NCBI GenBank assembly: GCA_038064815.1
Contig: JBBTSF010000064.1
Coordinates: 2,308 to 66,307, forward strand
Reading direction: 5' to 3'
Source of the DNA: Patescibacteria group bacterium
Lineage (GTDB): Bacteria; Patescibacteriota; Patescibacteriia; UBA9934; GWF2-40-263
Length of the DNA: 64,000 bases
The position numbers and the translations under genes were made by a program. The notes under the pieces were generated by a model that was given only the letters and a program-made list of their open reading frames with translations, ran no database searches and was not told where the DNA came from. This document shows, one piece after another, positions 1 to 64,000 of the stretch; position 1 is the first letter of the stretch, and each line of letters opens with the position of its first letter.

Positions 1-159
1 GTTCCTTCGGGATTCGTCCCCTTGTGGCGTCGTGCGACGTAGACCGCGATCGCGGCCGGGACTGAATCTGAGTCCAATGCGCAGGCCATCCGATCGATAT
101 CGACCAAGATCTGCCACTGGATTTTCGTGATCGAATGCGCTTCTGGTGCAAATGACATG
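1..159 (-). CDS. hypothetical protein, N-terminal fragment; gene continues beyond the window start
   Basis: Minus-strand ATG at 157-159 preceded by GGAGGAG (reverse complement of 160-175). The reading frame stays open to position 1. Local GC is high. Confidence 0.35.
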
Positions 160-235
160 TGCTGTCTCCTCCAAGGGGCCGATCATGCCTGTTGTGGAAC
201 GGATTGTCAACCCATTCGGGTAAACGAAAACCCGC

Positions 236-751
236 CTATGCGGCGGGTTCTTCTGTTGGAGCTTCTGTTGTTTCGACAACTGGTTCTTCTGCTGGCTTTT
301 CTTTTTCTGCGGCAGCGGCTGCTTCTGCGTCGGCTTTTGCTTGTTCTGCATCCGCCTTCGCTTTGGCGACTGCTTCGGCCTTTGCCTCGGCTTCTTTCAC
401 TTTGGCTTCAGCGGCCTTTGCGGCGGCGTCTTCAGATTTCTTTTTTGATTCCGCGGCTTTTGTTTCCAATTTTACCGCGTGGGTTTTGCTGATATGGGAA
501 GTTCCACGCTTCTTTCCTTCGATCACTTTTTGATCGATAAGAAGGTTCCAGACAGAGTGTGTGGCTTGTGCACCTTGTGCGAGCCAGTACTTTGCGCGAT
601 CTGCTTTGATCACGAATTCTTTTGTGCGTGGATTGTAGTGTCCGAGAATCTCGGTGGTGAGCGCCCAAGGATCTGTGTGCTTTGGCATCACAACGATGCG
701 GTACACAGGCGCTTTTTTCTTTCCAACGCGGGTGAGGCGGATTGATAACAT
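236..751 (-). CDS. rpsP: 30S ribosomal protein S16 with a long Ala/Lys/Glu-rich C-terminal extension
   Basis: The N-terminus MLSIRLTRVGKKKAPVYRIVV...HYNPRT is canonical S16. The start was moved to the ATG at 751 inside the track ORF 236..820. About 90 aa of low-complexity KAEAK repeats follow the S16 domain. A hairpin aaacccgcc..ggcgggttt at 226-247 overlaps the gene's 3' end. Confidence 0.9.
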   Translation of the reverse strand: MLSIRLTRVGKKKAPVYRIVVMPKHTDPWALTTEILGHYNPRTKEFVIKADRAKYWLAQGAQATHSVWNLLIDQKVIEGKKRGTSHISKTHAVKLETKAAESKKKSEDAAAKAAEAKVKEAEAKAEAVAKAKADAEQAKADAEAAAAAEKEKPAEEPVVETTEAPTEEPAA

Positions 752-850
752 AATGAAATAGTCAGGTAAATGAGTCGATGAGCGTCGACGGTGAGTGGAG
801 GATATGGCAGCGGGGTGCATTTGTCAAGAAATACGTAAGAAAAATCCGCC

Positions 851-1498
851 TCAGAGGGGCGGACAGGTGCCGTTGGACGGGCAGGGGTTTTGCCTGCAGC
901 GAGAGCAGGTGTCTGGGTAGAACTGGTAGAGAAGCGTGCTGATGGAAGCGACTCCTTGCAAGGTGACGTAACCCATCCACCAGGCGAAGAGATCCGCGAG
1001 CTCCTCGTGCACACCTTTCTCGTTTCCTTCCAGGACCGCGAACGTGAGCTCTCCTAGCTCTTCGGCGATATGGGCGAAGACGTTTGCTCGACCTTGTTTC
1101 TCATTCGATTTGCCGTAGATGCGTTTCAAGGCGCCTTGGAGCTTATCGATCGGAATTTCCGGCCCAGGGGTACCGAGGACAATGGGACTGCGGACGGCGT
1201 CCAGACAATGACAGTCTGCTTCACACCCACAGTAGACGCAGTGTCCAGGATACTTCATTGCGACGAGTGCCTCGACATCCAGCTCGAACAAGTTGGCCAG
1301 AGCGAAGATTCGAGCGCCGATCCCGGCAAGGGACCGCGGAATGTCCGGGCTGTTCTTGCGGACGCTTTCGGCCAGGCAGCTCAGCTCGATCTGTAGGCGA
1401 AGCAAGATCCGTTCGGGCGATGAACGCAGCCGATTCCGCTTGCCGTACAGAGCTCGGAACGTGTTTTGCCAGCCCTGAATGGTCCTTTCTTCGATCAT
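851..1498 (-). CDS. MazG-like nucleotide pyrophosphohydrolase domain protein with a Cys-rich C-terminal tail
   Basis: Two EExxE...EExxD-type segments (IELSCLAES; AEELGEL...HEELADLF) are typical of the all-alpha NTP-PPase fold. The start was placed at the ATG at 1498, which has GGAGGT six nt upstream. The track ORF runs further upstream from a TTG. Confidence 0.5.
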   Translation of the reverse strand: MIEERTIQGWQNTFRALYGKRNRLRSSPERILLRLQIELSCLAESVRKNSPDIPRSLAGIGARIFALANLFELDVEALVAMKYPGHCVYCGCEADCHCLDAVRSPIVLGTPGPEIPIDKLQGALKRIYGKSNEKQGRANVFAHIAEELGELTFAVLEGNEKGVHEELADLFAWWMGYVTLQGVASISTLLYQFYPDTCSRCRQNPCPSNGTCPPL

Positions 1499-1615
1499 GA
1501 CGACCTCCATGTCGCAGGGAAAATGGTAGACCAAACATTCCGTTTAGTCAACTCATCAGCTTTTTCTATACCCCGAATTATTGGCTTAATTAAGCCTAAA
1601 AATTGTTGACGGTCG

Positions 1616-1644
1616 TTGACAAAAGTCAAAAAATATGATATAGT
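1616..1644 (+). promoter_or_regulatory. sigma70-like promoter TTGACA-N17-TATAGT
   Basis: TTGACA at 1616-1621, a 17 nt spacer, and TATAGT at 1639-1644. The perfect 14 bp palindrome GGCTTAATTAAGCC lies just upstream at 1583-1596. Confidence 0.4.
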
Positions 1645-1650
1645 TTTGCT

Positions 1651-1777
1651 ATCAAGAATGATCATTTAAACAAAAGAAACTCTTGGGAGAGAGTTCGGAC
1701 AAATTTGAGCCAAATAGCGCTCAAAGGTCTATTATTGGATATTTTTCCTCCGAAATATTTAGTAATAGGCCTTTTTT
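1651..1777 (+). ncRNA. candidate small RNA of about 125 nt running from the promoter to an intrinsic terminator
   Basis: No ORF. The predicted TSS is about 1651. The 3' end is the hairpin GGTCTATTATTGG...AGTAATAGGCC followed by TTTTTT at 1725-1777. A CCUCC anti-SD-like motif sits in the terminal loop. The GC-rich islet begins immediately downstream. Confidence 0.3.
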
Positions 1778-1899
1778 GTTGGGTGGCACGGCTGCCGACC
1801 CAGCGAGGCTGAACGTACATAAGGAACGAGCGAAGTTTGGCTCGACCTGATGGACGGATCTGGAAATTCCACAGAAATTCGTGAAGGAAACAAAACCCG

Positions 1900-2373
1900 A
1901 TGCTTTACAAGACTGGTTCCGTGGTGTTCTCGGTTCTCGTTCTGGCTCTCAGCGGTGTGGTCGCCTACGGCGCCTACCACTGCCTGTTCGGCCAGTACGT
2001 GATGCCGCGGATTCCCCGGGCGAACTTCTCGGTGTTTTTCTGGATGTCCATGGGTATGGTCCTGTTCTTCCTCTGGCCGATGGCTGTGAGGATGATCGAT
2101 GACGCCTGGGGGCAGAGCGAGAAGAACATGAAGATCGCCGGGTGTGCGGAGGCGGCCGGCAGGGCCTTCTTCCACGCGTGGGTCATCGTCTTCGCGACGA
2201 CGACCTTCGTCGGCCTTCAGAGCGGACGGATCTTCGAAGGCGGCCCGGCCTACGTGGTCGTGACGGTCATCGGTGCTTTCCTCCTGATCGCGGCGAACTT
2301 CGCCCGAAACGGGTGGAAGTGGACGAGTCACGAGGACTCGTTCGGCCGCCGACTCGCCGTCGAAGTCCTCTAG
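1900..2373 (+). CDS. hypothetical polytopic membrane protein in the GC-rich islet
   Basis: 157 aa ORF with four to five hydrophobic helices, about 60% GC, and GGAAACAAAACCCG ATG upstream. No recognizable family. Confidence 0.55.
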   Translation: MLYKTGSVVFSVLVLALSGVVAYGAYHCLFGQYVMPRIPRANFSVFFWMSMGMVLFFLWPMAVRMIDDAWGQSEKNMKIAGCAEAAGRAFFHAWVIVFATTTFVGLQSGRIFEGGPAYVVVTVIGAFLLIAANFARNGWKWTSHEDSFGRRLAVEVL

Positions 2374-2375
2374 CC

Positions 2376-2473
2376 CACACGACGCCTTGAGAAAGCGTCG
2401 TCAACTCTCTTGCCGGACTTCTCACCCGGCGCTGACCTGAGTGTTTGAGGAAACTCGAATGCTGAGGTCAGGG
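2376..2473 (+). repeat. structured repeat element, copy 1: three consecutive hairpins
   Basis: Hairpins ACGACGC..GCGTCGT, GCCGG..CCGGC and CTGACCTGAG..TGAGGTCAG. A 46 nt core (2398-2443) is identical to 2854-2899. Confidence 0.8.
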
Positions 2474-2548
2474 AAACACAGAGCAGCTTTTGCTCACCCT
2501 GGGCCGTGTTCGGACATTCTGAGAGATTCGAGAGAGAGGCTTATTTCG

Positions 2549-2797
2549 ATGAAGATCATCAAGAAGATGGCGGCTGGGGTCGTTGTGTTCGCGCTCATGC
2601 TCGTTGGCATGATATGTGTGGGTGTGCTGATCGCTCTGCTCATCGCGGGGGTTGTCTGCATCAAGTCTCCGTTCGGAGTGCTGATGCTGGCCATCTTCTG
2701 CGGAAGCTGCTGGTTGCTGAGCAAGGCTGACCACGCGATCGAAAACTTCAATGAGCGGTTTAACGACTGGCTCTGGGAGACGTTCGACCTGAACTAG
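2549..2797 (+). CDS. small hydrophobic membrane protein of 82 aa
   Basis: MKIIKKMAAGVVVFALMLVGMICVGVLIALLIAGVVC... The start was chosen at the ATG preceded by GAGAGAGAGG. The track ORF 2441..2797 begins upstream, inside the repeat. Confidence 0.5.
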   Translation: MKIIKKMAAGVVVFALMLVGMICVGVLIALLIAGVVCIKSPFGVLMLAIFCGSCWLLSKADHAIENFNERFNDWLWETFDLN

Positions 2798-2828
2798 CCC
2801 GCCCACGTCATCGCTATTTCGACATGAT

Positions 2829-2936
2829 CCACACGACGCGCCTGAGAAACGCATCGTCAACTCTCTTGCCGGACTTCTCACCCGGCGCTGACCTGAGTGG
2901 TGGAAAATAGATTCCACCGTTGAGGTCAGAACGAAA
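2829..2936 (+). repeat. structured repeat element, copy 2
   Basis: Same three-hairpin architecture as copy 1, with compensatory variation in the first and third stems. It lies 32 nt after the stop of the preceding small gene. Confidence 0.8.
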
Positions 2937-2946
2937 TCTGGGTGCA

Positions 2947-3075
2947 ATGATGACCCAGAGAGGAGAAGGTTCTGTGACGACGAAAAAGAAGTGGATCATC
3001 GGTGTGGCTGTGGCATTCATTCTGTATGAGTCGTGGCTCATATGGCTGGCAATGACCGCTCCACCATGCCGATGA
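2947..3075 (+). CDS. candidate 42 aa hydrophobic peptide, below the ORF-track cutoff
   Basis: ATGATGACCCAGAGAGGAGAAGG... encodes MMTQRGEGSVTTKKKWIIGVAVAFILYESWLIWLAMTAPPCR. It starts 13 nt after the third hairpin of repeat copy 2. Hairpins at 3079-3104 and 3210-3243 follow. Confidence 0.3.
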   Translation: MMTQRGEGSVTTKKKWIIGVAVAFILYESWLIWLAMTAPPCR

Positions 3076-3276
3076 TCTAGGGGGTTTCTACGTTCGCCCC
3101 CAGTCCTTAAGTCACCAGGATGGTGATGGACGAACCGAGAAATCGGAAAAGAATGTTCCTTCACTGTGGAGGTCAACAACTTGTCGAGAACAAACGCGTT
3201 CCCGACAACTGGCCCTGCATACACGACGTTGCAGGGCCGTTCACCTGAGCGCTCGATCTACTCGAACCTTCAGGAA

Positions 3277-3312
3277 ACAAAACAACCGCCTCATCGAAGG
3301 CGGTTGTTTTGT
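3277..3312 (-). terminator. intrinsic terminator hairpin, bidirectional
   Basis: AACAACCGCC tcatcgaa GGCGGTTGTT flanked by A and T runs, directly after the stop of the DUF559 gene. Confidence 0.55.
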
Positions 3313-3665
3313 TATAGGCAGTTTACACGGATGGTTTCTAGAACACCTTGGATGTTTTCCGTGACTTCGGTGTTGGTGAAACGGAGGGTTTTTATGTTGG
3401 CTTGGTTTAGGAATTCGGTACGAGCTTGGTCGTAAATTTTTCCTTCCGGTGTTTCGTGAGAGTCGCCGTCGATCTCGATGCAAAGTTTTAGACTGGGGCA
3501 GTAGAAATCTAGGATGTAGGGGCCGACGCCTTGTTGACGTCTGAACTTATGTTCCAATTGATTGTTTCTGAGATGTCGCCAAAGGGTTTGTTCCGGTTTG
3601 GTGGCGTTGGAACGGAGTTCTCTGCGGCGGTCTGTTTGAAGGGGTCGGTTGAAAAGATCTCCCAT
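3312..3665 (-). CDS. DUF559 / Vsr-like very-short-patch-repair endonuclease domain protein
   Basis: The sequence contains LRFTNTEV. and IEIDGDSHETPEGKIYDQARTEFLNQ., the conserved core of DUF559 endonuclease-domain proteins. Confidence 0.75.
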   Translation of the reverse strand: MGDLFNRPLQTDRRRELRSNATKPEQTLWRHLRNNQLEHKFRRQQGVGPYILDFYCPSLKLCIEIDGDSHETPEGKIYDQARTEFLNQANIKTLRFTNTEVTENIQGVLETIRVNCL

Positions 3666-3691
3666 ATGTTTTTATAAACACCCTTGGGCAA

Positions 3692-3729
3692 GCCCCCCTC
3701 CCGACCTCCCCCCTAGCAGGGGGAGGAGG
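3692..3729. repeat. GC-rich palindromic element, intergenic copy; a second related hairpin at 3751-3776
   Basis: GCCCCCCTCCCGACCTCCCCCCTAGCAGGGGGAGGAGG is an exact 38 nt reverse-complement match to 41521-41558. It contains the hairpin CCTCCCCC-ctagca-GGGGGAGG. The downstream CCCCCTCC-tgcca-GGGAGGGGG is a related hairpin. Confidence 0.85.
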
Positions 3730-3797
3730 CCGCATTCCGGAACGTGTAACCCCCCTCCTGCCAGGGAGGGGGTCTGGGGGTGGGCCCGACGAGGGCG

Positions 3798-6050
3798 CTA
3801 TCGTCTCGCCGTCTCCCCACTCACCACATCCTCCAAATGCACACTGAGCAAACTCGACACTCCATCATCTCCCATCGTCACTCCGTACAAGACATCCGCC
3901 TTTTCCATCGTCGCGCGATTGTGTGTAATCACGATGAACTGACTTTTTTGGGAGAGTTCGTCGAGGATCGATGCGAAGCGGATCGTGTTGGCTTCGTCGA
4001 GGGCTGCGTCGACTTCGTCGAGGACGACGAATGGGGAAGGGTTCACGTCCATGATCGCGGAGAGAAGCGCGATCGAGGTGAGGGCGCGTTCGCCTCCGGA
4101 GAGGAGGTTGAGGGACTTCATGCGCTTGCCTGGGGGAGTCGCTTGAATGTCTACACCAACGATCGGGTCTTCATGCTTTTTCATTTTTTCCTGAATCTCA
4201 TCGGTCTTTTCTCGCTCTGCGGTTCCGGTGTCTGCAAAGACGCGATCGGGAGTCACTTCTTCTGCTTCGATTTCTTCGGAGGTGAGTTTCACCAAGTTGC
4301 ACGAGCCGCCACCAAACAGAATTTTGAAATAGTGCTGAAATTTTTTATTGATCTCACCGAACACTTTGCTGGATTGTTTTTCGATTTGGTCATCTAGCTC
4401 CTTCACGATTTTTTCGGTAGACGCGATGGCTTGCTGTAAGTCCGTGACTTGCGTTTCCAAAAATTCAAACCGTGTTTTTGTTTCTTGGTATTCTTTAATG
4501 ATCTCCGGATCGATTCCACCGATGAGTTCGAGTTTGTAGCGGATGCGTTGGATTTCTGGATGAAGATCATCGGCGTTGCGTGCGATCGCGACCCGTGTGA
4601 CACGCACGGACGGTCCAGCTTCTTTCATGAATTCATCCATCTCGCGTTTCAAATTTTCACTGCGTTCCTCCAGACGTGCAAGCGTAATTTCGTGTTGATT
4701 GCGATTTTGTTCGAGGACATGAAGTTCCTGTTGTTTGCTGCGAAACGCGCGTTGAGAATCGATCAGTTCCGTGCGAACTTTTTGTTCCTTCGCTGCGTAT
4801 GAGTCGATCTGTTTTTCAATCTGCGATAGCTGCGAAGCCATTTCTTTTTCTTCTACCTGAAGCGTTTTCAATTTCGCAATCAGCTCTGGATCTGGCTTGA
4901 TGTCCTCTGGGTTTGGTCGTTGCAATCGCGAAACCAGCGTATTGGAATGCCCAAACACTTCGTCGATGGCAGTCATGACCTCTTCGAGCTTTTCGAACTT
5001 CTTGAGCTTCTCGAGCTTCAATTTAATCTCTTCTACCCCTTCAATAATCTTCGAAAGCGGAAGTGGCGCCCAGTTCGACTGCGCCTTTACCTTCGAAAGT
5101 TCAATCGATTTTTCTGTTTCAAACTGCGCGCGGCGTGAGAGTTCACATTTCTTCTGCTGCTCACGATATTCTTTTTGCAAAGCCGCAAGCCCTTCATCTT
5201 TAATGTCCTCACCTTCCATCTCTTTTGTTTTCTGCTCGAGGATTTTGAGTTCGGCCTGAAGATCACTCATGGTTTTGTCAGACGCATGGAATCGTTTTTT
5301 GGCTTCCTCAGTTTCGTCCACGAGCGTCCACCACAAACTTCCATAATACTTTTCTTCGAGTCCGCGAAGTTCTTGCTCAACCGCCGCGCGTTCTTCCAAA
5401 CGATTTGCTTGGCGCTTGAGGGATCGAAGGCGCGGCTCAATTTCTTTCATGAGCATTTCCAGATCGTTGAGATTTTCCAGTGTCCGTTTCAACTTCAACA
5501 TCGCCTCATGTCGTTTGATTTGAAACTGTTTTACGCCGGTGGCGTCATCAAAAAACGCTTTACGTTCCTCAGGAGTGGAAACCAAAATATGATCGATCAT
5601 TCCTTGACCGATGACACTATAGGATCGTTGACCGACGTTTGCTTGGGCGAGAAGAAGTTGAATGTCTGAAAGTCGGAGTGCTCCTTCGTTTAAAATATAT
5701 TCAGATGTCCCGTCTCGAAACAATCGACGACTAATCGTCACATGGCCGTATTCAATCGGCATCGCTCCATCTTCGTTGTTGAAGCTGAGTGAGACCTCCG
5801 CAAATCCTCCGCGTGCGCGGCCTTCCGATCCAGAAAAAATCACATCTTCGGATTGCTTTCCGCGTAAGAGTTTCAAACTTTGTTCGCCAAGCACCCAACG
5901 AATGGCGTCGGCTAAGTTTGATTTTCCAGAACCGTTTGGCCCAACCACAGCGGTGACCGGACAGCGCTTTTCGCCTGGTGGCAGAAAGCTCAGAACTGTT
6001 TTTTTTGCGAAGGTTTTAAAGCCCTGAATTTCCAATTTTTCGAGATACAT
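3798..6050 (-). CDS. smc: chromosome segregation protein SMC, unusually short at 750 aa with no recognizable hinge
   Basis: Canonical SMC head at the N-terminus: MYLEKLEIQGFKTFAKKTVLSF..VVGPNGSGKSNLADAIRWVLGEQS. Canonical C-terminus: LSGGERALTSIALLSAIMDVNPSPFVVLDEVDAALDEAN...QFIVITHNRATME. The start was moved to the ATG at 6050; the track ORF extends 94 codons upstream. Confidence 0.85.
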   Translation of the reverse strand: MYLEKLEIQGFKTFAKKTVLSFLPPGEKRCPVTAVVGPNGSGKSNLADAIRWVLGEQSLKLLRGKQSEDVIFSGSEGRARGGFAEVSLSFNNEDGAMPIEYGHVTISRRLFRDGTSEYILNEGALRLSDIQLLLAQANVGQRSYSVIGQGMIDHILVSTPEERKAFFDDATGVKQFQIKRHEAMLKLKRTLENLNDLEMLMKEIEPRLRSLKRQANRLEERAAVEQELRGLEEKYYGSLWWTLVDETEEAKKRFHASDKTMSDLQAELKILEQKTKEMEGEDIKDEGLAALQKEYREQQKKCELSRRAQFETEKSIELSKVKAQSNWAPLPLSKIIEGVEEIKLKLEKLKKFEKLEEVMTAIDEVFGHSNTLVSRLQRPNPEDIKPDPELIAKLKTLQVEEKEMASQLSQIEKQIDSYAAKEQKVRTELIDSQRAFRSKQQELHVLEQNRNQHEITLARLEERSENLKREMDEFMKEAGPSVRVTRVAIARNADDLHPEIQRIRYKLELIGGIDPEIIKEYQETKTRFEFLETQVTDLQQAIASTEKIVKELDDQIEKQSSKVFGEINKKFQHYFKILFGGGSCNLVKLTSEEIEAEEVTPDRVFADTGTAEREKTDEIQEKMKKHEDPIVGVDIQATPPGKRMKSLNLLSGGERALTSIALLSAIMDVNPSPFVVLDEVDAALDEANTIRFASILDELSQKSQFIVITHNRATMEKADVLYGVTMGDDGVSSLLSVHLEDVVSGETARR

Positions 6051-6131
6051 AGGGTGAAGGGATGAAGATAGGGAAAGTATAACACGATTGACGCAGCGGC
6101 TTTGGTCCGATACACTGCATTCTTTCCACAT

Positions 6132-7124
6132 ATGGAAATCCTTCGCCACAAACAAATTTACGAGGAGCTTTTGAGCGCACAGCATCCTGTGTTTGTTTCG
6201 GATGAGCGGATTGATGGGGATAGCTTGGGGTCTGCGCTTGCGATGGTCGACTTTTTGAAAATGTACGGACGTCCACGCCCACCGGTGTTTGTATCTGGAC
6301 CGATTCCTGCCGTGTATCAGTCTCTTCCGCACATCGAAATGTGCACAGACGACATGAGTGTGTTTTTAGACCCGAGCGTGGATTTGATCGTGTCTTTTGA
6401 TTGTTCCGATAGCGAATACATCGATCGATTGCTTGAAACTGCCACGACGCGACCGCGAGTAATCAATATCGATCATCACAAAACGAATGGTCTTTATGGA
6501 AATGTAAACCAAGTCATTGTTGGCGCTCCCGCAACCGCGGAAGTCGTCTATCGATTTTTTGAACACCATCACATTCTCATCAGCAAAGACGCTGCGACCT
6601 GTTTACTGACGGGCCTTTGTTTTGACACAACAGCCTTTTCAAATTCAGCCACCAATGAACGCGCGCTTCATGTTGCCTCACAGCTGGTTCTCAGTGGCGC
6701 CCGTGTCCAAGATGCGATCCGTTCCATGTTTAAAAATCGTTCCATCCCGGCTTTGCGTGTGTGGGGTCTGGCCCTGGAGCGGCTTCATCATAACCCGACG
6801 TTTGATTGCATCATCACCTGTCTGACCCGAAAAGACATTGAAGAAAACGATGTGCTGGATGAGGAGATTGACGGACTTTCGAATTTCTTGAGCCTGGTCA
6901 CAGACACAGAAACGCTTTACGTTTTGCGCGAAACGCCGGAGGGGGGAGTGAAGATTAGTATGCGTTCCTCGAGTCGAGATGTCAGTGCGGTTGCGAAAGC
7001 GAACGGGGGAGGCGGGCATGAAAAGGCGGCAGGGTATTCGGTTGAGAATGCGAAGCTCGTGCCTGCAGAGGATGGGATTTGGAGAGTTGAAAGAAACGTG
7101 GAATGGAGTAAAGTGGTCGAGTAA
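6132..7124 (+). CDS. nrnA: DHH-family phosphoesterase (NrnA-like bifunctional oligoribonuclease/pAp phosphatase)
   Basis: DHH motif in [10 protein letters not shown] and the DHHA1 GGGGH motif in [14 protein letters not shown]. The start is the ATG at 6132, MEILRHKQ. Confidence 0.75.
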
Positions 7125-7137
7125 TTATTCTCCATCT

Positions 7138-7728
7138 ATGTCCACAAAAAATTCCATTCTCATCCCAACCGTGATTGAAAAAACACATATGGGAGAACGT
7201 GCGTACGATATCTACTCACGTCTTCTCAAAGATCGCATTATTTTTTTGGGCACAGAAATCGATGATACGGTCGCGAATCTCGTCATCGCTCAGCTGCTTT
7301 TTTTGGAAAGCCAAGATAAAACAAAAGAGATCAAACTCTACATCAACTCTCCAGGAGGATCGGTTACGTCCGGCCTCGCGATTTACGACGCGATGCAATA
7401 CGTGAAGCCACATGTCTCCACGATCTGTGTGGGAATGGCGGCGTCGATGGGGGCGGTGCTTTTGGCGGCGGGAGAAAAAGGCAAACGCTTTGCTCTGCCA
7501 AATTCAGAGATCATGATTCACCAAGTGCTTGGGGGAGTGAGTGGTCAGGCGACTGATATCAAGATTCACGCAGAGCGTATTTTGAAGATTAAAGACCAAT
7601 TAAACGAGATTCTTTCCAAACATACGGGTCAGAAAAAGGCTAAAGTGGCCGAGGATACGGAACGCGATTATTTCCTGGATTCAGCCGAGGCTGTCAAATA
7701 TGGCCTGGTCGACAAGGTGATAAAATAG
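7138..7728 (+). CDS. clpP: ATP-dependent Clp protease proteolytic subunit
   Basis: [24 protein letters not shown]...[37 protein letters not shown] contains the ClpP catalytic Ser and His context. The start is the ATG at 7138. Confidence 0.9.
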
Positions 7729-7730
7729 CG

Positions 7731-7765
7731 ATTTAAAAAGACTTTCCTAAGGAAAGTCTTTTTTG
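7731..7765 (+). terminator. intrinsic terminator downstream of clpP
   Basis: AAAAGACTTTCC-ttag-GGAAAGTCTTTTTT. Confidence 0.6.
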
Positions 7766-7811
7766 ATTGCATGACCTGTCAAAGTCATGTAACATAACTT
7801 GGTGGAGATTG

Positions 7812-7840
7812 TTGACAATTTCAAAAGTCTCTGGTAGTGT
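7812..7840 (+). promoter_or_regulatory. promoter-like TTGACA-N17-TAGTGT
   Basis: Exact 17 nt spacing. The same -10 variant TAGTGT recurs with a TTGACA at 14814-14842. Confidence 0.3.
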
Positions 7841-7858
7841 ACTGAGTCCCGAACATTA

Positions 7859-7982
7859 CAGGCAGTGATCTGCAGGCACGACAAGCATGGGATTTCATTT
7901 CATGGAAGTTTCAGGTTCTCGGACTTGACCTTCCCATGAATGAAATTTCTTGCCTGCAGATCATTGCCTGTATTTTATTTTC
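7859..7982 (+). ncRNA. candidate structured sRNA: a long imperfect hairpin with an asymmetric internal loop and a U-rich tail (6S-like architecture, or a MITE-like inverted repeat)
   Basis: The 20 nt arms CAGGCAGTGATCTGCAGGCA (7859-7878) and TGCCTGCAGATCATTGCCTG (7951-7970) pair with a single G-U wobble. An inner stem GCATGGGATTTCATTTCATGG / CCCATGAATGAAATTTC follows. TATTTTATTTT comes next. The transcript has its own upstream promoter. Confidence 0.3.
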
Positions 7983-8047
7983 TGCACATCCGATGACATC
8001 GATCTTACGCTTTCACATTTTTTCTGCAAGAGAATCTGTGGATAGAT

Positions 8048-9913
8048 TTATTCCACAACCGGAGCGACTGGTGGAATGTCTGTCACTGGAGCCGGTGTCT
8101 CAATTTTTTCTACTCCGACCAAACAAATTTTTGGAAGCGGACGATAGTGTGAAGTAAACGGAGTGACTTCTTGCGTTCCGTCTGGACGTGCAATGGTATA
8201 GGTGAAAGAAGCATCCGCACCGACGTGTGCTTCCTGACATTTTTGTTCTCCGGGTTTCAGATCAGGTGTTTCAATATTTTTTGCCTCGCCAGCAGGAATC
8301 CAGCGCAAAACGGTAGGAGGTTCGTATGAACCTTTTCTTCCATCAGATGTTCCCCAGAAGGTAAACTTCAACTCCTGCGTTTCAATCAAATTTTCTGTCT
8401 GTAATAGCAGATAATGCCCGGTATCGTTGGTGAATTTAAAATCGGGGTTTGGGTCATAAATCGTGGCGTCTGTCCCCGGTTTTTTGTTTGATGGATCGTT
8501 GTAGTAAGACACGACAAGTGAGTGATTGTGTCGTTCCGTGACGGGAAGGCCTGAATTCATGACGGCTCGAAATGTTGTGGTTCCGATTTGGCACAAACCG
8601 CCACCAATCTCTGGAGTGATCTTATCGCCTTTGATCACAAGCTCGGGAGTGTATCCATTTGCGATCGTGAAGGGCTTGAGTGCCTCTACGAGCGAGAAGA
8701 CTTCATCTGGAGAAATGAGCCGACCGTTCAAAAGATTCACTCCATTTTGAATATTACCGCGTCGATTTTTTGGACTGCCTTTGTAACTCGATGTGCCGAC
8801 TCCTAAAATTTCTGTGATGCCCAGATCGTTCACATCTGCATTTTCCACTTCTGGTGGTTCTGCAAGAAAGGTGATTTCGATCGGTTCATTGGAAGAACTA
8901 TTGAGGGTGTTTGAAAATGCTGTGAGCAAATTTTCGCGATCAAGACGCTCTCCATGTTTTGCTGGGACAAAGTCGGCGACTTTCCCATTTTCAATTTTGA
9001 GCCGCGCATTTTGTGCAGGTCGTTCAAGTGTTTTTGCAATAGGATCAAGGAACGTTTGAAACGCTTCTGGATCAACCGAAATGTTGCCGTTGTTTCCTGG
9101 CAAAAGGAATGTGCTCAACACGCGTGGTGACACAACCCAGTTTAGAGGCTGTTCGCTTTCCTGTTGGGTCGTAAATGAAAATGGGGCGCGGTTTAAAATG
9201 GCAAGCGCGGCTTCTTTTTGTGTGTCTGCGATCGTTTGGGTAATTTCAGACGCATGCTTTTCCAGGGAGAGTGTCATTGTTGGTGCTTGAAGTTGAGAGA
9301 GAGAACCGGAAAGCGTTTCAAAAAAAGCAAACCACGCAAATTCATTTCCTGGAATGTCCTTTGTTGTTTCGATCTTCCATTCGCTCCCACTGACGGAAAA
9401 AATAAAACGTGAATCCTGACCGAGTGTTTCTGCGTCAGGGAAGAGGATATAGACACTCTGTTGAATGTGTGCGCTGGCGAGACTCACTGGCAGGGCGATG
9501 TATTCTTTCTGCCACAGGTTTGAAACGAGCAGCCAAGTTTGCGTGAATGGATTTGGATGGTGACGCACACGCATTGCGTCTGCGATCGCTGCTTCTACAT
9601 CAAATGAAACATCTTCGATCAGGTCTGTTTCACTCAGAGTAGAAAGGGCAACCGGTTTTGTGACACCCTCGACCGTAACAGAGATCCCTTGCTCCATGAT
9701 CGTATCAATCTTTGTCTGCAGAAGTTCCTCTGCTTTTTCAGGAGAAAGACTTCCCACAGAGACCGAACCGACAAAGACATTTGGAGCAATTTTTTTTTCG
9801 TAAGGCTGTGCCCATGCGTACAAAAGTAGAGCGGCCAAAACAAAAAAGACGACCAAGCCAGATGCGACAAAGAGGATCGTCTTTGGGTGATGTGTTTGAA
9901 CTTCGGTTTCCAT
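8048..9913 (-). CDS. VanW-family protein with an N-terminal transmembrane anchor
   Basis: The VanW domain core is GVGTSSYKGSPKNRRGNIQNGVNLLNGRLISPDEVFSLVEAL. A TM helix sits near the N-terminus. The gene lies 5 nt downstream of the hsp20 gene on the same strand. Confidence 0.75.
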   Translation of the reverse strand: METEVQTHHPKTILFVASGLVVFFVLAALLLYAWAQPYEKKIAPNVFVGSVSVGSLSPEKAEELLQTKIDTIMEQGISVTVEGVTKPVALSTLSETDLIEDVSFDVEAAIADAMRVRHHPNPFTQTWLLVSNLWQKEYIALPVSLASAHIQQSVYILFPDAETLGQDSRFIFSVSGSEWKIETTKDIPGNEFAWFAFFETLSGSLSQLQAPTMTLSLEKHASEITQTIADTQKEAALAILNRAPFSFTTQQESEQPLNWVVSPRVLSTFLLPGNNGNISVDPEAFQTFLDPIAKTLERPAQNARLKIENGKVADFVPAKHGERLDRENLLTAFSNTLNSSSNEPIEITFLAEPPEVENADVNDLGITEILGVGTSSYKGSPKNRRGNIQNGVNLLNGRLISPDEVFSLVEALKPFTIANGYTPELVIKGDKITPEIGGGLCQIGTTTFRAVMNSGLPVTERHNHSLVVSYYNDPSNKKPGTDATIYDPNPDFKFTNDTGHYLLLQTENLIETQELKFTFWGTSDGRKGSYEPPTVLRWIPAGEAKNIETPDLKPGEQKCQEAHVGADASFTYTIARPDGTQEVTPFTSHYRPLPKICLVGVEKIETPAPVTDIPPVAPVVE

Positions 9914-9918
9914 ACAGG

Positions 9919-10317
9919 CTAGAGATCTTCAAGGTCCAGAACATGAACCTGCTTCTGCATCTCAACTTTTTTCATGCGGATTGTCAATATTCCGCGTTGC
10001 AGACTTGCGTCGATGTGACGCGAATCCACATGCGCCGGCAAAATAATCGAGCGAGAGAACGCTCCCCAGTGGCATTCTTGAATATGAATCTCTTCGCCAC
10101 GTTGTGTTTGTGCATGATGTTCACGTGATCCTCGAATCGTGAGCGTGTCATCGCTGAGCGTGATATCAAGATCTTTGGCTTGAATGCCTGCGATCGCGGA
10201 ACGCACAATAATTTCACGCGCGGTTTCAATCACATCAATCGAAAGTTGGCCTTCGGAAACAGAAAGCCAGGACGAATCCAAAAAAGCGTGAGCGGATTGT
10301 TTTGGCTCTTGGGCCAT
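9919..10317 (-). CDS. Hsp20 / alpha-crystallin family small heat-shock protein
   Basis: ACD core ...DVIETAREIIVRSAIAGIQAKDLDITLSDDTLTIRGSRE...GAFSRSIILPAHVD...GILTIRM. The ATG is at 10317; the track ORF begins at a GTG. Confidence 0.85.
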   Translation of the reverse strand: MAQEPKQSAHAFLDSSWLSVSEGQLSIDVIETAREIIVRSAIAGIQAKDLDITLSDDTLTIRGSREHHAQTQRGEEIHIQECHWGAFSRSIILPAHVDSRHIDASLQRGILTIRMKKVEMQKQVHVLDLEDL

Positions 10318-10361
10318 ATTGCACACATCTTACCTCTCCTATAGAGTAAACTCAATCGAAT

Positions 10362-10973
10362 ATGTACACAGGAATCATCCACGGAAAATTTCCGGTCGTG
10401 CAAATTGAAGACAAATCCGGTCTTCGTCGTTTTGTGGTTGATCTCACTCCTGAGCTTGTCGCAGATCTCAAAATCGGAGCAAGTGTTTCCGTGGACGGAG
10501 TCTGTTTTACGGTAAGCAACATCGATCACACATGTATTGCGTTTGATGCGATGGAAGAAACGTTACGCAAAACCACGATCGGACAGTTGGCGGAAGGAAA
10601 TCTTGTGAACATTGAACGTTCCGCAAAGATGGGAGAGGAAATTGGCGGACATGTGATGTCAGGTCACGTTTCCACGCTCGCGGAGATTGTCGATGTGCAG
10701 ACGCCGGAAAATAATAAGGCCGTGACGTTCAAAGTTGACCCTGCCTGGATGAAGTTTATTTTTTCAAAAGGGTTCATTGGACTGGATGGAGCGAGTCTTA
10801 CCGTGGTTGATGCTGATAAAGCCGCCGGAACATTCAAGATTTGGTTCATTCCAGAAACACTGCGTCTGACTCGGTTTGGAGACAAAGGTGTCGGAGACAA
10901 GGTGAATGTCGAGATTGATGCCATGACTCAGACCATCGTTGAAACCGTTGAACGCGTGCTCGCTAATTCCTAA
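10362..10973 (+). CDS. ribE: riboflavin synthase alpha subunit
   Basis: MYTGIIHG...SVSVDGVCFTV... and a second lumazine-binding repeat GASLTVVD. Confidence 0.85.
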   Translation: MYTGIIHGKFPVVQIEDKSGLRRFVVDLTPELVADLKIGASVSVDGVCFTVSNIDHTCIAFDAMEETLRKTTIGQLAEGNLVNIERSAKMGEEIGGHVMSGHVSTLAEIVDVQTPENNKAVTFKVDPAWMKFIFSKGFIGLDGASLTVVDADKAAGTFKIWFIPETLRLTRFGDKGVGDKVNVEIDAMTQTIVETVERVLANS

Positions 10974-10983
10974 ATCCTTCCTT

Positions 10984-11382
10984 ATGAAACGCATTGCTAT
11001 CGTCCTCGGCGCTTTCCATCATGATCATGTGACTCGCATGCTCGAGGTGGCTCGTATCACCGCGAAAGAAAATAACCTTGAGATCGTGGAAGAAGTTTGG
11101 GTGCCTGGGTCGATTGAGAAACCACTCGCGCTGAAACGATTGTTGATGCGAGAGGATATCGATGGCGCGGTTGTCCTTGGAATCATCGAGCGGGGAGAAA
11201 CAAAACATGGGTATGTGATGGGACAGGTTGTGTATGACGCCATCATTCAACTCCAACTTGAGTTCATGAAACCGATCGGGCTGGGAATTCTTGGGCCAGA
11301 AATCCTTCCAGAACAAATTCCTCCACGGCTGGATGGATACGCACGCGCAGCCGTCGTCGCAACCGCAAAAATGCTTTCGTAA
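10984..11382 (+). CDS. ribH: 6,7-dimethyl-8-ribityllumazine synthase
   Basis: IAIVLGAFHHDHVTRMLE...VWVPGSIEKPLALKRL...GIIERGETKHGYVMGQV...GLGILGPE matches the lumazine synthase pattern. The start is the ATG at 10984. Confidence 0.8.
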   Translation: MKRIAIVLGAFHHDHVTRMLEVARITAKENNLEIVEEVWVPGSIEKPLALKRLLMREDIDGAVVLGIIERGETKHGYVMGQVVYDAIIQLQLEFMKPIGLGILGPEILPEQIPPRLDGYARAAVVATAKMLS

Positions 11383-11483
11383 ATACAAATTTTGCAACGC
11401 CTCTTGTCTTGACAGGAGGCTCTTTTTTTTCTACACTCTTGCGATTCCGAGCTGAGTCTTGCTCGGAAAAGGAGGGGGATGTA

Positions 11484-11909
11484 ATGAATCAAGTTGCGCG
11501 TGCCAGTGAGGGTCTACCCTGGTGGGTTGGAGTCGTCGCTGCCGTTATTTTGGTGGCTGTCGTGCTTGTCCTGCTGTGGCAACGCTGGATCAAGTCTACT
11601 CATGCTCGTTCTGACGCAGAGTTGCCGCGCCGGCAGGAGACGGGGATCGTACGATCCGTCGAGAAGCAGGACCCGATCAGCCCCGACACGCAGCTCTTCC
11701 TCATTCAGGTTCAGAAGGACAAAGACGGAGAGATCGTTCCATTTCGATGGGCCTTCCTCAATGAACAAGCGAAACCGAATGGATTTCCCAATCTGGATGA
11801 CCGCGTCGTGATCATCTACGTCTATCGGTTTCATGACACGCACGAGCAGTGGGTTCCCGACGCGTTCCACCTGATCGGCGAAGGGGAGCAAGAACATGCG
11901 GGTGAGTGA
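11484..11909 (+). CDS. hypothetical membrane-anchored protein, GC-rich
   Basis: ATG at 11484 with AAGGAGGGGG upstream. A single N-terminal TM helix. The 3' end overlaps the MOSC gene. Confidence 0.5.
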   Translation: MNQVARASEGLPWWVGVVAAVILVAVVLVLLWQRWIKSTHARSDAELPRRQETGIVRSVEKQDPISPDTQLFLIQVQKDKDGEIVPFRWAFLNEQAKPNGFPNLDDRVVIIYVYRFHDTHEQWVPDAFHLIGEGEQEHAGE

Positions 11910-12714
11910 ACTCTGGGTCTACCCCGTGAAGTCCTGCCGCGGCGTGCGCGTCGTGGAAGCAAAGGTGGGACCCACCGGCTTCCAGTACGATCGCGAGTGG
12001 ATGATCGTCGATGAGAAGGGGCTCTTCGTGAGTCAGCGGAAGGATCCGATCCTCGCAACGATTCGTCCGTACGTCAACGGGGATTGTCTGTTCTTATGTG
12101 TCGGTGAGAGTCGAGATCCGATTCTGGAAGTCCCGGTCAATGGGACGCATCAGGATCGCGGACAGAGGGTCACGATCCACACTGACGCGGAGGTCATGGG
12201 AAAAGATCAGGGTGACGAAGCAGCACGTGTTTTGAGCGGTGTCGTCGGTCGACGCGTCCGGCTCGTGAAGAAGGACTGGGCGTTCCCGCGATTCTCTCGT
12301 GGCGGAGAACGCGTCGAGACGGCCTTCTCGGACGGCTATCCGTTCCTTGTCACGACCACAGCGTCGCTCCACGAGCTCAATGAACGGCTCGATTCGCCCG
12401 TGCGGATGAATCGATTTCGACCGAACATCGTTGTCAATGGAACACGAGATCCGTTCGAAGAAGACCAGTGGGGTCACTTCACGGTCGGAAGTGTTACGTT
12501 CGCGGGAAAGACACGCTGCACGCGCTGCCCGATCGTGACTACCGACCAATTCACTGGTGCACGCTCAAGCGAGCCAACCAGAACGCTCCTTACGTATCGA
12601 GTTTTCCCGGGCAGCAAGCATCCCTGCTTCGGGCTCTACGCCGACCACTTCGAAGGCGACACCATTCGCGTCGGGGACGAGATCGTCGTCCACTCCACTC
12701 GTGCATCTTCCTGA
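11896..12714 (+). CDS. MOSC domain-containing protein (MOSC N-terminal beta-barrel plus MOSC domain)
   Basis: MRVSELWVYPVKSCRGVRV...FQYDREWMIVD...FRPNIVV......GKTRCTRCPI are conserved MOSC motifs. About 62% GC. AAGGGGAG lies upstream. Confidence 0.8.
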   Translation: MRVSELWVYPVKSCRGVRVVEAKVGPTGFQYDREWMIVDEKGLFVSQRKDPILATIRPYVNGDCLFLCVGESRDPILEVPVNGTHQDRGQRVTIHTDAEVMGKDQGDEAARVLSGVVGRRVRLVKKDWAFPRFSRGGERVETAFSDGYPFLVTTTASLHELNERLDSPVRMNRFRPNIVVNGTRDPFEEDQWGHFTVGSVTFAGKTRCTRCPIVTTDQFTGARSSEPTRTLLTYRVFPGSKHPCFGLYADHFEGDTIRVGDEIVVHSTRASS

Positions 12715-12735
12715 TCGCATCACTGCGGTCTTTTT

Positions 12736-13788
12736 TTATTCCTTACGTGTGTTTGTCAAAATTCCCGCTTTATAAAGTTCGATGAGTGCAAGTGCAGCAG
12801 CAAGAATCGCTGGACCTGCGATCGCACCAATGGCTCCGAATGCAGAGAGTCCTCCCAAAATAGAAATGAGGATCAAAAATGCATGCATGTTTGTTTTGCC
12901 TTTGATGATGTAGGGTCCAATGAAATTATCAGCCAGTCCAACCACAACCGCAGACCAAATAAGCAGTCCAATGGCCGCGCCCACAGAACCTGTGAAGAAA
13001 AGATAGAGAATCGCGGGAACGAGAATGAGACTTGTCCCAACGAGCGGAATCAAAGAGGCCACAGCTGTGAGCGATCCCCAAATGAGCGCACCTGGGACGC
13101 CAAAGATGGTCATCCCGATCGACGCTAAAATGCCTTGAATGATTGCTAAGACAAGAACACCAAACACAACAGAACGGATTGTCTCGATGACGCGTCGTAG
13201 AATCGCTTTGTCCATCGCGTCACGCAAAGGACTCAGTTCAAGCATCGCATTGTACAATCGTTCTCGATCGACGAGTAAATGATAGACCGCTAAGAAAAAG
13301 ATAAGCAGATGAAGAATCAGTCCCGTGATGCTCGAAAAAATATCTCCCACATTTCGAAACGCCCACTGTGCGACCGTCATCCCAATCTCGCGGAAGTCGT
13401 AGGACAAAATATATCCACGAATGCTTGCAGGAAAGAACGCGAGAATAGGTGCGAGTGCGTTTGTGAGATTCTGTACCCAGTTCGTATCCCCAAATGAGGT
13501 TTGTAAAAGTTCCGATGCTTGGCTGGCGATGAGCAGGAGAACGAGGAGAAGCGGAATAAAGATGAGTAGCAACACACCCACAGACAAAATCGCTGCGGAT
13601 AATTTTGGACGTTTTAAAAATTGACGGAGGCGATGATCAATCGGAGAAAGAATAATTGCTGCAACCCCAGCCATGAGAAGCACAAGCGCAAACGGTTGAA
13701 GAATTTTCCAAAAAAGATAGACGACGAGACCAACAATTAAGAGAAAGAACCATTTTTCAATCGTCATGTGCGGTTGGGAATTTTGCAT
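12736..13788 (-). CDS. AI-2E family transporter (UPF0118 / PerM-like)
   Basis: Polytopic membrane protein with the characteristic ...RSVVFGVLVLAIIQGILASIGMTIFGVPGALIWGSLTAVASLIPLVG... segment. Confidence 0.8.
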   Translation of the reverse strand: MQNSQPHMTIEKWFFLLIVGLVVYLFWKILQPFALVLLMAGVAAIILSPIDHRLRQFLKRPKLSAAILSVGVLLLIFIPLLLVLLLIASQASELLQTSFGDTNWVQNLTNALAPILAFFPASIRGYILSYDFREIGMTVAQWAFRNVGDIFSSITGLILHLLIFFLAVYHLLVDRERLYNAMLELSPLRDAMDKAILRRVIETIRSVVFGVLVLAIIQGILASIGMTIFGVPGALIWGSLTAVASLIPLVGTSLILVPAILYLFFTGSVGAAIGLLIWSAVVVGLADNFIGPYIIKGKTNMHAFLILISILGGLSAFGAIGAIAGPAILAAALALIELYKAGILTNTRKE

Positions 13789-13907
13789 ACCCTTCCATCA
13801 TACAGTGTTTTATTTGAGGGAGTAACCCCTTATTTTTTTGGTTGCGATCTTGACGCAAGTGCTTTTTTGTTTTATGATCTTGGGCCGTTCATTGGAGTGT
13901 ACAGACC

Positions 13908-14585
13908 ATGGGAAGAATTTTTTGCCTCGGCGGAGGCGGATACGCGATTGATTTCGACGAGCAGCTCGATCGTTGGTGGCTCTCGCTTGCCGGCGCTCAG
14001 AGGCCGCGCATTGCGTTCATCCCAACCGCCACGGGCGACTCCCTTCACGTAATTGACGTCTTCACACGGAGCTTCAGAAACGAGGCTGCATCGATCGCAA
14101 CACTTCGTCTCTTCGAACGTGACGTGGTCGACCTCGACAGATTTCTCCGCGGCGTCGACCTGGTCTACGTGCATGGCGGTAACACAGCGAGCATGCTCGC
14201 GGTCTGGCGCGCACACGGCTTGGACGCGGCGCTCAAGCGCGCTTCTGCACGTGGACTCGTGATGGGTGGAAGCAGCGCCGGCGCCATCTGCTGGGGCCTG
14301 GGAGGAACGACCGATTCCTTCGGCGACATCCGCATTCTGCACGACGGTCTAGGACTGCTCAACGTCTCCATCTCGCCTCACCATGAGACGGAAGGACGAC
14401 GACCTCTGTTTGAACAGGCAATCAAGGAGGGAAGTCTCTGCCCGGGTTACGGAATCGACAACGGGGTCGGCCTGCTCTTTGAAGACGGAACGCTCAAGGA
14501 GTCTGTGAGTGCTCGTTCCTGGGCACGGGCACGTCTGACGGGCACCGACTTGCTCGAAGAGTGTCCCATCGAATTGCTCAGCTGA
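13908..14585 (+). CDS. peptidase S51 family protein (dipeptidase E / cyanophycinase-like), GC-rich
   Basis: RIAFIPTATGD...LVYVHGGNTASMLAVWRAHGLD...GLVMGGSSAGAICWG.. contains the S51 catalytic Ser context and the glutamine amidotransferase-like fold. About 63% GC. Confidence 0.7.
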   Translation: MGRIFCLGGGGYAIDFDEQLDRWWLSLAGAQRPRIAFIPTATGDSLHVIDVFTRSFRNEAASIATLRLFERDVVDLDRFLRGVDLVYVHGGNTASMLAVWRAHGLDAALKRASARGLVMGGSSAGAICWGLGGTTDSFGDIRILHDGLGLLNVSISPHHETEGRRPLFEQAIKEGSLCPGYGIDNGVGLLFEDGTLKESVSARSWARARLTGTDLLEECPIELLS

Positions 14586-14624
14586 CACCTCGACTCGCGC
14601 TTCACCTACAGTGAGGCGCTTTTT

Positions 14625-14660
14625 TTATAACAAAAAACCGACGTGTGTTACGTCAGTTTT
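14625..14660. terminator. bidirectional terminator hairpin
   Basis: AAAAAACC-GACGT-gtgtt-ACGTC-AGTTTTTT, between the S51 peptidase gene and tRNA-Glu. Confidence 0.5.
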
Positions 14661-14663
14661 TTG

Positions 14664-14738
14664 TGGTGACCCCAGGGGGAGTCGAACCCCCCTTACCAGG
14701 ATGAAAACCTGATGTCCTAACCGATAGACGATGGGGCC
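14664..14738 (-). tRNA. tRNA-Glu (anticodon UUC) with encoded CCA
   Basis: Minus-strand sequence GGCCCCATCGTCTATCGGTTAGGACATCAGGTTTTCATCCTGGTAAGGGGGGTTCGACTCCCCCTGGGGTCACCA. Acceptor pairs GGCCCCA/TGGGGTC. The T-loop is TTCGACT. The anticodon loop TTTTCAT gives TTC. Confidence 0.85.
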
Positions 14739-14813
14739 TTGTCGAACCCAATGCGGCGTTATCATAAGCAAGAAAAATGTTTTCGTCAAGATGAAATGTG
14801 CCCTGTTTATTCG

Positions 14814-14842
14814 TTGACAAAGAGGTCGGCTCGCGATAGTGT
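14814..14842 (+). promoter_or_regulatory. promoter-like TTGACA-N17-TAGTGT upstream of the nucleotidyltransferase gene
   Basis: Same architecture as the element at 7812-7840. Confidence 0.3.
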
Positions 14843-14915
14843 CGCTCTACCAGGTGTTCGATAAACATGAGTTCTCGGGCGGAGGAAACCACAAACCTGG
14901 TGGAGGATAGTAACC

Positions 14916-15836
14916 ATGGGCTTTCTCTTTTCGTGGGACCAGATCCAGCGTGAGCGGATCCCTGGCCCGGAAGACTTCGACTGTGTGCGGTCGCAAGTGA
15001 CGGAAGCCCTCTACCCCCATCCAGGCGTAGTCGCGGCTTCCGTGTATGGCTCTGTCGTGCGCGGCGATCATAATTGGCGAAGCGATCTCGACCTCATTGT
15101 TATCTGCCGAAACGCAGAAGAGCTGTGTGTGCGTGGATCGGTTGTCGAACTCATGAGCGATGCGTTCAATCGCAGAGTCGTCATCGTCCCTCACGTCTAT
15201 ACGGTTTCGGAGGCGCGGTCCGGTCAGCATCCGTTGGGCCCCTCCTACCGTTTTACGCTCGCACGGCTTGCGAATAACGGTGTCGCCAGTGGTCGGGTAC
15301 ATCAGTACCTGGTTTGCAGGGACAACGATATTCGCGTAGAGATGTGCAAGCGGATTCTGTCTGCTCGTCGATGTGTGGCAATCGCCCACGCGCAGTTCTG
15401 GGAGATGGTTCCCAATGGCGCGCATGACGACATGGAGCGATGGCTCGCTCAACGCGAGGTGCAGGGAGGATATCGCTTCCGCATCTTTCACTTGTACGTC
15501 AACATCGCCCGCTGGCTGCTGTGGTGGCATCACTGCAGCCTCATTAATGATGGCAAACGTGCAGTTTGCGAAGCGGTGATCAACAATGGTCTCTTTCGCC
15601 TCGTTCAGAGAGATTTCCAAATCCTCGTCGAGGCGGATAGGGCTTACGATGAGCTTCTCGATGACGCCCTCTCAGGCGCGGTGACGCGTGCCGAGTATCT
15701 TCAGAAGGTGCTTGAGCTGACAGCGATGGTTTTCACCGTTTCCATCGGGCTACTCCGCCGCGCGTCGCGCCTCATCACCGCACAATCGGTCCAATCCTCC
15801 AGGTTGACTACGTCCGCACGGCGAGCTGTCGCCTGA
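14916..15836 (+). CDS. nucleotidyltransferase-domain protein, ANT(3'')/ANT(9)-like: a pol-beta NTase fold plus a helical C-terminal domain, GC-rich
   Basis: VYGSVVRGDHNWRSDLDLIV matches the G-S...S-D-x-D nucleotidyltransferase motif of aminoglycoside adenylyltransferases. A roughly 180 aa alpha-helical C-terminal region follows. GGAGGA lies upstream. About 60% GC. Confidence 0.65.
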   Translation: MGFLFSWDQIQRERIPGPEDFDCVRSQVTEALYPHPGVVAASVYGSVVRGDHNWRSDLDLIVICRNAEELCVRGSVVELMSDAFNRRVVIVPHVYTVSEARSGQHPLGPSYRFTLARLANNGVASGRVHQYLVCRDNDIRVEMCKRILSARRCVAIAHAQFWEMVPNGAHDDMERWLAQREVQGGYRFRIFHLYVNIARWLLWWHHCSLINDGKRAVCEAVINNGLFRLVQRDFQILVEADRAYDELLDDALSGAVTRAEYLQKVLELTAMVFTVSIGLLRRASRLITAQSVQSSRLTTSARRAVA

Positions 15837-15892
15837 CTCCCATCCCTGCAGGGCTTCCCAAGCCCTGTTTTTTCTTTTACACTCAGCACATT

Positions 15893-16936
15893 ATGCGTGT
15901 CCTTGGAATTGAATCGAGCTGTGATGAAACAGCAATCGCTCTTATAAACAAAGAGGGCGATCAGATTGTGGTTGAAAAAAAGTTCCTCGCGTCGCAAGTC
16001 AAAACACATGCGGTTTATGGTGGTGTCGTACCGGAAGTCGCTGCTCGTGAACATGCAGATTTGGTCTTCACACTTCTACAACAATCCGGAATCAGTCGTG
16101 ATGGGAGTGATGTCGATGTGATCGCCGTCACCGCAGGACCAGGACTTATTCCTGCGTTGCGTGTCGGAGTTGAGTTAGGAAAGTCACTCGCTTGGGCATG
16201 GAAGCCCGGCGGAGCCGGGTCCGGCTTCGCCGGAAAACCACTTGTGGCGGTGAACCATTTGGAAGGGCACATCTACAGCGTGTGGCTTACGAAGGAAATG
16301 AATGTTCCACAGTTTCCGGCACTCTGTTTACTCGTCTCTGGTGGTCACACAGAACTGATTCTGATGAAAACTCACGGCGTCTATGAACTCATCGGAATGA
16401 CGCGCGACGATGCGGCAGGGGAGGCATTCGATAAAGTCGCGAAACTTTTGAAACTTGGGTATCCAGGTGGTCCAGAAATTTCTCGTGCTGCGTCCAAGGG
16501 AAATCCAACCGCCATTAATTTTCCTCGCCCGATGCTTGATTCCAAAGATTTCGATTTCAGCTTTTCCGGTTTAAAAACAGCGGTGAGGATTTGTGTGGAA
16601 TCGCAGCAAGGTCATTCCGTCGAAGACATTGCCGCGTCTTTTCAAGCCGCCGTCGTGGAAACACTTGTGACCAAAACGCTTCGCGCGGTTTCTGAGTATC
16701 ACCCCGCGTCCGTGATTTTGGCGGGTGGTGTAGCAGCAAACAGTTCTTTGCGAGCGTCGTTGCAACAAGTACTTTCTCATCAAAATGAAACCGTCACATT
16801 CCACGCTCCCGATCTTTCACTTACGGGCGACAATGCGGTGATGATTGCGGTGGCTGGAGCATTTCGCGCAGAAAAGGAAGAGTTTGTTGATCCACTTACG
16901 TTGATTGCAGATGCGAATTTGTCGTTGGTCAAATAA
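15893..16936 (+). CDS. tsaD: tRNA N6-adenosine threonylcarbamoyltransferase
   Basis: MRVLGIESSCDETAIAL...VNHLEGHIYS...GGV..N is canonical Kae1/TsaD. Confidence 0.9.
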   Translation: MRVLGIESSCDETAIALINKEGDQIVVEKKFLASQVKTHAVYGGVVPEVAAREHADLVFTLLQQSGISRDGSDVDVIAVTAGPGLIPALRVGVELGKSLAWAWKPGGAGSGFAGKPLVAVNHLEGHIYSVWLTKEMNVPQFPALCLLVSGGHTELILMKTHGVYELIGMTRDDAAGEAFDKVAKLLKLGYPGGPEISRAASKGNPTAINFPRPMLDSKDFDFSFSGLKTAVRICVESQQGHSVEDIAASFQAAVVETLVTKTLRAVSEYHPASVILAGGVAANSSLRASLQQVLSHQNETVTFHAPDLSLTGDNAVMIAVAGAFRAEKEEFVDPLTLIADANLSLVK

Positions 16937-17373
16937 TGTCTATGCAATATCGCTCCAACACCCCAGAGCAAACAAAAAAAATCGCCGCTGAGGTCGCTCA
17001 AACCCTCAAAGCGGGCGATGTTCTTTTTTTGGAAGGGAATTTGGGCTCAGGGAAAACGACGTTCGTGCAAGGTTTGGTTGAAGCTTTTCGCTACGATGGG
17101 CCTGTGCGGAGTCCTACGTTCGCCATCATGAATGTGTACCCAACCTCACACCCAACGATTCAAAAAATTGTTCATGTCGATTTATATCGTTTGGCCGACG
17201 CGAGTGAACTTCGGACGCTCGCGCTTGAAGAATGTTTGGAAGATCCAAATGCCCTTGTCATTGTTGAGTGGCCGCACCTTCTTGAACCACTGATCAAAAA
17301 ACCTTACACGAAAATCACCTTTGCCTTTTTAGAAAATGAAGCACGTCTTTTGACGATTGAAAAATATCCGTGA
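16936..17373 (+). CDS. tsaE: tRNA threonylcarbamoyladenosine biosynthesis ATPase TsaE
   Basis: The P-loop LFLEGNLGSGKTTFVQGL. The TAATG overlaps the tsaD stop. Confidence 0.85.
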   Translation: MSMQYRSNTPEQTKKIAAEVAQTLKAGDVLFLEGNLGSGKTTFVQGLVEAFRYDGPVRSPTFAIMNVYPTSHPTIQKIVHVDLYRLADASELRTLALEECLEDPNALVIVEWPHLLEPLIKKPYTKITFAFLENEARLLTIEKYP

Positions 17374-17376
17374 GGA

Positions 17377-19107
17377 TTATTCTCCTGCGACACGCAGGAT
17401 TTCATCAATGGTTGTGAGTCCGTCGAGAACTTTCAAAATTCCATCCTGTTGCATGGTCACCATGCCTTGTTGTTTTGCGAGTTCGCGCACTTGATATTCG
17501 GAAATCGATTCAGACATCGCGGCTTTAATCTCATCGCTCATAGTGAGAATTTCATAAATTCCCAAACGTCCTTTGTAGCCAGAGTTGTTGCACACCACGC
17601 ATCCTTTTCCTTTCAAAAATTTCCATTCGGTTTCAGCAGGCGTTTTTTCTCCAGAGGCTGCCGGGATTTCTGCAACGACCTTTTTTACAAATTCAAGTTG
17701 CGTTGGTTCAAGTGTGACTTCTTCTTTGCACTCGTTACAGATTCGTCGTGTGAGACGTTGTCCGATAATCGCATTCATGGCAGGAGCCAAAAGAAACGGC
17801 TTCACGCCCATGGAAAGAAAGCGGGGGATAGCTCCGGCGGCATCATTGGTGTGAAGTGTAGAAAGCATGAGGTGTCCGGTGAGTGCGGCGTTGATCGCGA
17901 CTTCAGCCGTTTCCAAATCTCGAATTTCTCCAACCATCACCACATCCGGATCTTGGCGCAAAATAGAACGCAACCCGTTTGCGAACGTGTAGTTTTTATC
18001 TTGAGAAATTTGCGATTGGTTGATGCCTTGCAGTTTGTACTCGATTGGATCTTCCAATGTGACGATCTTCACGTCCGACGTGTTGCGCTTTCGCAAAATA
18101 GCGTACAACGTTGTCGTTTTTCCGGATCCGGTTGGACCCGTGGTCATGATCATGCCGTGTGGCTTTTCAATTTCCTTGAGAAGTTTTGCAGCCACAAGTG
18201 GACGAAACCCTAACTTTTCAAAATCTACATTAATCGCGCTTGGTTTCAAAATACGCATCACGACCGATTCACCCCACGTGGTTGGGATCGTTGAAACACG
18301 CACATCCGTGTCGCCTTCTTTGAGAAAAATCGTAAAGCGTCCATCTTGTGGGCGTTCGTTCACGTTGATTTTGAGACCGCTGATGAGCTTGATACGCGCG
18401 ACAATTTTTTTCCAAAATTCATGGGGAAGCACGGCGACTTCCTGCAACACACCATCAATACGAAAACGCACCACGATTTGTTTTTCCTCCGCTTCGACGT
18501 GCACATCGCTTGTGCCAAATTGGAGACCTGCCGCCATAATGATGGTCATCATGTCTGTGGTGGTGGCGTGATCCATGACGGCCTGAATGTCTTTGTATGT
18601 TTTGAGTTGGGCCACGTATTTTTCCAACTCTTCATCCGTGACTTTGACTCCTTTGACGATCTGTTTAATCTTTGGCAACGCGTCGTACGCCTTGATGGCG
18701 ATGCGAAGACTTTCGTCTGAAATCAAATAGAGTCCACCGTTTGCTTTGTTGCGTTCCTGAATCTGATAGAGAAGATCTTTCACGGCTTGTGAGTCTGGTT
18801 GCGTAGAGGCAATGCGAATTTCTGGACCAGTAAACAAAAAACACACAGCTTTGAGCTGTTCGGCTTGTTCTTGTGGAATTTGTCGAAGCGCTTCTGGGGA
18901 AACGGGGAAGCCTTTGAGGTTTACGTACGGGACATGAAGTGTTTTTGCGTGTTCTTGTGCTTGCACCTCTTTTTCTTTGATGCGCACTTCATGCATCTTC
19001 ACTTCAAATGCTTCTTGAACGGTAATACCGCTGCCTGCATTTTTTTCAGGAGATTTTGCTCCTGTGAGTTTGAGCAGAGCTTCGATGCTTTGGATAGCGT
19101 CATTCAT
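17377..19107 (-). CDS. pilB: type IV pilus assembly ATPase PilB / GspE family
   Basis: Walker A GPTGSGKTTTLYA, GEIRD, and the C-terminal tetracysteine CNECKEEV...CVVCNNSGYKGR. Confidence 0.85.
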   Translation of the reverse strand: MNDAIQSIEALLKLTGAKSPEKNAGSGITVQEAFEVKMHEVRIKEKEVQAQEHAKTLHVPYVNLKGFPVSPEALRQIPQEQAEQLKAVCFLFTGPEIRIASTQPDSQAVKDLLYQIQERNKANGGLYLISDESLRIAIKAYDALPKIKQIVKGVKVTDEELEKYVAQLKTYKDIQAVMDHATTTDMMTIIMAAGLQFGTSDVHVEAEEKQIVVRFRIDGVLQEVAVLPHEFWKKIVARIKLISGLKINVNERPQDGRFTIFLKEGDTDVRVSTIPTTWGESVVMRILKPSAINVDFEKLGFRPLVAAKLLKEIEKPHGMIMTTGPTGSGKTTTLYAILRKRNTSDVKIVTLEDPIEYKLQGINQSQISQDKNYTFANGLRSILRQDPDVVMVGEIRDLETAEVAINAALTGHLMLSTLHTNDAAGAIPRFLSMGVKPFLLAPAMNAIIGQRLTRRICNECKEEVTLEPTQLEFVKKVVAEIPAASGEKTPAETEWKFLKGKGCVVCNNSGYKGRLGIYEILTMSDEIKAAMSESISEYQVRELAKQQGMVTMQQDGILKVLDGLTTIDEILRVAGE

Positions 19108-19116
19108 AGGGATTCA

Positions 19117-20103
19117 TCAGGAAGCATGAAAGAGTCTGAGGATTTTTGCAAATGCTTTTTTGCCGTAGGTGCGATGTGCAGCATGTTTGTAAAATGCACA
19201 CCAAGCGCTGTACTGAAAACTCACCAGTGCTCCACCCACCGTAAAGATGAGACCAAGAATGATGAGAAGCAGAACCAGGTTGAGGCCCAACAAAAGAGAA
19301 GAAGAGCCTGAGATAAAGGTAAGAGTAAAAAGGAATGAGTATGGGATGCTCAAGAGAATGAGGAGTGTGACAAGGCAAAGTCCGGCGATACAGACCAGGG
19401 CGAACAGCACGAAACCGAATTCAAGTGTTGTGAGCCATTGTTTTTTGAACAGCTGAAGGGCTTTGCGGATCGCTTCAAACGCATGATGATCTGCTTCGAC
19501 AACGTCCACAATCGCCAGCATGGAAAGAATGTGAAGAACGATGACCGCTGGGATAAACAAAACCAAGTGACAAAAAAGAAGGGTTGAGGAGAAGCTGTTT
19601 CCATTGAGCAAAAACAAAAGGGTAGGGAGTGTAGTCAGGGCGGTGAGCAAGATGGTGAGAATTTTTGTGAATGCATCGACAAGAAAAATATCCCAGAAGT
19701 GTTTGTGAACAGAGCGTCGAAGTTCTGTGAAATTTTTTTGTGTGAAACGAACCGAGTGAATCAGCGCCGCTTGGGAAATGATTCCGAGGACGAGAAAGAA
19801 TAAACAAAAGAGCGTGCAAAGAATGAGAAACGCTCCAATTTGACCAGGGCCAATCTGTTGAAACAGAAGGATTGCCTGCGAGGCGTAAGCATATCCAACA
19901 AATGTTTGATCCAGAAGCTGTTCAAGAAAAGAACCTGCGGCAGTGGCTTGTTTCAGTCCGGAGAGGGCGACTTCAAAGACTCCGCCGGTTGAAATGAATC
20001 CTGCGAAGATACCAAAAATCCACAAGGATTTTCGCTGCCAGGTGTGCGTGAATGCTTCACGGAGCAGAGTGCGATAAATCGATGTGGATTTTTTTGTGGG
20101 CAT
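19117..20103 (-). CDS. hypothetical polytopic membrane protein
   Basis: 328 aa with 7 to 8 hydrophobic helices. Sits between ftsH and pilB on the same strand. No recognizable family. Confidence 0.5.
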   Translation of the reverse strand: MPTKKSTSIYRTLLREAFTHTWQRKSLWIFGIFAGFISTGGVFEVALSGLKQATAAGSFLEQLLDQTFVGYAYASQAILLFQQIGPGQIGAFLILCTLFCLFFLVLGIISQAALIHSVRFTQKNFTELRRSVHKHFWDIFLVDAFTKILTILLTALTTLPTLLFLLNGNSFSSTLLFCHLVLFIPAVIVLHILSMLAIVDVVEADHHAFEAIRKALQLFKKQWLTTLEFGFVLFALVCIAGLCLVTLLILLSIPYSFLFTLTFISGSSSLLLGLNLVLLLIILGLIFTVGGALVSFQYSAWCAFYKHAAHRTYGKKAFAKILRLFHAS

Positions 20104-20120
20104 ATTCTTTTTTGGGAGAA

Positions 20121-21932
20121 CTATGCCTCGAAGATGGCGGCGAATGCTTCTTTTTCAATCGTTTCCTTTTCAAGCAAGACGTTCGCAATGGCGTCGAGGT
20201 ATTTTTTTTCTTTCTGAATTATACCACGAGCCGTTTCCATTGCACGAGAGATAAGCAATCGCACTTCTGCATCAATTGCTTCTGCTGTTTTTTCTGAGTA
20301 GTTTCTTTGTTCGTGAATTTCCTTCCCGAGAAAAACCATTTCTTGCGATTCCCCAAAGACTTGAGGTCCAAGTGCATCACTCATGCCGAACCGCATGACA
20401 ATTTCGCGGGCGAGACGTGTACACTTTCGTAAATCATCGGATGGGCCTGTGGTGATGTCTCCGAAGGTATCCATTTCTGCCACGAATCCTCCGAGCATGA
20501 CGGCCATGTCATCGATGAATGTGGAGCGTTTGTGCAAGCGAACATCTGCGGAAGGAAGTTTCAGCGTGTATCCACCGGCCGAGCCACGAGGAATGATGGA
20601 AACTTTGTGAACCGGATCGGCGTTTGGAAGCATGCGTGCAACCAGTGCGTGACCGGCTTCGTGATAGGCGGTGACTTTCTTTTCTTCAGCATTCATCACG
20701 TAACTCTTGCGTTCGGGACCGAGAAGCACTTTTTCGATCGAGTCGAGTGTGTCTTCTTGAGTGATTTCTTTTCGATCAAAGCGTGCGGCTCGGATCGCTG
20801 CCTCGTTCAAAATGTTCATGAGGTCGGCTCCGGAAAAACCGGGAGTGCGTTCTGCGACACGACGGAGGTTTACATCTGTGGCAAACGGTTTACCCTTCGC
20901 GTGCAGTTCCAGAATTTCGACGCGTTCGTTGATGTCTGGAAGATCGAGCATGACGCGGCGATCGAAGCGTCCAGGACGTAGGAGGGCAGGATCCAGGACA
21001 TCTGGGCGGTTTGTAGCGGCGATGACGATCACGCCGATGTTTGTTTCAAATCCATCCATTTCTACCAAGATTTGGTTGAGCGTTTGTTCACGTTCGTCGT
21101 GACTTCCTCCCAGGCCAGTTCCGCGTTGGCGTCCAACTGCATCGATTTCGTCGACGAAGATAATACAAGGAGCGGCTTTTTTTGCACGCGCGAAGAGATC
21201 GCGAACACGGGAAGCTCCGACTCCGACGAACATTTCGACGAATTCAGAACCGCTCATGTGAAAGAAGGGAACTCCTGCCTCACCGGCAACAGCTCGGGCC
21301 ATGAGAGTTTTTCCCGTTCCCGGACGACCCATCATCAGCACACCTTTTGGCAGTTTCGCGCCAAGGTCAGAAAACTTTTTTGGATTTTTCAGGAACTCAA
21401 CGACTTCTTCGAGTTCAACCTTCGCTTCTTTTGATCCAGCCACATCTTTGAATGTGACTTTTTGTTTTGTGTCCTTGATTTCTTTTGCGCCAGACATCCC
21501 AAACGACATTGCGCGGTTGTTTGCGCCCTGCATTTGGCGGAGCATGAACCAAAAGATTCCAACAAGAAGGATAAGGGGAAGAAGAGATGGCAGAATGACT
21601 CCTAAGATGTAGGAACGTGTGCTGCGATCTTGGATTTCGATATTGGCGGCGCGGATGTCGTCAGCCTCCAGTCCGTATTGTGTGAGAATTTCTTCGAGCG
21701 ACGCGGAACTATCTTTGCGTGTTTTCTGATCGGTCTCATCCTTCAGTTTGATGGTGACTTCCGAGCCCTCCACTTTTGTGGATTGCACGAGTCCTTTTTC
21801 GACTTCTTCAGCGAGCGTGGCGATCGAGATGCTTTGTGGTTTTTTTCCCTGCAGGGAGATGCTGGAAAAAATAGCAGAGATAACCAAAACAACAATGATC
21901 GCCAAGATGATGTTTTTGGAAAGAGGTTTCAT
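20121..21932 (-). CDS. ftsH: ATP-dependent zinc metalloprotease FtsH
   Basis: AAA+ Walker A GPPGTGKT is present as [23 protein letters not shown]. The HEAGHA zinc site and SRH are present. The start is the ATG at 21932 ([10 protein letters not shown] with a TM helix); the track ORF extends upstream. Confidence 0.9.
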
Positions 21933-21987
21933 AGGAGATGGAAAAGGGGAAACCCGGCTCTGCCGGGAAAGAACAAGAACGAAGGGA

Positions 21988-23127
21988 TTATTCTGCAGGT
22001 TTTGCTTCTGGTGCAGGGGCGGCCGCGGTTGGCTGCTCATTCATTTTTTTCCAGACAGCTTCGTCAGCGGCTTTCAAGGAAAGACCGAGACGGTGTTCGT
22101 TTGGTTCGATGGAAACAATGCGGAAGGTCAGCTTGTCTCCAGATTTTGCGATGGTGTTTACGTCCGCAACCGGCTTTTCAGAAAGCTCGCTGACGTGGGC
22201 AAGTCCGTGGATTTCTGGATCGAGTTCTACGAAGAATCCAAATGGATTCACTTTCAGAACGGTTCCTTCCACCAAGCTGCCAACAGTGTAGCGCTCATAG
22301 ACGTTTGCCCATGGATCTCGGACGAGTTTCTTCATGGAAAGGAAAATTTTACTTCCTTCGATTCCAATGATTTCCGCTTTCACGGTTTGTCCGATCTTAA
22401 GTAGATCGCGTGGATGGTCAATTCGTTGCCAAGCAATTTCGCTGATGTGCACCAATCCTTCGAGAGAATCAAATTTGACGAAGGCGCCGAAGTCCGCAAC
22501 TGCGGTGACTTCTCCTTCAATCTTGTCTCCGACTTTGAATTGAGAGATGACGTTCTTCTGCTCATCTTCCCAAACCGCCTTTTCAGAAACGATCAGTTTT
22601 TCTTCTTGTTCGTTGACATCAATAATGCGCACGGCCATCTTTTGACCCATGAGCGATTTGAGCTTTTCAAGAATTTTGTTCTTATCTCCACCGCTTACGC
22701 GTGGGTAGTGCTCTGGAGAAAGTTGGGAAACAGGAAGAAATCCTGTGATGTGCTGGACGTTGACGATGAGACCACCTTTGTTGGCTTCCAAAATTTTTGT
22801 TTCCACGGATTCGCCTGTCGTAAAAATGCGGCGAAGTTCTTCCCAAGCGCGTGCTTGGCCGGCAAAGCGGAACGAAAGTTCCATTTCGCCATTTTCGTTT
22901 TCAAGCTCGATGATCGTCGCTTTGACTTCCTCGCCTGTGGCAAGGTTGCCGTACTCGCTGCTTTCTGAAAAAAGTTCACGTCCTCGGACGACACCGGTGG
23001 ACATCCCATTGATGTCGAGTCGAATCTCACGTCGACCCGCACCGATCACTTTGCCAGTGACCACGTCACCAACCTTCGGAATATTTAAATACTCTCCTCC
23101 CTCAAGTAACTTTTGAAACTCAGACAT
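21988..23127 (-). CDS. rpsA: 30S ribosomal protein S1, short four-S1-domain form
   Basis: Repeated S1 domains of the form GDVVTGKV...GLVHISE. The start is the ATG at 23127 (MSEFQKLLEG). Confidence 0.85.
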   Translation of the reverse strand: MSEFQKLLEGGEYLNIPKVGDVVTGKVIGAGRREIRLDINGMSTGVVRGRELFSESSEYGNLATGEEVKATIIELENENGEMELSFRFAGQARAWEELRRIFTTGESVETKILEANKGGLIVNVQHITGFLPVSQLSPEHYPRVSGGDKNKILEKLKSLMGQKMAVRIIDVNEQEEKLIVSEKAVWEDEQKNVISQFKVGDKIEGEVTAVADFGAFVKFDSLEGLVHISEIAWQRIDHPRDLLKIGQTVKAEIIGIEGSKIFLSMKKLVRDPWANVYERYTVGSLVEGTVLKVNPFGFFVELDPEIHGLAHVSELSEKPVADVNTIAKSGDKLTFRIVSIEPNEHRLGLSLKAADEAVWKKMNEQPTAAAPAPEAKPAE

Positions 23128-23273
23128 GGGTTGTGTGTTTTGCACATTTTTTCCGCAAGACGGCTTCCGCACAAGGAGTGACCCAAGGCATGGCGGCCCG
23201 ACGGCACTAAGAATTAATAAGCCTCGCGAGTGTATCGAAAACATGGGGAATGGTCAAGAAAAGGCCTTCTTTT

Positions 23274-23302
23274 ATTGACAAAATGGCTTTTTTGTCGTAT
23301 AG
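23274..23302 (+). promoter_or_regulatory. sigma70-like promoter TTGACA-N17-TATAGT
   Basis: Exact spacing. A roughly 135 nt structured leader follows, with the hairpin GCGGTTTGG...CCTAAACCGC, before the GC-rich ORF at 23440. Confidence 0.4.
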
Positions 23303-23439
23303 TCTCACCTTAAAAGTAGCGGTTTGGCGCCTTTGTTAAAGCCCTAAACCGCCGCTTTTAACAAATTAGGAGCTCGATAAACGGGGATAGTCCTCGCAAT
23401 CGACCTCTCGCGGCTTCGAGGTAGATAAGGAGACTGACC

Positions 23440-24081
23440 ATGTCCGACAAGGATGTGCTCGGTGGCATCGCTCTGGCCAGTGTGGTCGGACCGATCGGTG
23501 ATCTCAACAGCAAGCTCGCGGGCAAGGAGGGAGAGAAGTGGCTCGCGGCCTTCAAGCGGTTCCTCCGCGGGGAGAACCCCTGGCCAGAGGTCCCCCTCTG
23601 GCGGAAGGTCGGTGACCTGGCGATCGAGGTCAACCTCGATGCGCCGCCCGTGATCCCGTTCGCGGACGCGACGGTCGAGTGGACCAAGCCCGGCCAGACC
23701 GGGTGGATCCGGGTGGAGCGCATCGGCGACCTCCTGTTCGTTGGAGGCAACGAGGTGCTCCTGCATCTCGACGCCGGTCAGCTGAAGGGGAAGTCGATCG
23801 TCGGCACCGAGCTCCGGAAGAAGCTGGAGCGGGAGGCCACGCTCCACCCGAACATCCTCGATGCCCTCTTCGAGAACCAGCACCTGATCCCGGACAACCT
23901 GAAGCAGAACGAGGATGGCAACACCATCTACCTCTACTTCTGGTCCGTCGTCTACCGCCACTCGGGCGGCGACCTGTACGTCCGCTACGTGTACTTCAGC
24001 GGCGGGCGGTGGCACCGGCGCTGCAACTGGCTCGGCGGCCGCTTCGGCGGCCAGAGCCCGGCTGCGGTCTCCGCGAGTTAG
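23440..24081 (+). CDS. hypothetical protein of 213 aa, about 65% GC, no recognizable family
   Basis: Good RBS AAGGAGACTGACC ATG and non-repetitive protein-like composition. The overlapping antisense ORFs are GC-content artifacts. Confidence 0.55.
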   Translation: MSDKDVLGGIALASVVGPIGDLNSKLAGKEGEKWLAAFKRFLRGENPWPEVPLWRKVGDLAIEVNLDAPPVIPFADATVEWTKPGQTGWIRVERIGDLLFVGGNEVLLHLDAGQLKGKSIVGTELRKKLEREATLHPNILDALFENQHLIPDNLKQNEDGNTIYLYFWSVVYRHSGGDLYVRYVYFSGGRWHRRCNWLGGRFGGQSPAAVSAS

Positions 24082-24248
24082 CGCTGGGGCTTTGGAACTT
24101 TGGGCGATCCATTGGCCCTTTGATCCTTGGCTCTTTGTCCTTTCTCGCGTCTCGCGTTCGCAAAGTCTCGCTACGTTCTCACGGCGAGGCTTTTTTATTT
24201 TCAGTAAGTTCCGTGAGCTTGTTGAACTCAAATCCAAAAAACCTTAAG

Positions 24249-25493
24249 ATGTGGCATATGTCTTTCAACCATCCACGCGGGGAACACCCGCCACTTGAAA
24301 CAACCGTTCCACCTAGTCATGAACCAGTAGAACCAGCTCCGCGAGATTTTGGGTTAGACAAAACCAAGCACGGAATTCCAGCGGCTCCGGCTGTGACGAT
24401 AGATGCCATGGAAGAATTCGTGCAAAGTCCGACAGAAGCGTATCCCGCCGAAACATCTGAAGATCAGACCAAGATTCCGTTGGGAGAGACGTTTACAGAT
24501 GCGTATGGGAATCAATATCGTGTTGATGAGAAATTGGGTGAGGGCGGAATGGGAGGAGTTTATAAAGTAGAGGATCTACGACTCGGCCTCCCGCGAGCCG
24601 TAAAGTTTATGCATGCAGAGGCTCGAAATGTTCCGTCAATGATGGCCCGTTTTCAAAGAGAAATTGAAGTGCTCGGACAAATGGAAAATCCGTTTATTGT
24701 GGCAGCCAACAAAGTCATAAGAGTGACCGTTGATGAACAGGAGACAGTTGGTCTGGTTATGGATTATGTAGAAGGGACCAGTCTCGACCGTCTCGTGAAA
24801 GACCGTTTGGAACCCGACCGCGTTGCCGTCCTCTCGGCTCAAATGTGTTTTGCACTCGAATCCCTGAGGAAAGCAGGAATCGTTCATCGGGATTTCAAAC
24901 CTGCCAATATTTTGATTCACGAAATGCCGGACGGTGAACAATTTGTGCGCATTGGAGATTTTGGGATTGCTGGCTTTGCGTTTGAAAAAGATCAGCCACT
25001 TGCAACAGATGAAACGACACCTGCATTACCTGGCAGAACAGTGCTGACACAGTCCGGAAGTTTTCTGGGAACGCCGGCTTACGCATCCCCTGAATCTGTT
25101 AAGAGCATGCCTGTTGATCATCGATCAGATCTCTATTCGCTAGGGTTGGTGATGTACAAGATGACCACAGGAGCAGAGCCATTTCAAGAGGTGACGGATC
25201 CAAAAGCGAATAAAAAAGATCAAGTGCACGCGCAACTGAAAGCGCATATGGAGAGTAAGCCAAAATCGTTTGGTGAACGAGGTGTGAAAGAGGTACCTGC
25301 TTGGCTTGAAGCGATCGTGTTTAAACTCTTAGATAAAGATCCAGATCAGCGATTCCAGTCCGCAGCAGAAGTGTTTGTTGCCCTTAAACAAGGAGTGAAA
25401 GAGAGTCATCCAGAAATGTTAAGTGAAATTCCCTTTATTTGGGACGTAAAACCACCAGAACACTATGCAACACCCACAGAAATCGCTGCTTGA
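24249..25493 (+). CDS. serine/threonine protein kinase
   Basis: Glycine loop LGEGGMGGVY, catalytic VHRDFKPANIL, DFG, and the APE-like GTPAYASPE. The start is the ATG at 24249 or 24258, inside the longer GC-rich artifact ORF 23679..25493. Confidence 0.85.
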   Translation: MWHMSFNHPRGEHPPLETTVPPSHEPVEPAPRDFGLDKTKHGIPAAPAVTIDAMEEFVQSPTEAYPAETSEDQTKIPLGETFTDAYGNQYRVDEKLGEGGMGGVYKVEDLRLGLPRAVKFMHAEARNVPSMMARFQREIEVLGQMENPFIVAANKVIRVTVDEQETVGLVMDYVEGTSLDRLVKDRLEPDRVAVLSAQMCFALESLRKAGIVHRDFKPANILIHEMPDGEQFVRIGDFGIAGFAFEKDQPLATDETTPALPGRTVLTQSGSFLGTPAYASPESVKSMPVDHRSDLYSLGLVMYKMTTGAEPFQEVTDPKANKKDQVHAQLKAHMESKPKSFGERGVKEVPAWLEAIVFKLLDKDPDQRFQSAAEVFVALKQGVKESHPEMLSEIPFIWDVKPPEHYATPTEIAA

Positions 25494-26148
25494 GGAATTT
25501 CAACATGCGATCCGGCATTTCGCACCGACCCTGCCAAAAGAGATTAAAAAAGAAGCGCAGGATATTCATGATCAGCTTTCAGAAGACCTGAAGGCAGATG
25601 AGATGCAGATTCGCAAAACGTTCTACGAAGTTGGGGTCAAAGAATATCCGTATCGTCGGGCGTACCAAGAACTCACAGAGGGGGAAGCCGGAGCACAAAT
25701 GAAAATGCTTGTACTCGAGCATGTCGACGAAACGGTTCGGGGTTTTATCAAGCCTCATCTTGATGCCGGAGTGTCCCTTGAGGAGCTTGTGAAAAGTGAA
25801 TTATTTGAAACACAGCTGACCGCAGAGCAGCGCTATCAGATTGAAGATGGAATTCTCGTGGCGAGCAGCAAAATTTCCGACGAGTTAAAAGTGCAGAAAA
25901 ATCCTACCGAAAGCACGCACTACGACGCGCTTGTCAAAAAGTGGACGGCGCACGCAAAGGAAATTCAAAAAGCAATCAATGAATACGAAGCACTCGCAAA
26001 ACGGGGAGATGACAATCAACGCCGAGAGATTCTGGAAAAGGCATTGGAGTATCGCGAAGGATTCCTTGTCACAGAGCCGGACGTGGAGCTCGAAGACGTC
26101 AAAAAAGAAATCGGGTATTGGGAAGAGATTTTCAAAGAGGGGGAGTAA
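25465..26148 (+). CDS. hypothetical acidic helical protein whose start overlaps the kinase stop by 29 nt
   Basis: ORF of 227 aa with no recognizable domain. Likely co-transcribed with the kinase. Confidence 0.45.
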   Translation: MQHPQKSLLEEFQHAIRHFAPTLPKEIKKEAQDIHDQLSEDLKADEMQIRKTFYEVGVKEYPYRRAYQELTEGEAGAQMKMLVLEHVDETVRGFIKPHLDAGVSLEELVKSELFETQLTAEQRYQIEDGILVASSKISDELKVQKNPTESTHYDALVKKWTAHAKEIQKAINEYEALAKRGDDNQRREILEKALEYREGFLVTEPDVELEDVKKEIGYWEEIFKEGE

Positions 26149-26215
26149 TCCCTCTCTTGTTTTTGGAGTACTTTCATGCTAATCTTTTTGCGTTATTCTT
26201 CCTTTCCGTCACCCT

Positions 26216-26869
26216 ATGCAACTTTCCTGGCACGGACTTTCTGCGTTTGAAATCGTTACAAAAAATACAGATGGTGAGGTGGTTCTTGTGACCGATCCAT
26301 ACGATAACGCGACCGGTCTTCGGTTTCCAAAAACAATTGAAGGTCATATTGTGACCGTCTCGCACGATGAAGCAGAGGCAAACAGCGTCACTTCTGTGAC
26401 GGGGTCACCGGCTCTCATTACAGTACCCGGCGAATTCGAAGTCCGTGGCGTCTTCGTGTTCGGAATCGACGCTCCGCTCAAACGTCAGGACAAAAAAGGA
26501 AGACCATCCCCAAACATTTTGTACCGCATTGAAACAGAAGGAATGCAGATTGCTCATCTGGGATCACTTGATCGTCTTCTTACCGATGAGGAACTTGAAC
26601 GTCTGAAAAATATCGACATCTTGATGGTTCCTGTTGGTGGAGGAATGGTTCTTTCCCCAACACTTGCTGCAGAAGTCATCAGTCAGATCGAGCCACGGGT
26701 GATTATTCCAATGATGTACGAACTTCCTGGCCTCAAAGAAACATATGGTCCTGTAGAAGCGTTTTATAAAGCGATGGGAGCCTGTCGTCGGGAAGATATG
26801 AATAAGTATAAAGTCACTCGCAAAGATCTTCCGGAAGAGGATATGCTTATTGTGACACTCACCAAATAG
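26216..26869 (+). CDS. MBL-fold metal-dependent hydrolase (UPF0173-like)
   Basis: ...VSHDEAEAN...HLGSLD...VPVGGG are beta-lactamase-fold motifs. Confidence 0.65.
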   Translation: MQLSWHGLSAFEIVTKNTDGEVVLVTDPYDNATGLRFPKTIEGHIVTVSHDEAEANSVTSVTGSPALITVPGEFEVRGVFVFGIDAPLKRQDKKGRPSPNILYRIETEGMQIAHLGSLDRLLTDEELERLKNIDILMVPVGGGMVLSPTLAAEVISQIEPRVIIPMMYELPGLKETYGPVEAFYKAMGACRREDMNKYKVTRKDLPEEDMLIVTLTK

Positions 26870-26870
26870 T

Positions 26871-27239
26871 ATGTATAAGGCGCCGGTTCGATTGGGACGG
26901 CTCAGTCGCAGACAGCAAGTCCTTTATTATGTCGGCGTTGGCATGACGATCCTACTCGTTCTGCTTGGATGGATTTTCTCGGCGCGCCAAGCGCTCATGG
27001 AAAACGTCAAAACCGCCAAAAGCGCTCTTGCAGATTCTGCACACACGGCACAAACGGAACTCGAAAAAACACGTGCCCTGCGCGCACAAGCGCAAGAGGG
27101 AATACAGAAAGCAAAGACAACGGGCGGAAGTTTGTTCGAACTTCACGACAAAAAAGAAGCCATCTCCAATCAACTTATTGAATCTCTTAAAGCTCAACTA
27201 GAAACAGACGCACTGTATGGCACCCAAGCTCCCCATTGA
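26871..27239 (+). CDS. hypothetical membrane-anchored coiled-coil protein
   Basis: An N-terminal TM helix followed by a helical segment. The 3' end overlaps the gyrA start. Confidence 0.4.
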
Positions 27240-29700
27240 ACCGGAAAAAGAACTTGTTCCTCCAGCGAACGTTGTTGGACAAAGTCTTGTTGAAGAAATG
27301 CAAACGTCGTACTTGAGCTACGCGATGTCTGTCATCGTTGGCCGTGCGCTTCCAGATATCCGCGACGGACTCAAGCCTGTGCATCGTCGTATTTTGTATT
27401 CGATGTGGCAGACCGGTTTGCGCTCTGGAGCAAAATTTAAAAAGTGTGCGAGCGTGGTCGGAGATGTGCTTGGTAAATACCACCCACACGGAGATAGCGC
27501 GGTTTACGAATCGCTCGTGCGTATGGCGCAAGATTTTTCTTTGCGTTATCCGCTGGTGCGAGGCCAAGGAAACTTCGGATCGCTCGATGGAGATGCCGCC
27601 GCTGCGTATCGTTACACCGAAGCCAAGCTCGAACAGATCTCCGAAGAGCTTTTGCTCGATTTGGAAAAGGGAACGGTTGATTTTGTTCCGAACTTTGACG
27701 GCACACACAAAGAACCAAAAGTCCTTCCTGCCAAACTTCCAAACTTACTCATCAACGGAACGCTCGGAATCGCCGTCGGAATGGCATCGAGCATTCCTCC
27801 ACACAACCTCACCGAAGTCTGCTCGGCGATTTTGGAACTCATCAAAAACAAAGACATCACCGTGGACGAATTGTCCGACATTGTGCTTGGACCAGATTTT
27901 CCAACGGGAGCGATCGTCTACAACAGCAAAGACATGAAGCAAGCCTTCTCCACCGGAAAGGGTGGAGTGGTGGTGCGTGCGAAGACAGAAATTGTCGAAA
28001 ACAAAAAAGGGGACTTCGTGATTCTTGTGACAGAAATTCCTTATCAAGTAAACAAGTCCACGTTGCTCATGCGTATTGCGCAAAACGTGAAAGATAAAAA
28101 GGTGGAAGGCATTCGCGATCTTCGCGATGAATCGAGCAAAGGAAAAGTTCGTATTGTGATTGAGCTCAAAAAAGATGCCTTTCCAAAAAAGGTACTCAAT
28201 CGTTTGTATCAAACCACGCAGCTTCAAGAAACATTTCACTACAACATGCTCGCGCTCGTGGATGGCATCCAACCACGCGTGCTCAACTTGAAGATGATTT
28301 TGGAAGAGTATGTGAAACATCGTCGCGAAGTCGTGCGTCGTCGCACGGAGTTCGATTTGCAACGCGCTCGAGATCGCGCGCACATCTTGGAAGGATTGCG
28401 CATCGCGATGCTCAAAATCGATGAAGTCATCGAGACAATCAAAAAATCCAAAGACAAAGATGAGGCACGCCTCAACCTTGTTAAAAAATACAAACTTTCC
28501 GAAATTCAAGCCACCGCGATTTTGGAAATGCGCTTGCAACAACTTGCCAACCTTGAGCGGTTGAAAGTGGAGCAAGAGTATGACGAAAAGATGCAGCTCA
28601 TCAAAGAACTCGAAGCGATTCTTGCCTCTGAGAAAAAGATGTTGGGCGTCATCGCCACAGAAGTAGAAGACTTGCGAAAGAAATACGGCAGCGAGCGCCG
28701 CACACAAATCATGAAGCATGGCATCAAAGAGTTTTCGATTGAGGATGTCATTCCAGATACGCCAACGGTGGTCATGATTACCCGTGCGGGATACATCAAG
28801 CGCATTCCACCAGACACATTCAAAACACAAAAGCGTGGAGGAAAAGGAGTCGCGGGACTCACGACAAAAGATGAGGATGTGGTCGAGCAAGTATTCTCCA
28901 CAACCACACACAAAGATCTTTTGTTCTTCACCAGCCGTGGTCGCGTGTTTCGCATGAAGGCATACGATGTTCCAGAGGCGACACGCATTGCAAAGGGACA
29001 AGCGTTGGTGAACTTCCTGCAACTCGCGCCAGGCGAAACCGTTTCCGCAGCGTATTCCACAGATGATATCGAGCATGCAAAATACTTACTCATGGTGACC
29101 AACAAAGGAACCGTGAAGAAGGTTGAGCTTTCTGAGTTTGAAAACATTCGCAACTCCGGGCTCATCGCGATTAAACTCAAAGATGGAGACAACCTTGAGT
29201 GGGTGCGACCAACCACGGGCAACGATGACGTCGTACTCGTCACCACACAAGGTCAGGCCATTCGATTTGCGGAAAAGAATACGCGTGCCATGGGACGTGT
29301 CGCGTCCGGTGTGCGAGGTATTCGTTTGAAAGGGAAGGATCAGGTCATCGGCATGGGAGTCATTCCAGCAAACGCCACAAAGAAACCTGGTCAATATGAA
29401 TTGTTGGTCGTGATGGCACATGGATATGGAAAGCGGACCGATATTTCTGAGTACAAAGTTCAGGGCCGAGGTGGTTCTGGAATCAAGACGGCAAACACGA
29501 CAAAGAAAACAGGTTCGATCGTTTCCGCACACGTGACTCCAGCGAACGACGAACGTGATCTGTTCGTGATTTCCAGTGCGGGACAGGTCGTTCGTTCACC
29601 ACTGTCGTCCGTTCCATCTCTTGGACGCGCGACGCAGGGAGTGCGTGTGATGCGATTTAAGAAGGAGAATGATAGTGTCGTGAGCTTAACGTTGATCTAA
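27217..29700 (+). CDS. gyrA: DNA gyrase subunit A
   Basis: [27 protein letters not shown] and AAAMRYTEA-like motifs at full length, plus the C-terminal beta-pinwheel repeats. Confidence 0.95.
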
Positions 29701-29747
29701 TAAAAACACTGCGGTTTATCCGCAGTGTTTTCGTCTACACCTTTACT

Positions 29748-30755
29748 ATGAGTTTAGAGCCCGCTTTACAACATGCCATTGAAGAAAAACTCCAGCATGA
29801 TTTCGGTTTGGATGGGATCATAGAATTTTCCGTCATTCGCGGCGGGCACCTTTGCAAAAATTATTTTTTGCAAACATCCAAAGAGCGCTATTTTTTGAAA
29901 CAGTATCGCAGCATCTCGAGCGTTGCAGATATCAAAGCGGCAGAAATCTTTTTTTTCACACACGGGTTTCCCGTGATTCTTCCGATTCGATCAAACAAAG
30001 GAAGAGATTTTTTTGATATCGAAGAACATCGGTTTAGTCTGTTTCCGTTTGTGGACCAAATTTCGCCACGCGCCAGTGAGCTCACGAAAACGATGATCGC
30101 TTCCATGGGAACAACGCTTGCGAAAATGCATTCCATTGGAAAAGACGAAAAGCATACACGATATGCTCCCATTCGACTTTGGAAGCGGGAAGATTTTTTT
30201 GCCTCGCTTCATATCCTGGAAACATTTCTCGCGAAACAAGAATCTATTTCCCCGATGCAAAAATTTGCGCTAAATAGTTTGCACATCCAAGAGGAGTATT
30301 TGGAAGAACATCAACAATCTCCCAACGATTTTTCTCTTCCGCACGACTGCCTCTTACACGGAGATTTTATTTATACGAATCTTTTTTTTGATGGGGAAGG
30401 CCAGATTCGTTCGATCTACGATTTTGAACGAACAGGGATGGGGCCTCGCGCCTACGAATTGGCGCGGAGTATTTTTTTGACCTGCTTTGACGATGGGTGG
30501 GAAGAGCGGAATTATGAGATGGCAAGAGATTTTCTCCGTGCTTACACGGATGTGTTTCCCATGCAAAAGGACGAATATATGCTCGGAGCTCGAATGTACG
30601 CCCAACATTTCATGCACATGACCTGGCTGGAAACCAAGGTGATTCTCGAGAAATCCGGGCCTCACATCAATCTCCTACACCCCGCCCGCCGCCGAACTGT
30701 TCGGTTTGTGGAAGGAGTCGATCAAATTGTCGAGAAAATCTGGCAACCGGCATGA
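29748..30755 (+). CDS. phosphotransferase enzyme family protein (APH / choline-kinase fold)
   Basis: Brenner motif HGDFIYTNLFFD and the downstream IYDFE.. motif. Substrate unknown. Confidence 0.65.
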   Translation: MSLEPALQHAIEEKLQHDFGLDGIIEFSVIRGGHLCKNYFLQTSKERYFLKQYRSISSVADIKAAEIFFFTHGFPVILPIRSNKGRDFFDIEEHRFSLFPFVDQISPRASELTKTMIASMGTTLAKMHSIGKDEKHTRYAPIRLWKREDFFASLHILETFLAKQESISPMQKFALNSLHIQEEYLEEHQQSPNDFSLPHDCLLHGDFIYTNLFFDGEGQIRSIYDFERTGMGPRAYELARSIFLTCFDDGWEERNYEMARDFLRAYTDVFPMQKDEYMLGARMYAQHFMHMTWLETKVILEKSGPHINLLHPARRRTVRFVEGVDQIVEKIWQPA

Positions 30756-30757
30756 TT

Positions 30758-30786
30758 TGACGGACAGGGCTAAAGATGGTATATTT
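30758..30786 (+). promoter_or_regulatory. promoter TTGACG-N17-TATATT upstream of rpmF
   Basis: Exact 17 nt spacing. Confidence 0.4.
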
Positions 30787-30827
30787 CTTTAGTAATTTGT
30801 AGATATTTTCAACCCCTCACGACTCCT

Positions 30828-31004
30828 ATGCCAGTGCCAGCGCGACGAAAATCCAGTTCCTCTGTTCGACGAGGAGCTTCACACATGGCCCTTAAGCCTG
30901 TGACCACAAGTATTTGCACCTCCTGCAACGCACCGATCATGCCGCACAAGGCCTGTCCAAAGTGTGGAATGTATCGCGGACGCGCAACGAAAACAAAGAA
31001 GTAG
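30828..31004 (+). CDS. rpmF: 50S ribosomal protein L32, 58 aa, below the ORF-track cutoff
   Basis: MPVPARRKSSSSVRRGASHMALKPVTTSICTSCNAPIMPHKACPKCGMYRGRATKTKK has the L32 basic N-terminus (xVPxRRxS...RRxxH) and a C-x-x-C...C-x-x-C zinc ribbon. Confidence 0.8.
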   Translation: MPVPARRKSSSSVRRGASHMALKPVTTSICTSCNAPIMPHKACPKCGMYRGRATKTKK

Positions 31005-31072
31005 TCATGGATAGAGTCGTTAAGAATTCTTGACGGCTCGACTACCTGACGACTTATCTCGCTCTTTTCCTT

Positions 31073-31558
31073 ATGTCCAATCGTCATCTTTCACGAACGA
31101 TCGCCATGCAATCCCTCTATCAGTGGGATTTTTTGGAAAAACCGGAAGGAACGCTTCCGGAGATCATCGCCTTTAATCGTAGAGAATTCGCACCGAAGTT
31201 TGATGATGAAGGATTTGTGGAGACACTTGTCGAAGGTGTCATTAAACATCAAGACGAAATCGATAAAACGATTACGGAGTTTGCCCCCGATTGGCCGCTT
31301 GATACGCTCGCGATCGTGGATCGAAATATTTTGCGCCTTGGGGTGTATGAATTGATGTATCACGATGCCATTCCCGCAAAGGTGGCGATCAATGAAGCCA
31401 TTGAGCTCGCAAAAGGATTCGGAGGGCCGTCGTCTGGCAAGTTTGTGAATGGAGTTCTCGGTGCGGTTTATAAAGATCTCCTCGCAAAAGGTCAGATCAA
31501 GGCCGTTGATAAAGTCGCTAAACCAGAAATGGCTGTCGAACCAATTCCCAACAGCTAA
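31073..31558 (+). CDS. nusB: transcription antitermination factor NusB
   Basis: RHLSRTIAMQSLYQWDF...ILRLGVYELMY... Confidence 0.85.
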   Translation: MSNRHLSRTIAMQSLYQWDFLEKPEGTLPEIIAFNRREFAPKFDDEGFVETLVEGVIKHQDEIDKTITEFAPDWPLDTLAIVDRNILRLGVYELMYHDAIPAKVAINEAIELAKGFGGPSSGKFVNGVLGAVYKDLLAKGQIKAVDKVAKPEMAVEPIPNS

Positions 31559-31567
31559 CGCCCTCAT

Positions 31568-32263
31568 ATGCCTAAAGAAGAACTGGAGGATTTAGAGCAG
31601 ACGCTTGGTGTCACGTTCAACAACAAAGACACGTTACGACAAGCGCTTGTTCACCGATCCTATCTCAACGAACATCCCGACTTTCCGCTCGGTCACAACG
31701 AACGATTGGAATTTTTGGGCGACGCGGTTCTCGAACTTGTTGTCACAGAACACCTGTACGACAACTACGAAAACCCAGAAGGAGAACTCACCAACTGGCG
31801 CGCGGCTCTGGTGAACGCCGAAATGCTCGCCGAGCTTTGTGCAAAGTTGGAGATCGAACCGTATCTGCACCTGTCCCGCGGGGAAGCAAAAGATAAAGAT
31901 TCCAAAGCGCGAAAGTACATTCTCGCGAACGCGTTTGAAGCATTGATTGGAGCAATCTATATTGATGGCCAATGGGAACCCTCAAAGAAATTTATCGAAG
32001 AGCGCGTCCTGTGCGAACTGCCACGTATTCTGAAGCAGCGTTTGTATATCGATCCGAAGAGTCGATTCCAAGAAGCGGCGCAGGAACACGCCGGCGTCAC
32101 GCCTTCCTACAAAGTCCTCTCCGAAGAAGGTCCAGATCACGCCAAACAGTTTCAAGTCGGTGTGTATCTCGCAAAAGAACAGATAGCGATCGGAATCGGC
32201 ATGTCAAAACATGAAGCTCAAGTCGTTGCTGCAGAAGCGGCATTGAAAGAAAAAGGTTGGTAA
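31568..32263 (+). CDS. rnc: ribonuclease III
   Basis: RNase III signature ERLEFLGDAVLELVV and the dsRBD at the C-terminus. Confidence 0.9.
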   Translation: MPKEELEDLEQTLGVTFNNKDTLRQALVHRSYLNEHPDFPLGHNERLEFLGDAVLELVVTEHLYDNYENPEGELTNWRAALVNAEMLAELCAKLEIEPYLHLSRGEAKDKDSKARKYILANAFEALIGAIYIDGQWEPSKKFIEERVLCELPRILKQRLYIDPKSRFQEAAQEHAGVTPSYKVLSEEGPDHAKQFQVGVYLAKEQIAIGIGMSKHEAQVVAAEAALKEKGW

Positions 32264-32324
32264 AGAAAAACATCCTCGTGAAGAGGATGTTTTTTGATAC
32301 GAATCGGGTATACTTCAAAACACT

Positions 32325-34349
32325 ATGCCTATTCCAGCGACAAAACGTGAGGAATTAAAAGAAGAGATCCATGGAATTTCCGTTTCGGATCCGTATCGTT
32401 GGTTGGAAAATCCGGACCATCCTGAGGTCAAAGATTGGATTGCGGAGCAAAATGCCTGGACGGATTCGCATCTGCGCAATGAAACGCAGAAGATGTTTTC
32501 TGAAGAACTTGCGCGCAGTTTTCATGTCGTGAATTTTTCGAGTCCTGTTCCCGTGAACGGCCGATACTTTTTTACAGAGCGCCAGCCGGGGCAGGATCAG
32601 ATGGTTTTGTTTGTAAAAAATGGATTAGAGGATGAACCAACGGAACTCATCAATCCAAATGCGATCGGAACGACGACCACATTAGATTTTTGGATGCCGA
32701 GTTCGACGGGTCGATTTGTTGCTTACGGCCTTTCTTCTGGGGGAGATGAAATTGCCACATTGCGCGTGATGGACGTAGAAACAAAACAAGATCTCCCAGA
32801 CACGATCGCGCCATGTCGCTATGCATCGATCACGTGGTTACCCGATGACTCAGGATTTTTTTATACGCGTGGTCCAAAACCTGGAACCGTCCCCGACAAT
32901 GAAATCACGTTGCACAACAAGTTGTATTTTCATGTGCTCGGAGCGGATCCTCAGACAGACATGATGGTGTTTGGGGAGGGAAGACCGATGGATGATATGA
33001 TCCAGCTTTCGATGTCTGTTGATGGAAATCTCCTTGCGATCCACGTTGCACGCACTTGGACGCACAACGAAATATATCTTTACGACATTAAACAAAAAAC
33101 ACTTTCACCGCTTATCGTGAATATTCCCGCACAGTTCATACTGGAGTTTCTCAACGACAAAGTGATTGTAAAGACAAACTATCTTGCGGATCGATACCGC
33201 GTTTTGACGACCCACCTGAACGATCTTTTCAAACCACTCGACGGCTGGGAGGAGTTTATCCCTCAGCGTGATTCTGTTTTGGAGTCTGTGCATGTGACAA
33301 AAGATCAGATTCTTCTTTCGTATCTTGTGAATGTCTGTGGTCAGATTGTGACACTCGATCACAACGGACGTGAGACGGGAACGATTCCACTTCCTGCGTT
33401 TACCACAATCACCGATATTTCTTCCCGCATTGAAGAAGCGGAATTTTTTTACGGCATCGCTTCGTTCACGTTTCCAAAAAAGATTTATCGATTTGATGCG
33501 ACACGTAAGCAATACGATCTTTATCGCGCGACGGACAATCCGATTTCTCCAGAGAACTATGTCGCCACGCAACAGTGGTGCGTCTCCAAAGACGGAACGA
33601 AGATCCCGTATTTTCTTTTTCATAAAAAGGACGTTGAACTCAATGGAAAAAATCCAACGCTTCTTTATGGCTACGGTGGGTTTGCTTCGAGTGTGTTGCC
33701 AATGTTTATGCGTCAGTGGATCCCGTGGCTTGAGCGTGGTGGAGTTTTTGTCGTTGCGAACATTCGTGGTGGTGGCGAGTTTGGCGAATCCTGGCACACG
33801 CAAGGAATCAAAGATCGAAAACAAAATGGGTATGATGATTTTATTGCGGTTGGGGAACAGTTAGTCGTCGATCAAGTCACCGATTCGTCTCATCTTGGAA
33901 TCATCGGAGGAAGTAATGGTGGTTTGCTTGTGAGTGCGGTTGCCGTCCAACGACCAGATTTATTTGAATCGGTCTGTTCGATGGTACCGCTTACCGATAT
34001 GGTGCGCTTCCCAAAGTTTGGAATGGCGATGCGATGGGTTCATGAATATGGAAATCCAGAAATCAAAAATGACTTGGAGCAAATTCTCAAATGGAGTCCG
34101 TATCACAACGTGAAGTCAGACGTTGAATATCCAAATATTCTTTTTACGACGGCGAACAAAGATACACGTGTCGATCCGCTGCATGCCAGAAAGATGGCGG
34201 CTGCATTGCAGGCCGTGAATCAAAAAAACGTGGTGTTGATTTTCAGTGAAGAGGAAGCAGGTCACGGTCCAGGAAAACCGATTTCAAAATACGTCGAAGC
34301 GCAGTCATTGATTCTTACGTTTTTTGCCCAGACGCTTGGGCTCAAATAA
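32325..34349 (+). CDS. prolyl oligopeptidase (S9A) family peptidase
   Basis: N-terminal beta-propeller and a C-terminal alpha/beta hydrolase domain with GGSNGGLLV (catalytic Ser), D and H. Confidence 0.85.
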   Translation: MPIPATKREELKEEIHGISVSDPYRWLENPDHPEVKDWIAEQNAWTDSHLRNETQKMFSEELARSFHVVNFSSPVPVNGRYFFTERQPGQDQMVLFVKNGLEDEPTELINPNAIGTTTTLDFWMPSSTGRFVAYGLSSGGDEIATLRVMDVETKQDLPDTIAPCRYASITWLPDDSGFFYTRGPKPGTVPDNEITLHNKLYFHVLGADPQTDMMVFGEGRPMDDMIQLSMSVDGNLLAIHVARTWTHNEIYLYDIKQKTLSPLIVNIPAQFILEFLNDKVIVKTNYLADRYRVLTTHLNDLFKPLDGWEEFIPQRDSVLESVHVTKDQILLSYLVNVCGQIVTLDHNGRETGTIPLPAFTTITDISSRIEEAEFFYGIASFTFPKKIYRFDATRKQYDLYRATDNPISPENYVATQQWCVSKDGTKIPYFLFHKKDVELNGKNPTLLYGYGGFASSVLPMFMRQWIPWLERGGVFVVANIRGGGEFGESWHTQGIKDRKQNGYDDFIAVGEQLVVDQVTDSSHLGIIGGSNGGLLVSAVAVQRPDLFESVCSMVPLTDMVRFPKFGMAMRWVHEYGNPEIKNDLEQILKWSPYHNVKSDVEYPNILFTTANKDTRVDPLHARKMAAALQAVNQKNVVLIFSEEEAGHGPGKPISKYVEAQSLILTFFAQTLGLK

Positions 34350-34393
34350 AAAAACCTCAATACAAAAGACACCCTCTTTCAAGGGTGTCTTTT

Positions 34394-34471
34394 GTGGTGC
34401 GGGCAGAGGGGCTCGAACCCCCAACCCTCAGCTTCGAAGGCTGATGCTCTATCCAATTGAGCTATGCCCGC
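34394..34471 (-). tRNA. tRNA-Arg (anticodon UCG) with encoded CCA
   Basis: Minus-strand sequence GCGGGCATAGCTCAATTGGATAGAGCATCAGCCTTCGAAGCTGAGGGTTGGGGGTTCGAGCCCCTCTGCCCGCACCA. Anticodon stem TCAGC/GCTGA with loop CTTCGAA gives TCG. Confidence 0.85.
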
Positions 34472-34560
34472 ATTCCAGAAGGACACGCGCTGAATGATAG
34501 GCAAAAGATTGACTCTCGTCAATCAATCTGGCAGAATTGAGCCGTTCATCAATGTCTTAT

Positions 34561-34635
34561 GCGCTGGTAGCTCAGCGGTAGAGCAGGAGACTCTTAATCT
34601 CTTGGCCGTGGGTTCGATCCCCACCCAGCGCACCA
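34561..34635 (+). tRNA. tRNA-Lys (anticodon CUU) with encoded CCA
   Basis: GCGCTGGTAGCTCAGCGGTAGAGCAGGAGACTCTTAATCTCTTGGCCGTGGGTTCGATCCCCACCCAGCGCACCA. Anticodon loop CTCTTAA. T-loop TTCGATC. Confidence 0.85.
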
Positions 34636-34665
34636 AAAAGAGACCACGTGTGTGGTCTCTTTTTA
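34636..34665 (+). terminator. intrinsic terminator after tRNA-Lys
   Basis: AGAGACCAC-gtgtg-TGGTCTCTTTTT. Confidence 0.6.
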
Positions 34666-34733
34666 TGTACGTATTATTCTCAATCATATTCGTCAACTCC
34701 GGCTAGTCTTTTTCTACTCGGAAATCTCCTGAT

Positions 34734-36197
34734 ATGATATCTTTGCCACATCAATTAATCGAACCTATGGAAGAGAAAAAAATAACGGCTCGGGCGGAGG
34801 ACTATAATCAATGGTATTTGGATGTGATTGCCGCGGCAGATTTGGCCGAACATTCGCCTGTGAAAGGCTGTATGGTCATCAAACCGTACGGATATGCCAT
34901 CTGGGAGATGATGCAGAAAACGCTTGATCAGAAATTCAAAGATCAGGGAGTGGAAAACGCCTATTTTCCTTTGTTTATACCAGAAAGCTTTTTAAAGCGT
35001 GAAGAAAACCACGTAGAAGGGTTTGCGCCTGAGGTGGCCGTCGTCACTCATGCTGGCGGGAAAAAATTGGAAGAGCCGCTCGTCGTGCGTCCAACGTCGG
35101 AGACGATCATGTACGAAGTGTTTTCAAATTGGATTCAGTCGTATCGCGATTTGCCGCTGCTCATTAACCAATGGGCGAACGTCGTGCGTTGGGAACTCCG
35201 AACACGTTTGTTTTTGCGCACCACAGAATTTTTGTGGCAAGAAGGACACACGGTTCACGCAAGTTCTGAAGAAGCGGATGCATTCGCGCGCACTATGCTC
35301 GATGTCTACGGAGACTTTGCGGAAAACTACTTGGCCGTTCCTGCGGTTCTTGGTCAAAAATCTGACAGCGAAAAGTTTGCCGGAGCGCACACAACCTATT
35401 GTGTAGAGGCGATGATGCAAGATGGCAAAGCCCTTCAATTCGGCACCTCACATTTTTTGGGACAGAATTTTGCCAAAGCGTTCAATGTGAAGTTTAGCGA
35501 CAAAGAAAATGTCGAACAGTTTGGTTGGCAAACAAGTTGGGGAGTTTCCACGCGCATGATCGGTGGCCTCATCATGACCCACAGCGATGACAAAGGACTT
35601 GTCGTTCCTCCAAACATCGCGCCGGTTCAAGTCGTCATTATTCCGCTCTGGTTTAAAGAGGAACAGAAAGAAGAAATTCTCGCCGCAGCCAAGGCATTGC
35701 AAACACAACTGACGGCGCTCAACATGCGAGTCAAAATGGATGTGCGTGAACTGCGACCGGGAGAAAAGATTTTTCACTGGGAGAAAAAAGGAGTACCAGT
35801 TCGCATCGAACTTGGTCCAAAGGATCTCGCCGCTGGAGTCGGAATTGTTGCCCGACGTGATGGGGGAGACAAAGAATCGATTGAATTGAATAAGCTGCCA
35901 GAGCACGTCGCAAAGGTTCTCGAGAATATCCAACAGACGTTATGTGATCGGGCAAAGACACTTCGAGAAACGAACACCGTCTCCGTCGATTCCTGGGAGG
36001 AATTTACCAAAGCGATCGAAGAAGGAAAGTTCGTGATGGCTCACTGGTCTGGCGATGCAGAAGATGAAGCAAAGATTAAAGAAGAAAGCGGTGCGACCAT
36101 TCGCTGTTTGCCGTTTGCGCAGAAGACCGAAGAGGGGTCGTGTGTGTACAGTAAGAAGCCATCCAAGATACGCGTGTTGTTTGCCAAGTCCTATTAG
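34734..36197 (+). CDS. proS: proline--tRNA ligase, archaeal/eukaryotic-type short form
   Basis: Class II aaRS motifs and a C-terminal anticodon-binding domain. [32 protein letters not shown] at the N-terminus is typical of this ProRS subtype. The start could instead be the ATG at 34767. Confidence 0.9.
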   Translation: [487 protein letters not shown]

Positions 36198-36305
36198 AAG
36201 ATTCACAAAACAGGCCGTAAAGACGGCCTGTTTTGATTTTCGGCATTTTACAAAATGACATTGCCATGATAGAAAAGCCCCGTCACAAGGACAAGGAGGT
36301 TCCCC

Positions 36306-37298
36306 GTGAAAGTTGTGTTCATCAACGGCGATGGCATTGGGCCGGAGGTGATGAACATCACCCGCCGCGTCCTGGATGTCTTGGCGAGCGACCAGATCCA
36401 GTGGATCGAAGCCCATGCCGGGCGGCGGTGTCACGAGGCAACAGGAGAGTCGCTGCCGGCGGAAACGCTCGCACTCCTGCGCGAGCATCGTGTAGGCATC
36501 AAAGGCCCGACCGAAACGCCGAGTGGCGGAGGGTTCACGAGCGCCAACGTTCGTCTCCGTCAGGAGCTTGATCTGTTCGTAGGATTGCGTCCCGCGGTAT
36601 CGATGGGCTTGCCGGGCACGCGCGACAACGTCAACCTCGTGACGTTTCGCGAGAACACGGAAGGGCTCTACGCCTGCTCGGAGGAACAGACCGGTTTCAC
36701 GGTCGTCCTGACCGCGCGGTTCACGGCGGAGGGTATGCGGCGTCTGGCTGCCTCAGCATTCGTCTACGCCCTCGAGCACGGATACGATCACGTCACGCTT
36801 GTGACCAAAGAGAACATCCACAAGGTCTGGGGCCGGCTCTACCATGATGCGTTCAACACGGTCGCACAGATGCAGAACTTCCGCGGAATCCGCGTTGACC
36901 ACATGCTGGTCGATGCGATGTGTATGTCGCTCGTGAGGAATCCCAGCAAGTGGGGCGTCATCGTCACCGAGAATATGTTCGGGGACATTATCTCGGATCT
37001 GTGTGCGGGTCTCGTCGGCGGTCTGGGTGTCACGCCCGGCGCCAACATCGGCGCGCAGGTCGCGCTCTTCGAAGCTGTTCACGGCTCCGCTCCCGACATC
37101 GCGGGCATGGGCATCGCCAACCCGGCCGGCCTCCTGCTCTCGGGTGGGCTGCTCCTCGACCATCTCGGTCTGCGCGGATTGGGGAACCGCCTGCGCAACG
37201 CCATCGCGCAGGCCCTGCGGGCTGGCGAGTGGACGCGCGACATCGGCGGCGAGCTCAACACCTACCAGTTCACCCAGGCCGTCCTCGCCCGGGTGTAA
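36306..37298 (+). CDS. isocitrate / isopropylmalate dehydrogenase family protein, GC-rich with a GTG start
   Basis: MKVVFINGDGIGPEV...GIKGP.ETP...N(V/L)RL...DLFVGLRP...NTEG.Y.....DHMLVDAMCM is a conserved beta-decarboxylating dehydrogenase core. AAGGAGG lies 8 nt upstream of the GTG. About 65% GC. Confidence 0.75.
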   Translation: MKVVFINGDGIGPEVMNITRRVLDVLASDQIQWIEAHAGRRCHEATGESLPAETLALLREHRVGIKGPTETPSGGGFTSANVRLRQELDLFVGLRPAVSMGLPGTRDNVNLVTFRENTEGLYACSEEQTGFTVVLTARFTAEGMRRLAASAFVYALEHGYDHVTLVTKENIHKVWGRLYHDAFNTVAQMQNFRGIRVDHMLVDAMCMSLVRNPSKWGVIVTENMFGDIISDLCAGLVGGLGVTPGANIGAQVALFEAVHGSAPDIAGMGIANPAGLLLSGGLLLDHLGLRGLGNRLRNAIAQALRAGEWTRDIGGELNTYQFTQAVLARV

Positions 37299-37314
37299 AC
37301 CAGTCACGTCACGA

Positions 37315-37338
37315 CCCACTCTCACAGGTGGGATTTTT
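37315..37338 (+). terminator. intrinsic terminator after the dehydrogenase gene
   Basis: CCCACTCTCACAGGTGGG followed by ATTTTTAT. Confidence 0.55.
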
Positions 37339-37381
37339 ATTTGTAGGGATTTGGGGTCAGACCCCTGACAGTTTGAGTCAA

Positions 37382-37405
37382 TAAAAAAACACCCGACTTG
37401 GGTGT
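37382..37405 (-). terminator. intrinsic terminator for the minus-strand gene ending at 37415
   Basis: On the minus strand: CACACCCAAGTCGGGTGTG followed by TTTTTTT. Confidence 0.5.
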
Positions 37406-37414
37406 GAGACCGAA

Positions 37415-37876
37415 CTAGCTCTTCACGAGGTACAGCTGTGCTCGCTTGAGTTGCGAGCGTTCCAAGATCGTGAGAACGGCCCGTGTGATTCCGGTGGCTT
37501 CATCTGAACTGAAGGTGATGTGGAAGCCGACACGGATGACTCCATCAATTTCGACCGCGAACTGTGAGGACTGATCGACCCGGCTTTCTACCTTCAGATC
37601 CGCGATGAACCGGAGGCGACGCAGCAGAGCTCGGAGGAGTTTTCCTGGAGGCCGCATGATCAACTGCCACTGGCCGCCGGCCTTCTGTCTGACTTCGCAC
37701 GTCCTGTTTGGAATCCCTTCCAGGACGACTTCCGTTGCGCCCCGGCTCGTCACGTTTGCAAGTGTCACGTCAATGATCTGGATGACCGGGATCAACAAGT
37801 AATCCTCGATTCCCGGGTCGTCCATCGGATCGGACGCGATCGGTGGAGGACGCAACTGCACGATGGGGATTTCCAT
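37415..37876 (-). CDS. hypothetical protein of 153 aa, GC-rich
   Basis: Clean ATG start. No recognizable family. A weak PilZ-like RxxxR...DG.I.VG pattern is too weak to assert. Confidence 0.45.
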   Translation of the reverse strand: MEIPIVQLRPPPIASDPMDDPGIEDYLLIPVIQIIDVTLANVTSRGATEVVLEGIPNRTCEVRQKAGGQWQLIMRPPGKLLRALLRRLRFIADLKVESRVDQSSQFAVEIDGVIRVGFHITFSSDEATGITRAVLTILERSQLKRAQLYLVKS

Positions 37877-38071
37877 TAGTCGATCTCCACACTTGAAAGA
37901 TCAATCGTTGGTATCAGCATTGGGCACCTCCTAATCGTCACGACTGTGGTGTATTTTTCGGTTTTTGTCAATCCCGTTTCCTCATGATGATTCATTGACT
38001 TTCTTCACAAAATTGATTAACCTCTCTCTTCGTTACGCAATTTAGACCGCTTGGTTGAGAAGGGGGTTGTC

Positions 38072-38695
38072 GTGTACGAAACCATGGTTCTTGTCACGAT
38101 CCTCCTCAAGGTCGTGTCTTCTATTCATTACGTGTATTGCGCGTGGACACGTCGGACGTCGCCGGTGCCGGCGACATGGATTCTGCTCCTCACTACAATG
38201 GCCCTTTCATTGTGGATGTATTGGCACAGCGAGAACAAATCGTGGACGGCAAACATTGGGCTGATGGCGGCGTTTGGGAGCACGGTCTGCATTTTTGTGG
38301 GAGTCATTGCATCCCACATTCGGCACAAGACACTCGTCGTGACCTTCAATCGAGTACAGAAAGGATGCTTGATGGCAGGAGCACTTATTGTCCTGTTCTG
38401 GACTTTTACGCGCCAGCCGCTCATCTCCTACGTGCTTGTTCAATGCATCGCCTTGGTGGGTTATTTCGCCACCGTCCAAAAGCTGCGAAGTGTGACCTCT
38501 AGCACCGAACCCTTGTTCCTCTGGGTGTGTGTGCTCCTGTCAGGGTTGAGTGCCCTCTACCCAGCTTGGGTGAAGAGCGATGTCTTCGCTTGCATCTATC
38601 TTGGACGGGCAATTCCCTCTACCGTTCTCATGGTTCTGCTGATCGCAAAGATCAAAACGAACTCGGCTCCACTTTCAGACACGGCCTCCTCGTAG
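38072..38695 (+). CDS. hypothetical polytopic membrane protein, GC-rich
   Basis: Six predicted TM helices. AAGGGGG lies upstream of the GTG at 38072, with an in-frame ATG at 38084. The track ORF starts at a TTG. Confidence 0.45.
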   Translation: MYETMVLVTILLKVVSSIHYVYCAWTRRTSPVPATWILLLTTMALSLWMYWHSENKSWTANIGLMAAFGSTVCIFVGVIASHIRHKTLVVTFNRVQKGCLMAGALIVLFWTFTRQPLISYVLVQCIALVGYFATVQKLRSVTSSTEPLFLWVCVLLSGLSALYPAWVKSDVFACIYLGRAIPSTVLMVLLIAKIKTNSAPLSDTASS

Positions 38696-38963
38696 GCGTG
38701 TTTTTTTGTTGCAACCCATTGACATTTTTCTCTTTTCATGACACGGTCTGAATAGAATCACCTGTAAATAATTTTATGAACAAAGACAATACCCGCAGTT
38801 CCACGCTCGCACGGTCTCGCAAGGCCGCAACGCAAGGCTCAAGCTCTGCACAGTGTTCTTTTTGTCGCTCGGGACGTTATGGGGTTCGTTGTCCACTGGG
38901 ACATCTGCCAAAGCAAAGCGCCGGACACTCTTTGTCCAGTTCAAGACGATAATGTTCATAAAC

Positions 38964-38991
38964 AAAAATAGAGCCTCGTGGCTCTATTTTT
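38964..38991. terminator. bidirectional intrinsic terminator downstream of hup
   Basis: AAAAATAGAGCC-tcgt-GGCTCTATTTTT. Confidence 0.6.
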
Positions 38992-38993
38992 GT

Positions 38994-39284
38994 TTAAACG
39001 CTTCGTTTTCCTTTTAATGTATCTTTGAGCGCTTTTCCTGCTTTGAACTTTGGCACGACAACGGTTGGAATTTCGATCGCTTCACTTGGTTTTTGCGGAT
39101 TCACTCCCATGCGGCCTTTGCGTTGTCTGGCGCTGAATGTTCCAAATCCAGCAATCGTCACTTCATCGCCATTAAGAAGTGTGCGGGTGACGATTTCCTC
39201 AAAAGCGGCGACGAAATCTTCGGCGAGTTTTTTGGAAACATTCAGTTGTTCGGCAAGGCGAGTTGCCAGGTCAGCTTTGTTCAT
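38994..39284 (-). CDS. hup: HU-family DNA-binding protein
   Basis: MNKADLATRLAEQLNVSKKLAEDFVAAFEEIV...GFGTFSARQRKGRMGVNPQ is canonical HU/IHF. Confidence 0.9.
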   Translation of the reverse strand: MNKADLATRLAEQLNVSKKLAEDFVAAFEEIVTRTLLNGDEVTIAGFGTFSARQRKGRMGVNPQKPSEAIEIPTVVVPKFKAGKALKDTLKGKRSV

Positions 39285-39307
39285 ATCTTAGGCTCAAGAT
39301 AGCACAA

Positions 39308-40873
39308 TTATCTCGCGTATTCAATCACGCGTGTTTCACGAATGACGGTGACTTTAATTTCTCCTGGGTAACTGAGTTCCGCTTCAATTTTGTTTGCGAT
39401 ATCTTTGGCGAGTTTGAAGGCGGTGAGGTCGTCGATTTTTTGTGGATGAATGAAGACGCGGATTTCACGACCCGCTTGAATGGCATACGTTTTCTCCACG
39501 CCCTCAAACGCGTTCGCGGTTTTTTCCAACTCTTCCATGCGTTGCACAAATTGTTCGAGCGATTGTTTGCGTGCGCCTGGACGTGAACCGGAAATTGCGT
39601 CCGCGGCTTTCACGATGGCACCCTCAATTGTACGCGGACGATCTTCGTGATGAGCAATCGACTGGTAACAAATCTCTTCTGGGAATCCAAACTTCTTCAT
39701 GATGTTGTAGCCGATTTCTGGATGGGCGCCTTGCATGTCGTGATCGACCGCTTTTCCAATATCGTGGAACAGTCCACCTTTTTTACAGATGAATACATCG
39801 GCTCCAAGTTCCTCCGCGATCATTCCGGCAATCGTTCCAACCTCAAGCGAGTGTTGAAGGGCATTTTGTCCGTAGCTTGTACGAAACTTCATGCGCCCGA
39901 GAATCGAGGTGAGTTTTGGATCAACAGAGGAAACAGGAATTCCAAGTTGATACAACGCTTCTTCTCCCGCTTTGCGTAAGTCTTGTGCGAGCGATTTTTT
40001 TGCTTCCTGAACCGCTTCTTCGATACGAGCTGGCTGAATACGACCATCCTTGATAAGTGCTTCCAAAGAGCGTTTCGCGACCTGGCGACGAATAGGGGAG
40101 AAGCCACTGATCGTGATGGCGTTTGGGGTATCATCCACGATAATTTCGGTTCCGGTGAGAAGTTCGATTGCTTTGATGTTGCGTCCCTCTTTTCCGATAA
40201 TGCGTCCTTTCATTTCATCGTTTGGAAGTTCTACAGACGTGGTGGTGGTATCGGCGCAGACAGAGGAGGCATAGCGAGTCAGGGCAAGGGAAAGCACTTT
40301 GCGTGATTTCACCTCGAGCTCTTCTTCGGTAACTTCTTCCATTTTGCGCAGACGCGTCATGAGGGCTTCTTGTGAATCCTCTTGGACTTGTTGCATCAAT
40401 CGTTCCTCGGCTTGCTCGTGTGTGAGTTTTGCAACCTCTTGTAGCTTCACGATCTGTTCTTCTTTTAATTGTTCGATCGAGGATCGTACACTCTCGATTT
40501 CTTTTGTTTTTTCCTCTAACTTCGTTTTTTTGTCTTCGACTTCGATCAGCTTCTCATCAAACATGCTTTCTCGCTTTTCCAAGCGTCGTTGCTGATCTTG
40601 AATATCACGACGTCGTGTTTGTTCCTCACGCTTGGCTTCTTCGATAAGGTTGATGGATTTTTCTTTTGCCTCAAGGAGAAGTTCTTGTTGACTGGTCTTT
40701 GCTTGTTGAAGAATCTCTTGCTGCTTTGCCTTTGCTTCACTGAGCATCTGCTCGGCTTTTGCTTCGGCATGATCGGCGGATTTTTTTCCAACCGATTGGC
40801 GATAATAATATCCACCCGCTCCTCCTATTGCGAGCGCAATCAGTGTGAGAACGATTGTTTGGAGAATTAACAT
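39308..40873 (-). CDS. rny: ribonuclease Y
   Basis: An N-terminal TM helix, coiled coil, KH domain (GKEGRNIKAIELLTG), and HD domain (HSLEV..IAGMIAEELG...LFHDIGKA). The start is the ATG at 40873. Confidence 0.9.
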   Translation of the reverse strand: MLILQTIVLTLIALAIGGAGGYYYRQSVGKKSADHAEAKAEQMLSEAKAKQQEILQQAKTSQQELLLEAKEKSINLIEEAKREEQTRRRDIQDQQRRLEKRESMFDEKLIEVEDKKTKLEEKTKEIESVRSSIEQLKEEQIVKLQEVAKLTHEQAEERLMQQVQEDSQEALMTRLRKMEEVTEEELEVKSRKVLSLALTRYASSVCADTTTTSVELPNDEMKGRIIGKEGRNIKAIELLTGTEIIVDDTPNAITISGFSPIRRQVAKRSLEALIKDGRIQPARIEEAVQEAKKSLAQDLRKAGEEALYQLGIPVSSVDPKLTSILGRMKFRTSYGQNALQHSLEVGTIAGMIAEELGADVFICKKGGLFHDIGKAVDHDMQGAHPEIGYNIMKKFGFPEEICYQSIAHHEDRPRTIEGAIVKAADAISGSRPGARKQSLEQFVQRMEELEKTANAFEGVEKTYAIQAGREIRVFIHPQKIDDLTAFKLAKDIANKIEAELSYPGEIKVTVIRETRVIEYAR

Positions 40874-41093
40874 AAAACAGTCTTCTATTTTCCAAAGAAG
40901 CATCGCGAGCGGTTTTATGGACTTTACTTACGACAACAATGAGCCCCTTTTATGGGAGGGGATGCGGAAATTCGAGGATGAAAAGCCGATAATTGAAGGC
41001 ATAGAAAGGCCAAATGACGCCACGGGTGTTGCTTCTGTTGGAACGTTCATTTGATTAAACACGCATTGAAGGTATCAAAAAACCCCCGTGCTG

Positions 41094-41825
41094 TCAAAGA
41101 CGCGCAAGGAGGCTTTCCGCTGAAACAAGCAAATTTTTCCAATCTTCGGTTTTAAATTTCTCCAGGGAGACAGACTCGGAAATCGTGAATGGGCCGATGG
41201 AAGTGCGACGCAATTCCTGTACATATCCTCCCGTTCCCAGCGCCTGCCCAAGGTCGCGCGCGATTGCACGGATGTAGGTGCCTGTAGAACAGTGGATGAT
41301 GAGTGGGAGGAGGGTTTGTGAAGAGCCGGCTTCAATGGCGTGGATAGGTCCTATTTTAATGGAGTGGATGGTTACGGTTCGCGGCTTCGCCTCCAGCGGT
41401 TTTCCCTCACGCGCCGCCTCATACATTTTCTTTCCACCAATCTTGATCGCCGAATAAGCCGGTGGAATCTGTGAAATCTCGCCAGTGAATTGCTTAAGCG
41501 CATCCGCGATTGCGTCATGTCCTCCTCCCCCTGCTAGGGGGGAGGTCGGGAGGGGGGCACGTGGCGTAATCGTCCCCATCCGATCATCCGTATCCGAACT
41601 CGCTCCAAGCACAAACACCGCCTCATACGTCTTATCGAGTCCTACTAACTTAGGAAACTCTCGTGTCGCTTCACGTCCAACCCCAATAATCAAAAGCCCG
41701 CTCGCAAACGGATCAAGTGTTCCCGCATGACCCACGCGTTTTTCTCCCGTGATACGCCGAATTTTATCGACGATATCGTGAGAAGTGGGGCCGATTGGCT
41801 TGTCGATCAGGAGGAAGCCGGACAT
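41094..41825 (-). CDS. truB: tRNA pseudouridine(55) synthase TruB, carrying an in-frame copy of the GC-rich palindromic element
   Basis: Canonical GHAGTLDPFASGLL catalytic Asp motif and QIPPAYSAIKIGGKKMYE. The extra Pro/Gly segment TPRAPLPTSPLAGGGG is encoded by the 38 nt repeat. Confidence 0.9.
   Translation of the reverse strand: MSGFLLIDKPIGPTSHDIVDKIRRITGEKRVGHAGTLDPFASGLLIIGVGREATREFPKLVGLDKTYEAVFVLGASSDTDDRMGTITPRAPLPTSPLAGGGGHDAIADALKQFTGEISQIPPAYSAIKIGGKKMYEAAREGKPLEAKPRTVTIHSIKIGPIHAIEAGSSQTLLPLIIHCSTGTYIRAIARDLGQALGTGGYVQELRRTSIGPFTISESVSLEKFKTEDWKNLLVSAESLLARL
41521..41558. repeat. GC-rich palindromic element, intragenic copy inside truB, inverted relative to 3692-3729
   Basis: Exact 38 nt reverse-complement identity, in frame in the truB coding sequence. 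Local GC is far above the surrounding gene. Confidence 0.85.
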
Positions 41826-41902
41826 AGTTTCGCCATCGTACCATGATCTTTGACCTTTTCTGCCTTTTCCCGTAAACTCGCAGAAGTTTCTTTATCTTGC
41901 CT

Positions 41903-43936
41903 ATGAACATTACTGAACTCGCGCGTCGCATGCGGATCAATCCGATTTTGCTCAGAGATAAACTCCCTGAGCTCGGGTTTAGTGTTGGAAAAAAGGCGAT
42001 CAAGATTGATAACCGTCAGGCCCAAGCCATCATGGAAGCCTGGTCGGAGATGACGCGCAAAGAACGACTCGCGCAAAAGATGGAAGCACAAAAAAGTTCT
42101 CGCGAGCGCGGAGCCGATGGAGCTCTGGTCGAACTCAAAACGGTTGCCGTTCCCGCCGTGATTAGCGTTCGCGATTTTGCCTCTCGCCTTGAATTGCCTG
42201 TTCCACGCGTCATGCAGGAGCTCATGAAGAACGGAATTTTGGCGGCGATCAATCAACAAATCGATTTTAATACCGCAAGCATTATTGGTGAGGATCTTGG
42301 CTTTAAGGCTGAACTGGAAGGAAGTGCTGTTGTGGAAGATACACAAGGTTTAGAAAAAATTCGTGAACGTGCAGAGTCTGAAGATGAAAATTTACAGTCT
42401 CGTCCACCCGTCATTGTGGTGATGGGACACGTCGACCACGGAAAAACAAAATTGCTCGATGCGATTCGCGAAACGAAAGTCATGGAAAGCGAGGCTGGTG
42501 GAATCACTCAGCACATCGGTGCGTACCAAGTGGATCACAAAGGCAAGTCGCTTACCTTCATTGATACCCCCGGTCACGAAGCGTTTACCGTGATGCGTTC
42601 GCGTGGAGCGAAAGTGGCGGATTTGGCGATTCTTGTGGTCGCAGCTGACGACGGAGTCCAACCACAAACAAAAGAAGCGGTCGACATCATCAAGTCCGCT
42701 GGTCTTCCATTTATCGTTGCACTGAACAAGATCGATCGCGAACAATCCAACATCGACAAAGTAAAAAGTGAACTTTCCGAACTCGGGCTCGTGCCAGAAG
42801 ATTGGGGAGGAAAGACAATCATCGTTCCGATTTCTGCAAAACAAGGAACAAACATTCAAACCCTTCTCGACATGTTGCTGTTGGTTGCGGACATAGAGAA
42901 AGATCGCATTGTCGCCAATCCAGATCACCGCGCACTCGGAACTGTTATTGAGTCCCATGTGAATCCAGGATCAGGAGCGGTTGCGACTGTTTTGATTCAG
43001 AGCGGAACATTGCGCGTCGGAGAAACACTCAGTGTGCACGACACTCTCTATGGTCGTGTACGCGCCATGCGTAACTGGAAAGGAGAAGAGTTGAAACAAG
43101 CCGGCCCTTCCACACCGGTAGAGATTATTGGATGGAAAAATGCACCTGCGGTTGGAGATATCATGGAAGTTCCAGATCCAACCCAAGAATTGAAAAAGAT
43201 TAAAGCCACGGATAGTTCGTTTAAAGCCACCGAAGAAATGGCTTCGATTCGTCACACGCAAGCCTCGGATGAAAAAGAAGAAAAAGATCATCCAGGTAAG
43301 GTGATGTTGAATGTCATTATTCGTTGCGACGTTCTTGGTTCACTGGAAGCCATTTTAGGAATGCTCGACAAGATTCATCACGAAGAGGTTGGTGTCAAAG
43401 TGACACAAAAAGGACTTGGAAATATTACGGACGCGGACATCTTGAGTGCGGAAGCACAAAAGGCGATCGTGATCGGATTCAATGTGCGCCCAACCACAAC
43501 AGCAGAAGAGTTGGCTCGAGATAAAGAAGTTGAAATCCGAAAATATCAGATCATCTACAAATTGTTTGAATCGATTTTGGATGATTTGCAGAAGCTTGTT
43601 CCATCCCAAACGATCCTCACAGAGATTGGAACCTTTGGTGTGTTGAAGAATTTTCGAAAAACAGACAATGGATTTATTTTGGGAGGTCAGGTTCGAAAGG
43701 GGGTGCTCGTTGCGAAAGCGAAACTTCGTCTTTCACGCGCGGGAGAATATATTGGTGAAGGAGTGATCGAAGCATTGCAACTTGGAAAGTCTGAACTCAA
43801 AGAAGCACGCGAAGGACAGGAGATCGGACTCAAGTATAAAGGAAAAATCAAACCAGAAGAGGGGGATATGCTCGAAGCATACACAGAAGAGGTGATTGCA
43901 AAAAAATTGAAAATTGAAGGCATTCGTCTTCGCTAA
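41903..43936 (+). CDS. infB: translation initiation factor IF-2
   Basis: G domain VVVMGHVDHGKTKLLDAIR...DTPGHEAF...NKID, plus the C-terminal beta-barrels. The ATG is at 41903; the track ORF starts at a TTG at 41897. Confidence 0.9.
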   Translation: MNITELARRMRINPILLRDKLPELGFSVGKKAIKIDNRQAQAIMEAWSEMTRKERLAQKMEAQKSSRERGADGALVELKTVAVPAVISVRDFASRLELPVPRVMQELMKNGILAAINQQIDFNTASIIGEDLGFKAELEGSAVVEDTQGLEKIRERAESEDENLQSRPPVIVVMGHVDHGKTKLLDAIRETKVMESEAGGITQHIGAYQVDHKGKSLTFIDTPGHEAFTVMRSRGAKVADLAILVVAADDGVQPQTKEAVDIIKSAGLPFIVALNKIDREQSNIDKVKSELSELGLVPEDWGGKTIIVPISAKQGTNIQTLLDMLLLVADIEKDRIVANPDHRALGTVIESHVNPGSGAVATVLIQSGTLRVGETLSVHDTLYGRVRAMRNWKGEELKQAGPSTPVEIIGWKNAPAVGDIMEVPDPTQELKKIKATDSSFKATEEMASIRHTQASDEKEEKDHPGKVMLNVIIRCDVLGSLEAILGMLDKIHHEEVGVKVTQKGLGNITDADILSAEAQKAIVIGFNVRPTTTAEELARDKEVEIRKYQIIYKLFESILDDLQKLVPSQTILTEIGTFGVLKNFRKTDNGFILGGQVRKGVLVAKAKLRLSRAGEYIGEGVIEALQLGKSELKEAREGQEIGLKYKGKIKPEEGDMLEAYTEEVIAKKLKIEGIRLR

Positions 43937-43945
43937 GTTTTTCTT

Positions 43946-44260
43946 ATGTCTGAACTCACACTGACTTCTTTAAATTTCGATCAAGCCGTTTTGCAGTCTG
44001 CTAAACCTGTCCTTGTAGATTTTTGGGCACCATGGTGTGGACCCTGCAAAATCATGGCTCCGGTTTTGGAAGCACTCGCCCAAGAGATGGATAGCGTCGT
44101 GATTGGAAAAGTGAACGTCGATGAAGACGGCGAACTCGCACAACGCTATAACATTCTTTCCATCCCAACCTTTATTATTTTCAAAGGTGGCCAAGTACTC
44201 GAACAGTTTTCTGGAACGATGAGCAAAGAACAACTCAAAGAAAAACTCTTAGCGTTATAG
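43946..44260 (+). CDS. trxA: thioredoxin
   Basis: WAPWCGPCK active site. Confidence 0.9.
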   Translation: MSELTLTSLNFDQAVLQSAKPVLVDFWAPWCGPCKIMAPVLEALAQEMDSVVIGKVNVDEDGELAQRYNILSIPTFIIFKGGQVLEQFSGTMSKEQLKEKLLAL

Positions 44261-44283
44261 GTCCTATAGGACCAATTGGACCT

Positions 44284-45222
44284 ATGTCAGAACGAAAACT
44301 CATTATCATTGGTTCTGGTCCCGCAGGATACACCGCGGCAATTTATGCCGCACGTGCAGAACTCAAACCGATGTTGTTTGAAGGACAAAGTCTCGGTGGT
44401 CAACCTGGCGGTCAGCTCATGCTTACAACCGAGGTCGAGAATTTCCCTGGATTCCCTCAGGGTTTGATGGGTCCAGAAATGATGGAGCTCTTCAAAAAAC
44501 AAGCCTTACGATTTGGCACAGAGATTCTTCCTGAGGATATTGTCTCTGTCGATTTTTCCAAACGACCGTTTGTGGTAAACACTGCGACCCAGTCCTATAC
44601 ATCCGATGCAGTGATCATCTGCACAGGTGCACAAGCCATCTGGCTTGCTGTTCCTGGTGAAAAGCAATATCAAGGTCATGGTGTCACCGCTTGTGCCACA
44701 TGCGACGGATTCTTTTTTAAAGGAAAGGATGTGGTCGTTGTGGGCGGAGGAGATTCTGCGATGGAAGAAGCTTTGTTTCTCACGAAGTTTGCAAACAAAG
44801 TGACCGTGATGCACCGACGTGCCGAGCTTCGCGCTTCAAAGATCATGCAGAAGCGTGCGCAAGACAATCCAAAGATTGAGTTTGTGTGGAATACAGAAAT
44901 TCAAGAAGTGCTTGGTGATGGAACGCGGATGACAGGTCTCAAAATTTTCAACAATCAAACGAGCGCGATTTCTGAATTTGCCGCGGACGGATTATTCCTC
45001 GCGATTGGTCACAAACCCAACACAGAAATTTTCCAAGGCCAACTCGAGCTCGATCAAAAAGGCTACATCATCGTCCAACACGGCTCGACTCGCACAAGTG
45101 TGGAAGGAGTCTTCGCGGGTGGCGACGTCATCGATCACATCTACCGCCAAGCAATTACCGCCGCCGGGACAGGATGTATGGCGGCACTCGATGCAGAGCG
45201 ATGGCTCTCTGTTCAAGAATAA
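44284..45222 (+). CDS. trxB: thioredoxin-disulfide reductase
   Basis: GSGPAGYTAAIYAAR FAD motif and the CATCDGFFF redox-active disulfide. Confidence 0.9.
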   Translation: MSERKLIIIGSGPAGYTAAIYAARAELKPMLFEGQSLGGQPGGQLMLTTEVENFPGFPQGLMGPEMMELFKKQALRFGTEILPEDIVSVDFSKRPFVVNTATQSYTSDAVIICTGAQAIWLAVPGEKQYQGHGVTACATCDGFFFKGKDVVVVGGGDSAMEEALFLTKFANKVTVMHRRAELRASKIMQKRAQDNPKIEFVWNTEIQEVLGDGTRMTGLKIFNNQTSAISEFAADGLFLAIGHKPNTEIFQGQLELDQKGYIIVQHGSTRTSVEGVFAGGDVIDHIYRQAITAAGTGCMAALDAERWLSVQE

Positions 45223-45228
45223 GAAAAA

Positions 45229-45258
45229 ACAACCGGTTTACGCCGGTTGTTTTGTTTT
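45229..45258 (+). terminator. intrinsic terminator after trxB
   Basis: AACAACCGG-tttacg-CCGGTTGTTTTGTTTT. Confidence 0.6.
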
Positions 45259-45292
45259 CCGAAAAAGCCTATTCTTAATTCACAAAAAATCT

Positions 45293-46513
45293 ATGCCAAA
45301 TCCATTCGAAAATGCCCTTACGCAGCTTGAACGTGCGGTTGCTGTTTCGTCCTTTGATTCAAAACTTATTTCTCGACTCATACATCCGAATCGCCAAATC
45401 CAGGCACAACTTCCGCTTGAGATGGACGACGGTTCGCTTCGTTTTGTGGAAGCATATCGTGTGCAACACAATGCCTGGCGCGGGCCGTATAAAGGAGGAA
45501 TTCGTTTTCATGAGCAGACGGATATTGAAGAAGTAAAAGCGCTCGCGTTTTGGATGACGCTTAAGTGCGCCGTTGCGAATATCCCGATGGGGGGAGGAAA
45601 AGGTGGAGCCACTATCAATCCAAAAGAATTGTCTCAAACAGAATTGGAACGACTTTCCCGCGCGTGGATGCGCGCGATGGCGGATGTGGTTGGGCCAGAC
45701 AAAGATGTTCCAGCTCCGGACGTAAACACGACTCCACAAATTATGGCGTGGATGGCGGATGAATATGGAAAGATCACGGGTGATCGAACGGGAGCCGTCA
45801 TCACAGGCAAGCCGATCGAAAACGGCGGATCATTGGGACGCGACATCGCCACGGCACTCGGCGGACTCTTCGTCTTCGAAGCTCTTCGTGAAAAATTAGG
45901 CCTGCCAGAAAAATGTCGTATTGTGATTCAAGGATTTGGAAACGCGGGCCTTCATGCCGCAGAATTATTTTCTCGTGCGGGGCATATGATTGTGGGGACG
46001 TCTGATTCAAAAGGCGCAATCGTGTCTGCAAGTGGACTCGATGTCGCGGCGCTTAGTGCACATAAAGAACAAACAAAATCCGTGAAAGGATTTGCCGGCG
46101 TGCAAGATATCTCTGGCAGTATTTTAGAAGTCGAATGTGACGTGCTTATTCCTGCCGCGCTTGAAAATCAGATCACAAAAGAAAACGCTTCTCGTATCAA
46201 TACCAAGATGATTTTAGAACTCGCCAACGGACCAACGACTCCGGATGCAGATGACGTTTTGTTTGCAAAAGACATCACCGTCATTCCAGATATTCTGGCG
46301 AACTCGGGTGGTGTGACTGTTTCGACTTACGAATGGGAGCAAAATAAAAAAGGCGAGCATTGGAGTGTGGAAGATGTGCATGCTCGACTCAAACAAAACA
46401 TTCAGTCTCAAGCGCATTTGATTTTTGATCGTTCGAAAGAATTACATACAGATATGCGCCGTAGTGCGTTTACCGTCGCACTCGAACGACTCGCGCAAGC
46501 CATGCCTAAATAA
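45293..46513 (+). CDS. gdhA: Glu/Leu/Phe/Val dehydrogenase (short glutamate dehydrogenase)
   Basis: GPYKGGIRFH, the catalytic Lys-region PMGGGKGG, and the NAD(P) fold GFGNAG. The ATG is at 45293, inside the longer track ORF. Confidence 0.9.
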   Translation: MPNPFENALTQLERAVAVSSFDSKLISRLIHPNRQIQAQLPLEMDDGSLRFVEAYRVQHNAWRGPYKGGIRFHEQTDIEEVKALAFWMTLKCAVANIPMGGGKGGATINPKELSQTELERLSRAWMRAMADVVGPDKDVPAPDVNTTPQIMAWMADEYGKITGDRTGAVITGKPIENGGSLGRDIATALGGLFVFEALREKLGLPEKCRIVIQGFGNAGLHAAELFSRAGHMIVGTSDSKGAIVSASGLDVAALSAHKEQTKSVKGFAGVQDISGSILEVECDVLIPAALENQITKENASRINTKMILELANGPTTPDADDVLFAKDITVIPDILANSGGVTVSTYEWEQNKKGEHWSVEDVHARLKQNIQSQAHLIFDRSKELHTDMRRSAFTVALERLAQAMPK

Positions 46514-46546
46514 AAAACGCTCTCACCCGCAGGGAGAACGTTGAGA

Positions 46547-47455
46547 TCAGGGCGAAGGCTGAGCCTCCGCGGCAGGTGCGGTGAGTTGGTGGGGCCACGC
46601 GTGGAGCATGGCCGTTTCGAGGGCCGCAACCTCGGTGCCATTCATGGCGAGATCATATCGTCCGCCATTGAGACGGCCGACTCGGACGATCACGGGAACG
46701 AATCCCGTGTCGTTGTCGACGTTGAATCGCCGCACCTTGTCGAAGAAGCGACGGCGTCTGGCAGAGGTCTGTGCGACCTCGATGTCGGAAGGCCGTTCGG
46801 CGAGCACTAACGCGTCTAGTCCTGTTCCCGAGACTCCCGTCTTGATGTCGAGTGCGAGTTCAACGGGACCATAGCGGACGAAGAGGTCGACCCCGTCGTC
46901 GACATCCTCGTGGATGCTGGGAAGGAACACTTCGCAGTCGCGGATGCTACAGAACGCCATGATCGTCCGGGCGCATGCGGCGGCTCCGACGAAGGCGTTT
47001 TCCCACTCCATCCGATCATACCCGATGTGTCTTCCCAGCTCGAAGAGCATCTGGTGTTGAGCTTCCACGACCGACGCGAGTACGAGGCTCAAACGTTGCT
47101 GGATCATGGCACCCAACACGGGAATGCATCGACCAAATCGGCGGAGTTGAATTCGCTGATTGGCGATGTATGCCTGCAACCGGTGCAGTGCGACCACTTC
47201 CTGCAGCAACCGGTCGATCACATGCCGCACCGCGAACGGCAACAGCATCTCGTCCACGATCATCATGAAGTGACCGACGTACACTCGGGCGATCGAAGTC
47301 GCGTCGAGAATCGTCGCCCACTTCCACGGAATGACCGTCTCCGCAATGACCCGAAGGTCGTTGGTGAAGAGATATCCCGGGAGCACATGCAATGCCCCCG
47401 CCCGTCGAACCTGCTGATGGGTGAGGACGAATGCTTCGAGCATGGCACGCTCCAT
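46547..47455 (-). CDS. hypothetical protein of 302 aa, GC-rich, no recognizable family
   Basis: ATG at 47455 (MERAMLEAF). The AT-rich 117 nt upstream of it, which the track includes in the ORF, looks like a promoter region. About 60% GC. The antisense ORF 46910..47911 is composition noise. Confidence 0.45.
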   Translation of the reverse strand: MERAMLEAFVLTHQQVRRAGALHVLPGYLFTNDLRVIAETVIPWKWATILDATSIARVYVGHFMMIVDEMLLPFAVRHVIDRLLQEVVALHRLQAYIANQRIQLRRFGRCIPVLGAMIQQRLSLVLASVVEAQHQMLFELGRHIGYDRMEWENAFVGAAACARTIMAFCSIRDCEVFLPSIHEDVDDGVDLFVRYGPVELALDIKTGVSGTGLDALVLAERPSDIEVAQTSARRRRFFDKVRRFNVDNDTGFVPVIVRVGRLNGGRYDLAMNGTEVAALETAMLHAWPHQLTAPAAEAQPSP

Positions 47456-47577
47456 TCCGACAAGATCGAGGTAAGTGGATATAAATCTACCGAAGGAACA
47501 GACGCAGAGAATAATGGAAAAACCTCGTTTTGTCAAGGTTGTCCGCGTTTGATAAGATCCATGCAATATCAATTTTT

Positions 47578-49998
47578 ATGGCTTATAATCATCACGAAAT
47601 CGAGAAAAAGTGGCAGGAACGTTGGGAAACGTCTGGAGTCTTTCAAGCGAAGGACCAATCAAATAAGCCCAAGTTTTATGGGCTTATTGAATTTCCGTAT
47701 CCATCAGGAGCGGGTTTGCATATCGGTCATCCACGCAGCAACACCGCGATGGACATCATTGTGCGCAAGCGTCGCATGCAAGGATTTAATGTCCTTTATC
47801 CGATTGGCTGGGATGCGTTTGGTCTTCCTACAGAAAACTACGCGATCAAAACCGGTCGCAAACCAGAGGAGGTTACGCGTGAAAACATCGACACGTTTCG
47901 CCGTCAGTTGAAATCGCTCGGATTCAGTTTCGATTGGTCGCGCGAAGTGAGCACAACAGATCCGGAGTATTACAAATGGACGCAATGGATGTTCCTCGAA
48001 TTTTTTAAAGCCGGCCTTGCGTACAAAGCCAAGATGCCAATCAACTGGTGTTTGTCGTGCAAGATTGGTTTGGCAAATGAAGAGGTTGTCGATGGAATGT
48101 GTGAACGCTGTGGTGGCGCAACCGAGAAGCGCGAGAAGGAACAATGGATGATTGCGATTACAAAATATGCGGATCGTTTGCTTGAGGATTTGGAAACCGT
48201 GAATTATCTTGAAAAAATTAAAATTCAACAACGTAATTGGATCGGAAGAAGTGAAGGTGTGAATTGGAAGCAGAAGATTAAAGATCTCGATATCGTTTTG
48301 GAGGCGTATGACTCTGTTCCACAAACGTTCATGGCACAGACGTTCGCCGTGATCGCACCGGAACATCCGTTATTGAAAACGATTGTTGCTGGAACGCCGA
48401 ATGAAAAAGAAGTGATGGAGTACGCGCGGCAGATCACACAAAAGAAAGCGGGAAAAGGATTTGAAGTCGACAAAGAGGTCGATGGAATTTTCACCGGACG
48501 CTATCTCGACAACCCATTTGGAACGGGCGACTTACCAATTTGGGTCGCGTCTTTTGTCGTGATGGATTATGGAACTGGATTTGTAAACTGCAGTGCGCAC
48601 GACGAACGCGATTTTGATTTTGCAAAAAAGTACAACATCCCTCTGCGACCGGTGATGTTTCCAGTGGACGCGGTCGAAGCAGAAAAAGTAAAAAATTTGG
48701 AAGTCTGTTATCACCATGATCCAGAAGCGATCATGCAAGCACCAGCTCCATTTGTTGGCCGAAAGTGGGGAGAAGTGCGTGAAGAAATTATTTCGTATGT
48801 GGTGGAACAAGGATTTGGTGAGCGTGCGGTCAATTACAAACTTCGCGATTGGGTATTTTCTCGACAACGCTATTGGGGTGAACCAATTCCACTTGTGAGT
48901 TGTGAGAAGTGCGGATGGGTCCCGCTTCCAGACAATCAACTTCCGCTCATTCTTCCAGACGTTGAAAAATACGAACCGACTGACACGGGTGAGTCTCCGC
49001 TTGCTGCGATGACCGACTGGGTCAACACAACCTGTCCGACCTGCGCGGGTCCGGCAAAACGGGAAACCGACACGATGCCAAACTGGGCCGGATCGAGTTG
49101 GTATTTTTTGCGCTACATCGATCCACACAACAACGACGCGTTTGCGCTCAAAGAAAAACTTTCGTACTGGATGCCCGTTGATTGGTACAACGGCGGCATG
49201 GAACACACAACGCTTCACTTGCTGTACTCCCGATTCTGGAACAAATTTTTGTTTGATCGAGGATATGTGACCACAAGCGAGCCGTATGCCAAGCGTACAA
49301 GTCACGGACTCATTCTTGCCTCTGACGGAACCAAGATGTCCAAGTCAAAAGGGAATGTCGTCAATCCAGACGAAGTGGTTTCCCAGTACGGAGCGGACGC
49401 TGTTCGTCTGTACCAGATGTTCATGGGGCCGTTTGCAGAACCGGTGCCATGGAGCGTGAATGGCTTGATTGGTATGCGACGATTTTTGGACAAGGTCACT
49501 GCGTTGCCACAACTCATCAAAGCGGATGAATCGGTAGAAGTGACTCGTTGTTTGCATCAAACAATCAAAAAAGTTTCAGACGATATCGAAAACATGCGAT
49601 TCAATACGGCCGTTTCGCAGATGATGATTTTTGTGAACACAGCCAAGGAGTATGGATCGATCACCAAAGATTCGTTTAAGACATTCCTCTATTTGCTGTG
49701 TCCGTTTGCTCCTCATCTTGCAAACGAGTTACAAGAAGGATTGGGAGAAGAAGGAATGCTCGAAGAAAAAACGTGGCCTGAGTTTGACGCAGCGCTTGCA
49801 AAGGAAGAGATGGTTGAAATTGGTGTGCAAGTCAGTGGAAAGGTTCGAGGGACAATTACCTTGTCGCCAGAGACCCAAGAAGCGGATGCACTCGAGCTCG
49901 CAAACGCAAACGCGAATATCGCGAGACATCTCGAAGGGAAAGAGGTCGTCAAAGTCATTTATGTGGCGGGAAAGATTTTGAATATCGTCGTGAAATAA
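47578..49998 (+). CDS. leuS: leucine--tRNA ligase
   Basis: HIGH motif as PYPSGAGLHIGH, KMSKS as KMSKSKGN, and the CP1 editing domain. Confidence 0.95.
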   Translation: MAYNHHEIEKKWQERWETSGVFQAKDQSNKPKFYGLIEFPYPSGAGLHIGHPRSNTAMDIIVRKRRMQGFNVLYPIGWDAFGLPTENYAIKTGRKPEEVTRENIDTFRRQLKSLGFSFDWSREVSTTDPEYYKWTQWMFLEFFKAGLAYKAKMPINWCLSCKIGLANEEVVDGMCERCGGATEKREKEQWMIAITKYADRLLEDLETVNYLEKIKIQQRNWIGRSEGVNWKQKIKDLDIVLEAYDSVPQTFMAQTFAVIAPEHPLLKTIVAGTPNEKEVMEYARQITQKKAGKGFEVDKEVDGIFTGRYLDNPFGTGDLPIWVASFVVMDYGTGFVNCSAHDERDFDFAKKYNIPLRPVMFPVDAVEAEKVKNLEVCYHHDPEAIMQAPAPFVGRKWGEVREEIISYVVEQGFGERAVNYKLRDWVFSRQRYWGEPIPLVSCEKCGWVPLPDNQLPLILPDVEKYEPTDTGESPLAAMTDWVNTTCPTCAGPAKRETDTMPNWAGSSWYFLRYIDPHNNDAFALKEKLSYWMPVDWYNGGMEHTTLHLLYSRFWNKFLFDRGYVTTSEPYAKRTSHGLILASDGTKMSKSKGNVVNPDEVVSQYGADAVRLYQMFMGPFAEPVPWSVNGLIGMRRFLDKVTALPQLIKADESVEVTRCLHQTIKKVSDDIENMRFNTAVSQMMIFVNTAKEYGSITKDSFKTFLYLLCPFAPHLANELQEGLGEEGMLEEKTWPEFDAALAKEEMVEIGVQVSGKVRGTITLSPETQEADALELANANANIARHLEGKEVVKVIYVAGKILNIVVK

Positions 49999-50002
49999 AT
50001 CT

Positions 50003-50560
50003 ATGATTCCATCAAACGCAAAAAAAGTTTTCACCGGTGTGATCTTTGATGTCTATCAATGGCCACAAGAAATGTTTGATGGAAGTATTGAGACGTTTGA
50101 GATGCTCAAGCGTCGGACAAGTACAGACGTCATTGCAACACAGAACGGAAAGATTTTATTGCAAGTACAAGAACAGCCAGCCAAACCCATCTTTCTTTCT
50201 TTTCCTGGAGGTCAGGCGGAAGACGCGGAAGATTCACTCGTTGGCGCAAAAAGAGAATTGCTTGAAGAGACGGGTTGCACATCGAATGACTGGCACTTGT
50301 TCTCTGAAGTGAATGCGATTTCAAAAATTGATTGGTTTGTCTACACCTACATTGCACGAGATTGCACGATCGTTCAGGATCAACAATTAGATGCAGGAGA
50401 ACGGATCACAATCCGGTGGGTCACACTCGACGAGCTCATTGATTTGGTGGATCAGCAGAAATTTACGCAGATTGAACCAAGTTTCCGGATGGATCTGGTT
50501 CGCGCAAAGTATCATCCCCCTGCACGACAAGAATTAGAAAAGAAAATTTTCGGACTATGA
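50003..50560 (+). CDS. Nudix hydrolase
   Basis: Nudix box GGQAEDAEDSLVGAKRELLEETG. Confidence 0.8.
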   Translation: MIPSNAKKVFTGVIFDVYQWPQEMFDGSIETFEMLKRRTSTDVIATQNGKILLQVQEQPAKPIFLSFPGGQAEDAEDSLVGAKRELLEETGCTSNDWHLFSEVNAISKIDWFVYTYIARDCTIVQDQQLDAGERITIRWVTLDELIDLVDQQKFTQIEPSFRMDLVRAKYHPPARQELEKKIFGL

Positions 50561-51885
50561 ACATCGTCATGATCGGAACCGGATATGTTGGTCTCACCAC
50601 AGGTCTTGGATTTGCGGGGTTGGGACATCGTGTGGCCTGTGTAGACACAGATTCGCTCAAGATTGCGAAGCTTGATTTAGGTCAAGCGCCTTTTTATGAA
50701 CCGGGCTTGGACGCGCAACTTAAGACGCTTCAAGATCAAGGGCAGATTGTGTTCACGACGGATCTTTCTTCGGTGATGAGCGGGGCAGACGTCATCATGA
50801 TCGCGGTGCAAACTCCTCCGAAAGAAAATGGGGATGCGGATTTGGTGTATGTTCGTTCTGTTGCGGAAGAGGTGGGAAGATTGTTGGATCATGAGGCACT
50901 TATTATTACAAAAAGTACGGTTCCGGTCGGAACGAATCGTGTGGTCCTTGAGTTGATTCGTCAAACCATGTCGGCAAATGGAAGAGCAGAGCTCGCAAGT
51001 TTGATTCAGATTGCATCTGTCCCAGAATTTTTGCGCGAAGGTGCGGCCTTCGCAGATTTTTTGGAACCAGATCGTGTGGTGATTGGTGCCGATGATGATG
51101 TTGTTTTTGCAACGGTTGAGCAAATGCATGCAGGAATCAAAAGTGTGTTCATGCGTACGAGTATCGAATCGGCTGAGCTGATCAAAGTCAGCTCGAACGC
51201 GTTTCTTGCCACAAAGATTTCTTTCATCAACGAGATTGCAAACATTGCAGAAGGAACGGGAGCGGATGTGCGCGACATTGCTCGGGGAATCGGACTCGAT
51301 AAACGCATCGGCCCGCTTTTTCTGCGCGCAGGAATTGGATTCGGCGGCTCGTGTTTTCCAAAGGATGTGTCTGCGCTCAAGTCTTACGCCGGTGTGCATG
51401 GATATGATTTCAAATTGTTGAACGCCGTGATTGAGGTCAACAACAGACAGCGCGAATTATTTTTCAAAAAGATTCAATCGGTTCTTGGAACTCTCAAAGG
51501 ACGAAAGATTGGTGTGTGGGGACTCGCGTTCAAACCAGATACAGACGACATTCGAGATTCCGCGGCGATCGATTTGGTTCAACGGATTTTGGCGCACGGC
51601 GCGGAAGTCTCCGTGTACGATCCAAAAGCCATGCAAAATGCGATGCGTGTTTTACCCGACGAGGTTATTTACACACCCACTGCGATGGACGCAGCCATTG
51701 GGGCAGAGGCATTAATTGTTCTGACAGAATGGCCAGAATTTCGTGATGTGTCTTTTGCGTCTCTTCGTTCTCAAATGGTTGAGCCGATTATTTTTGATGG
51801 ACGCAACACTCTGGCAGATCTTGAACTTTCGGCGATCGGGTTCCGCTATTACGGAGTCGGAATATGCGACTCGCACAAATCGTAG
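50557..51885 (+). CDS. ugd: UDP-glucose / nucleotide-sugar 6-dehydrogenase
   Basis: GTGYVGL Rossmann motif and the catalytic Cys in GGSCFPKD. The ATGA overlaps the Nudix hydrolase stop. Confidence 0.85.
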   Translation: MNIVMIGTGYVGLTTGLGFAGLGHRVACVDTDSLKIAKLDLGQAPFYEPGLDAQLKTLQDQGQIVFTTDLSSVMSGADVIMIAVQTPPKENGDADLVYVRSVAEEVGRLLDHEALIITKSTVPVGTNRVVLELIRQTMSANGRAELASLIQIASVPEFLREGAAFADFLEPDRVVIGADDDVVFATVEQMHAGIKSVFMRTSIESAELIKVSSNAFLATKISFINEIANIAEGTGADVRDIARGIGLDKRIGPLFLRAGIGFGGSCFPKDVSALKSYAGVHGYDFKLLNAVIEVNNRQRELFFKKIQSVLGTLKGRKIGVWGLAFKPDTDDIRDSAAIDLVQRILAHGAEVSVYDPKAMQNAMRVLPDEVIYTPTAMDAAIGAEALIVLTEWPEFRDVSFASLRSQMVEPIIFDGRNTLADLELSAIGFRYYGVGICDSHKS

Positions 51886-53357
51886 CCTCGCCCTCAAAGA
51901 CTCTCGCCGCCCTGCTCGGGTCTTTTTGTTTGGGAATTTTATTTGGCCCTCTCTGTTTGTCTGTCGCAAGTCTATTTGTGTTGGTCCTGATTTTTTTCTT
52001 GCTGGTCGTTTGTCTTTTTCTCAAAAATGCAAAGCAACGTTTTCTTTTTTTATTTGCCCTCTTTTTTCTTGTCGGAATTTTTCGTTATCAACAAAGTGAA
52101 ATTCCTGCGGTGGTTGTCACGGCGGCTGATCGTGTTGGGAAAAGTGTCAGCGTGACAGGAATCGTTTCTTCACCGGTCGATCATCGCATTGATAGTCAAC
52201 ACGTGATCATCTCACATGTTTTTGTTGGAGATGAACCGGTCGATGGACGTGTGCTGGTGCGTTTTCTTTTGTATCCAGAAGTTTCTTTTCAAGATCGTGT
52301 GGAGTTTACCTGTCGGCTTGAGAAACCAGAACCGTTTAATGGGTTTGCTTACGATCGCTATCTGAATTCCCAGGGCGTGGTTGCTGTCTGTGGCTTTCCT
52401 GAGTTTGCGATTGTTGAGCAGACAAAATATCCAAATATCTTCGCTTGGATTTTACGTGGACGCGATGTACTTGTGACACAAATCAAACTGATTTTTTCTG
52501 AACCGTACGCGACGTTCGTGACAGGTCTGCTCTTTGGAGGAAGCTCTTCGTTCTCAACCGATCTACGAACCGATTTTGCACGCACGGGAACTTCACACAT
52601 TCTTGCCGCCTCCGGATTTAACGTCGCGCTTTTTTCCGTGGTCCTTTTAGAGTGGCTGCTTCAGAGTCCGTTGGGACGCAAGAAAGGATTGTTTGTGACC
52701 GCGGTCATTTTGTTTCTGTACCTCTTTGCCGCAGGCGCAACCGCTGCGGTATTACGTGCAACCCTAATGGCGAGTTTGCTCATTGTGCAAAAATGGATTG
52801 GCAGACGCGCGTGGATGGTGAACACGGTTCTGCTCACACTCACCATCATGCTTCTTTTGAACCCACGCATTCTTCTGGACGATGTCGGATTCCAACTTTC
52901 ATTTGTGGCAACGGTGAGTTTATTGTTTGTCACCCCACTATTTGAGAAGCGATTCCTTTTCTTCCCAGAACGATTCGGAATCCGTACGGCCATTGTCTCA
53001 TCTGTGATCGCGATCATTTTTACGTTACCGATCGTGATCTGGCATTTTGGACAGGTCTCACTTGTGGCGCCGCTCGTGAATTTACTTGTGCTTCCATTTA
53101 TTCCATTTGTGATGGCCGCATCTTTGATTGCACTTATCGCAAGTTTTATCTGGATGCCATTTGGATCTCTTCTCGCCCTTCCGGTCTGGGTGATCTCGTT
53201 TGCTTTACTCGAACTGATCCGCACCATGAGCACACTTTCGTTTGCAACGGTCACGGTTCCGATCGCGCATCTGATTGCCACCGTGATCGGTATTCTTCTC
53301 TTACTCTTTTTGTTTTCGCAACGTCATGTCCTCGGTCATTCGACACACACAAAATAA
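51864..53357 (+). CDS. comEC: ComEC/Rec2 competence protein, membrane-channel portion (DUF4131 plus competence domain)
   Basis: LLFGGSSSFSTDLRTDFARTGTSHILAASGFNVAL is the ComEC competence-domain signature. Polytopic. Confidence 0.8.
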   Translation: MRLAQIVASPSKTLAALLGSFCLGILFGPLCLSVASLFVLVLIFFLLVVCLFLKNAKQRFLFLFALFFLVGIFRYQQSEIPAVVVTAADRVGKSVSVTGIVSSPVDHRIDSQHVIISHVFVGDEPVDGRVLVRFLLYPEVSFQDRVEFTCRLEKPEPFNGFAYDRYLNSQGVVAVCGFPEFAIVEQTKYPNIFAWILRGRDVLVTQIKLIFSEPYATFVTGLLFGGSSSFSTDLRTDFARTGTSHILAASGFNVALFSVVLLEWLLQSPLGRKKGLFVTAVILFLYLFAAGATAAVLRATLMASLLIVQKWIGRRAWMVNTVLLTLTIMLLLNPRILLDDVGFQLSFVATVSLLFVTPLFEKRFLFFPERFGIRTAIVSSVIAIIFTLPIVIWHFGQVSLVAPLVNLLVLPFIPFVMAASLIALIASFIWMPFGSLLALPVWVISFALLELIRTMSTLSFATVTVPIAHLIATVIGILLLLFLFSQRHVLGHSTHTK

Positions 53358-54225
53358 GATTCGGTCGAAGTTTAAGCAGATTGCACTGAGTGTGTTCGTT
53401 CTTGTTTTGTTTTCCGTGTGGTCTCTCATGACGATCGCAAATCTTCAGCCACAAGGAAATTTACAGATGTGGGTTTTTGATATCGGCCAAGGTGACGCCA
53501 TTTTTATTCAGACAAAAGAAGGACAGCAAATTCTGATTGATGGAGGACGTGATCAAAAAATTCTTCAAAAACTTTCTTCGGTGATGTGGCCGTGGGATCG
53601 AACCATTGATGCGATTGTCGCGACTCATCCGGACGCAGATCACATCACAGGACTCATCTCTGTCCTTGATCGTTATCAGGTCAATACGATTTATGAAACC
53701 GGTGTGCGTGGAGAGACGCCGATGATTGATGCACTTGTTGAAGCGATTGGTCGGGAAGAGGCGGCACACACGATTTTGCGAGCGGGAGACAGATTCGATT
53801 TCGGAGACGTTCAATTTATGATCGAATGGCCGACGCAAGAGGCGGTGAATTCAGCAAAAGATCGGAACAACACATCCATCGTTTTAAAGCTTATCTATGG
53901 ATCTCATTCCATCTTGCTCACAGGAGATGCAGAAAAAGAGGTTGAAGCAGAAATAGCGAAAAAAATTGGCGATGTCGATGTGTTAAAAGTCGGTCATCAC
54001 GGAAGTGTTTCTTCGAGCACACTCACATTTCTTGAACAGATCAAACCAGAATATGCACTCATTCCTGTGGGAGAAAAAAATTCATACGGACACCCGCACC
54101 CGGTCGTGCTCTCTCGATTGATGCAAGTGGCCGCACAGATTTTTCGAACAGATCTTGATGGAGATATTCTGGTGACGACGGACGGAACCCATCTCCAGGT
54201 GGGACCCAAGTCCTTGCCATTTTGA
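53326..54225 (+). CDS. ComEC-type metallo-beta-lactamase domain protein; +1-frame ORF overlapping the comEC 3' end by 32 nt
   Basis: One TM helix, then MBL motifs: VFDIGQGDAI, ATHPDADHITGL, KVGHHGS. In canonical ComEC this domain is the C-terminus of the same polypeptide. Confidence 0.7.
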   Translation: MSSVIRHTQNKIRSKFKQIALSVFVLVLFSVWSLMTIANLQPQGNLQMWVFDIGQGDAIFIQTKEGQQILIDGGRDQKILQKLSSVMWPWDRTIDAIVATHPDADHITGLISVLDRYQVNTIYETGVRGETPMIDALVEAIGREEAAHTILRAGDRFDFGDVQFMIEWPTQEAVNSAKDRNNTSIVLKLIYGSHSILLTGDAEKEVEAEIAKKIGDVDVLKVGHHGSVSSSTLTFLEQIKPEYALIPVGEKNSYGHPHPVVLSRLMQVAAQIFRTDLDGDILVTTDGTHLQVGPKSLPF

Positions 54226-54264
54226 GAAATCGATGCTAGTCTTCCACTAAATTGATAAATATCT

Positions 54265-54732
54265 ATGGCAAATATCGAACAAACACTCGTACTCCTCAAG
54301 CCGGACGCACTTCAACGCGATCTTCTTGGTGAGATTACTTCTCGCTTCGAACGCAAAGGAATGAAGATTGTGGGATTGAAATTCATTCATCTCACAGAGG
54401 AGTTGCTTAATGAACACTATGTGCATCTTGCAGAGAAACCATTCTTTCCAAGTTTGAAACAGTTCATGATGCAGACACCTGTGGTCGCGATGGTACTTGA
54501 AGGGTACGACACCGTGGCTGAAGTGCGTAAGCTTGTTGGTTCAACCAACCCACGACAAGCAGACGCTGGAACGATTCGCGCGGATCTCTCCATGAATGTT
54601 CCATCGAACTTGATTCACGCTTCTGATTCTCTCGAAGCCGCACAAACAGAAGTGAAGCGATTTTTTGCAGAGAGTGAATTGTTCTCCTACGAAAAAATTA
54701 CAGACCGCTATCATTACGGAGAAGGTGTCTAA
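54265..54732 (+). CDS. ndk: nucleoside diphosphate kinase
   Basis: LVLLKPDALQR...GLKF... and the catalytic His in NLIHASDS, a G-to-A variant of NxxHGSD. Confidence 0.9.
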   Translation: MANIEQTLVLLKPDALQRDLLGEITSRFERKGMKIVGLKFIHLTEELLNEHYVHLAEKPFFPSLKQFMMQTPVVAMVLEGYDTVAEVRKLVGSTNPRQADAGTIRADLSMNVPSNLIHASDSLEAAQTEVKRFFAESELFSYEKITDRYHYGEGV

Positions 54733-54771
54733 GAATAAAAAATCATCGGCTACATGCCAATGATTTTTTGT

Positions 54772-55869
54772 TTAGTCATTTTTGACAAACTGATCGAGAA
54801 ACTCGCCGATCGTCTGCATGTCCTGAATGTTGGCTTCTTCTGTGTATTGATGGGCGTTGTAGTATCCCGATCCGATCGGCACACAGCGAATGCCTTTTGC
54901 GTTGAACACGGTTGCATCTGATCCGCCAAAGGTTTCAAAGTAATTTGGCTTGAGACTCATGGAGGCAAATGTTTTTTCTAGTCGTTCGAAGAGCGGGTGA
55001 TCTTGTGTCAGAGCATATCCACTAAACTCGAGCGTGTTTTTGATTTCACATTTCGCTCCGTGCTTCTGAACAACGTCTTCGATCGTTTTTGTCACGCGAT
55101 GCATTTCACTGAGTGCCTTTTCTGTCTCAAAGCTTCGTAGTTCTGCTTGGAAGGTGACAGATCCAGGAACGCTGTTACGCGCGGTTCCTGACTGAAATAT
55201 TCCGACGTTCCAAGTCACTCCTTCCGTGCTGTAGCCCCATGGCAGAGACATGAGTGCATCACATGCCGCATGAAGCGCGTTGATTCCGTTTTCTGGTTCG
55301 CGGGGGTGGACGATTTTTCCGATGATCGTTGCATCCATTTTGATCATCGCGGGAGCTTTGATCACGACTTGTGTGACAGGGCCGTCTTCGTCGAGCACCA
55401 ACCCAATTTTTGCACTGAGCAAGGAGTAATCCGCTTGAAGCGCTCCGAGCAATCCTGTTTCTTCTCCACGGGTGAGAAGGACTTCGATAGGGCGATGGGT
55501 GCTGTGGTCGCGCTTTGCCATCACGGCAAGAAATTCGATGAGAACGGCCAGACCTGTTTTTGGATCGGCTCCCAGAATCCCGGTTCCGTTTGAGCGGATC
55601 ACATCTCCGTCGATCGTGTAGTCAGGATTTGGAAGCGGTTCTGGAATGTCTAAGTGTGTTGAAAGAAGAATGGCTTCGCCTTGACCTGGAATTTTTGCCA
55701 CGATGTTTCGAAACGAATCGTCTTCCCAAGCGACACCGGCGTCCGTGAGACGCTTTTTTGTGTAGATCAACACCTCGTTTTCGTTTGGATAAATCTCGTT
55801 AATCATCATCAACTCAATGAACGTTTTTTGCAGTTGTTCTTTTGGGATCATATTTTTTTTAATACTCAT
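54772..55869 (-). CDS. M20-family metallopeptidase (peptidase T / M20B-like)
   Basis: STHLDIPEP H-x-D, GADPKTG, and RGEETGLLGA metal ligand context. The ATG is at 55869; the track ORF starts at a TTG. Confidence 0.65.
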   Translation of the reverse strand: MSIKKNMIPKEQLQKTFIELMMINEIYPNENEVLIYTKKRLTDAGVAWEDDSFRNIVAKIPGQGEAILLSTHLDIPEPLPNPDYTIDGDVIRSNGTGILGADPKTGLAVLIEFLAVMAKRDHSTHRPIEVLLTRGEETGLLGALQADYSLLSAKIGLVLDEDGPVTQVVIKAPAMIKMDATIIGKIVHPREPENGINALHAACDALMSLPWGYSTEGVTWNVGIFQSGTARNSVPGSVTFQAELRSFETEKALSEMHRVTKTIEDVVQKHGAKCEIKNTLEFSGYALTQDHPLFERLEKTFASMSLKPNYFETFGGSDATVFNAKGIRCVPIGSGYYNAHQYTEEANIQDMQTIGEFLDQFVKND

Positions 55870-55958
55870 CAAGCGTCTGTTTGTTCAAACGTCTGAGGAC
55901 TATCGAGAAAAAATGGGTGAGGTGGCAGCGCATTCGTTGCGTTGCCACCTCACGAGAA

Positions 55959-56777
55959 TCACACGTGTCGGCCGACCCACCAGGTCGACCGGGCGATCAT
56001 GCCCAGTTCGCCGGTGTGGCCCTCGTAGTACGGGTTGACTTCCGTTGCGAGTCCTTGGGACTCCATGAAAATTCCAGCCCGACGGAAGTGTTCCTGCACC
56101 TGCCCGCGGTTGAGAATGGCCTTCTGATAGGTCCCTTCCCAAGCGAGTTCGCTCGTCGATCGATCGGTCACCCGAACGTCGATGGACATGATGCCCGAGT
56201 GTTCGTCGAACCGAGGGGCTCGATCGTCGAAGACCGGACGACCGTTGAGTTCAGCCTCCCACCGCATGGGGCTCCGTGTACGGCATCGGTCGAGGTAACC
56301 CTCACCGATATAGTCCATGACGAATACCCCCGTGTGGGAAACCGGACGAACCATGCCGTAGGTGACCCGGGCCAAGAGCTCCGGATCAACGATGTCGCCG
56401 AACGAGTTACCGAGCAGGATGCCCGCGCCAAGTCGTTCGTCGCTCTTCCATGTAGCAAGGTCACCGACGTGGAGTTCCACCCGCGGATCGTCGCAATGAG
56501 CCCGACGGGCTTTGTCGACGCACTTGGGGGAGAGATCCACCCCGACGATTCGTCGCACACCGCGATTGAGCAGGGAAGCGATGTGCCGACCCGTGCCGAA
56601 GCATGGGAGGAACACCGACCTTGGAACCCTGCCGATCAGCCGCAGAACGGTGTCGACTTCGGCGTCTGCGAGCGCGCGATCGTCATGAACGTCGCGATCG
56701 AGCTCTTCCATGACGTCGTAGTGACGCGCGATGTCGAACTGGGCTGGATGCTGGATCTGCGATGAGAGAGGCGCCAT
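55959..56777 (-). CDS. class I SAM-dependent methyltransferase, GC-rich
   Basis: Motif I VFLPCFGTGRHIASLL and motif II RIVGVDLS. The start is the ATG at 56777, which overlaps the TAA of the upstream gene as TAATG. The 306-codon N-terminal extension in the track ORF is Arg/Pro-rich GC-frame noise. Confidence 0.7.
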   Translation of the reverse strand: MAPLSSQIQHPAQFDIARHYDVMEELDRDVHDDRALADAEVDTVLRLIGRVPRSVFLPCFGTGRHIASLLNRGVRRIVGVDLSPKCVDKARRAHCDDPRVELHVGDLATWKSDERLGAGILLGNSFGDIVDPELLARVTYGMVRPVSHTGVFVMDYIGEGYLDRCRTRSPMRWEAELNGRPVFDDRAPRFDEHSGIMSIDVRVTDRSTSELAWEGTYQKAILNRGQVQEHFRRAGIFMESQGLATEVNPYYEGHTGELGMIARSTWWVGRHV

Positions 56778-58633
56778 TACAGCTCGTCCGTGAAGACGAC
56801 CGGGCCCTCTTCGGCATCGTCCGCGCCGTGGATGCGGAAGCTCTTGCTTCGCAACGTCATCGTCGCGCCAGCGAGCTCGACCAACGAACCGGCCTTCCCG
56901 TGGAACAGGAAGAACGGGGTCAGGCGAGTGCGCGCGGCACGATCGATGGCGACCCGGCCCATCGCGTCGCGGTAGGCAACCGTGTAGCGGGCCGAGGCGA
57001 TGATGTGCTGAGCGACCACGGGGTGCGGCAGAGCCGCGACATCCTTGAGATGCGTGACCCACGCCGTCTGATTCTGGGCCTGGGGCCCGAGCACGATGCT
57101 GCGAGATCCCCAGGACTGGTTCTTGCCGTCCCATGCGGCGAACTTGGTGAGGTGAAGGTCGCGCTGGTTGGCGACCTCGGACTCCCAGGTTGAGCCGTTG
57201 ACGACCTGCGTCTGCGCGACGCAGTTGTGCAGGGTCGTGAGGGTTGCCTGGCCACCGAGGCTGACGATGCGGTCCATGACGGTACGATCCCAGAGGGCGG
57301 CCATCAGGCTCTTGCTCTCGAGGAAATACCACAGGGGGTTCATGACGTACGCGCCCTGTTCGTGCCAACGCTTCAGCAGTTCGAGTGCGTTGGTGTTGAC
57401 CAGGTTGTCCAGGTATCCGAAGCGGTAGATCACCGTCTCCGGCCCGAGGTCGAGGGGCATCCCCTCGTCGCTTCCGTGGACGAACTCGAGGAACCCGAGG
57501 CTCCGGAGTCGACCGAGGAAGTCGCGGTTCCACGCGGCGCGCGCGGTTGCGGAGATGTCCTTGTGGGGCTCCCACGCCGTCTGCACGCGCTCGTGGATCT
57601 CCGCGAGCGGCCTGTCGAACCAGAGTTCGGCATCCACGCCCGCGTCGCGCAGCGCCTTGATGAAGCAGGCCTGCTCCCACGTGTACTCGGCCCACTCGTT
57701 GGTGGCGAGCACAATGTACCGTCGCCCCTTGAGAAGCCGCAGGTAGCCGTTGAGCATGCTCAGCGGCAGGCCGTAGCCGAGCTCCATGGCGTGCGCCATG
57801 CCCTGACCGCCGGGGCAGCTCTCGAACTCCGTGATGACCGGGCGCAGCTTCTTGGTGACGGGATCGAGGACCACCACGATGTCGGGGCGCATCACGCCCA
57901 CCGTGTCTCCGTGGAGAAGGGCGGGGATGCGATCCGGCTTGCGGTAGCTGAGCAGATTGCGCGGTGTCTCGTAGTCGCGGTGGGTCTCGTAAACGGCCTG
58001 GAAGGCCACGCCGAGAGCCTGACCAAGCTCACCGAGCTCCGTCACGAAGTATGTCGGCAGAGCGAACGGATCGATCATCTGGCGCCACGTGACGCCGGTG
58101 CCACCCTTGTAGCCGACGCCAGTCGCCGTCATGATCCGCCGCGTCTCTTCGACGCTGGGCTCGACGGGCTTGCCGATGCGGTCAGCGAACTTGCTGACGC
58201 CCGCGGCCTGGTCGTATCCGTCGACGAGCTCGGGTTCGACCAGGAGAAGGTCTGCGAGGTTCGGGGTGACGCCACCGATCTTGGGGATGTTCTCGATGAC
58301 AACCCACTTGCGCGGCTGACCCTTGCGAACTCCTTCCTCCGCCCGCCACTTGAACCCGATGATGGCGTACCGCTCCTCGAGCGCATTCAGAATTGGACCG
58401 TTCTTCGGCCACTCCGTGCTCTGCTCGGGGACGGTCACACCGTCCAGCTCGACCTTGCCGGCGAGCACTTCGTCTCGCCACTTCTTGGTCGTTCCATGTG
58501 GGGTGCCATTGGGCCCTGGCTTGAAGCCGTGCTTCACCCGCACTGCGAGAATCGCATCGGGCTTCGCCTTGGCTGTTGTTCCGCCCTCCCAGCTTCCGCT
58601 GGTGGTCGGACGATCTTCGGTGAGCAATGTCAT
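56777..58633 (-). CDS. hypothetical 618 aa protein with an ATP-grasp-like motif, GC-rich, translationally coupled to the methyltransferase
   Basis: ATG at 58633 with GGAGGG nine nt upstream. PVITEFESCPGGQGMAHAMELGYGL resembles the ATP-grasp E-x-N-x-x-P-G segment of D-Ala-D-Ala ligase, here E-x-E-x-x-P-G. Non-repetitive protein. About 65% GC. Confidence 0.5.
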   Translation of the reverse strand: MTLLTEDRPTTSGSWEGGTTAKAKPDAILAVRVKHGFKPGPNGTPHGTTKKWRDEVLAGKVELDGVTVPEQSTEWPKNGPILNALEERYAIIGFKWRAEEGVRKGQPRKWVVIENIPKIGGVTPNLADLLLVEPELVDGYDQAAGVSKFADRIGKPVEPSVEETRRIMTATGVGYKGGTGVTWRQMIDPFALPTYFVTELGELGQALGVAFQAVYETHRDYETPRNLLSYRKPDRIPALLHGDTVGVMRPDIVVVLDPVTKKLRPVITEFESCPGGQGMAHAMELGYGLPLSMLNGYLRLLKGRRYIVLATNEWAEYTWEQACFIKALRDAGVDAELWFDRPLAEIHERVQTAWEPHKDISATARAAWNRDFLGRLRSLGFLEFVHGSDEGMPLDLGPETVIYRFGYLDNLVNTNALELLKRWHEQGAYVMNPLWYFLESKSLMAALWDRTVMDRIVSLGGQATLTTLHNCVAQTQVVNGSTWESEVANQRDLHLTKFAAWDGKNQSWGSRSIVLGPQAQNQTAWVTHLKDVAALPHPVVAQHIIASARYTVAYRDAMGRVAIDRAARTRLTPFFLFHGKAGSLVELAGATMTLRSKSFRIHGADDAEEGPVVFTDEL

Positions 58634-58726
58634 CTTCGCTATCCCTCCATCACTGGTTGCGTTCTGGTCATTCCTCCAACAAGCATTTCTGCTCGCAGAG
58701 GGAAAACAGGACACAACCCTTAAACA

Positions 58727-58757
58727 AAATCGCTACGGATTCTCTCCGTAGCGATCT
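58727..58757. promoter_or_regulatory. hairpin at the GC-island / host boundary
   Basis: ATCGCTACGG-attctctc-CGTAGCGAT, immediately upstream of the 618 aa gene. GC composition changes here. Confidence 0.3.
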
Positions 58758-58938
58758 GTCTTTCTAGTTGCTTTAAGGAAAACAGCTAGGCAGGTAGACT
58801 ACGGAAAGAGAAGTTGACACGAATAAAGGTAACCCAAAGTGTTGTAAGGTCCTTTACGTGTGTCATCTTTTTTCCGTAGACATTGTTCATATCGTCGAAA
58901 AGTATAAAGAACAGGAAAATAGTTGTCAAATTTATTGT

Positions 58939-59727
58939 ATGATCGGCATCTTTGATTCTGGGATTGGTGGGTTGGGAGTGATGTATGTAATTCGTCAGAA
59001 ATCTGCAAACGCAGACCTGATTTATTTTGGAGATTTGGCGAATATGCCATACGGTCCGAAGTCCGCAGACGAGCTTTTTACGCTCACCATGCGAGCGATG
59101 GCGTTTCTTGGTTCTCAGGGTGCGACGCAATATGTCTCTGCATGTAATTCGGTTTCCGTTTCTGTCATTCAACCTCTTTTGCAATCACAAGGTTTACGCG
59201 ATGTGCGCATCATCGAGATGGTTCAGCCAGCCGCAAAGGCACTCAGCCATCAGACGTCGGGAAAAATATTGGCTGCGGCGACAGAGGCAACCGTCCGATC
59301 CGGAATGTATGAACGCGTGCTTGCCACGTACGGGCTTGATGTCGAAATGATTGCTCTACCAGAACTCGCCAGTGCGATTGAGCGAAATGAAGAGGAAGAG
59401 ATTTTGCGTTCGATCATTTCTCCTGCGATTGAAAAAGCGATTGAGATAAATGCAAAGACGTTTGTGTTTGGTTGCACGCAATATCCATTTGTAAAAAATC
59501 TTTTCGCGAAGGTGTTTGGTGAAAGGGAACATGAAATCAAGTTATTCGATCCAAGCGAAGCGGTTGCGGAAGAAACAATTAAAAATTTTGAGATGAAGGG
59601 AAGTGGAACGAATAAGTTTTTTGTTTCCAAGTCGTCAGAAGTATTTGAGGACACGGTTCGGCGTTTGTTTGGCACGAATTCACAAGTGATTTGTGTTGAT
59701 GTGGATAAAACTGTGCACAAAGAGTGA
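58939..59727 (+). CDS. murI: glutamate racemase
   Basis: IGIFDSGIGGLGV and the catalytic GCTQYP second cysteine motif. The ATG is at 58939. Confidence 0.85.
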   Translation: MIGIFDSGIGGLGVMYVIRQKSANADLIYFGDLANMPYGPKSADELFTLTMRAMAFLGSQGATQYVSACNSVSVSVIQPLLQSQGLRDVRIIEMVQPAAKALSHQTSGKILAAATEATVRSGMYERVLATYGLDVEMIALPELASAIERNEEEEILRSIISPAIEKAIEINAKTFVFGCTQYPFVKNLFAKVFGEREHEIKLFDPSEAVAEETIKNFEMKGSGTNKFFVSKSSEVFEDTVRRLFGTNSQVICVDVDKTVHKE

Positions 59728-59841
59728 TTAACCAAGCCTTTCCACGCTTGTCGCTTTCTGTCAGAGTGATACATTTAAATTGCTTCACGATCAGATGGGT
59801 GTGCCTATTAAATACAAGTCACTTGATGGTCTGAAATTGTT

Positions 59842-60051
59842 GTGCCACGCATGACAAAAGACCACACGGTTTATTCTTTCTGCGGCGACGACACGGTGGA
59901 CCAATCCTCTACCCTCACCGTTCTGCAGACGGATAGATATGACACTCGCTCTGTTCGAGTAACCGCATATCAGAATCCAATCACTTTGTTGCTAATCCGG
60001 GCCACCCATTTTCTTGTGAGGCACGAAAAAATCACGTTCATGGAAACGTGA
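59842..60051 (+). CDS. possible small protein of 69 aa inside the long leader region; alternatively non-coding
   Basis: The ORF ends inside the terminator stem at 60031-60058. No SD-like sequence upstream. Coding status unresolved. Confidence 0.2.
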   Translation: MPRMTKDHTVYSFCGDDTVDQSSTLTVLQTDRYDTRSVRVTAYQNPITLLLIRATHFLVRHEKITFMET

Positions 60052-60058
60052 TTTTTTT
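60031..60058 (+). terminator. strong intrinsic terminator 45 nt upstream of the membrane-protein operon
   Basis: AAAAAA-ATCACGT-tcatggaa-ACGTGAT-TTTTTTT. Confidence 0.6.
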
Positions 60059-60102
60059 ATTCACCTTTCATTTTTAAGAAGAGCCGGGTGGTGGTACAGT
60101 GA

Positions 60103-60471
60103 ATGCCTGTGAAACAGAATCATTTTTTGAATTTTTTGATCGTGGGAGGATACGCCTTTATTCCGTGGATTCTGATTTTATTTGTTTTATCTCTCACGTT
60201 TCATTTTCCGCATGCGGTATTTGTTCTTCTGCATTACGTGCTGAATGTTTTACTGTTCTTCATCGCATTTCGTTTCTTCTACCGAACTTACCCGCACGCA
60301 AACCCATTCTTTACGACGCTGAAGGTCCTCTTATTTCTCTGTCTGTTTGAAATTATCCTCTGGATTTTTTTCGGTCAGCCACAAAAACCATTCTTGAACT
60401 ATATTGATTTTCTTTTTCCCGCGTTTCTTATTGTGACCACTATTTATGCCGTCGGAAAACAACAAAACTAA
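60103..60471 (+). CDS. small polytopic membrane protein of 122 aa, paralog of the 62170..62526 product
   Basis: The C-terminus FLNYIDFLFPAFLIVTTIYAVGKQQN is homologous to FLNYVDWIFPMFLAVSTVYFVGKFFV in the second copy. Three to four TM helices. Confidence 0.6.
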   Translation: MPVKQNHFLNFLIVGGYAFIPWILILFVLSLTFHFPHAVFVLLHYVLNVLLFFIAFRFFYRTYPHANPFFTTLKVLLFLCLFEIILWIFFGQPQKPFLNYIDFLFPAFLIVTTIYAVGKQQN

Positions 60472-62173
60472 CATCCCAATTTTTTACTTCGATCGCGATT
60501 GCGGTTTGTGTCGCTATTGGACGAACTATTGGAAACAACTCACGGGAGATCATGTTGAGTATCGGGAATTTGAAGGGAAGGTTCCCGGCTCCTCAGAGTT
60601 TGTGGAAACAGATGGACGTGTTTTTTCTGGGGCGCAAGGCGTCGCACGACTTCTTTCTTACGCGCCGGGAAAAGGATGGTTTCTGTGGTTGTATAAACAT
60701 ATTCCACCGTTTGCGTGGATCAGCGAATTTGTTTACAAACAAGTCTCGAAGTGTCGCACGTGTGCGGCAAAATTCACTCGTCTTCTTTGGGGAGAAAATC
60801 TTCAACCCTCCACATTTTTTTTCACCCGTCGATTGTTTCTTCGATTGATCGGGCTTGTATACTTCATCGCTTTTTTGGCATTCGGTCTCCAGATCCCTGG
60901 ACTCATCGGAGAGCAGGGGATTCTTCCTGCAGGATCTTTTCTGAATAACGTTCATCAGATGTTTGGTTCCTGGTCGTTTTTGAATGTCCCCACGCTCGCA
61001 TGGATAAATAGTAGCGGATCATTTTTGCAAATGCTTGCGTTTATTGGCGCCGCGTTTGGTCTTCTTGCATTCATCGGCATCCAACTGGCGCCGATGTTTT
61101 TTGTCCTATGGATTTTGTATCTCTCGCTTTTTTACGCGGGGCAAACATTCATGGGATTTCAGTGGGACACCATGCTGCTCGAAGTTGGATTCCTCGCGAT
61201 CTTTTTTGCTCCCATGCGATTTGCCTCAAGAATTAATCCTTCCGCCATCGTTGTCTGGCTCTACCGGTTTTTAATTTTTCGTTTAATGCTTGGATCTGGT
61301 TTTGTGAAACTCGCAAGCGGAGATCTCTCTTGGCGATCTCTTTCCGCACTCGACTATCATTACTTCACCCAACCGATTCCAAATCCGATTTCTTGGTTTG
61401 CCCATCAGCTTCCGTTATTCATCAATCACGCGAGTGTATTGATGATGTTTGTCATTCAACTCATCTTGCCATTTTTTATTTTTGCACCACGCCGTTTTCG
61501 TTTCGCTGCCGCAACAGGGTTCGTCCTACTCGAAGGACTCATCGCATTCACCGGAAATTTTTCTTTCTTCAATTTACTCACATTGATTTTAGTCATCCCA
61601 CTTTTTGACGACGCGTTCTTTCGTTATAAAAAAAGTCACGCGCCCCACAAACAACCAAGTAAATTTTCTGTCTGGACCTATCGTAGTCTCGCAACACTCG
61701 TGATCGCTTTATTTCTTTTTCAAATCCCAACGCCGTTTCGTTTGGTGAATCCATATGGTGTGTTCGCAACGATCACAACATCACGCCAAGAGATTGTGAT
61801 GGAGGGAAGTATGGATGGAAAAAGTTGGCAGGCATATGAATTCAAGTACAAGCCGGGAGATGTGATGCGACATCCACCGGTGATCGCGCCCTATCAACCA
61901 CGATTGGATTGGCAAATGTGGTTTGCCGCGCTTTCTTCCTATGAACAGAATCCTTGGTTCTTAAAATTCGCGACTCAGTTGCTCAACGCCTCACCGGACG
62001 TCTTGTCTCTGCTCGCAAACGACCCATTCCACGGATCTCGTCCAAGGTACATTCGCGCAGCGTTGTACGAATATACCTTTACGACCATGGATGAACGTCG
62101 CGAAACGGGCGCGTGGTGGAAGCGAGAAGGGAAAGGTCTTTACATGCCGCAAATCCAAAGACGAACATTATGA
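60446..62173 (+). CDS. fusion of a DCC-type thiol-disulfide oxidoreductase domain (DUF393) with an HTTM / vitamin-K-dependent gamma-carboxylase-like (lipase-maturation-factor-like) membrane domain
   Basis: N-terminal IFYFDRDCGLCRYW matches the DCC D-G-x-C-x-L-C motif. A large polytopic HTTM-like body and a soluble C-terminal region follow. The 5' end overlaps the upstream gene by 26 nt. The ATGA overlaps the downstream paralog. Confidence 0.7.
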   Translation: MPSENNKTNIPIFYFDRDCGLCRYWTNYWKQLTGDHVEYREFEGKVPGSSEFVETDGRVFSGAQGVARLLSYAPGKGWFLWLYKHIPPFAWISEFVYKQVSKCRTCAAKFTRLLWGENLQPSTFFFTRRLFLRLIGLVYFIAFLAFGLQIPGLIGEQGILPAGSFLNNVHQMFGSWSFLNVPTLAWINSSGSFLQMLAFIGAAFGLLAFIGIQLAPMFFVLWILYLSLFYAGQTFMGFQWDTMLLEVGFLAIFFAPMRFASRINPSAIVVWLYRFLIFRLMLGSGFVKLASGDLSWRSLSALDYHYFTQPIPNPISWFAHQLPLFINHASVLMMFVIQLILPFFIFAPRRFRFAAATGFVLLEGLIAFTGNFSFFNLLTLILVIPLFDDAFFRYKKSHAPHKQPSKFSVWTYRSLATLVIALFLFQIPTPFRLVNPYGVFATITTSRQEIVMEGSMDGKSWQAYEFKYKPGDVMRHPPVIAPYQPRLDWQMWFAALSSYEQNPWFLKFATQLLNASPDVLSLLANDPFHGSRPRYIRAALYEYTFTTMDERRETGAWWKREGKGLYMPQIQRRTL

Positions 62174-62526
62174 TGTTGTTTTTCGACATCTTACTCATCG
62201 CACTCCACGCATTCATCGCTTGGTTGCTTGTTGAGGTGTTTGTGAACAATGCGCATTCTTTTTCACGCAAGAAATTCATCTTCTTTCATTACCTGTGTGT
62301 GATCGCGACGTTTGCGATCATCTTCGCTATTTACTTTTCTTTTTTCTCCACGTTTTCCGTCTTCGCCACAGCCGTCATTGCGATTTGTGTTGTGGGGTTT
62401 TTGGAGCTTCTTGTCTTTGGATATCTCTATAGCGGCGACCGATGGTTTTTAAATTATGTTGATTGGATTTTTCCGATGTTTCTTGCGGTAAGCACGGTTT
62501 ATTTTGTGGGAAAATTTTTCGTGTAG
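62170..62526 (+). CDS. small polytopic membrane protein of 118 aa, paralog of the 60103..60471 product
   Basis: The ATG at 62170 overlaps the TGA of the HTTM gene. The track ORF begins at an upstream GTG. Confidence 0.6.
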   Translation: MMLFFDILLIALHAFIAWLLVEVFVNNAHSFSRKKFIFFHYLCVIATFAIIFAIYFSFFSTFSVFATAVIAICVVGFLELLVFGYLYSGDRWFLNYVDWIFPMFLAVSTVYFVGKFFV

Positions 62527-62559
62527 TTGATTGACTTCTCTGAAAAAAAAGGTATCCTA

Positions 62560-63876
62560 ATGGCGCTTATGGAAACATTTCACATCACAGGCGGGAAGCC
62601 TCTTTTTGGGGAAGTTACGCTCTCAGGCACGAAGAATGCCGCTTCTAAAATGATGATCGCCAGCTTGCTCACCGACGAGCCGGTTGTTTTGCAAAATGTT
62701 CCGCGTCAACACGAGACACAGATTACGCAAGACATCATTACAACGATCGGGGCGCAAATTATTTGGAAAGACGAACACACGCTTCAGACGACCACCTCTA
62801 CGATTGCCACAAGCTCTGTTCAAACGCTTTCTCCAAAAAACAGAATCGGCATTTTAACGCTCGCTCCACTGTTGCATCGCACAGGCGAAGTGTTCGTTCC
62901 GTTTCTTGGGGGAGATCAGATTGGTCCACGTCCGGTGGATTTTCACGTTCGAGCGCTTCAAAAAATGGGCGCGCAGATTGAAGAAAGTGCGGAAGGCTAT
63001 CACGCAACCACAAAAAAACGATTGAAAGGAGCACTGATTGAACTTCCGTACCCATCTGTCGGTGCCACAGAAACCGCTATTCTTGCCGGTGTTCTTGCGG
63101 AAGGCCGCACCACGATTCGTAATGCAGCGAGCGAACCAGAAATTCTGACACTCATCATGATGCTCCAAGACATGGGCGCCATTATCCAGATGAATGCGGG
63201 ACGTTCGATTGAAATTTTGGGAGTGGAAAAATTGCACGGCACAACCGTTTCTGTGTTGCCTGATCGCAACGAAGCGGTTTCATATGCCTGTATGGCGCTT
63301 GGAACGCACGGCGAAATTTTTGTCCGTGGCGCACAACATGAACATCTCATGACCTTTCTTAATACCGTTCGACGCATCGGTGGGGAATATCAGGTGAGTC
63401 CTGATGGAATTTTGTTTAAGGGGGGCGATCAGTACACAGGTGTCGAACTCGAAACAGATACACATCCAGGATTCATGACCGATTGGCAACAGCCGCTTGT
63501 AGTCGTGCTGACACAAGCAAAAGGCATTTCTGTTGTGCACGAAACGGTTTATGAAGAACGATTTGCGTACACCCAAGCGCTCAATAAAATGGGAGCCAAC
63601 ATCACCCTTTTTAGTAACTGCTTAGGAGAAATCGAGTGTCGTTTCAAAGGACAAAATTATAAACACTCCGCTGTGGTCACGGGTCCGACACCGCTTCATG
63701 CGGCAGAAGTCGTGGTTCCAGATATTCGTGCGGGACTCGCGTTTGTCGTCGCTGCCTTGGTGGGAGAAGGAACCTCTCTTTTAAGTGGAATTGAGCATCT
63801 AGATCGCGGATACGAGCGTTTGGAAGAAAAATTGCTCGGCATTGGTGCGCAGATTAAACGCGTCGTGAGTAACTAA
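62560..63876 (+). CDS. murA: UDP-N-acetylglucosamine 1-carboxyvinyltransferase
   Basis: GGKPLFGEVTLSGTKNAASKMMIASLL and the Cys/Asp-loop region. The start is the ATG at 62560 or 62569. Confidence 0.9.
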   Translation: MALMETFHITGGKPLFGEVTLSGTKNAASKMMIASLLTDEPVVLQNVPRQHETQITQDIITTIGAQIIWKDEHTLQTTTSTIATSSVQTLSPKNRIGILTLAPLLHRTGEVFVPFLGGDQIGPRPVDFHVRALQKMGAQIEESAEGYHATTKKRLKGALIELPYPSVGATETAILAGVLAEGRTTIRNAASEPEILTLIMMLQDMGAIIQMNAGRSIEILGVEKLHGTTVSVLPDRNEAVSYACMALGTHGEIFVRGAQHEHLMTFLNTVRRIGGEYQVSPDGILFKGGDQYTGVELETDTHPGFMTDWQQPLVVVLTQAKGISVVHETVYEERFAYTQALNKMGANITLFSNCLGEIECRFKGQNYKHSAVVTGPTPLHAAEVVVPDIRAGLAFVVAALVGEGTSLLSGIEHLDRGYERLEEKLLGIGAQIKRVVSN

Positions 63877-63898
63877 TTTTTACAATTTTAAGAAGAGT

Positions 63899-64000
63899 AT
63901 GTTTTTAAATCTTATTTTTGCGTCGCCAGCGATTGGGCTTGCCTGGGCTCTGGCGATTTTGGCCTCCCTCACCCTCCATGAATTTGCACACGCCTTTGTG
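63899..64000 (+). CDS. M50 / site-2 protease family membrane metalloprotease, N-terminal fragment; continues past the window end
   Basis: MFLNLIFASPAIGLAWALAILASLTLHEFAHAFV contains the HExxH zinc motif in a TM helix. Confidence 0.6.
   Translation, partial: MFLNLIFASPAIGLAWALAILASLTLHEFAHAFV

Follow-up and report, generated by a model that had tools for sequence, protein, structure and literature searches.

Pairs of small membrane proteins with opposite topologies have precedents in bacteria (PMC3755343, PMC3962082). In the SMR pairs EbrAB and YdgEF and in the Fluc/CrcB pairs, subunits of approx. 120 amino acids (aa) with four transmembrane (TM) helices are encoded by paralogous genes of opposite charge bias, while the dual-topology SMR and CrcB proteins show a bias near zero. 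Eukaryotic LMF1 has been proposed to serve as a trans-membrane reductant conduit (PMC12781119), and bacterial proteins annotated as "lipase maturation factor family protein" combine an N-terminal DCC1-like (DUF393) domain with PF06762 and PF25179 in a three-domain architecture. Searches of the literature on DCC, HTTM and LMF proteins in bacteria and on structured RNAs of the CPR returned nothing specific to either subject. To our knowledge, regulatory RNAs have rarely been described in Patescibacteria. Among structured RNAs in general, the housekeeping and large noncoding RNAs (6S, RNase P RNA, SRP RNA, tmRNA, raiA, and OLE) include a size class of approx. 250 nt, with an own promoter and terminator, a long stem between the 5' and 3' ends, and clade-wide conservation; riboswitch and attenuator leaders, on the other hand, place a structured RNA and a terminator just before the start codon of the gene that they control.

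The locus described here bears likenesses to each of these systems. It is part of the window, i.e., of the whole 64,000-nt stretch of Patescibacteria DNA that was analysed, and comprises a structured small RNA (sRNA), two small membrane proteins (SM-A and SM-B), and a DCC-LMF1 fusion encoded between them (Table 1). The reading that we favour, and that we hold to be reasonably probable when taken jointly with the roles proposed below, is that these are three separable things: an sRNA gene, the SM-A/SM-B pair, and the fusion.

Table 1. Positions of the genes, domains and transcription signals of the locus in the window.
Feature	Positions	Strand	Basis or remarks
murI (glutamate racemase)	58858..59727	+	TIGR00067 glut_race, E=1.6e-39; Pfam Asp_Glu_race
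Phased DnaA-box-like 9-mers	59700..59731	+	single orientation; upstream of the sRNA promoter
sRNA promoter, predicted	59748..59775	+	-35 TTGTCG 59748-59753; 16-nt spacer; extended -10 TGaTACATT 59767-59775
Conserved structured sRNA core, ~250 nt	59780..60026	+	nhmmer, covariation
sRNA transcript, predicted	~59782-60058		predicted transcription start ~59782
Intrinsic terminator of the sRNA	60026..60058	+	extended stem 60026-60038 / 60045-60058; G+C core 60032-60038 / 60045-60051; loop 60039-60044; T-run 60052-60058
SM-A, 122 aa	60103..60471	+	type A; 4 TM; inside-positive K+R bias
DCC-LMF1 fusion, 575 aa	60446..62173	+	Pfam
DCC1-like domain	~60485-60760		Pfam, 31.5 bits (cut-off 27.8)
LMF1 membrane domain	~61151-61624		Pfam, 187.9 bits (cut-off 27), E=1.8e-55
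LMF1_C domain	~61742-62149		Pfam, 186.7 bits (cut-off 34.2), E=2.6e-55
SM-B, 118 aa	62170..62526	+	type B; SM-A paralogue; outside-positive K+R bias
murA (UDP-N-acetylglucosamine 1-carboxyvinyltransferase)	62527..63876	+	TIGR01072, E=2.3e-138

Gene overlaps and the central DCC-LMF1 protein

The open reading frames (ORFs) and their overlaps are as an earlier note on this DNA had given them. The SM-A ORF has 26 nt in common with the 575-aa ORF, which ends in ...TTATGA and overlaps the ATG of SM-B as ATGA; both overlaps were read in the sequence. The FDRDCGLCRYW motif pointed out in the same note occupies residues 15-25 of the 575-aa protein, and the T-run of the terminator indeed ends (60058) 45 nt ahead of the first start codon (ATG 60103). 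These sequence-level features are thereby confirmed as real and not a product of chance; the label "leader", which the note attached to the RNA preceding SM-A, is an interpretation. An alternative start of SM-A is GTG 60109, with which the NCBI call of a 120-aa protein is consistent. Since DCC(-LMF) is translationally coupled to both SM-A and SM-B, all three proteins are expected to be made together. As regards the flanking genes, the real start of murI is likely near 58939 (MIGIFDSGIGG...) and that of murA is likely ATG 62560, and the 3' end of murI runs into the DnaA-box-like array.

NCBI names the 575-aa protein (P0001) "lipase maturation factor family protein", and it has the three-domain architecture of the bacterial proteins of that name. 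Its LMF1 and LMF1_C domains both exceed the Pfam gathering score, which places the protein in the LMF1 family; the DCC1-like (DUF393) profile also scores above its gathering threshold and is accompanied by an N-terminal DxxCxxC. The earlier note had described a DCC domain fused to an HTTM-type domain. The DCC domain and, through Foldseek matches to GGCX, a gamma-carboxylase fold were borne out, whereas Pfam returned LMF1 instead of HTTM, for which there was no match at E<=0.1. The AF2 model of the central protein has a pLDDT of 92.9, and in a Foldseek comparison with the PDB its best 15 matches were all GGCX (probability 1.00 each, E from 8e-6 to 2e-3), the only further match below E=0.6 being a 16th GGCX entry (E=0.3, probability 0.54); TM-scores against GGCX were just 0.35-0.39. 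Judged from this predicted model, the polytopic domain shares the fold of GGCX, a gamma-carboxylase of the HTTM superfamily. The likeness lies in the fold of the model: a sequence match in the PDB is absent for both the protein and its family profile, GGCX included. Moreover, nothing in GGCX corresponds to the N-terminal DCC domain.

At least 7,910 homologues of the fusion occur in Acidobacteriota, Dadabacteria, Bacteroidota, Chloroflexota, and others, almost all of them in taxa other than the carriers of the SM family, and all three domains are present in 118 of 120 homologues among the matches listed. When 60 homologues were compared, DxxCxxC was kept in 58 (D16, C19, and C22 each in 57-58) and K288, a candidate counterpart of the catalytic lysine of GGCX, in 59; the membrane part contained no conserved cysteine. 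A second CxxC, at residues 103-106, was found in 11 of the 60 sequences, namely in the Patescibacteria subset. DCC-LMF1 may be a widespread bacterial membrane enzyme in which a thioredoxin-like DxxCxxC domain, presumably cytoplasmic, is followed by a polytopic domain of gamma-carboxylase fold and a beta-rich C-terminal domain. The CxxC domain would give or take reducing equivalents for the chemistry of the membrane domain; because the latter has no conserved cysteines, a lipid or a quinone would have to act as the cofactor of any such relay in their place. In structure, the protein is like the rest of the LMF1 family; what is new is its setting between two small, paralogous, translationally coupled membrane proteins.

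The SM-A/SM-B family and its genomic setting

SM-A and SM-B are 29% identical across 112 aa, that is, over their full length (E=6e-14), so that the homology pointed out in the earlier note for the C-terminal 26 residues holds and extends to the rest of the proteins. A profile search of the family matched 56 proteins, and 65 cluster representatives were obtained separately; all are approx. 118-125 aa long, and each named member comes from Patescibacteria. Neither sequence nor profile gave a Pfam or NCBIfam match, SMR and CrcB included, and the PDB yielded no match to the SM proteins in sequence or fold. The AF2 model of SM-A (pLDDT 92) contains four helices, and SM-B, of type B, carries the motif AWLLVEVFVN in TM1. 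As far as these comparisons indicate, the SM proteins make up a 4-TM family that lacks annotation and is confined to Patescibacteria (CPR).

The mean K+R bias is -2.05 in type B (n=60), a modest value (-1 to -4) for which the ORF starts used may be over-extended, and +2.82 in the remaining members (n=95). In all 15 A/B pairs from a single locus the upstream copy is the more inside-positive one, and the signs are strictly opposite in 12; solitary copies in other lineages mostly lie within +/-1 of zero. SM-A and SM-B, being small polytopic paralogues of opposite K+R bias at one locus, resemble the SMR and Fluc/CrcB pairs, also in length, number of TM helices, and the near-zero bias of copies that occur alone. 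In contrast to those pairs, the two genes often lie kilobases apart with cargo between them, and their sequences are unrelated to SMR or CrcB. SM-A and SM-B are probably inserted into the membrane with opposite orientations, and their opposite bias suggests an antiparallel heterodimer, which would be comparable to the SMR or Fluc pairs. The membrane-embedded part contains conserved His, Glu, and Asp, and these residues suggest that the pair is a small transporter or channel.

In most loci with a type-B copy, this copy is immediately followed by murA, whose cluster (c1) was counted in 21 loci. The interval between A and B is far more variable: the two genes are directly adjacent in L006, L011, and L015, and in other genomes they bracket 0-11 kb of cargo, which includes a DCC or DCC-LMF gene in approx. 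half of the cases as well as CitMHS and Na+/H+ transporters, a CBS protein, alpha/beta hydrolases, an acyltransferase, and a SAM-hydroxide adenosyltransferase-like protein. The overlapping order SM-A/DCC(-LMF)/SM-B is found again in L083, L084/L085, and L031, the nearest relatives, with identical 26-nt and 4-nt overlaps in L083 and L084, and the longer order sRNA/SM-A/DCC(-LMF)/SM-B/murA is shared with L083 and L084/L085. In L084/L085 and L031 the LMF domain is mostly or wholly lost, and A, DCC, and B are retained. SM-A lies at most one gene away from DCC(-LMF) in 8 of 11 related genomes examined, and this linkage is kept across the arrangements A-DCC-B, A-acyltransferase-DCC, and A-DCC-LMF; LMF is present without SM-A in L001-L003, L087, and L089.

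By these comparisons, the exact trio is confined to the closest relatives and is not a general unit. The coupled trio put forward in the earlier note is therefore upheld as a gene order in L083, L084/L085, and L031, but not as a general unit, at least 7,910 fusions standing against 65 SM representatives. The profiling proposed in the same place gave a divided result, with the small paralogs beside DCC(-LMF) genes in some relatives and LMF without SM-A in others. Because all loci in which DCC and SM genes are linked belong to one lineage, their linkage may reflect shared ancestry and not selection. DCC may work together with the SM pair in this lineage. As a part of the favoured reading, and with the same fairly good probability that we give to the whole, the conserved genetic partner of the SM pair would be murA and not the LMF gene.

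A structured RNA and its promoter region upstream of SM-A

The region between murI and SM-A was compared across genomes with nhmmer profiles and MAFFT alignments. The sRNA core was detected in 12 genome loci (E from 5e-20 to 1e-2), with additional copies in L083, L084/L085, and L087, and 17 distinct full-length copies were aligned after a metagenome scan in which approx. 28 of 40 pattern matches were due to chance and were dropped on profile score. The intergenic region folds at -99.2 kcal/mol (z=-7.5 versus shuffles): the 5' end of the RNA is joined to its 3' end by a long stem, P1; at least two internal hairpins, P2 and P3, are placed at a multi-branch junction together with a variable region; and the terminator forms a separate hairpin after P1 in the MFE fold. 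By eye, only a weak A-U pairing alternative to the terminator was seen. RNAalifold predicts 31 pairs, 15 of which show double changes (5.5 in shuffles), and 96.8% of the cells are paired, compared with 90.6% in shuffles and 34-50% when the partners are slid; five structure measures were calculated, and none was reached in any of 500 shuffles. The strand is fixed by G-U pairs, e.g., at columns 132/168 (GU in 17 of 17 copies).

A small ORF of 69 aa (59842-60051) was considered as an explanation of the conserved region and rejected: no frame or strand is common to the copies, and their length differences are not multiples of three. Searches with blastx and tblastx revealed conservation at the nucleotide level only. 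Rfam cmscan gave nothing relevant in 58500-64000 at E<=1 and no match for the isolated 296 nt even at E<=10, nor in six related loci; for the whole window, gathering thresholds returned three tRNAs only, and ARAGORN found neither a tRNA nor a tmRNA in 58500-64000. Thus, the Rfam scan that the earlier note had named as a check on its leader matched no family, and the comparative alignment in relatives, named alongside it, brought out conserved helices supported by covariation.

Promoter columns of the form T-G-n-T-A-n-n-n-T, with a TTGCA-like -35, are invariant or nearly so in 12 copies and visible in 17 of 17 upstream sequences, and a hairpin and T-run equivalent to the terminator were recognized by eye in 15 of 17 copies and also in L084. 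The RNA therefore combines an own conserved promoter and terminator with a covarying structure and no coding potential, as an independent gene does. It resembles the housekeeping and large noncoding RNAs in its size class, its transcription signals, its paired ends, and its clade-wide conservation; its multi-branch core is unlike the rod of 6S RNA. The comparative evidence makes it rather probable, within the favoured reading as a whole, that the supposed leader is a stand-alone structured sRNA gene, and its product would be a trans-acting or protein-binding RNA and not a cis-regulator of the operon.

The DnaA-box-like array consists of several phased matches to TTATCCACA. Box 1 (TGTGGATAA, 59700-59708) is the sole perfect copy in the 64-kb window; box 2 (TGTGCACAA, 59712-59720) is followed by a third, degenerate site near 59723. 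All 18 copies examined have at least one box with at most two mismatches upstream, and two or three occur in most of them, at intervals of 11-12 nt and at about -93/-81/-69/-57. We know of no description of such a phased array as a feature of 6S, RNase P RNA or tmRNA-type genes. The match to the consensus suggests that DnaA, or another factor that recognizes a site of this kind, may bind there and that transcription of the sRNA would respond to it.

Alternative readings and the biology of the locus

It had been claimed in the earlier note that the RNA is a riboswitch or attenuator leader; in its full form, this reading makes SM-A, DCC-LMF, and SM-B a dedicated three-subunit membrane system with the 300-nt RNA as its leader. 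The gene order with its 26-nt and 4-nt overlaps does recur in L083 and L084/L085, SM-A is close to DCC(-LMF) in most of the related genomes examined, and here and in three relatives the structured RNA ends in a terminator just before SM-A, as in such leaders. However, the RNA comes with a conserved promoter of its own and an upstream site array, and no Rfam family matches it. Of approx. 20 distinct genomes, only 4 (the window, L083, L084/L085, and L008) have it immediately before SM-A, which argues against a riboswitch for the operon; elsewhere it is 0.3-3.9 kb away, with unrelated genes between, so that the constant position of a leader is not observed. The genes that follow it are non-homologous across genomes, and the next gene in L010 is on the opposite strand. 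As for the three subunits, DCC is missing from the interval in approx. half of the A/B pairs, and in three pairs A and B are immediate neighbours, the LMF domain has been mostly or wholly lost in L084/L085 and L031 and occurs without SM-A in other genomes, and many DCC-LMF homologues are found in phyla beyond the SM-family taxa. The comparative data have already weakened this reading, and we consider it improbable. It is unlikely that the RNA has two roles in this sub-lineage, as a stable sRNA and as the 5' part of the operon transcript, with read-through or processing at the terminator setting the expression of SM-A, DCC-LMF, SM-B, and murA. Because the terminator lies approx. 5-70 nt before SM-A in four genomes, read-through from the sRNA promoter could add to operon transcription; the terminator-ATG gap in the window is short, a scan found no sigma-70-type plus-strand promoter in it, and the L083 terminator, whose T-run is weak, reaches right up to the SM-A start. 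The terminator of the window, however, is strong (a 13-bp extended stem and then 7 T), and an extended -10-like TGGTACAGT at 60092-60100 is placed 8 nt before GTG 60109, as is a similar TGATACACT 8 nt ahead of the GTG start in L084; both would fit an own promoter and a leaderless mRNA.

Two further readings concern one component each. The conserved upstream element might be a feature of the DNA (a DnaA-box cluster, an origin-like region or a regulatory region) and not an RNA gene, given the conservation, upstream of the copies, of a phased array and a perfect DnaA box. Yet the boxes span just approx. 40 nt, the next 250 nt carry compensatory changes and strand-specific G-U pairs, and a promoter and a terminator are present; the flanking genes are co-directional and the GC skew is positive throughout the window, and because it does not switch at the array, the array is not taken for oriC. 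We regard a purely DNA-level element as very improbable. More likely, but still doubtful, is the possibility that SM-A and SM-B are unconnected with DCC-LMF and form a cell-wall membrane pair, e.g., a precursor or ion transporter acting with murA and murI, whose interval tolerates insertions and has taken up DCC-LMF as passenger cargo. The position of murA after B in most type-B loci and the varied cargo (transporters, CBS protein, and hydrolases among others) speak in its favour, and the direct adjacency of A and B in three loci looks the simplest arrangement and is possibly ancestral; against it, the linkage to DCC survives several arrangements and even deletion of the LMF domain.

Under the reading preferred here, that of three separable things, the functions of the sRNA, the SM pair, and DCC-LMF are all putative, and none would be categorically new in kind. 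A bolder combination of these elements, to which we assign a low probability, is that Uhrbacteria-type Patescibacteria possess an undescribed RNA of approx. 250 nt under DnaA control, genetically tied to a new antiparallel 4-TM heterodimer, and that this heterodimer partners in the membrane with a DCC thiol oxidoreductase, itself cytoplasmic, which may or may not have a domain of gamma-carboxylase fold. If this were true, the RNA, the heterodimer, and DCC would connect the state of replication with the chemistry of the cell envelope (murI/murA) or with lipid-redox chemistry, and such a link would lie in organisms of minimal metabolism.

The locus offers three modest leads. The DCC-LMF1 fusion, which is very common and has a predicted gamma-carboxylase fold, may be a tractable bacterial model for the biochemistry of LMF1, and its fused CxxC domain argues for thiol-redox chemistry in the LMF1 question. 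The sRNA, whose promoter contains a phased array of DnaA-box-like sites, is a candidate for a new class of structured RNA. Finally, the SM family bears the textbook marks of a transition in which a dual-topology protein gives way to two partners of opposite orientation.

Genes and signals between murI and murA

The interpretation given in the earlier note is borne out in part; the sequence features that it describes are all present in the window, including the 26-nt overlap of SM-A with the central ORF, the TTATGA junction at the ATG at 62170, and the terminator upstream of the first start codon, seen as a hairpin followed by a T-run. The two small membrane proteins, SM-A and SM-B, correspond to NCBI hypothetical proteins AAB431_03110 and AAB431_03120, and the closest named relatives are Candidatus Uhrbacteria. 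The overlaps make co-translation of SM-A, the central 575-aa protein (DCC-LMF), and SM-B likely in the window.

Positions of the features discussed in the window and in loci of related genomes (L numbers)
Feature	Locus	Position	Remarks
Methyltransferase in high-GC island	window	55959-56774	
645-aa ORF in high-GC island	window	56777-58714	minus strand; no Pfam match
DnaA-box-like array	window	59700-59731	one orientation; helically phased, spacing 11-12 nt
murI	window	ends 59727	
sRNA -35	window	59748-59753	TTGTCG
sRNA extended -10	window	59767-59775	TGATACATT
Hairpin and T-run	window	60026-60058	ends 45 nt 5' of ATG of SM-A
SM-A ORF, 122 aa	window	60103-60471	overlaps 575-aa ORF by 26 nt
575-aa ORF (DCC-LMF)	window	60446-62173	ends TTATGA
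SM-B ORF, 118 aa	window	62170-62526	opened by ATG at 62170
murA	window	TTG 62527, more probably ATG 62560	directly after SM-B
Equivalent array (example)	L005	4076-4110	
Equivalent array (example)	L008	5568-5600	
Shortened central gene	L084	7531-8004	still overlaps SM-A and SM-B
Shortened central gene	L085	6424-6897	still overlaps SM-A and SM-B
Shortened central gene	L031	5860-6621	still overlaps SM-A and SM-B

A predicted structured RNA element downstream of murI

An nhmmer search with 59701-60110 recovered the same element in 12 fetched loci (E values down to 5e-20), a metagenome pattern scan yielded five new distinct element sequences, and further copies were later found in L083, L084/L085, and L087. 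In the alignment, three parts follow each other in order: an array of 9-mers, a promoter whose -35 is of the TTGCA type and whose extended -10, TGnTAnnnT, is invariant, and an RNA region of approx. 205-280 nt whose 5' and 3' ends pair as a long stem. A G+C-rich hairpin with a T-run follows the element in 15 of the 17 copies with downstream sequence examined, and also in L084. For this conserved element, RNAalifold (17 sequences) predicted 31 pairs in a closing stem (P1) and two internal hairpins (P2 and P3), with double changes in 15 of the pairs. On the consensus structure, 96.8% of cells are paired, compared with 90.6% in shuffles; none of 500 shuffles reached any of the five measures, and sliding the partners by 1-3 columns lowers the paired cells to 34-50%. 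The invariant G-U pairs assign the sRNA to the plus strand. For the copy in the window, the predicted fold has -99.2 kcal/mol (z = -7.5) and includes the terminator as a separate hairpin. No reading frame is common to the copies, ARAGORN detected no tmRNA, and the Rfam scan proposed in the earlier note assigned the element to no family at any setting, whether applied to the locus, related loci, the isolated element, or the window. The element is a candidate for a new class of sRNA whose promoter region is unusual.

The same region had previously been interpreted as a riboswitch or attenuator leader of the SM operon. The window, L083, L084/L085, and L008 are the only cases in which the element lies directly 5' of SM-A; at other loci, 0.3-3.9 kb of non-homologous genes separate the two. 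The gene after the element has the opposite orientation in L010, and in L087 the element is followed by the acyltransferase gene. No SM gene is found 3' of it within the 6.7 kb available in L047 or the 7.6 kb available in L052. Because the element is seldom adjacent to SM-A and is followed elsewhere by unrelated genes, it is predicted to be an independent sRNA gene rather than a cis-acting leader. On its other side, murI is located upstream in six distinct genomes, and in L008/L066 only a box-carrying remnant of the murI 3' end is left. Some transcription may nevertheless read through from the sRNA into SM-A; against this, an extended -10-like sequence, TGGTACAGT (60092-60100), lies 8 nt before GTG 60109 of SM-A, and L084 likewise carries an extended -10-like TGATACACT 8 nt before the GTG of its SM-A (region approx. 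7170-7196). The GTG at 60109 is compatible with the 120-aa SM-A called by NCBI. With low confidence, we infer that SM-A in the window and in L084 is transcribed from an extended -10 promoter of its own into an mRNA that lacks a leader. This putative promoter would fit into the short gap that separates the terminator of the sRNA from SM-A.

The array directly 5' of the sRNA promoter consists of phased TGTGGATAA-like 9-mers at about -93, -81, -69, and -57. It accompanies every sRNA copy examined (18 copies), and in murI-bearing genomes it overlaps the last codons of murI. The sole perfect TGTGGATAA in the 64-kb window is at 59700-59708; across the 64 kb as a whole, one-mismatch matches are about as frequent as expected by chance. 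This arrangement could reasonably be read as placing the sRNA promoter under DnaA control. A replication origin at the array is ruled out, since GC skew remains positive throughout the window and the flanking genes are co-directional.

The DCC-LMF protein

Pfam assigns residues 14-105 of the central protein to DCC1-like, 236-393 to LMF1, and 433-568 to LMF1_C, and NCBI names an identical protein 'lipase maturation factor family protein'. The protein has at least 7,910 homologues at E<=1e-5, from sources including Bryobacterales, Terriglobia, Dadabacteria, Saprospiraceae, and Phototrophicaceae, and all three domains occur in 118 of the 120 homologues listed; the architecture is already annotated, widespread, and not unusual. 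The earlier label 'gamma-carboxylase-like' does not hold at the sequence level, where Pfam gave no HTTM match at E<=0.1. It is valid for the fold: in a Foldseek search of the PDB with an AlphaFold2 model derived from 65 sequences (pLDDT 92.9, pTM 0.91), the best 15 matches were all GGCX, the vitamin K-dependent gamma-carboxylase (probability 1.00 each, E values 8e-6 to 2e-3), and the sole further match below E=0.6 was a 16th GGCX entry (E=0.3).

The DxxCxxC motif (D16, C19, C22) is kept in 57-58 of 60 homologues. A second CxxC (C103, C106) is found in 11 of the 60, a subset restricted to Patescibacteria; in the window, it is CRTC (60752-60763, residues 103-106), located where the DCC domain ends. 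Invariant polar residues of the membrane part among these homologues are W240-D241, E246, K288, D293, H305, R349/R352, and D388-D389. A recent review (PMC12781119) names eukaryotic LMF1 as a candidate for the protein through which reducing equivalents cross the ER membrane, and a bacterial LMF fused to a CxxC domain would be compatible with a redox role. As the membrane part contains no cysteine conserved among the 60 homologues, a lipid or quinone cofactor would be more plausible than a DsbD-like cysteine relay, which seems unlikely.

The SM family and its association with murA

The earlier note had recognized homology in the C-terminal 26 residues of the small proteins; SM-A and SM-B prove to be paralogues over their full length (112 aligned residues, 29% identity, E=6e-14). 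A word-indexed search with SM-A alone found nothing beyond SM-A itself, a three-sequence profile matched 56 proteins, and HMMER, run exhaustively over 1.84 billion representatives, identified 65 family members. No member carries an additional fused domain, nearly all are 113-130 aa long, and all named members come from Patescibacteria. The family matches nothing in Pfam, NCBIfam, or PDB sequences, and the AF2 model of SM-A (pLDDT 92, four TM helices) has no significant match among PDB folds. Conserved residues include W22, R37, H44-Y45, E83, WFLN 96-99, D102-W103, P106, Y115, and G118. SM-family genes also occur in MAG records labelled 'uncultured Gammaproteobacteria bacterium' (L005, L017, L030, L032) and 'uncultured archaeon' (L034), labels that are probably wrong; L005 and L032 also have the Patescibacteria-type gene order (murI or an alpha/beta hydrolase upstream, SM-A/SM-B pair).

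Two types are distinguished by the end of TM1 (...F.PW.... in A, ...AW.L.E.FVN in B). The K+R bias, calculated as the Lys+Arg count of both termini and loop 2 less that of loops 1 and 3, averages -2.05 in type B (n=60) and +2.82 in the others (n=95). At all 15 loci that pair a single A with a single B, A is located upstream and is the more inside-positive of the two, and the signs are strictly opposite in 12. Lone copies in other lineages (Terrybacteria, Parcubacteria, others) mostly lie within +/-1 of zero. The same charge pattern has been described for families with dual topology and for the oppositely oriented pairs that arose by duplication in them (PMC3755343, PMC3962082); because of this resemblance, the positive-inside rule predicts that SM-A and SM-B probably form an antiparallel heterodimer. 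An exception to the A/B pattern is L037 (Candidatus Magasanikbacteria), whose two non-B paralogues (4687-5061 and 5890-6264) both have zero bias and may have arisen when a dual-topology form was recently duplicated.

The 38 genome loci retrieved with the SM profile were analysed with HMMs for SM, LMF/DCC, murA, and murI and by all-against-all clustering of the remaining ORFs. SM-B is directly 5' of murA in most loci holding a type-B copy; the murA cluster, found in 21 loci, usually continues with an M50 peptidase and rpsL-rpsG-fusA. SM-A adjoins SM-B directly in L006, L011, and L015. Elsewhere the two bracket up to approx. 11 kb of cargo (L018 and L020, one contig). Among the cargo genes at these loci are those for a PlsC-type acyltransferase, stand-alone DCC proteins (110-122 aa), DCC-LMF, a Na+/H+ exchanger, a CitMHS transporter together with a CBS protein, alpha/beta hydrolases, and a SAM-hydroxide adenosyltransferase-like protein. 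In approx. 10 of approx. 21 distinct genomes, a DCC or DCC-LMF gene follows A or lies between A and B.

Upstream of the locus, the window carries a comEC split into a Competence-domain ORF and a second ORF for the metallo-beta-lactamase domain, and then ndk (52110-54732), a block that also precedes the sRNA/SM locus in L084, L011, L012, L015, and L040. Between ndk and murI lies a high-GC island (55959-58750; GC 0.64 vs 0.46 surrounding). L084/L085 have at the same place a 642-aa gene 49% identical to its 645-aa ORF (GC 0.57 vs 0.46-0.47), and L085 also carries the methyltransferase.

The coupled trio proposed earlier is shared, overlaps included, by the closest relatives: L083 (LMF 64% identical) has sRNA, SM-A, DCC-LMF, SM-B, and murA with the 26-nt overlap, and L084/L085 have sRNA, SM-A, DCC, SM-B, and murA with the 26-nt and 4-nt overlaps. 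This arrangement is specific to one lineage and does not represent a general system. The central gene of L084/L085 encodes only 157 aa (DCC and one hydrophobic helix, the LMF domain being deleted), and L031 keeps DCC with a 253-aa remnant; DCC thus appears to be the component retained, with one or a few hydrophobic helices, in close relatives whose LMF1 membrane domain has been largely or wholly deleted. The order is A, LMF, two reverse genes, B, and murA in L086 and A, acyltransferase, and LMF in L088; L001-L003 and L087 have acyltransferase and LMF without SM-A, and L089, a more distant Patescibacteria LMF, has no SM neighbour. The SM/DCC linkage could reflect shared ancestry. What is conserved as a unit is murA together with the A/B pair; DCC accompanies them repeatedly inside one lineage, where the LMF domain is dispensable. 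The SM proteins constitute a new CPR-restricted family tied to murA.
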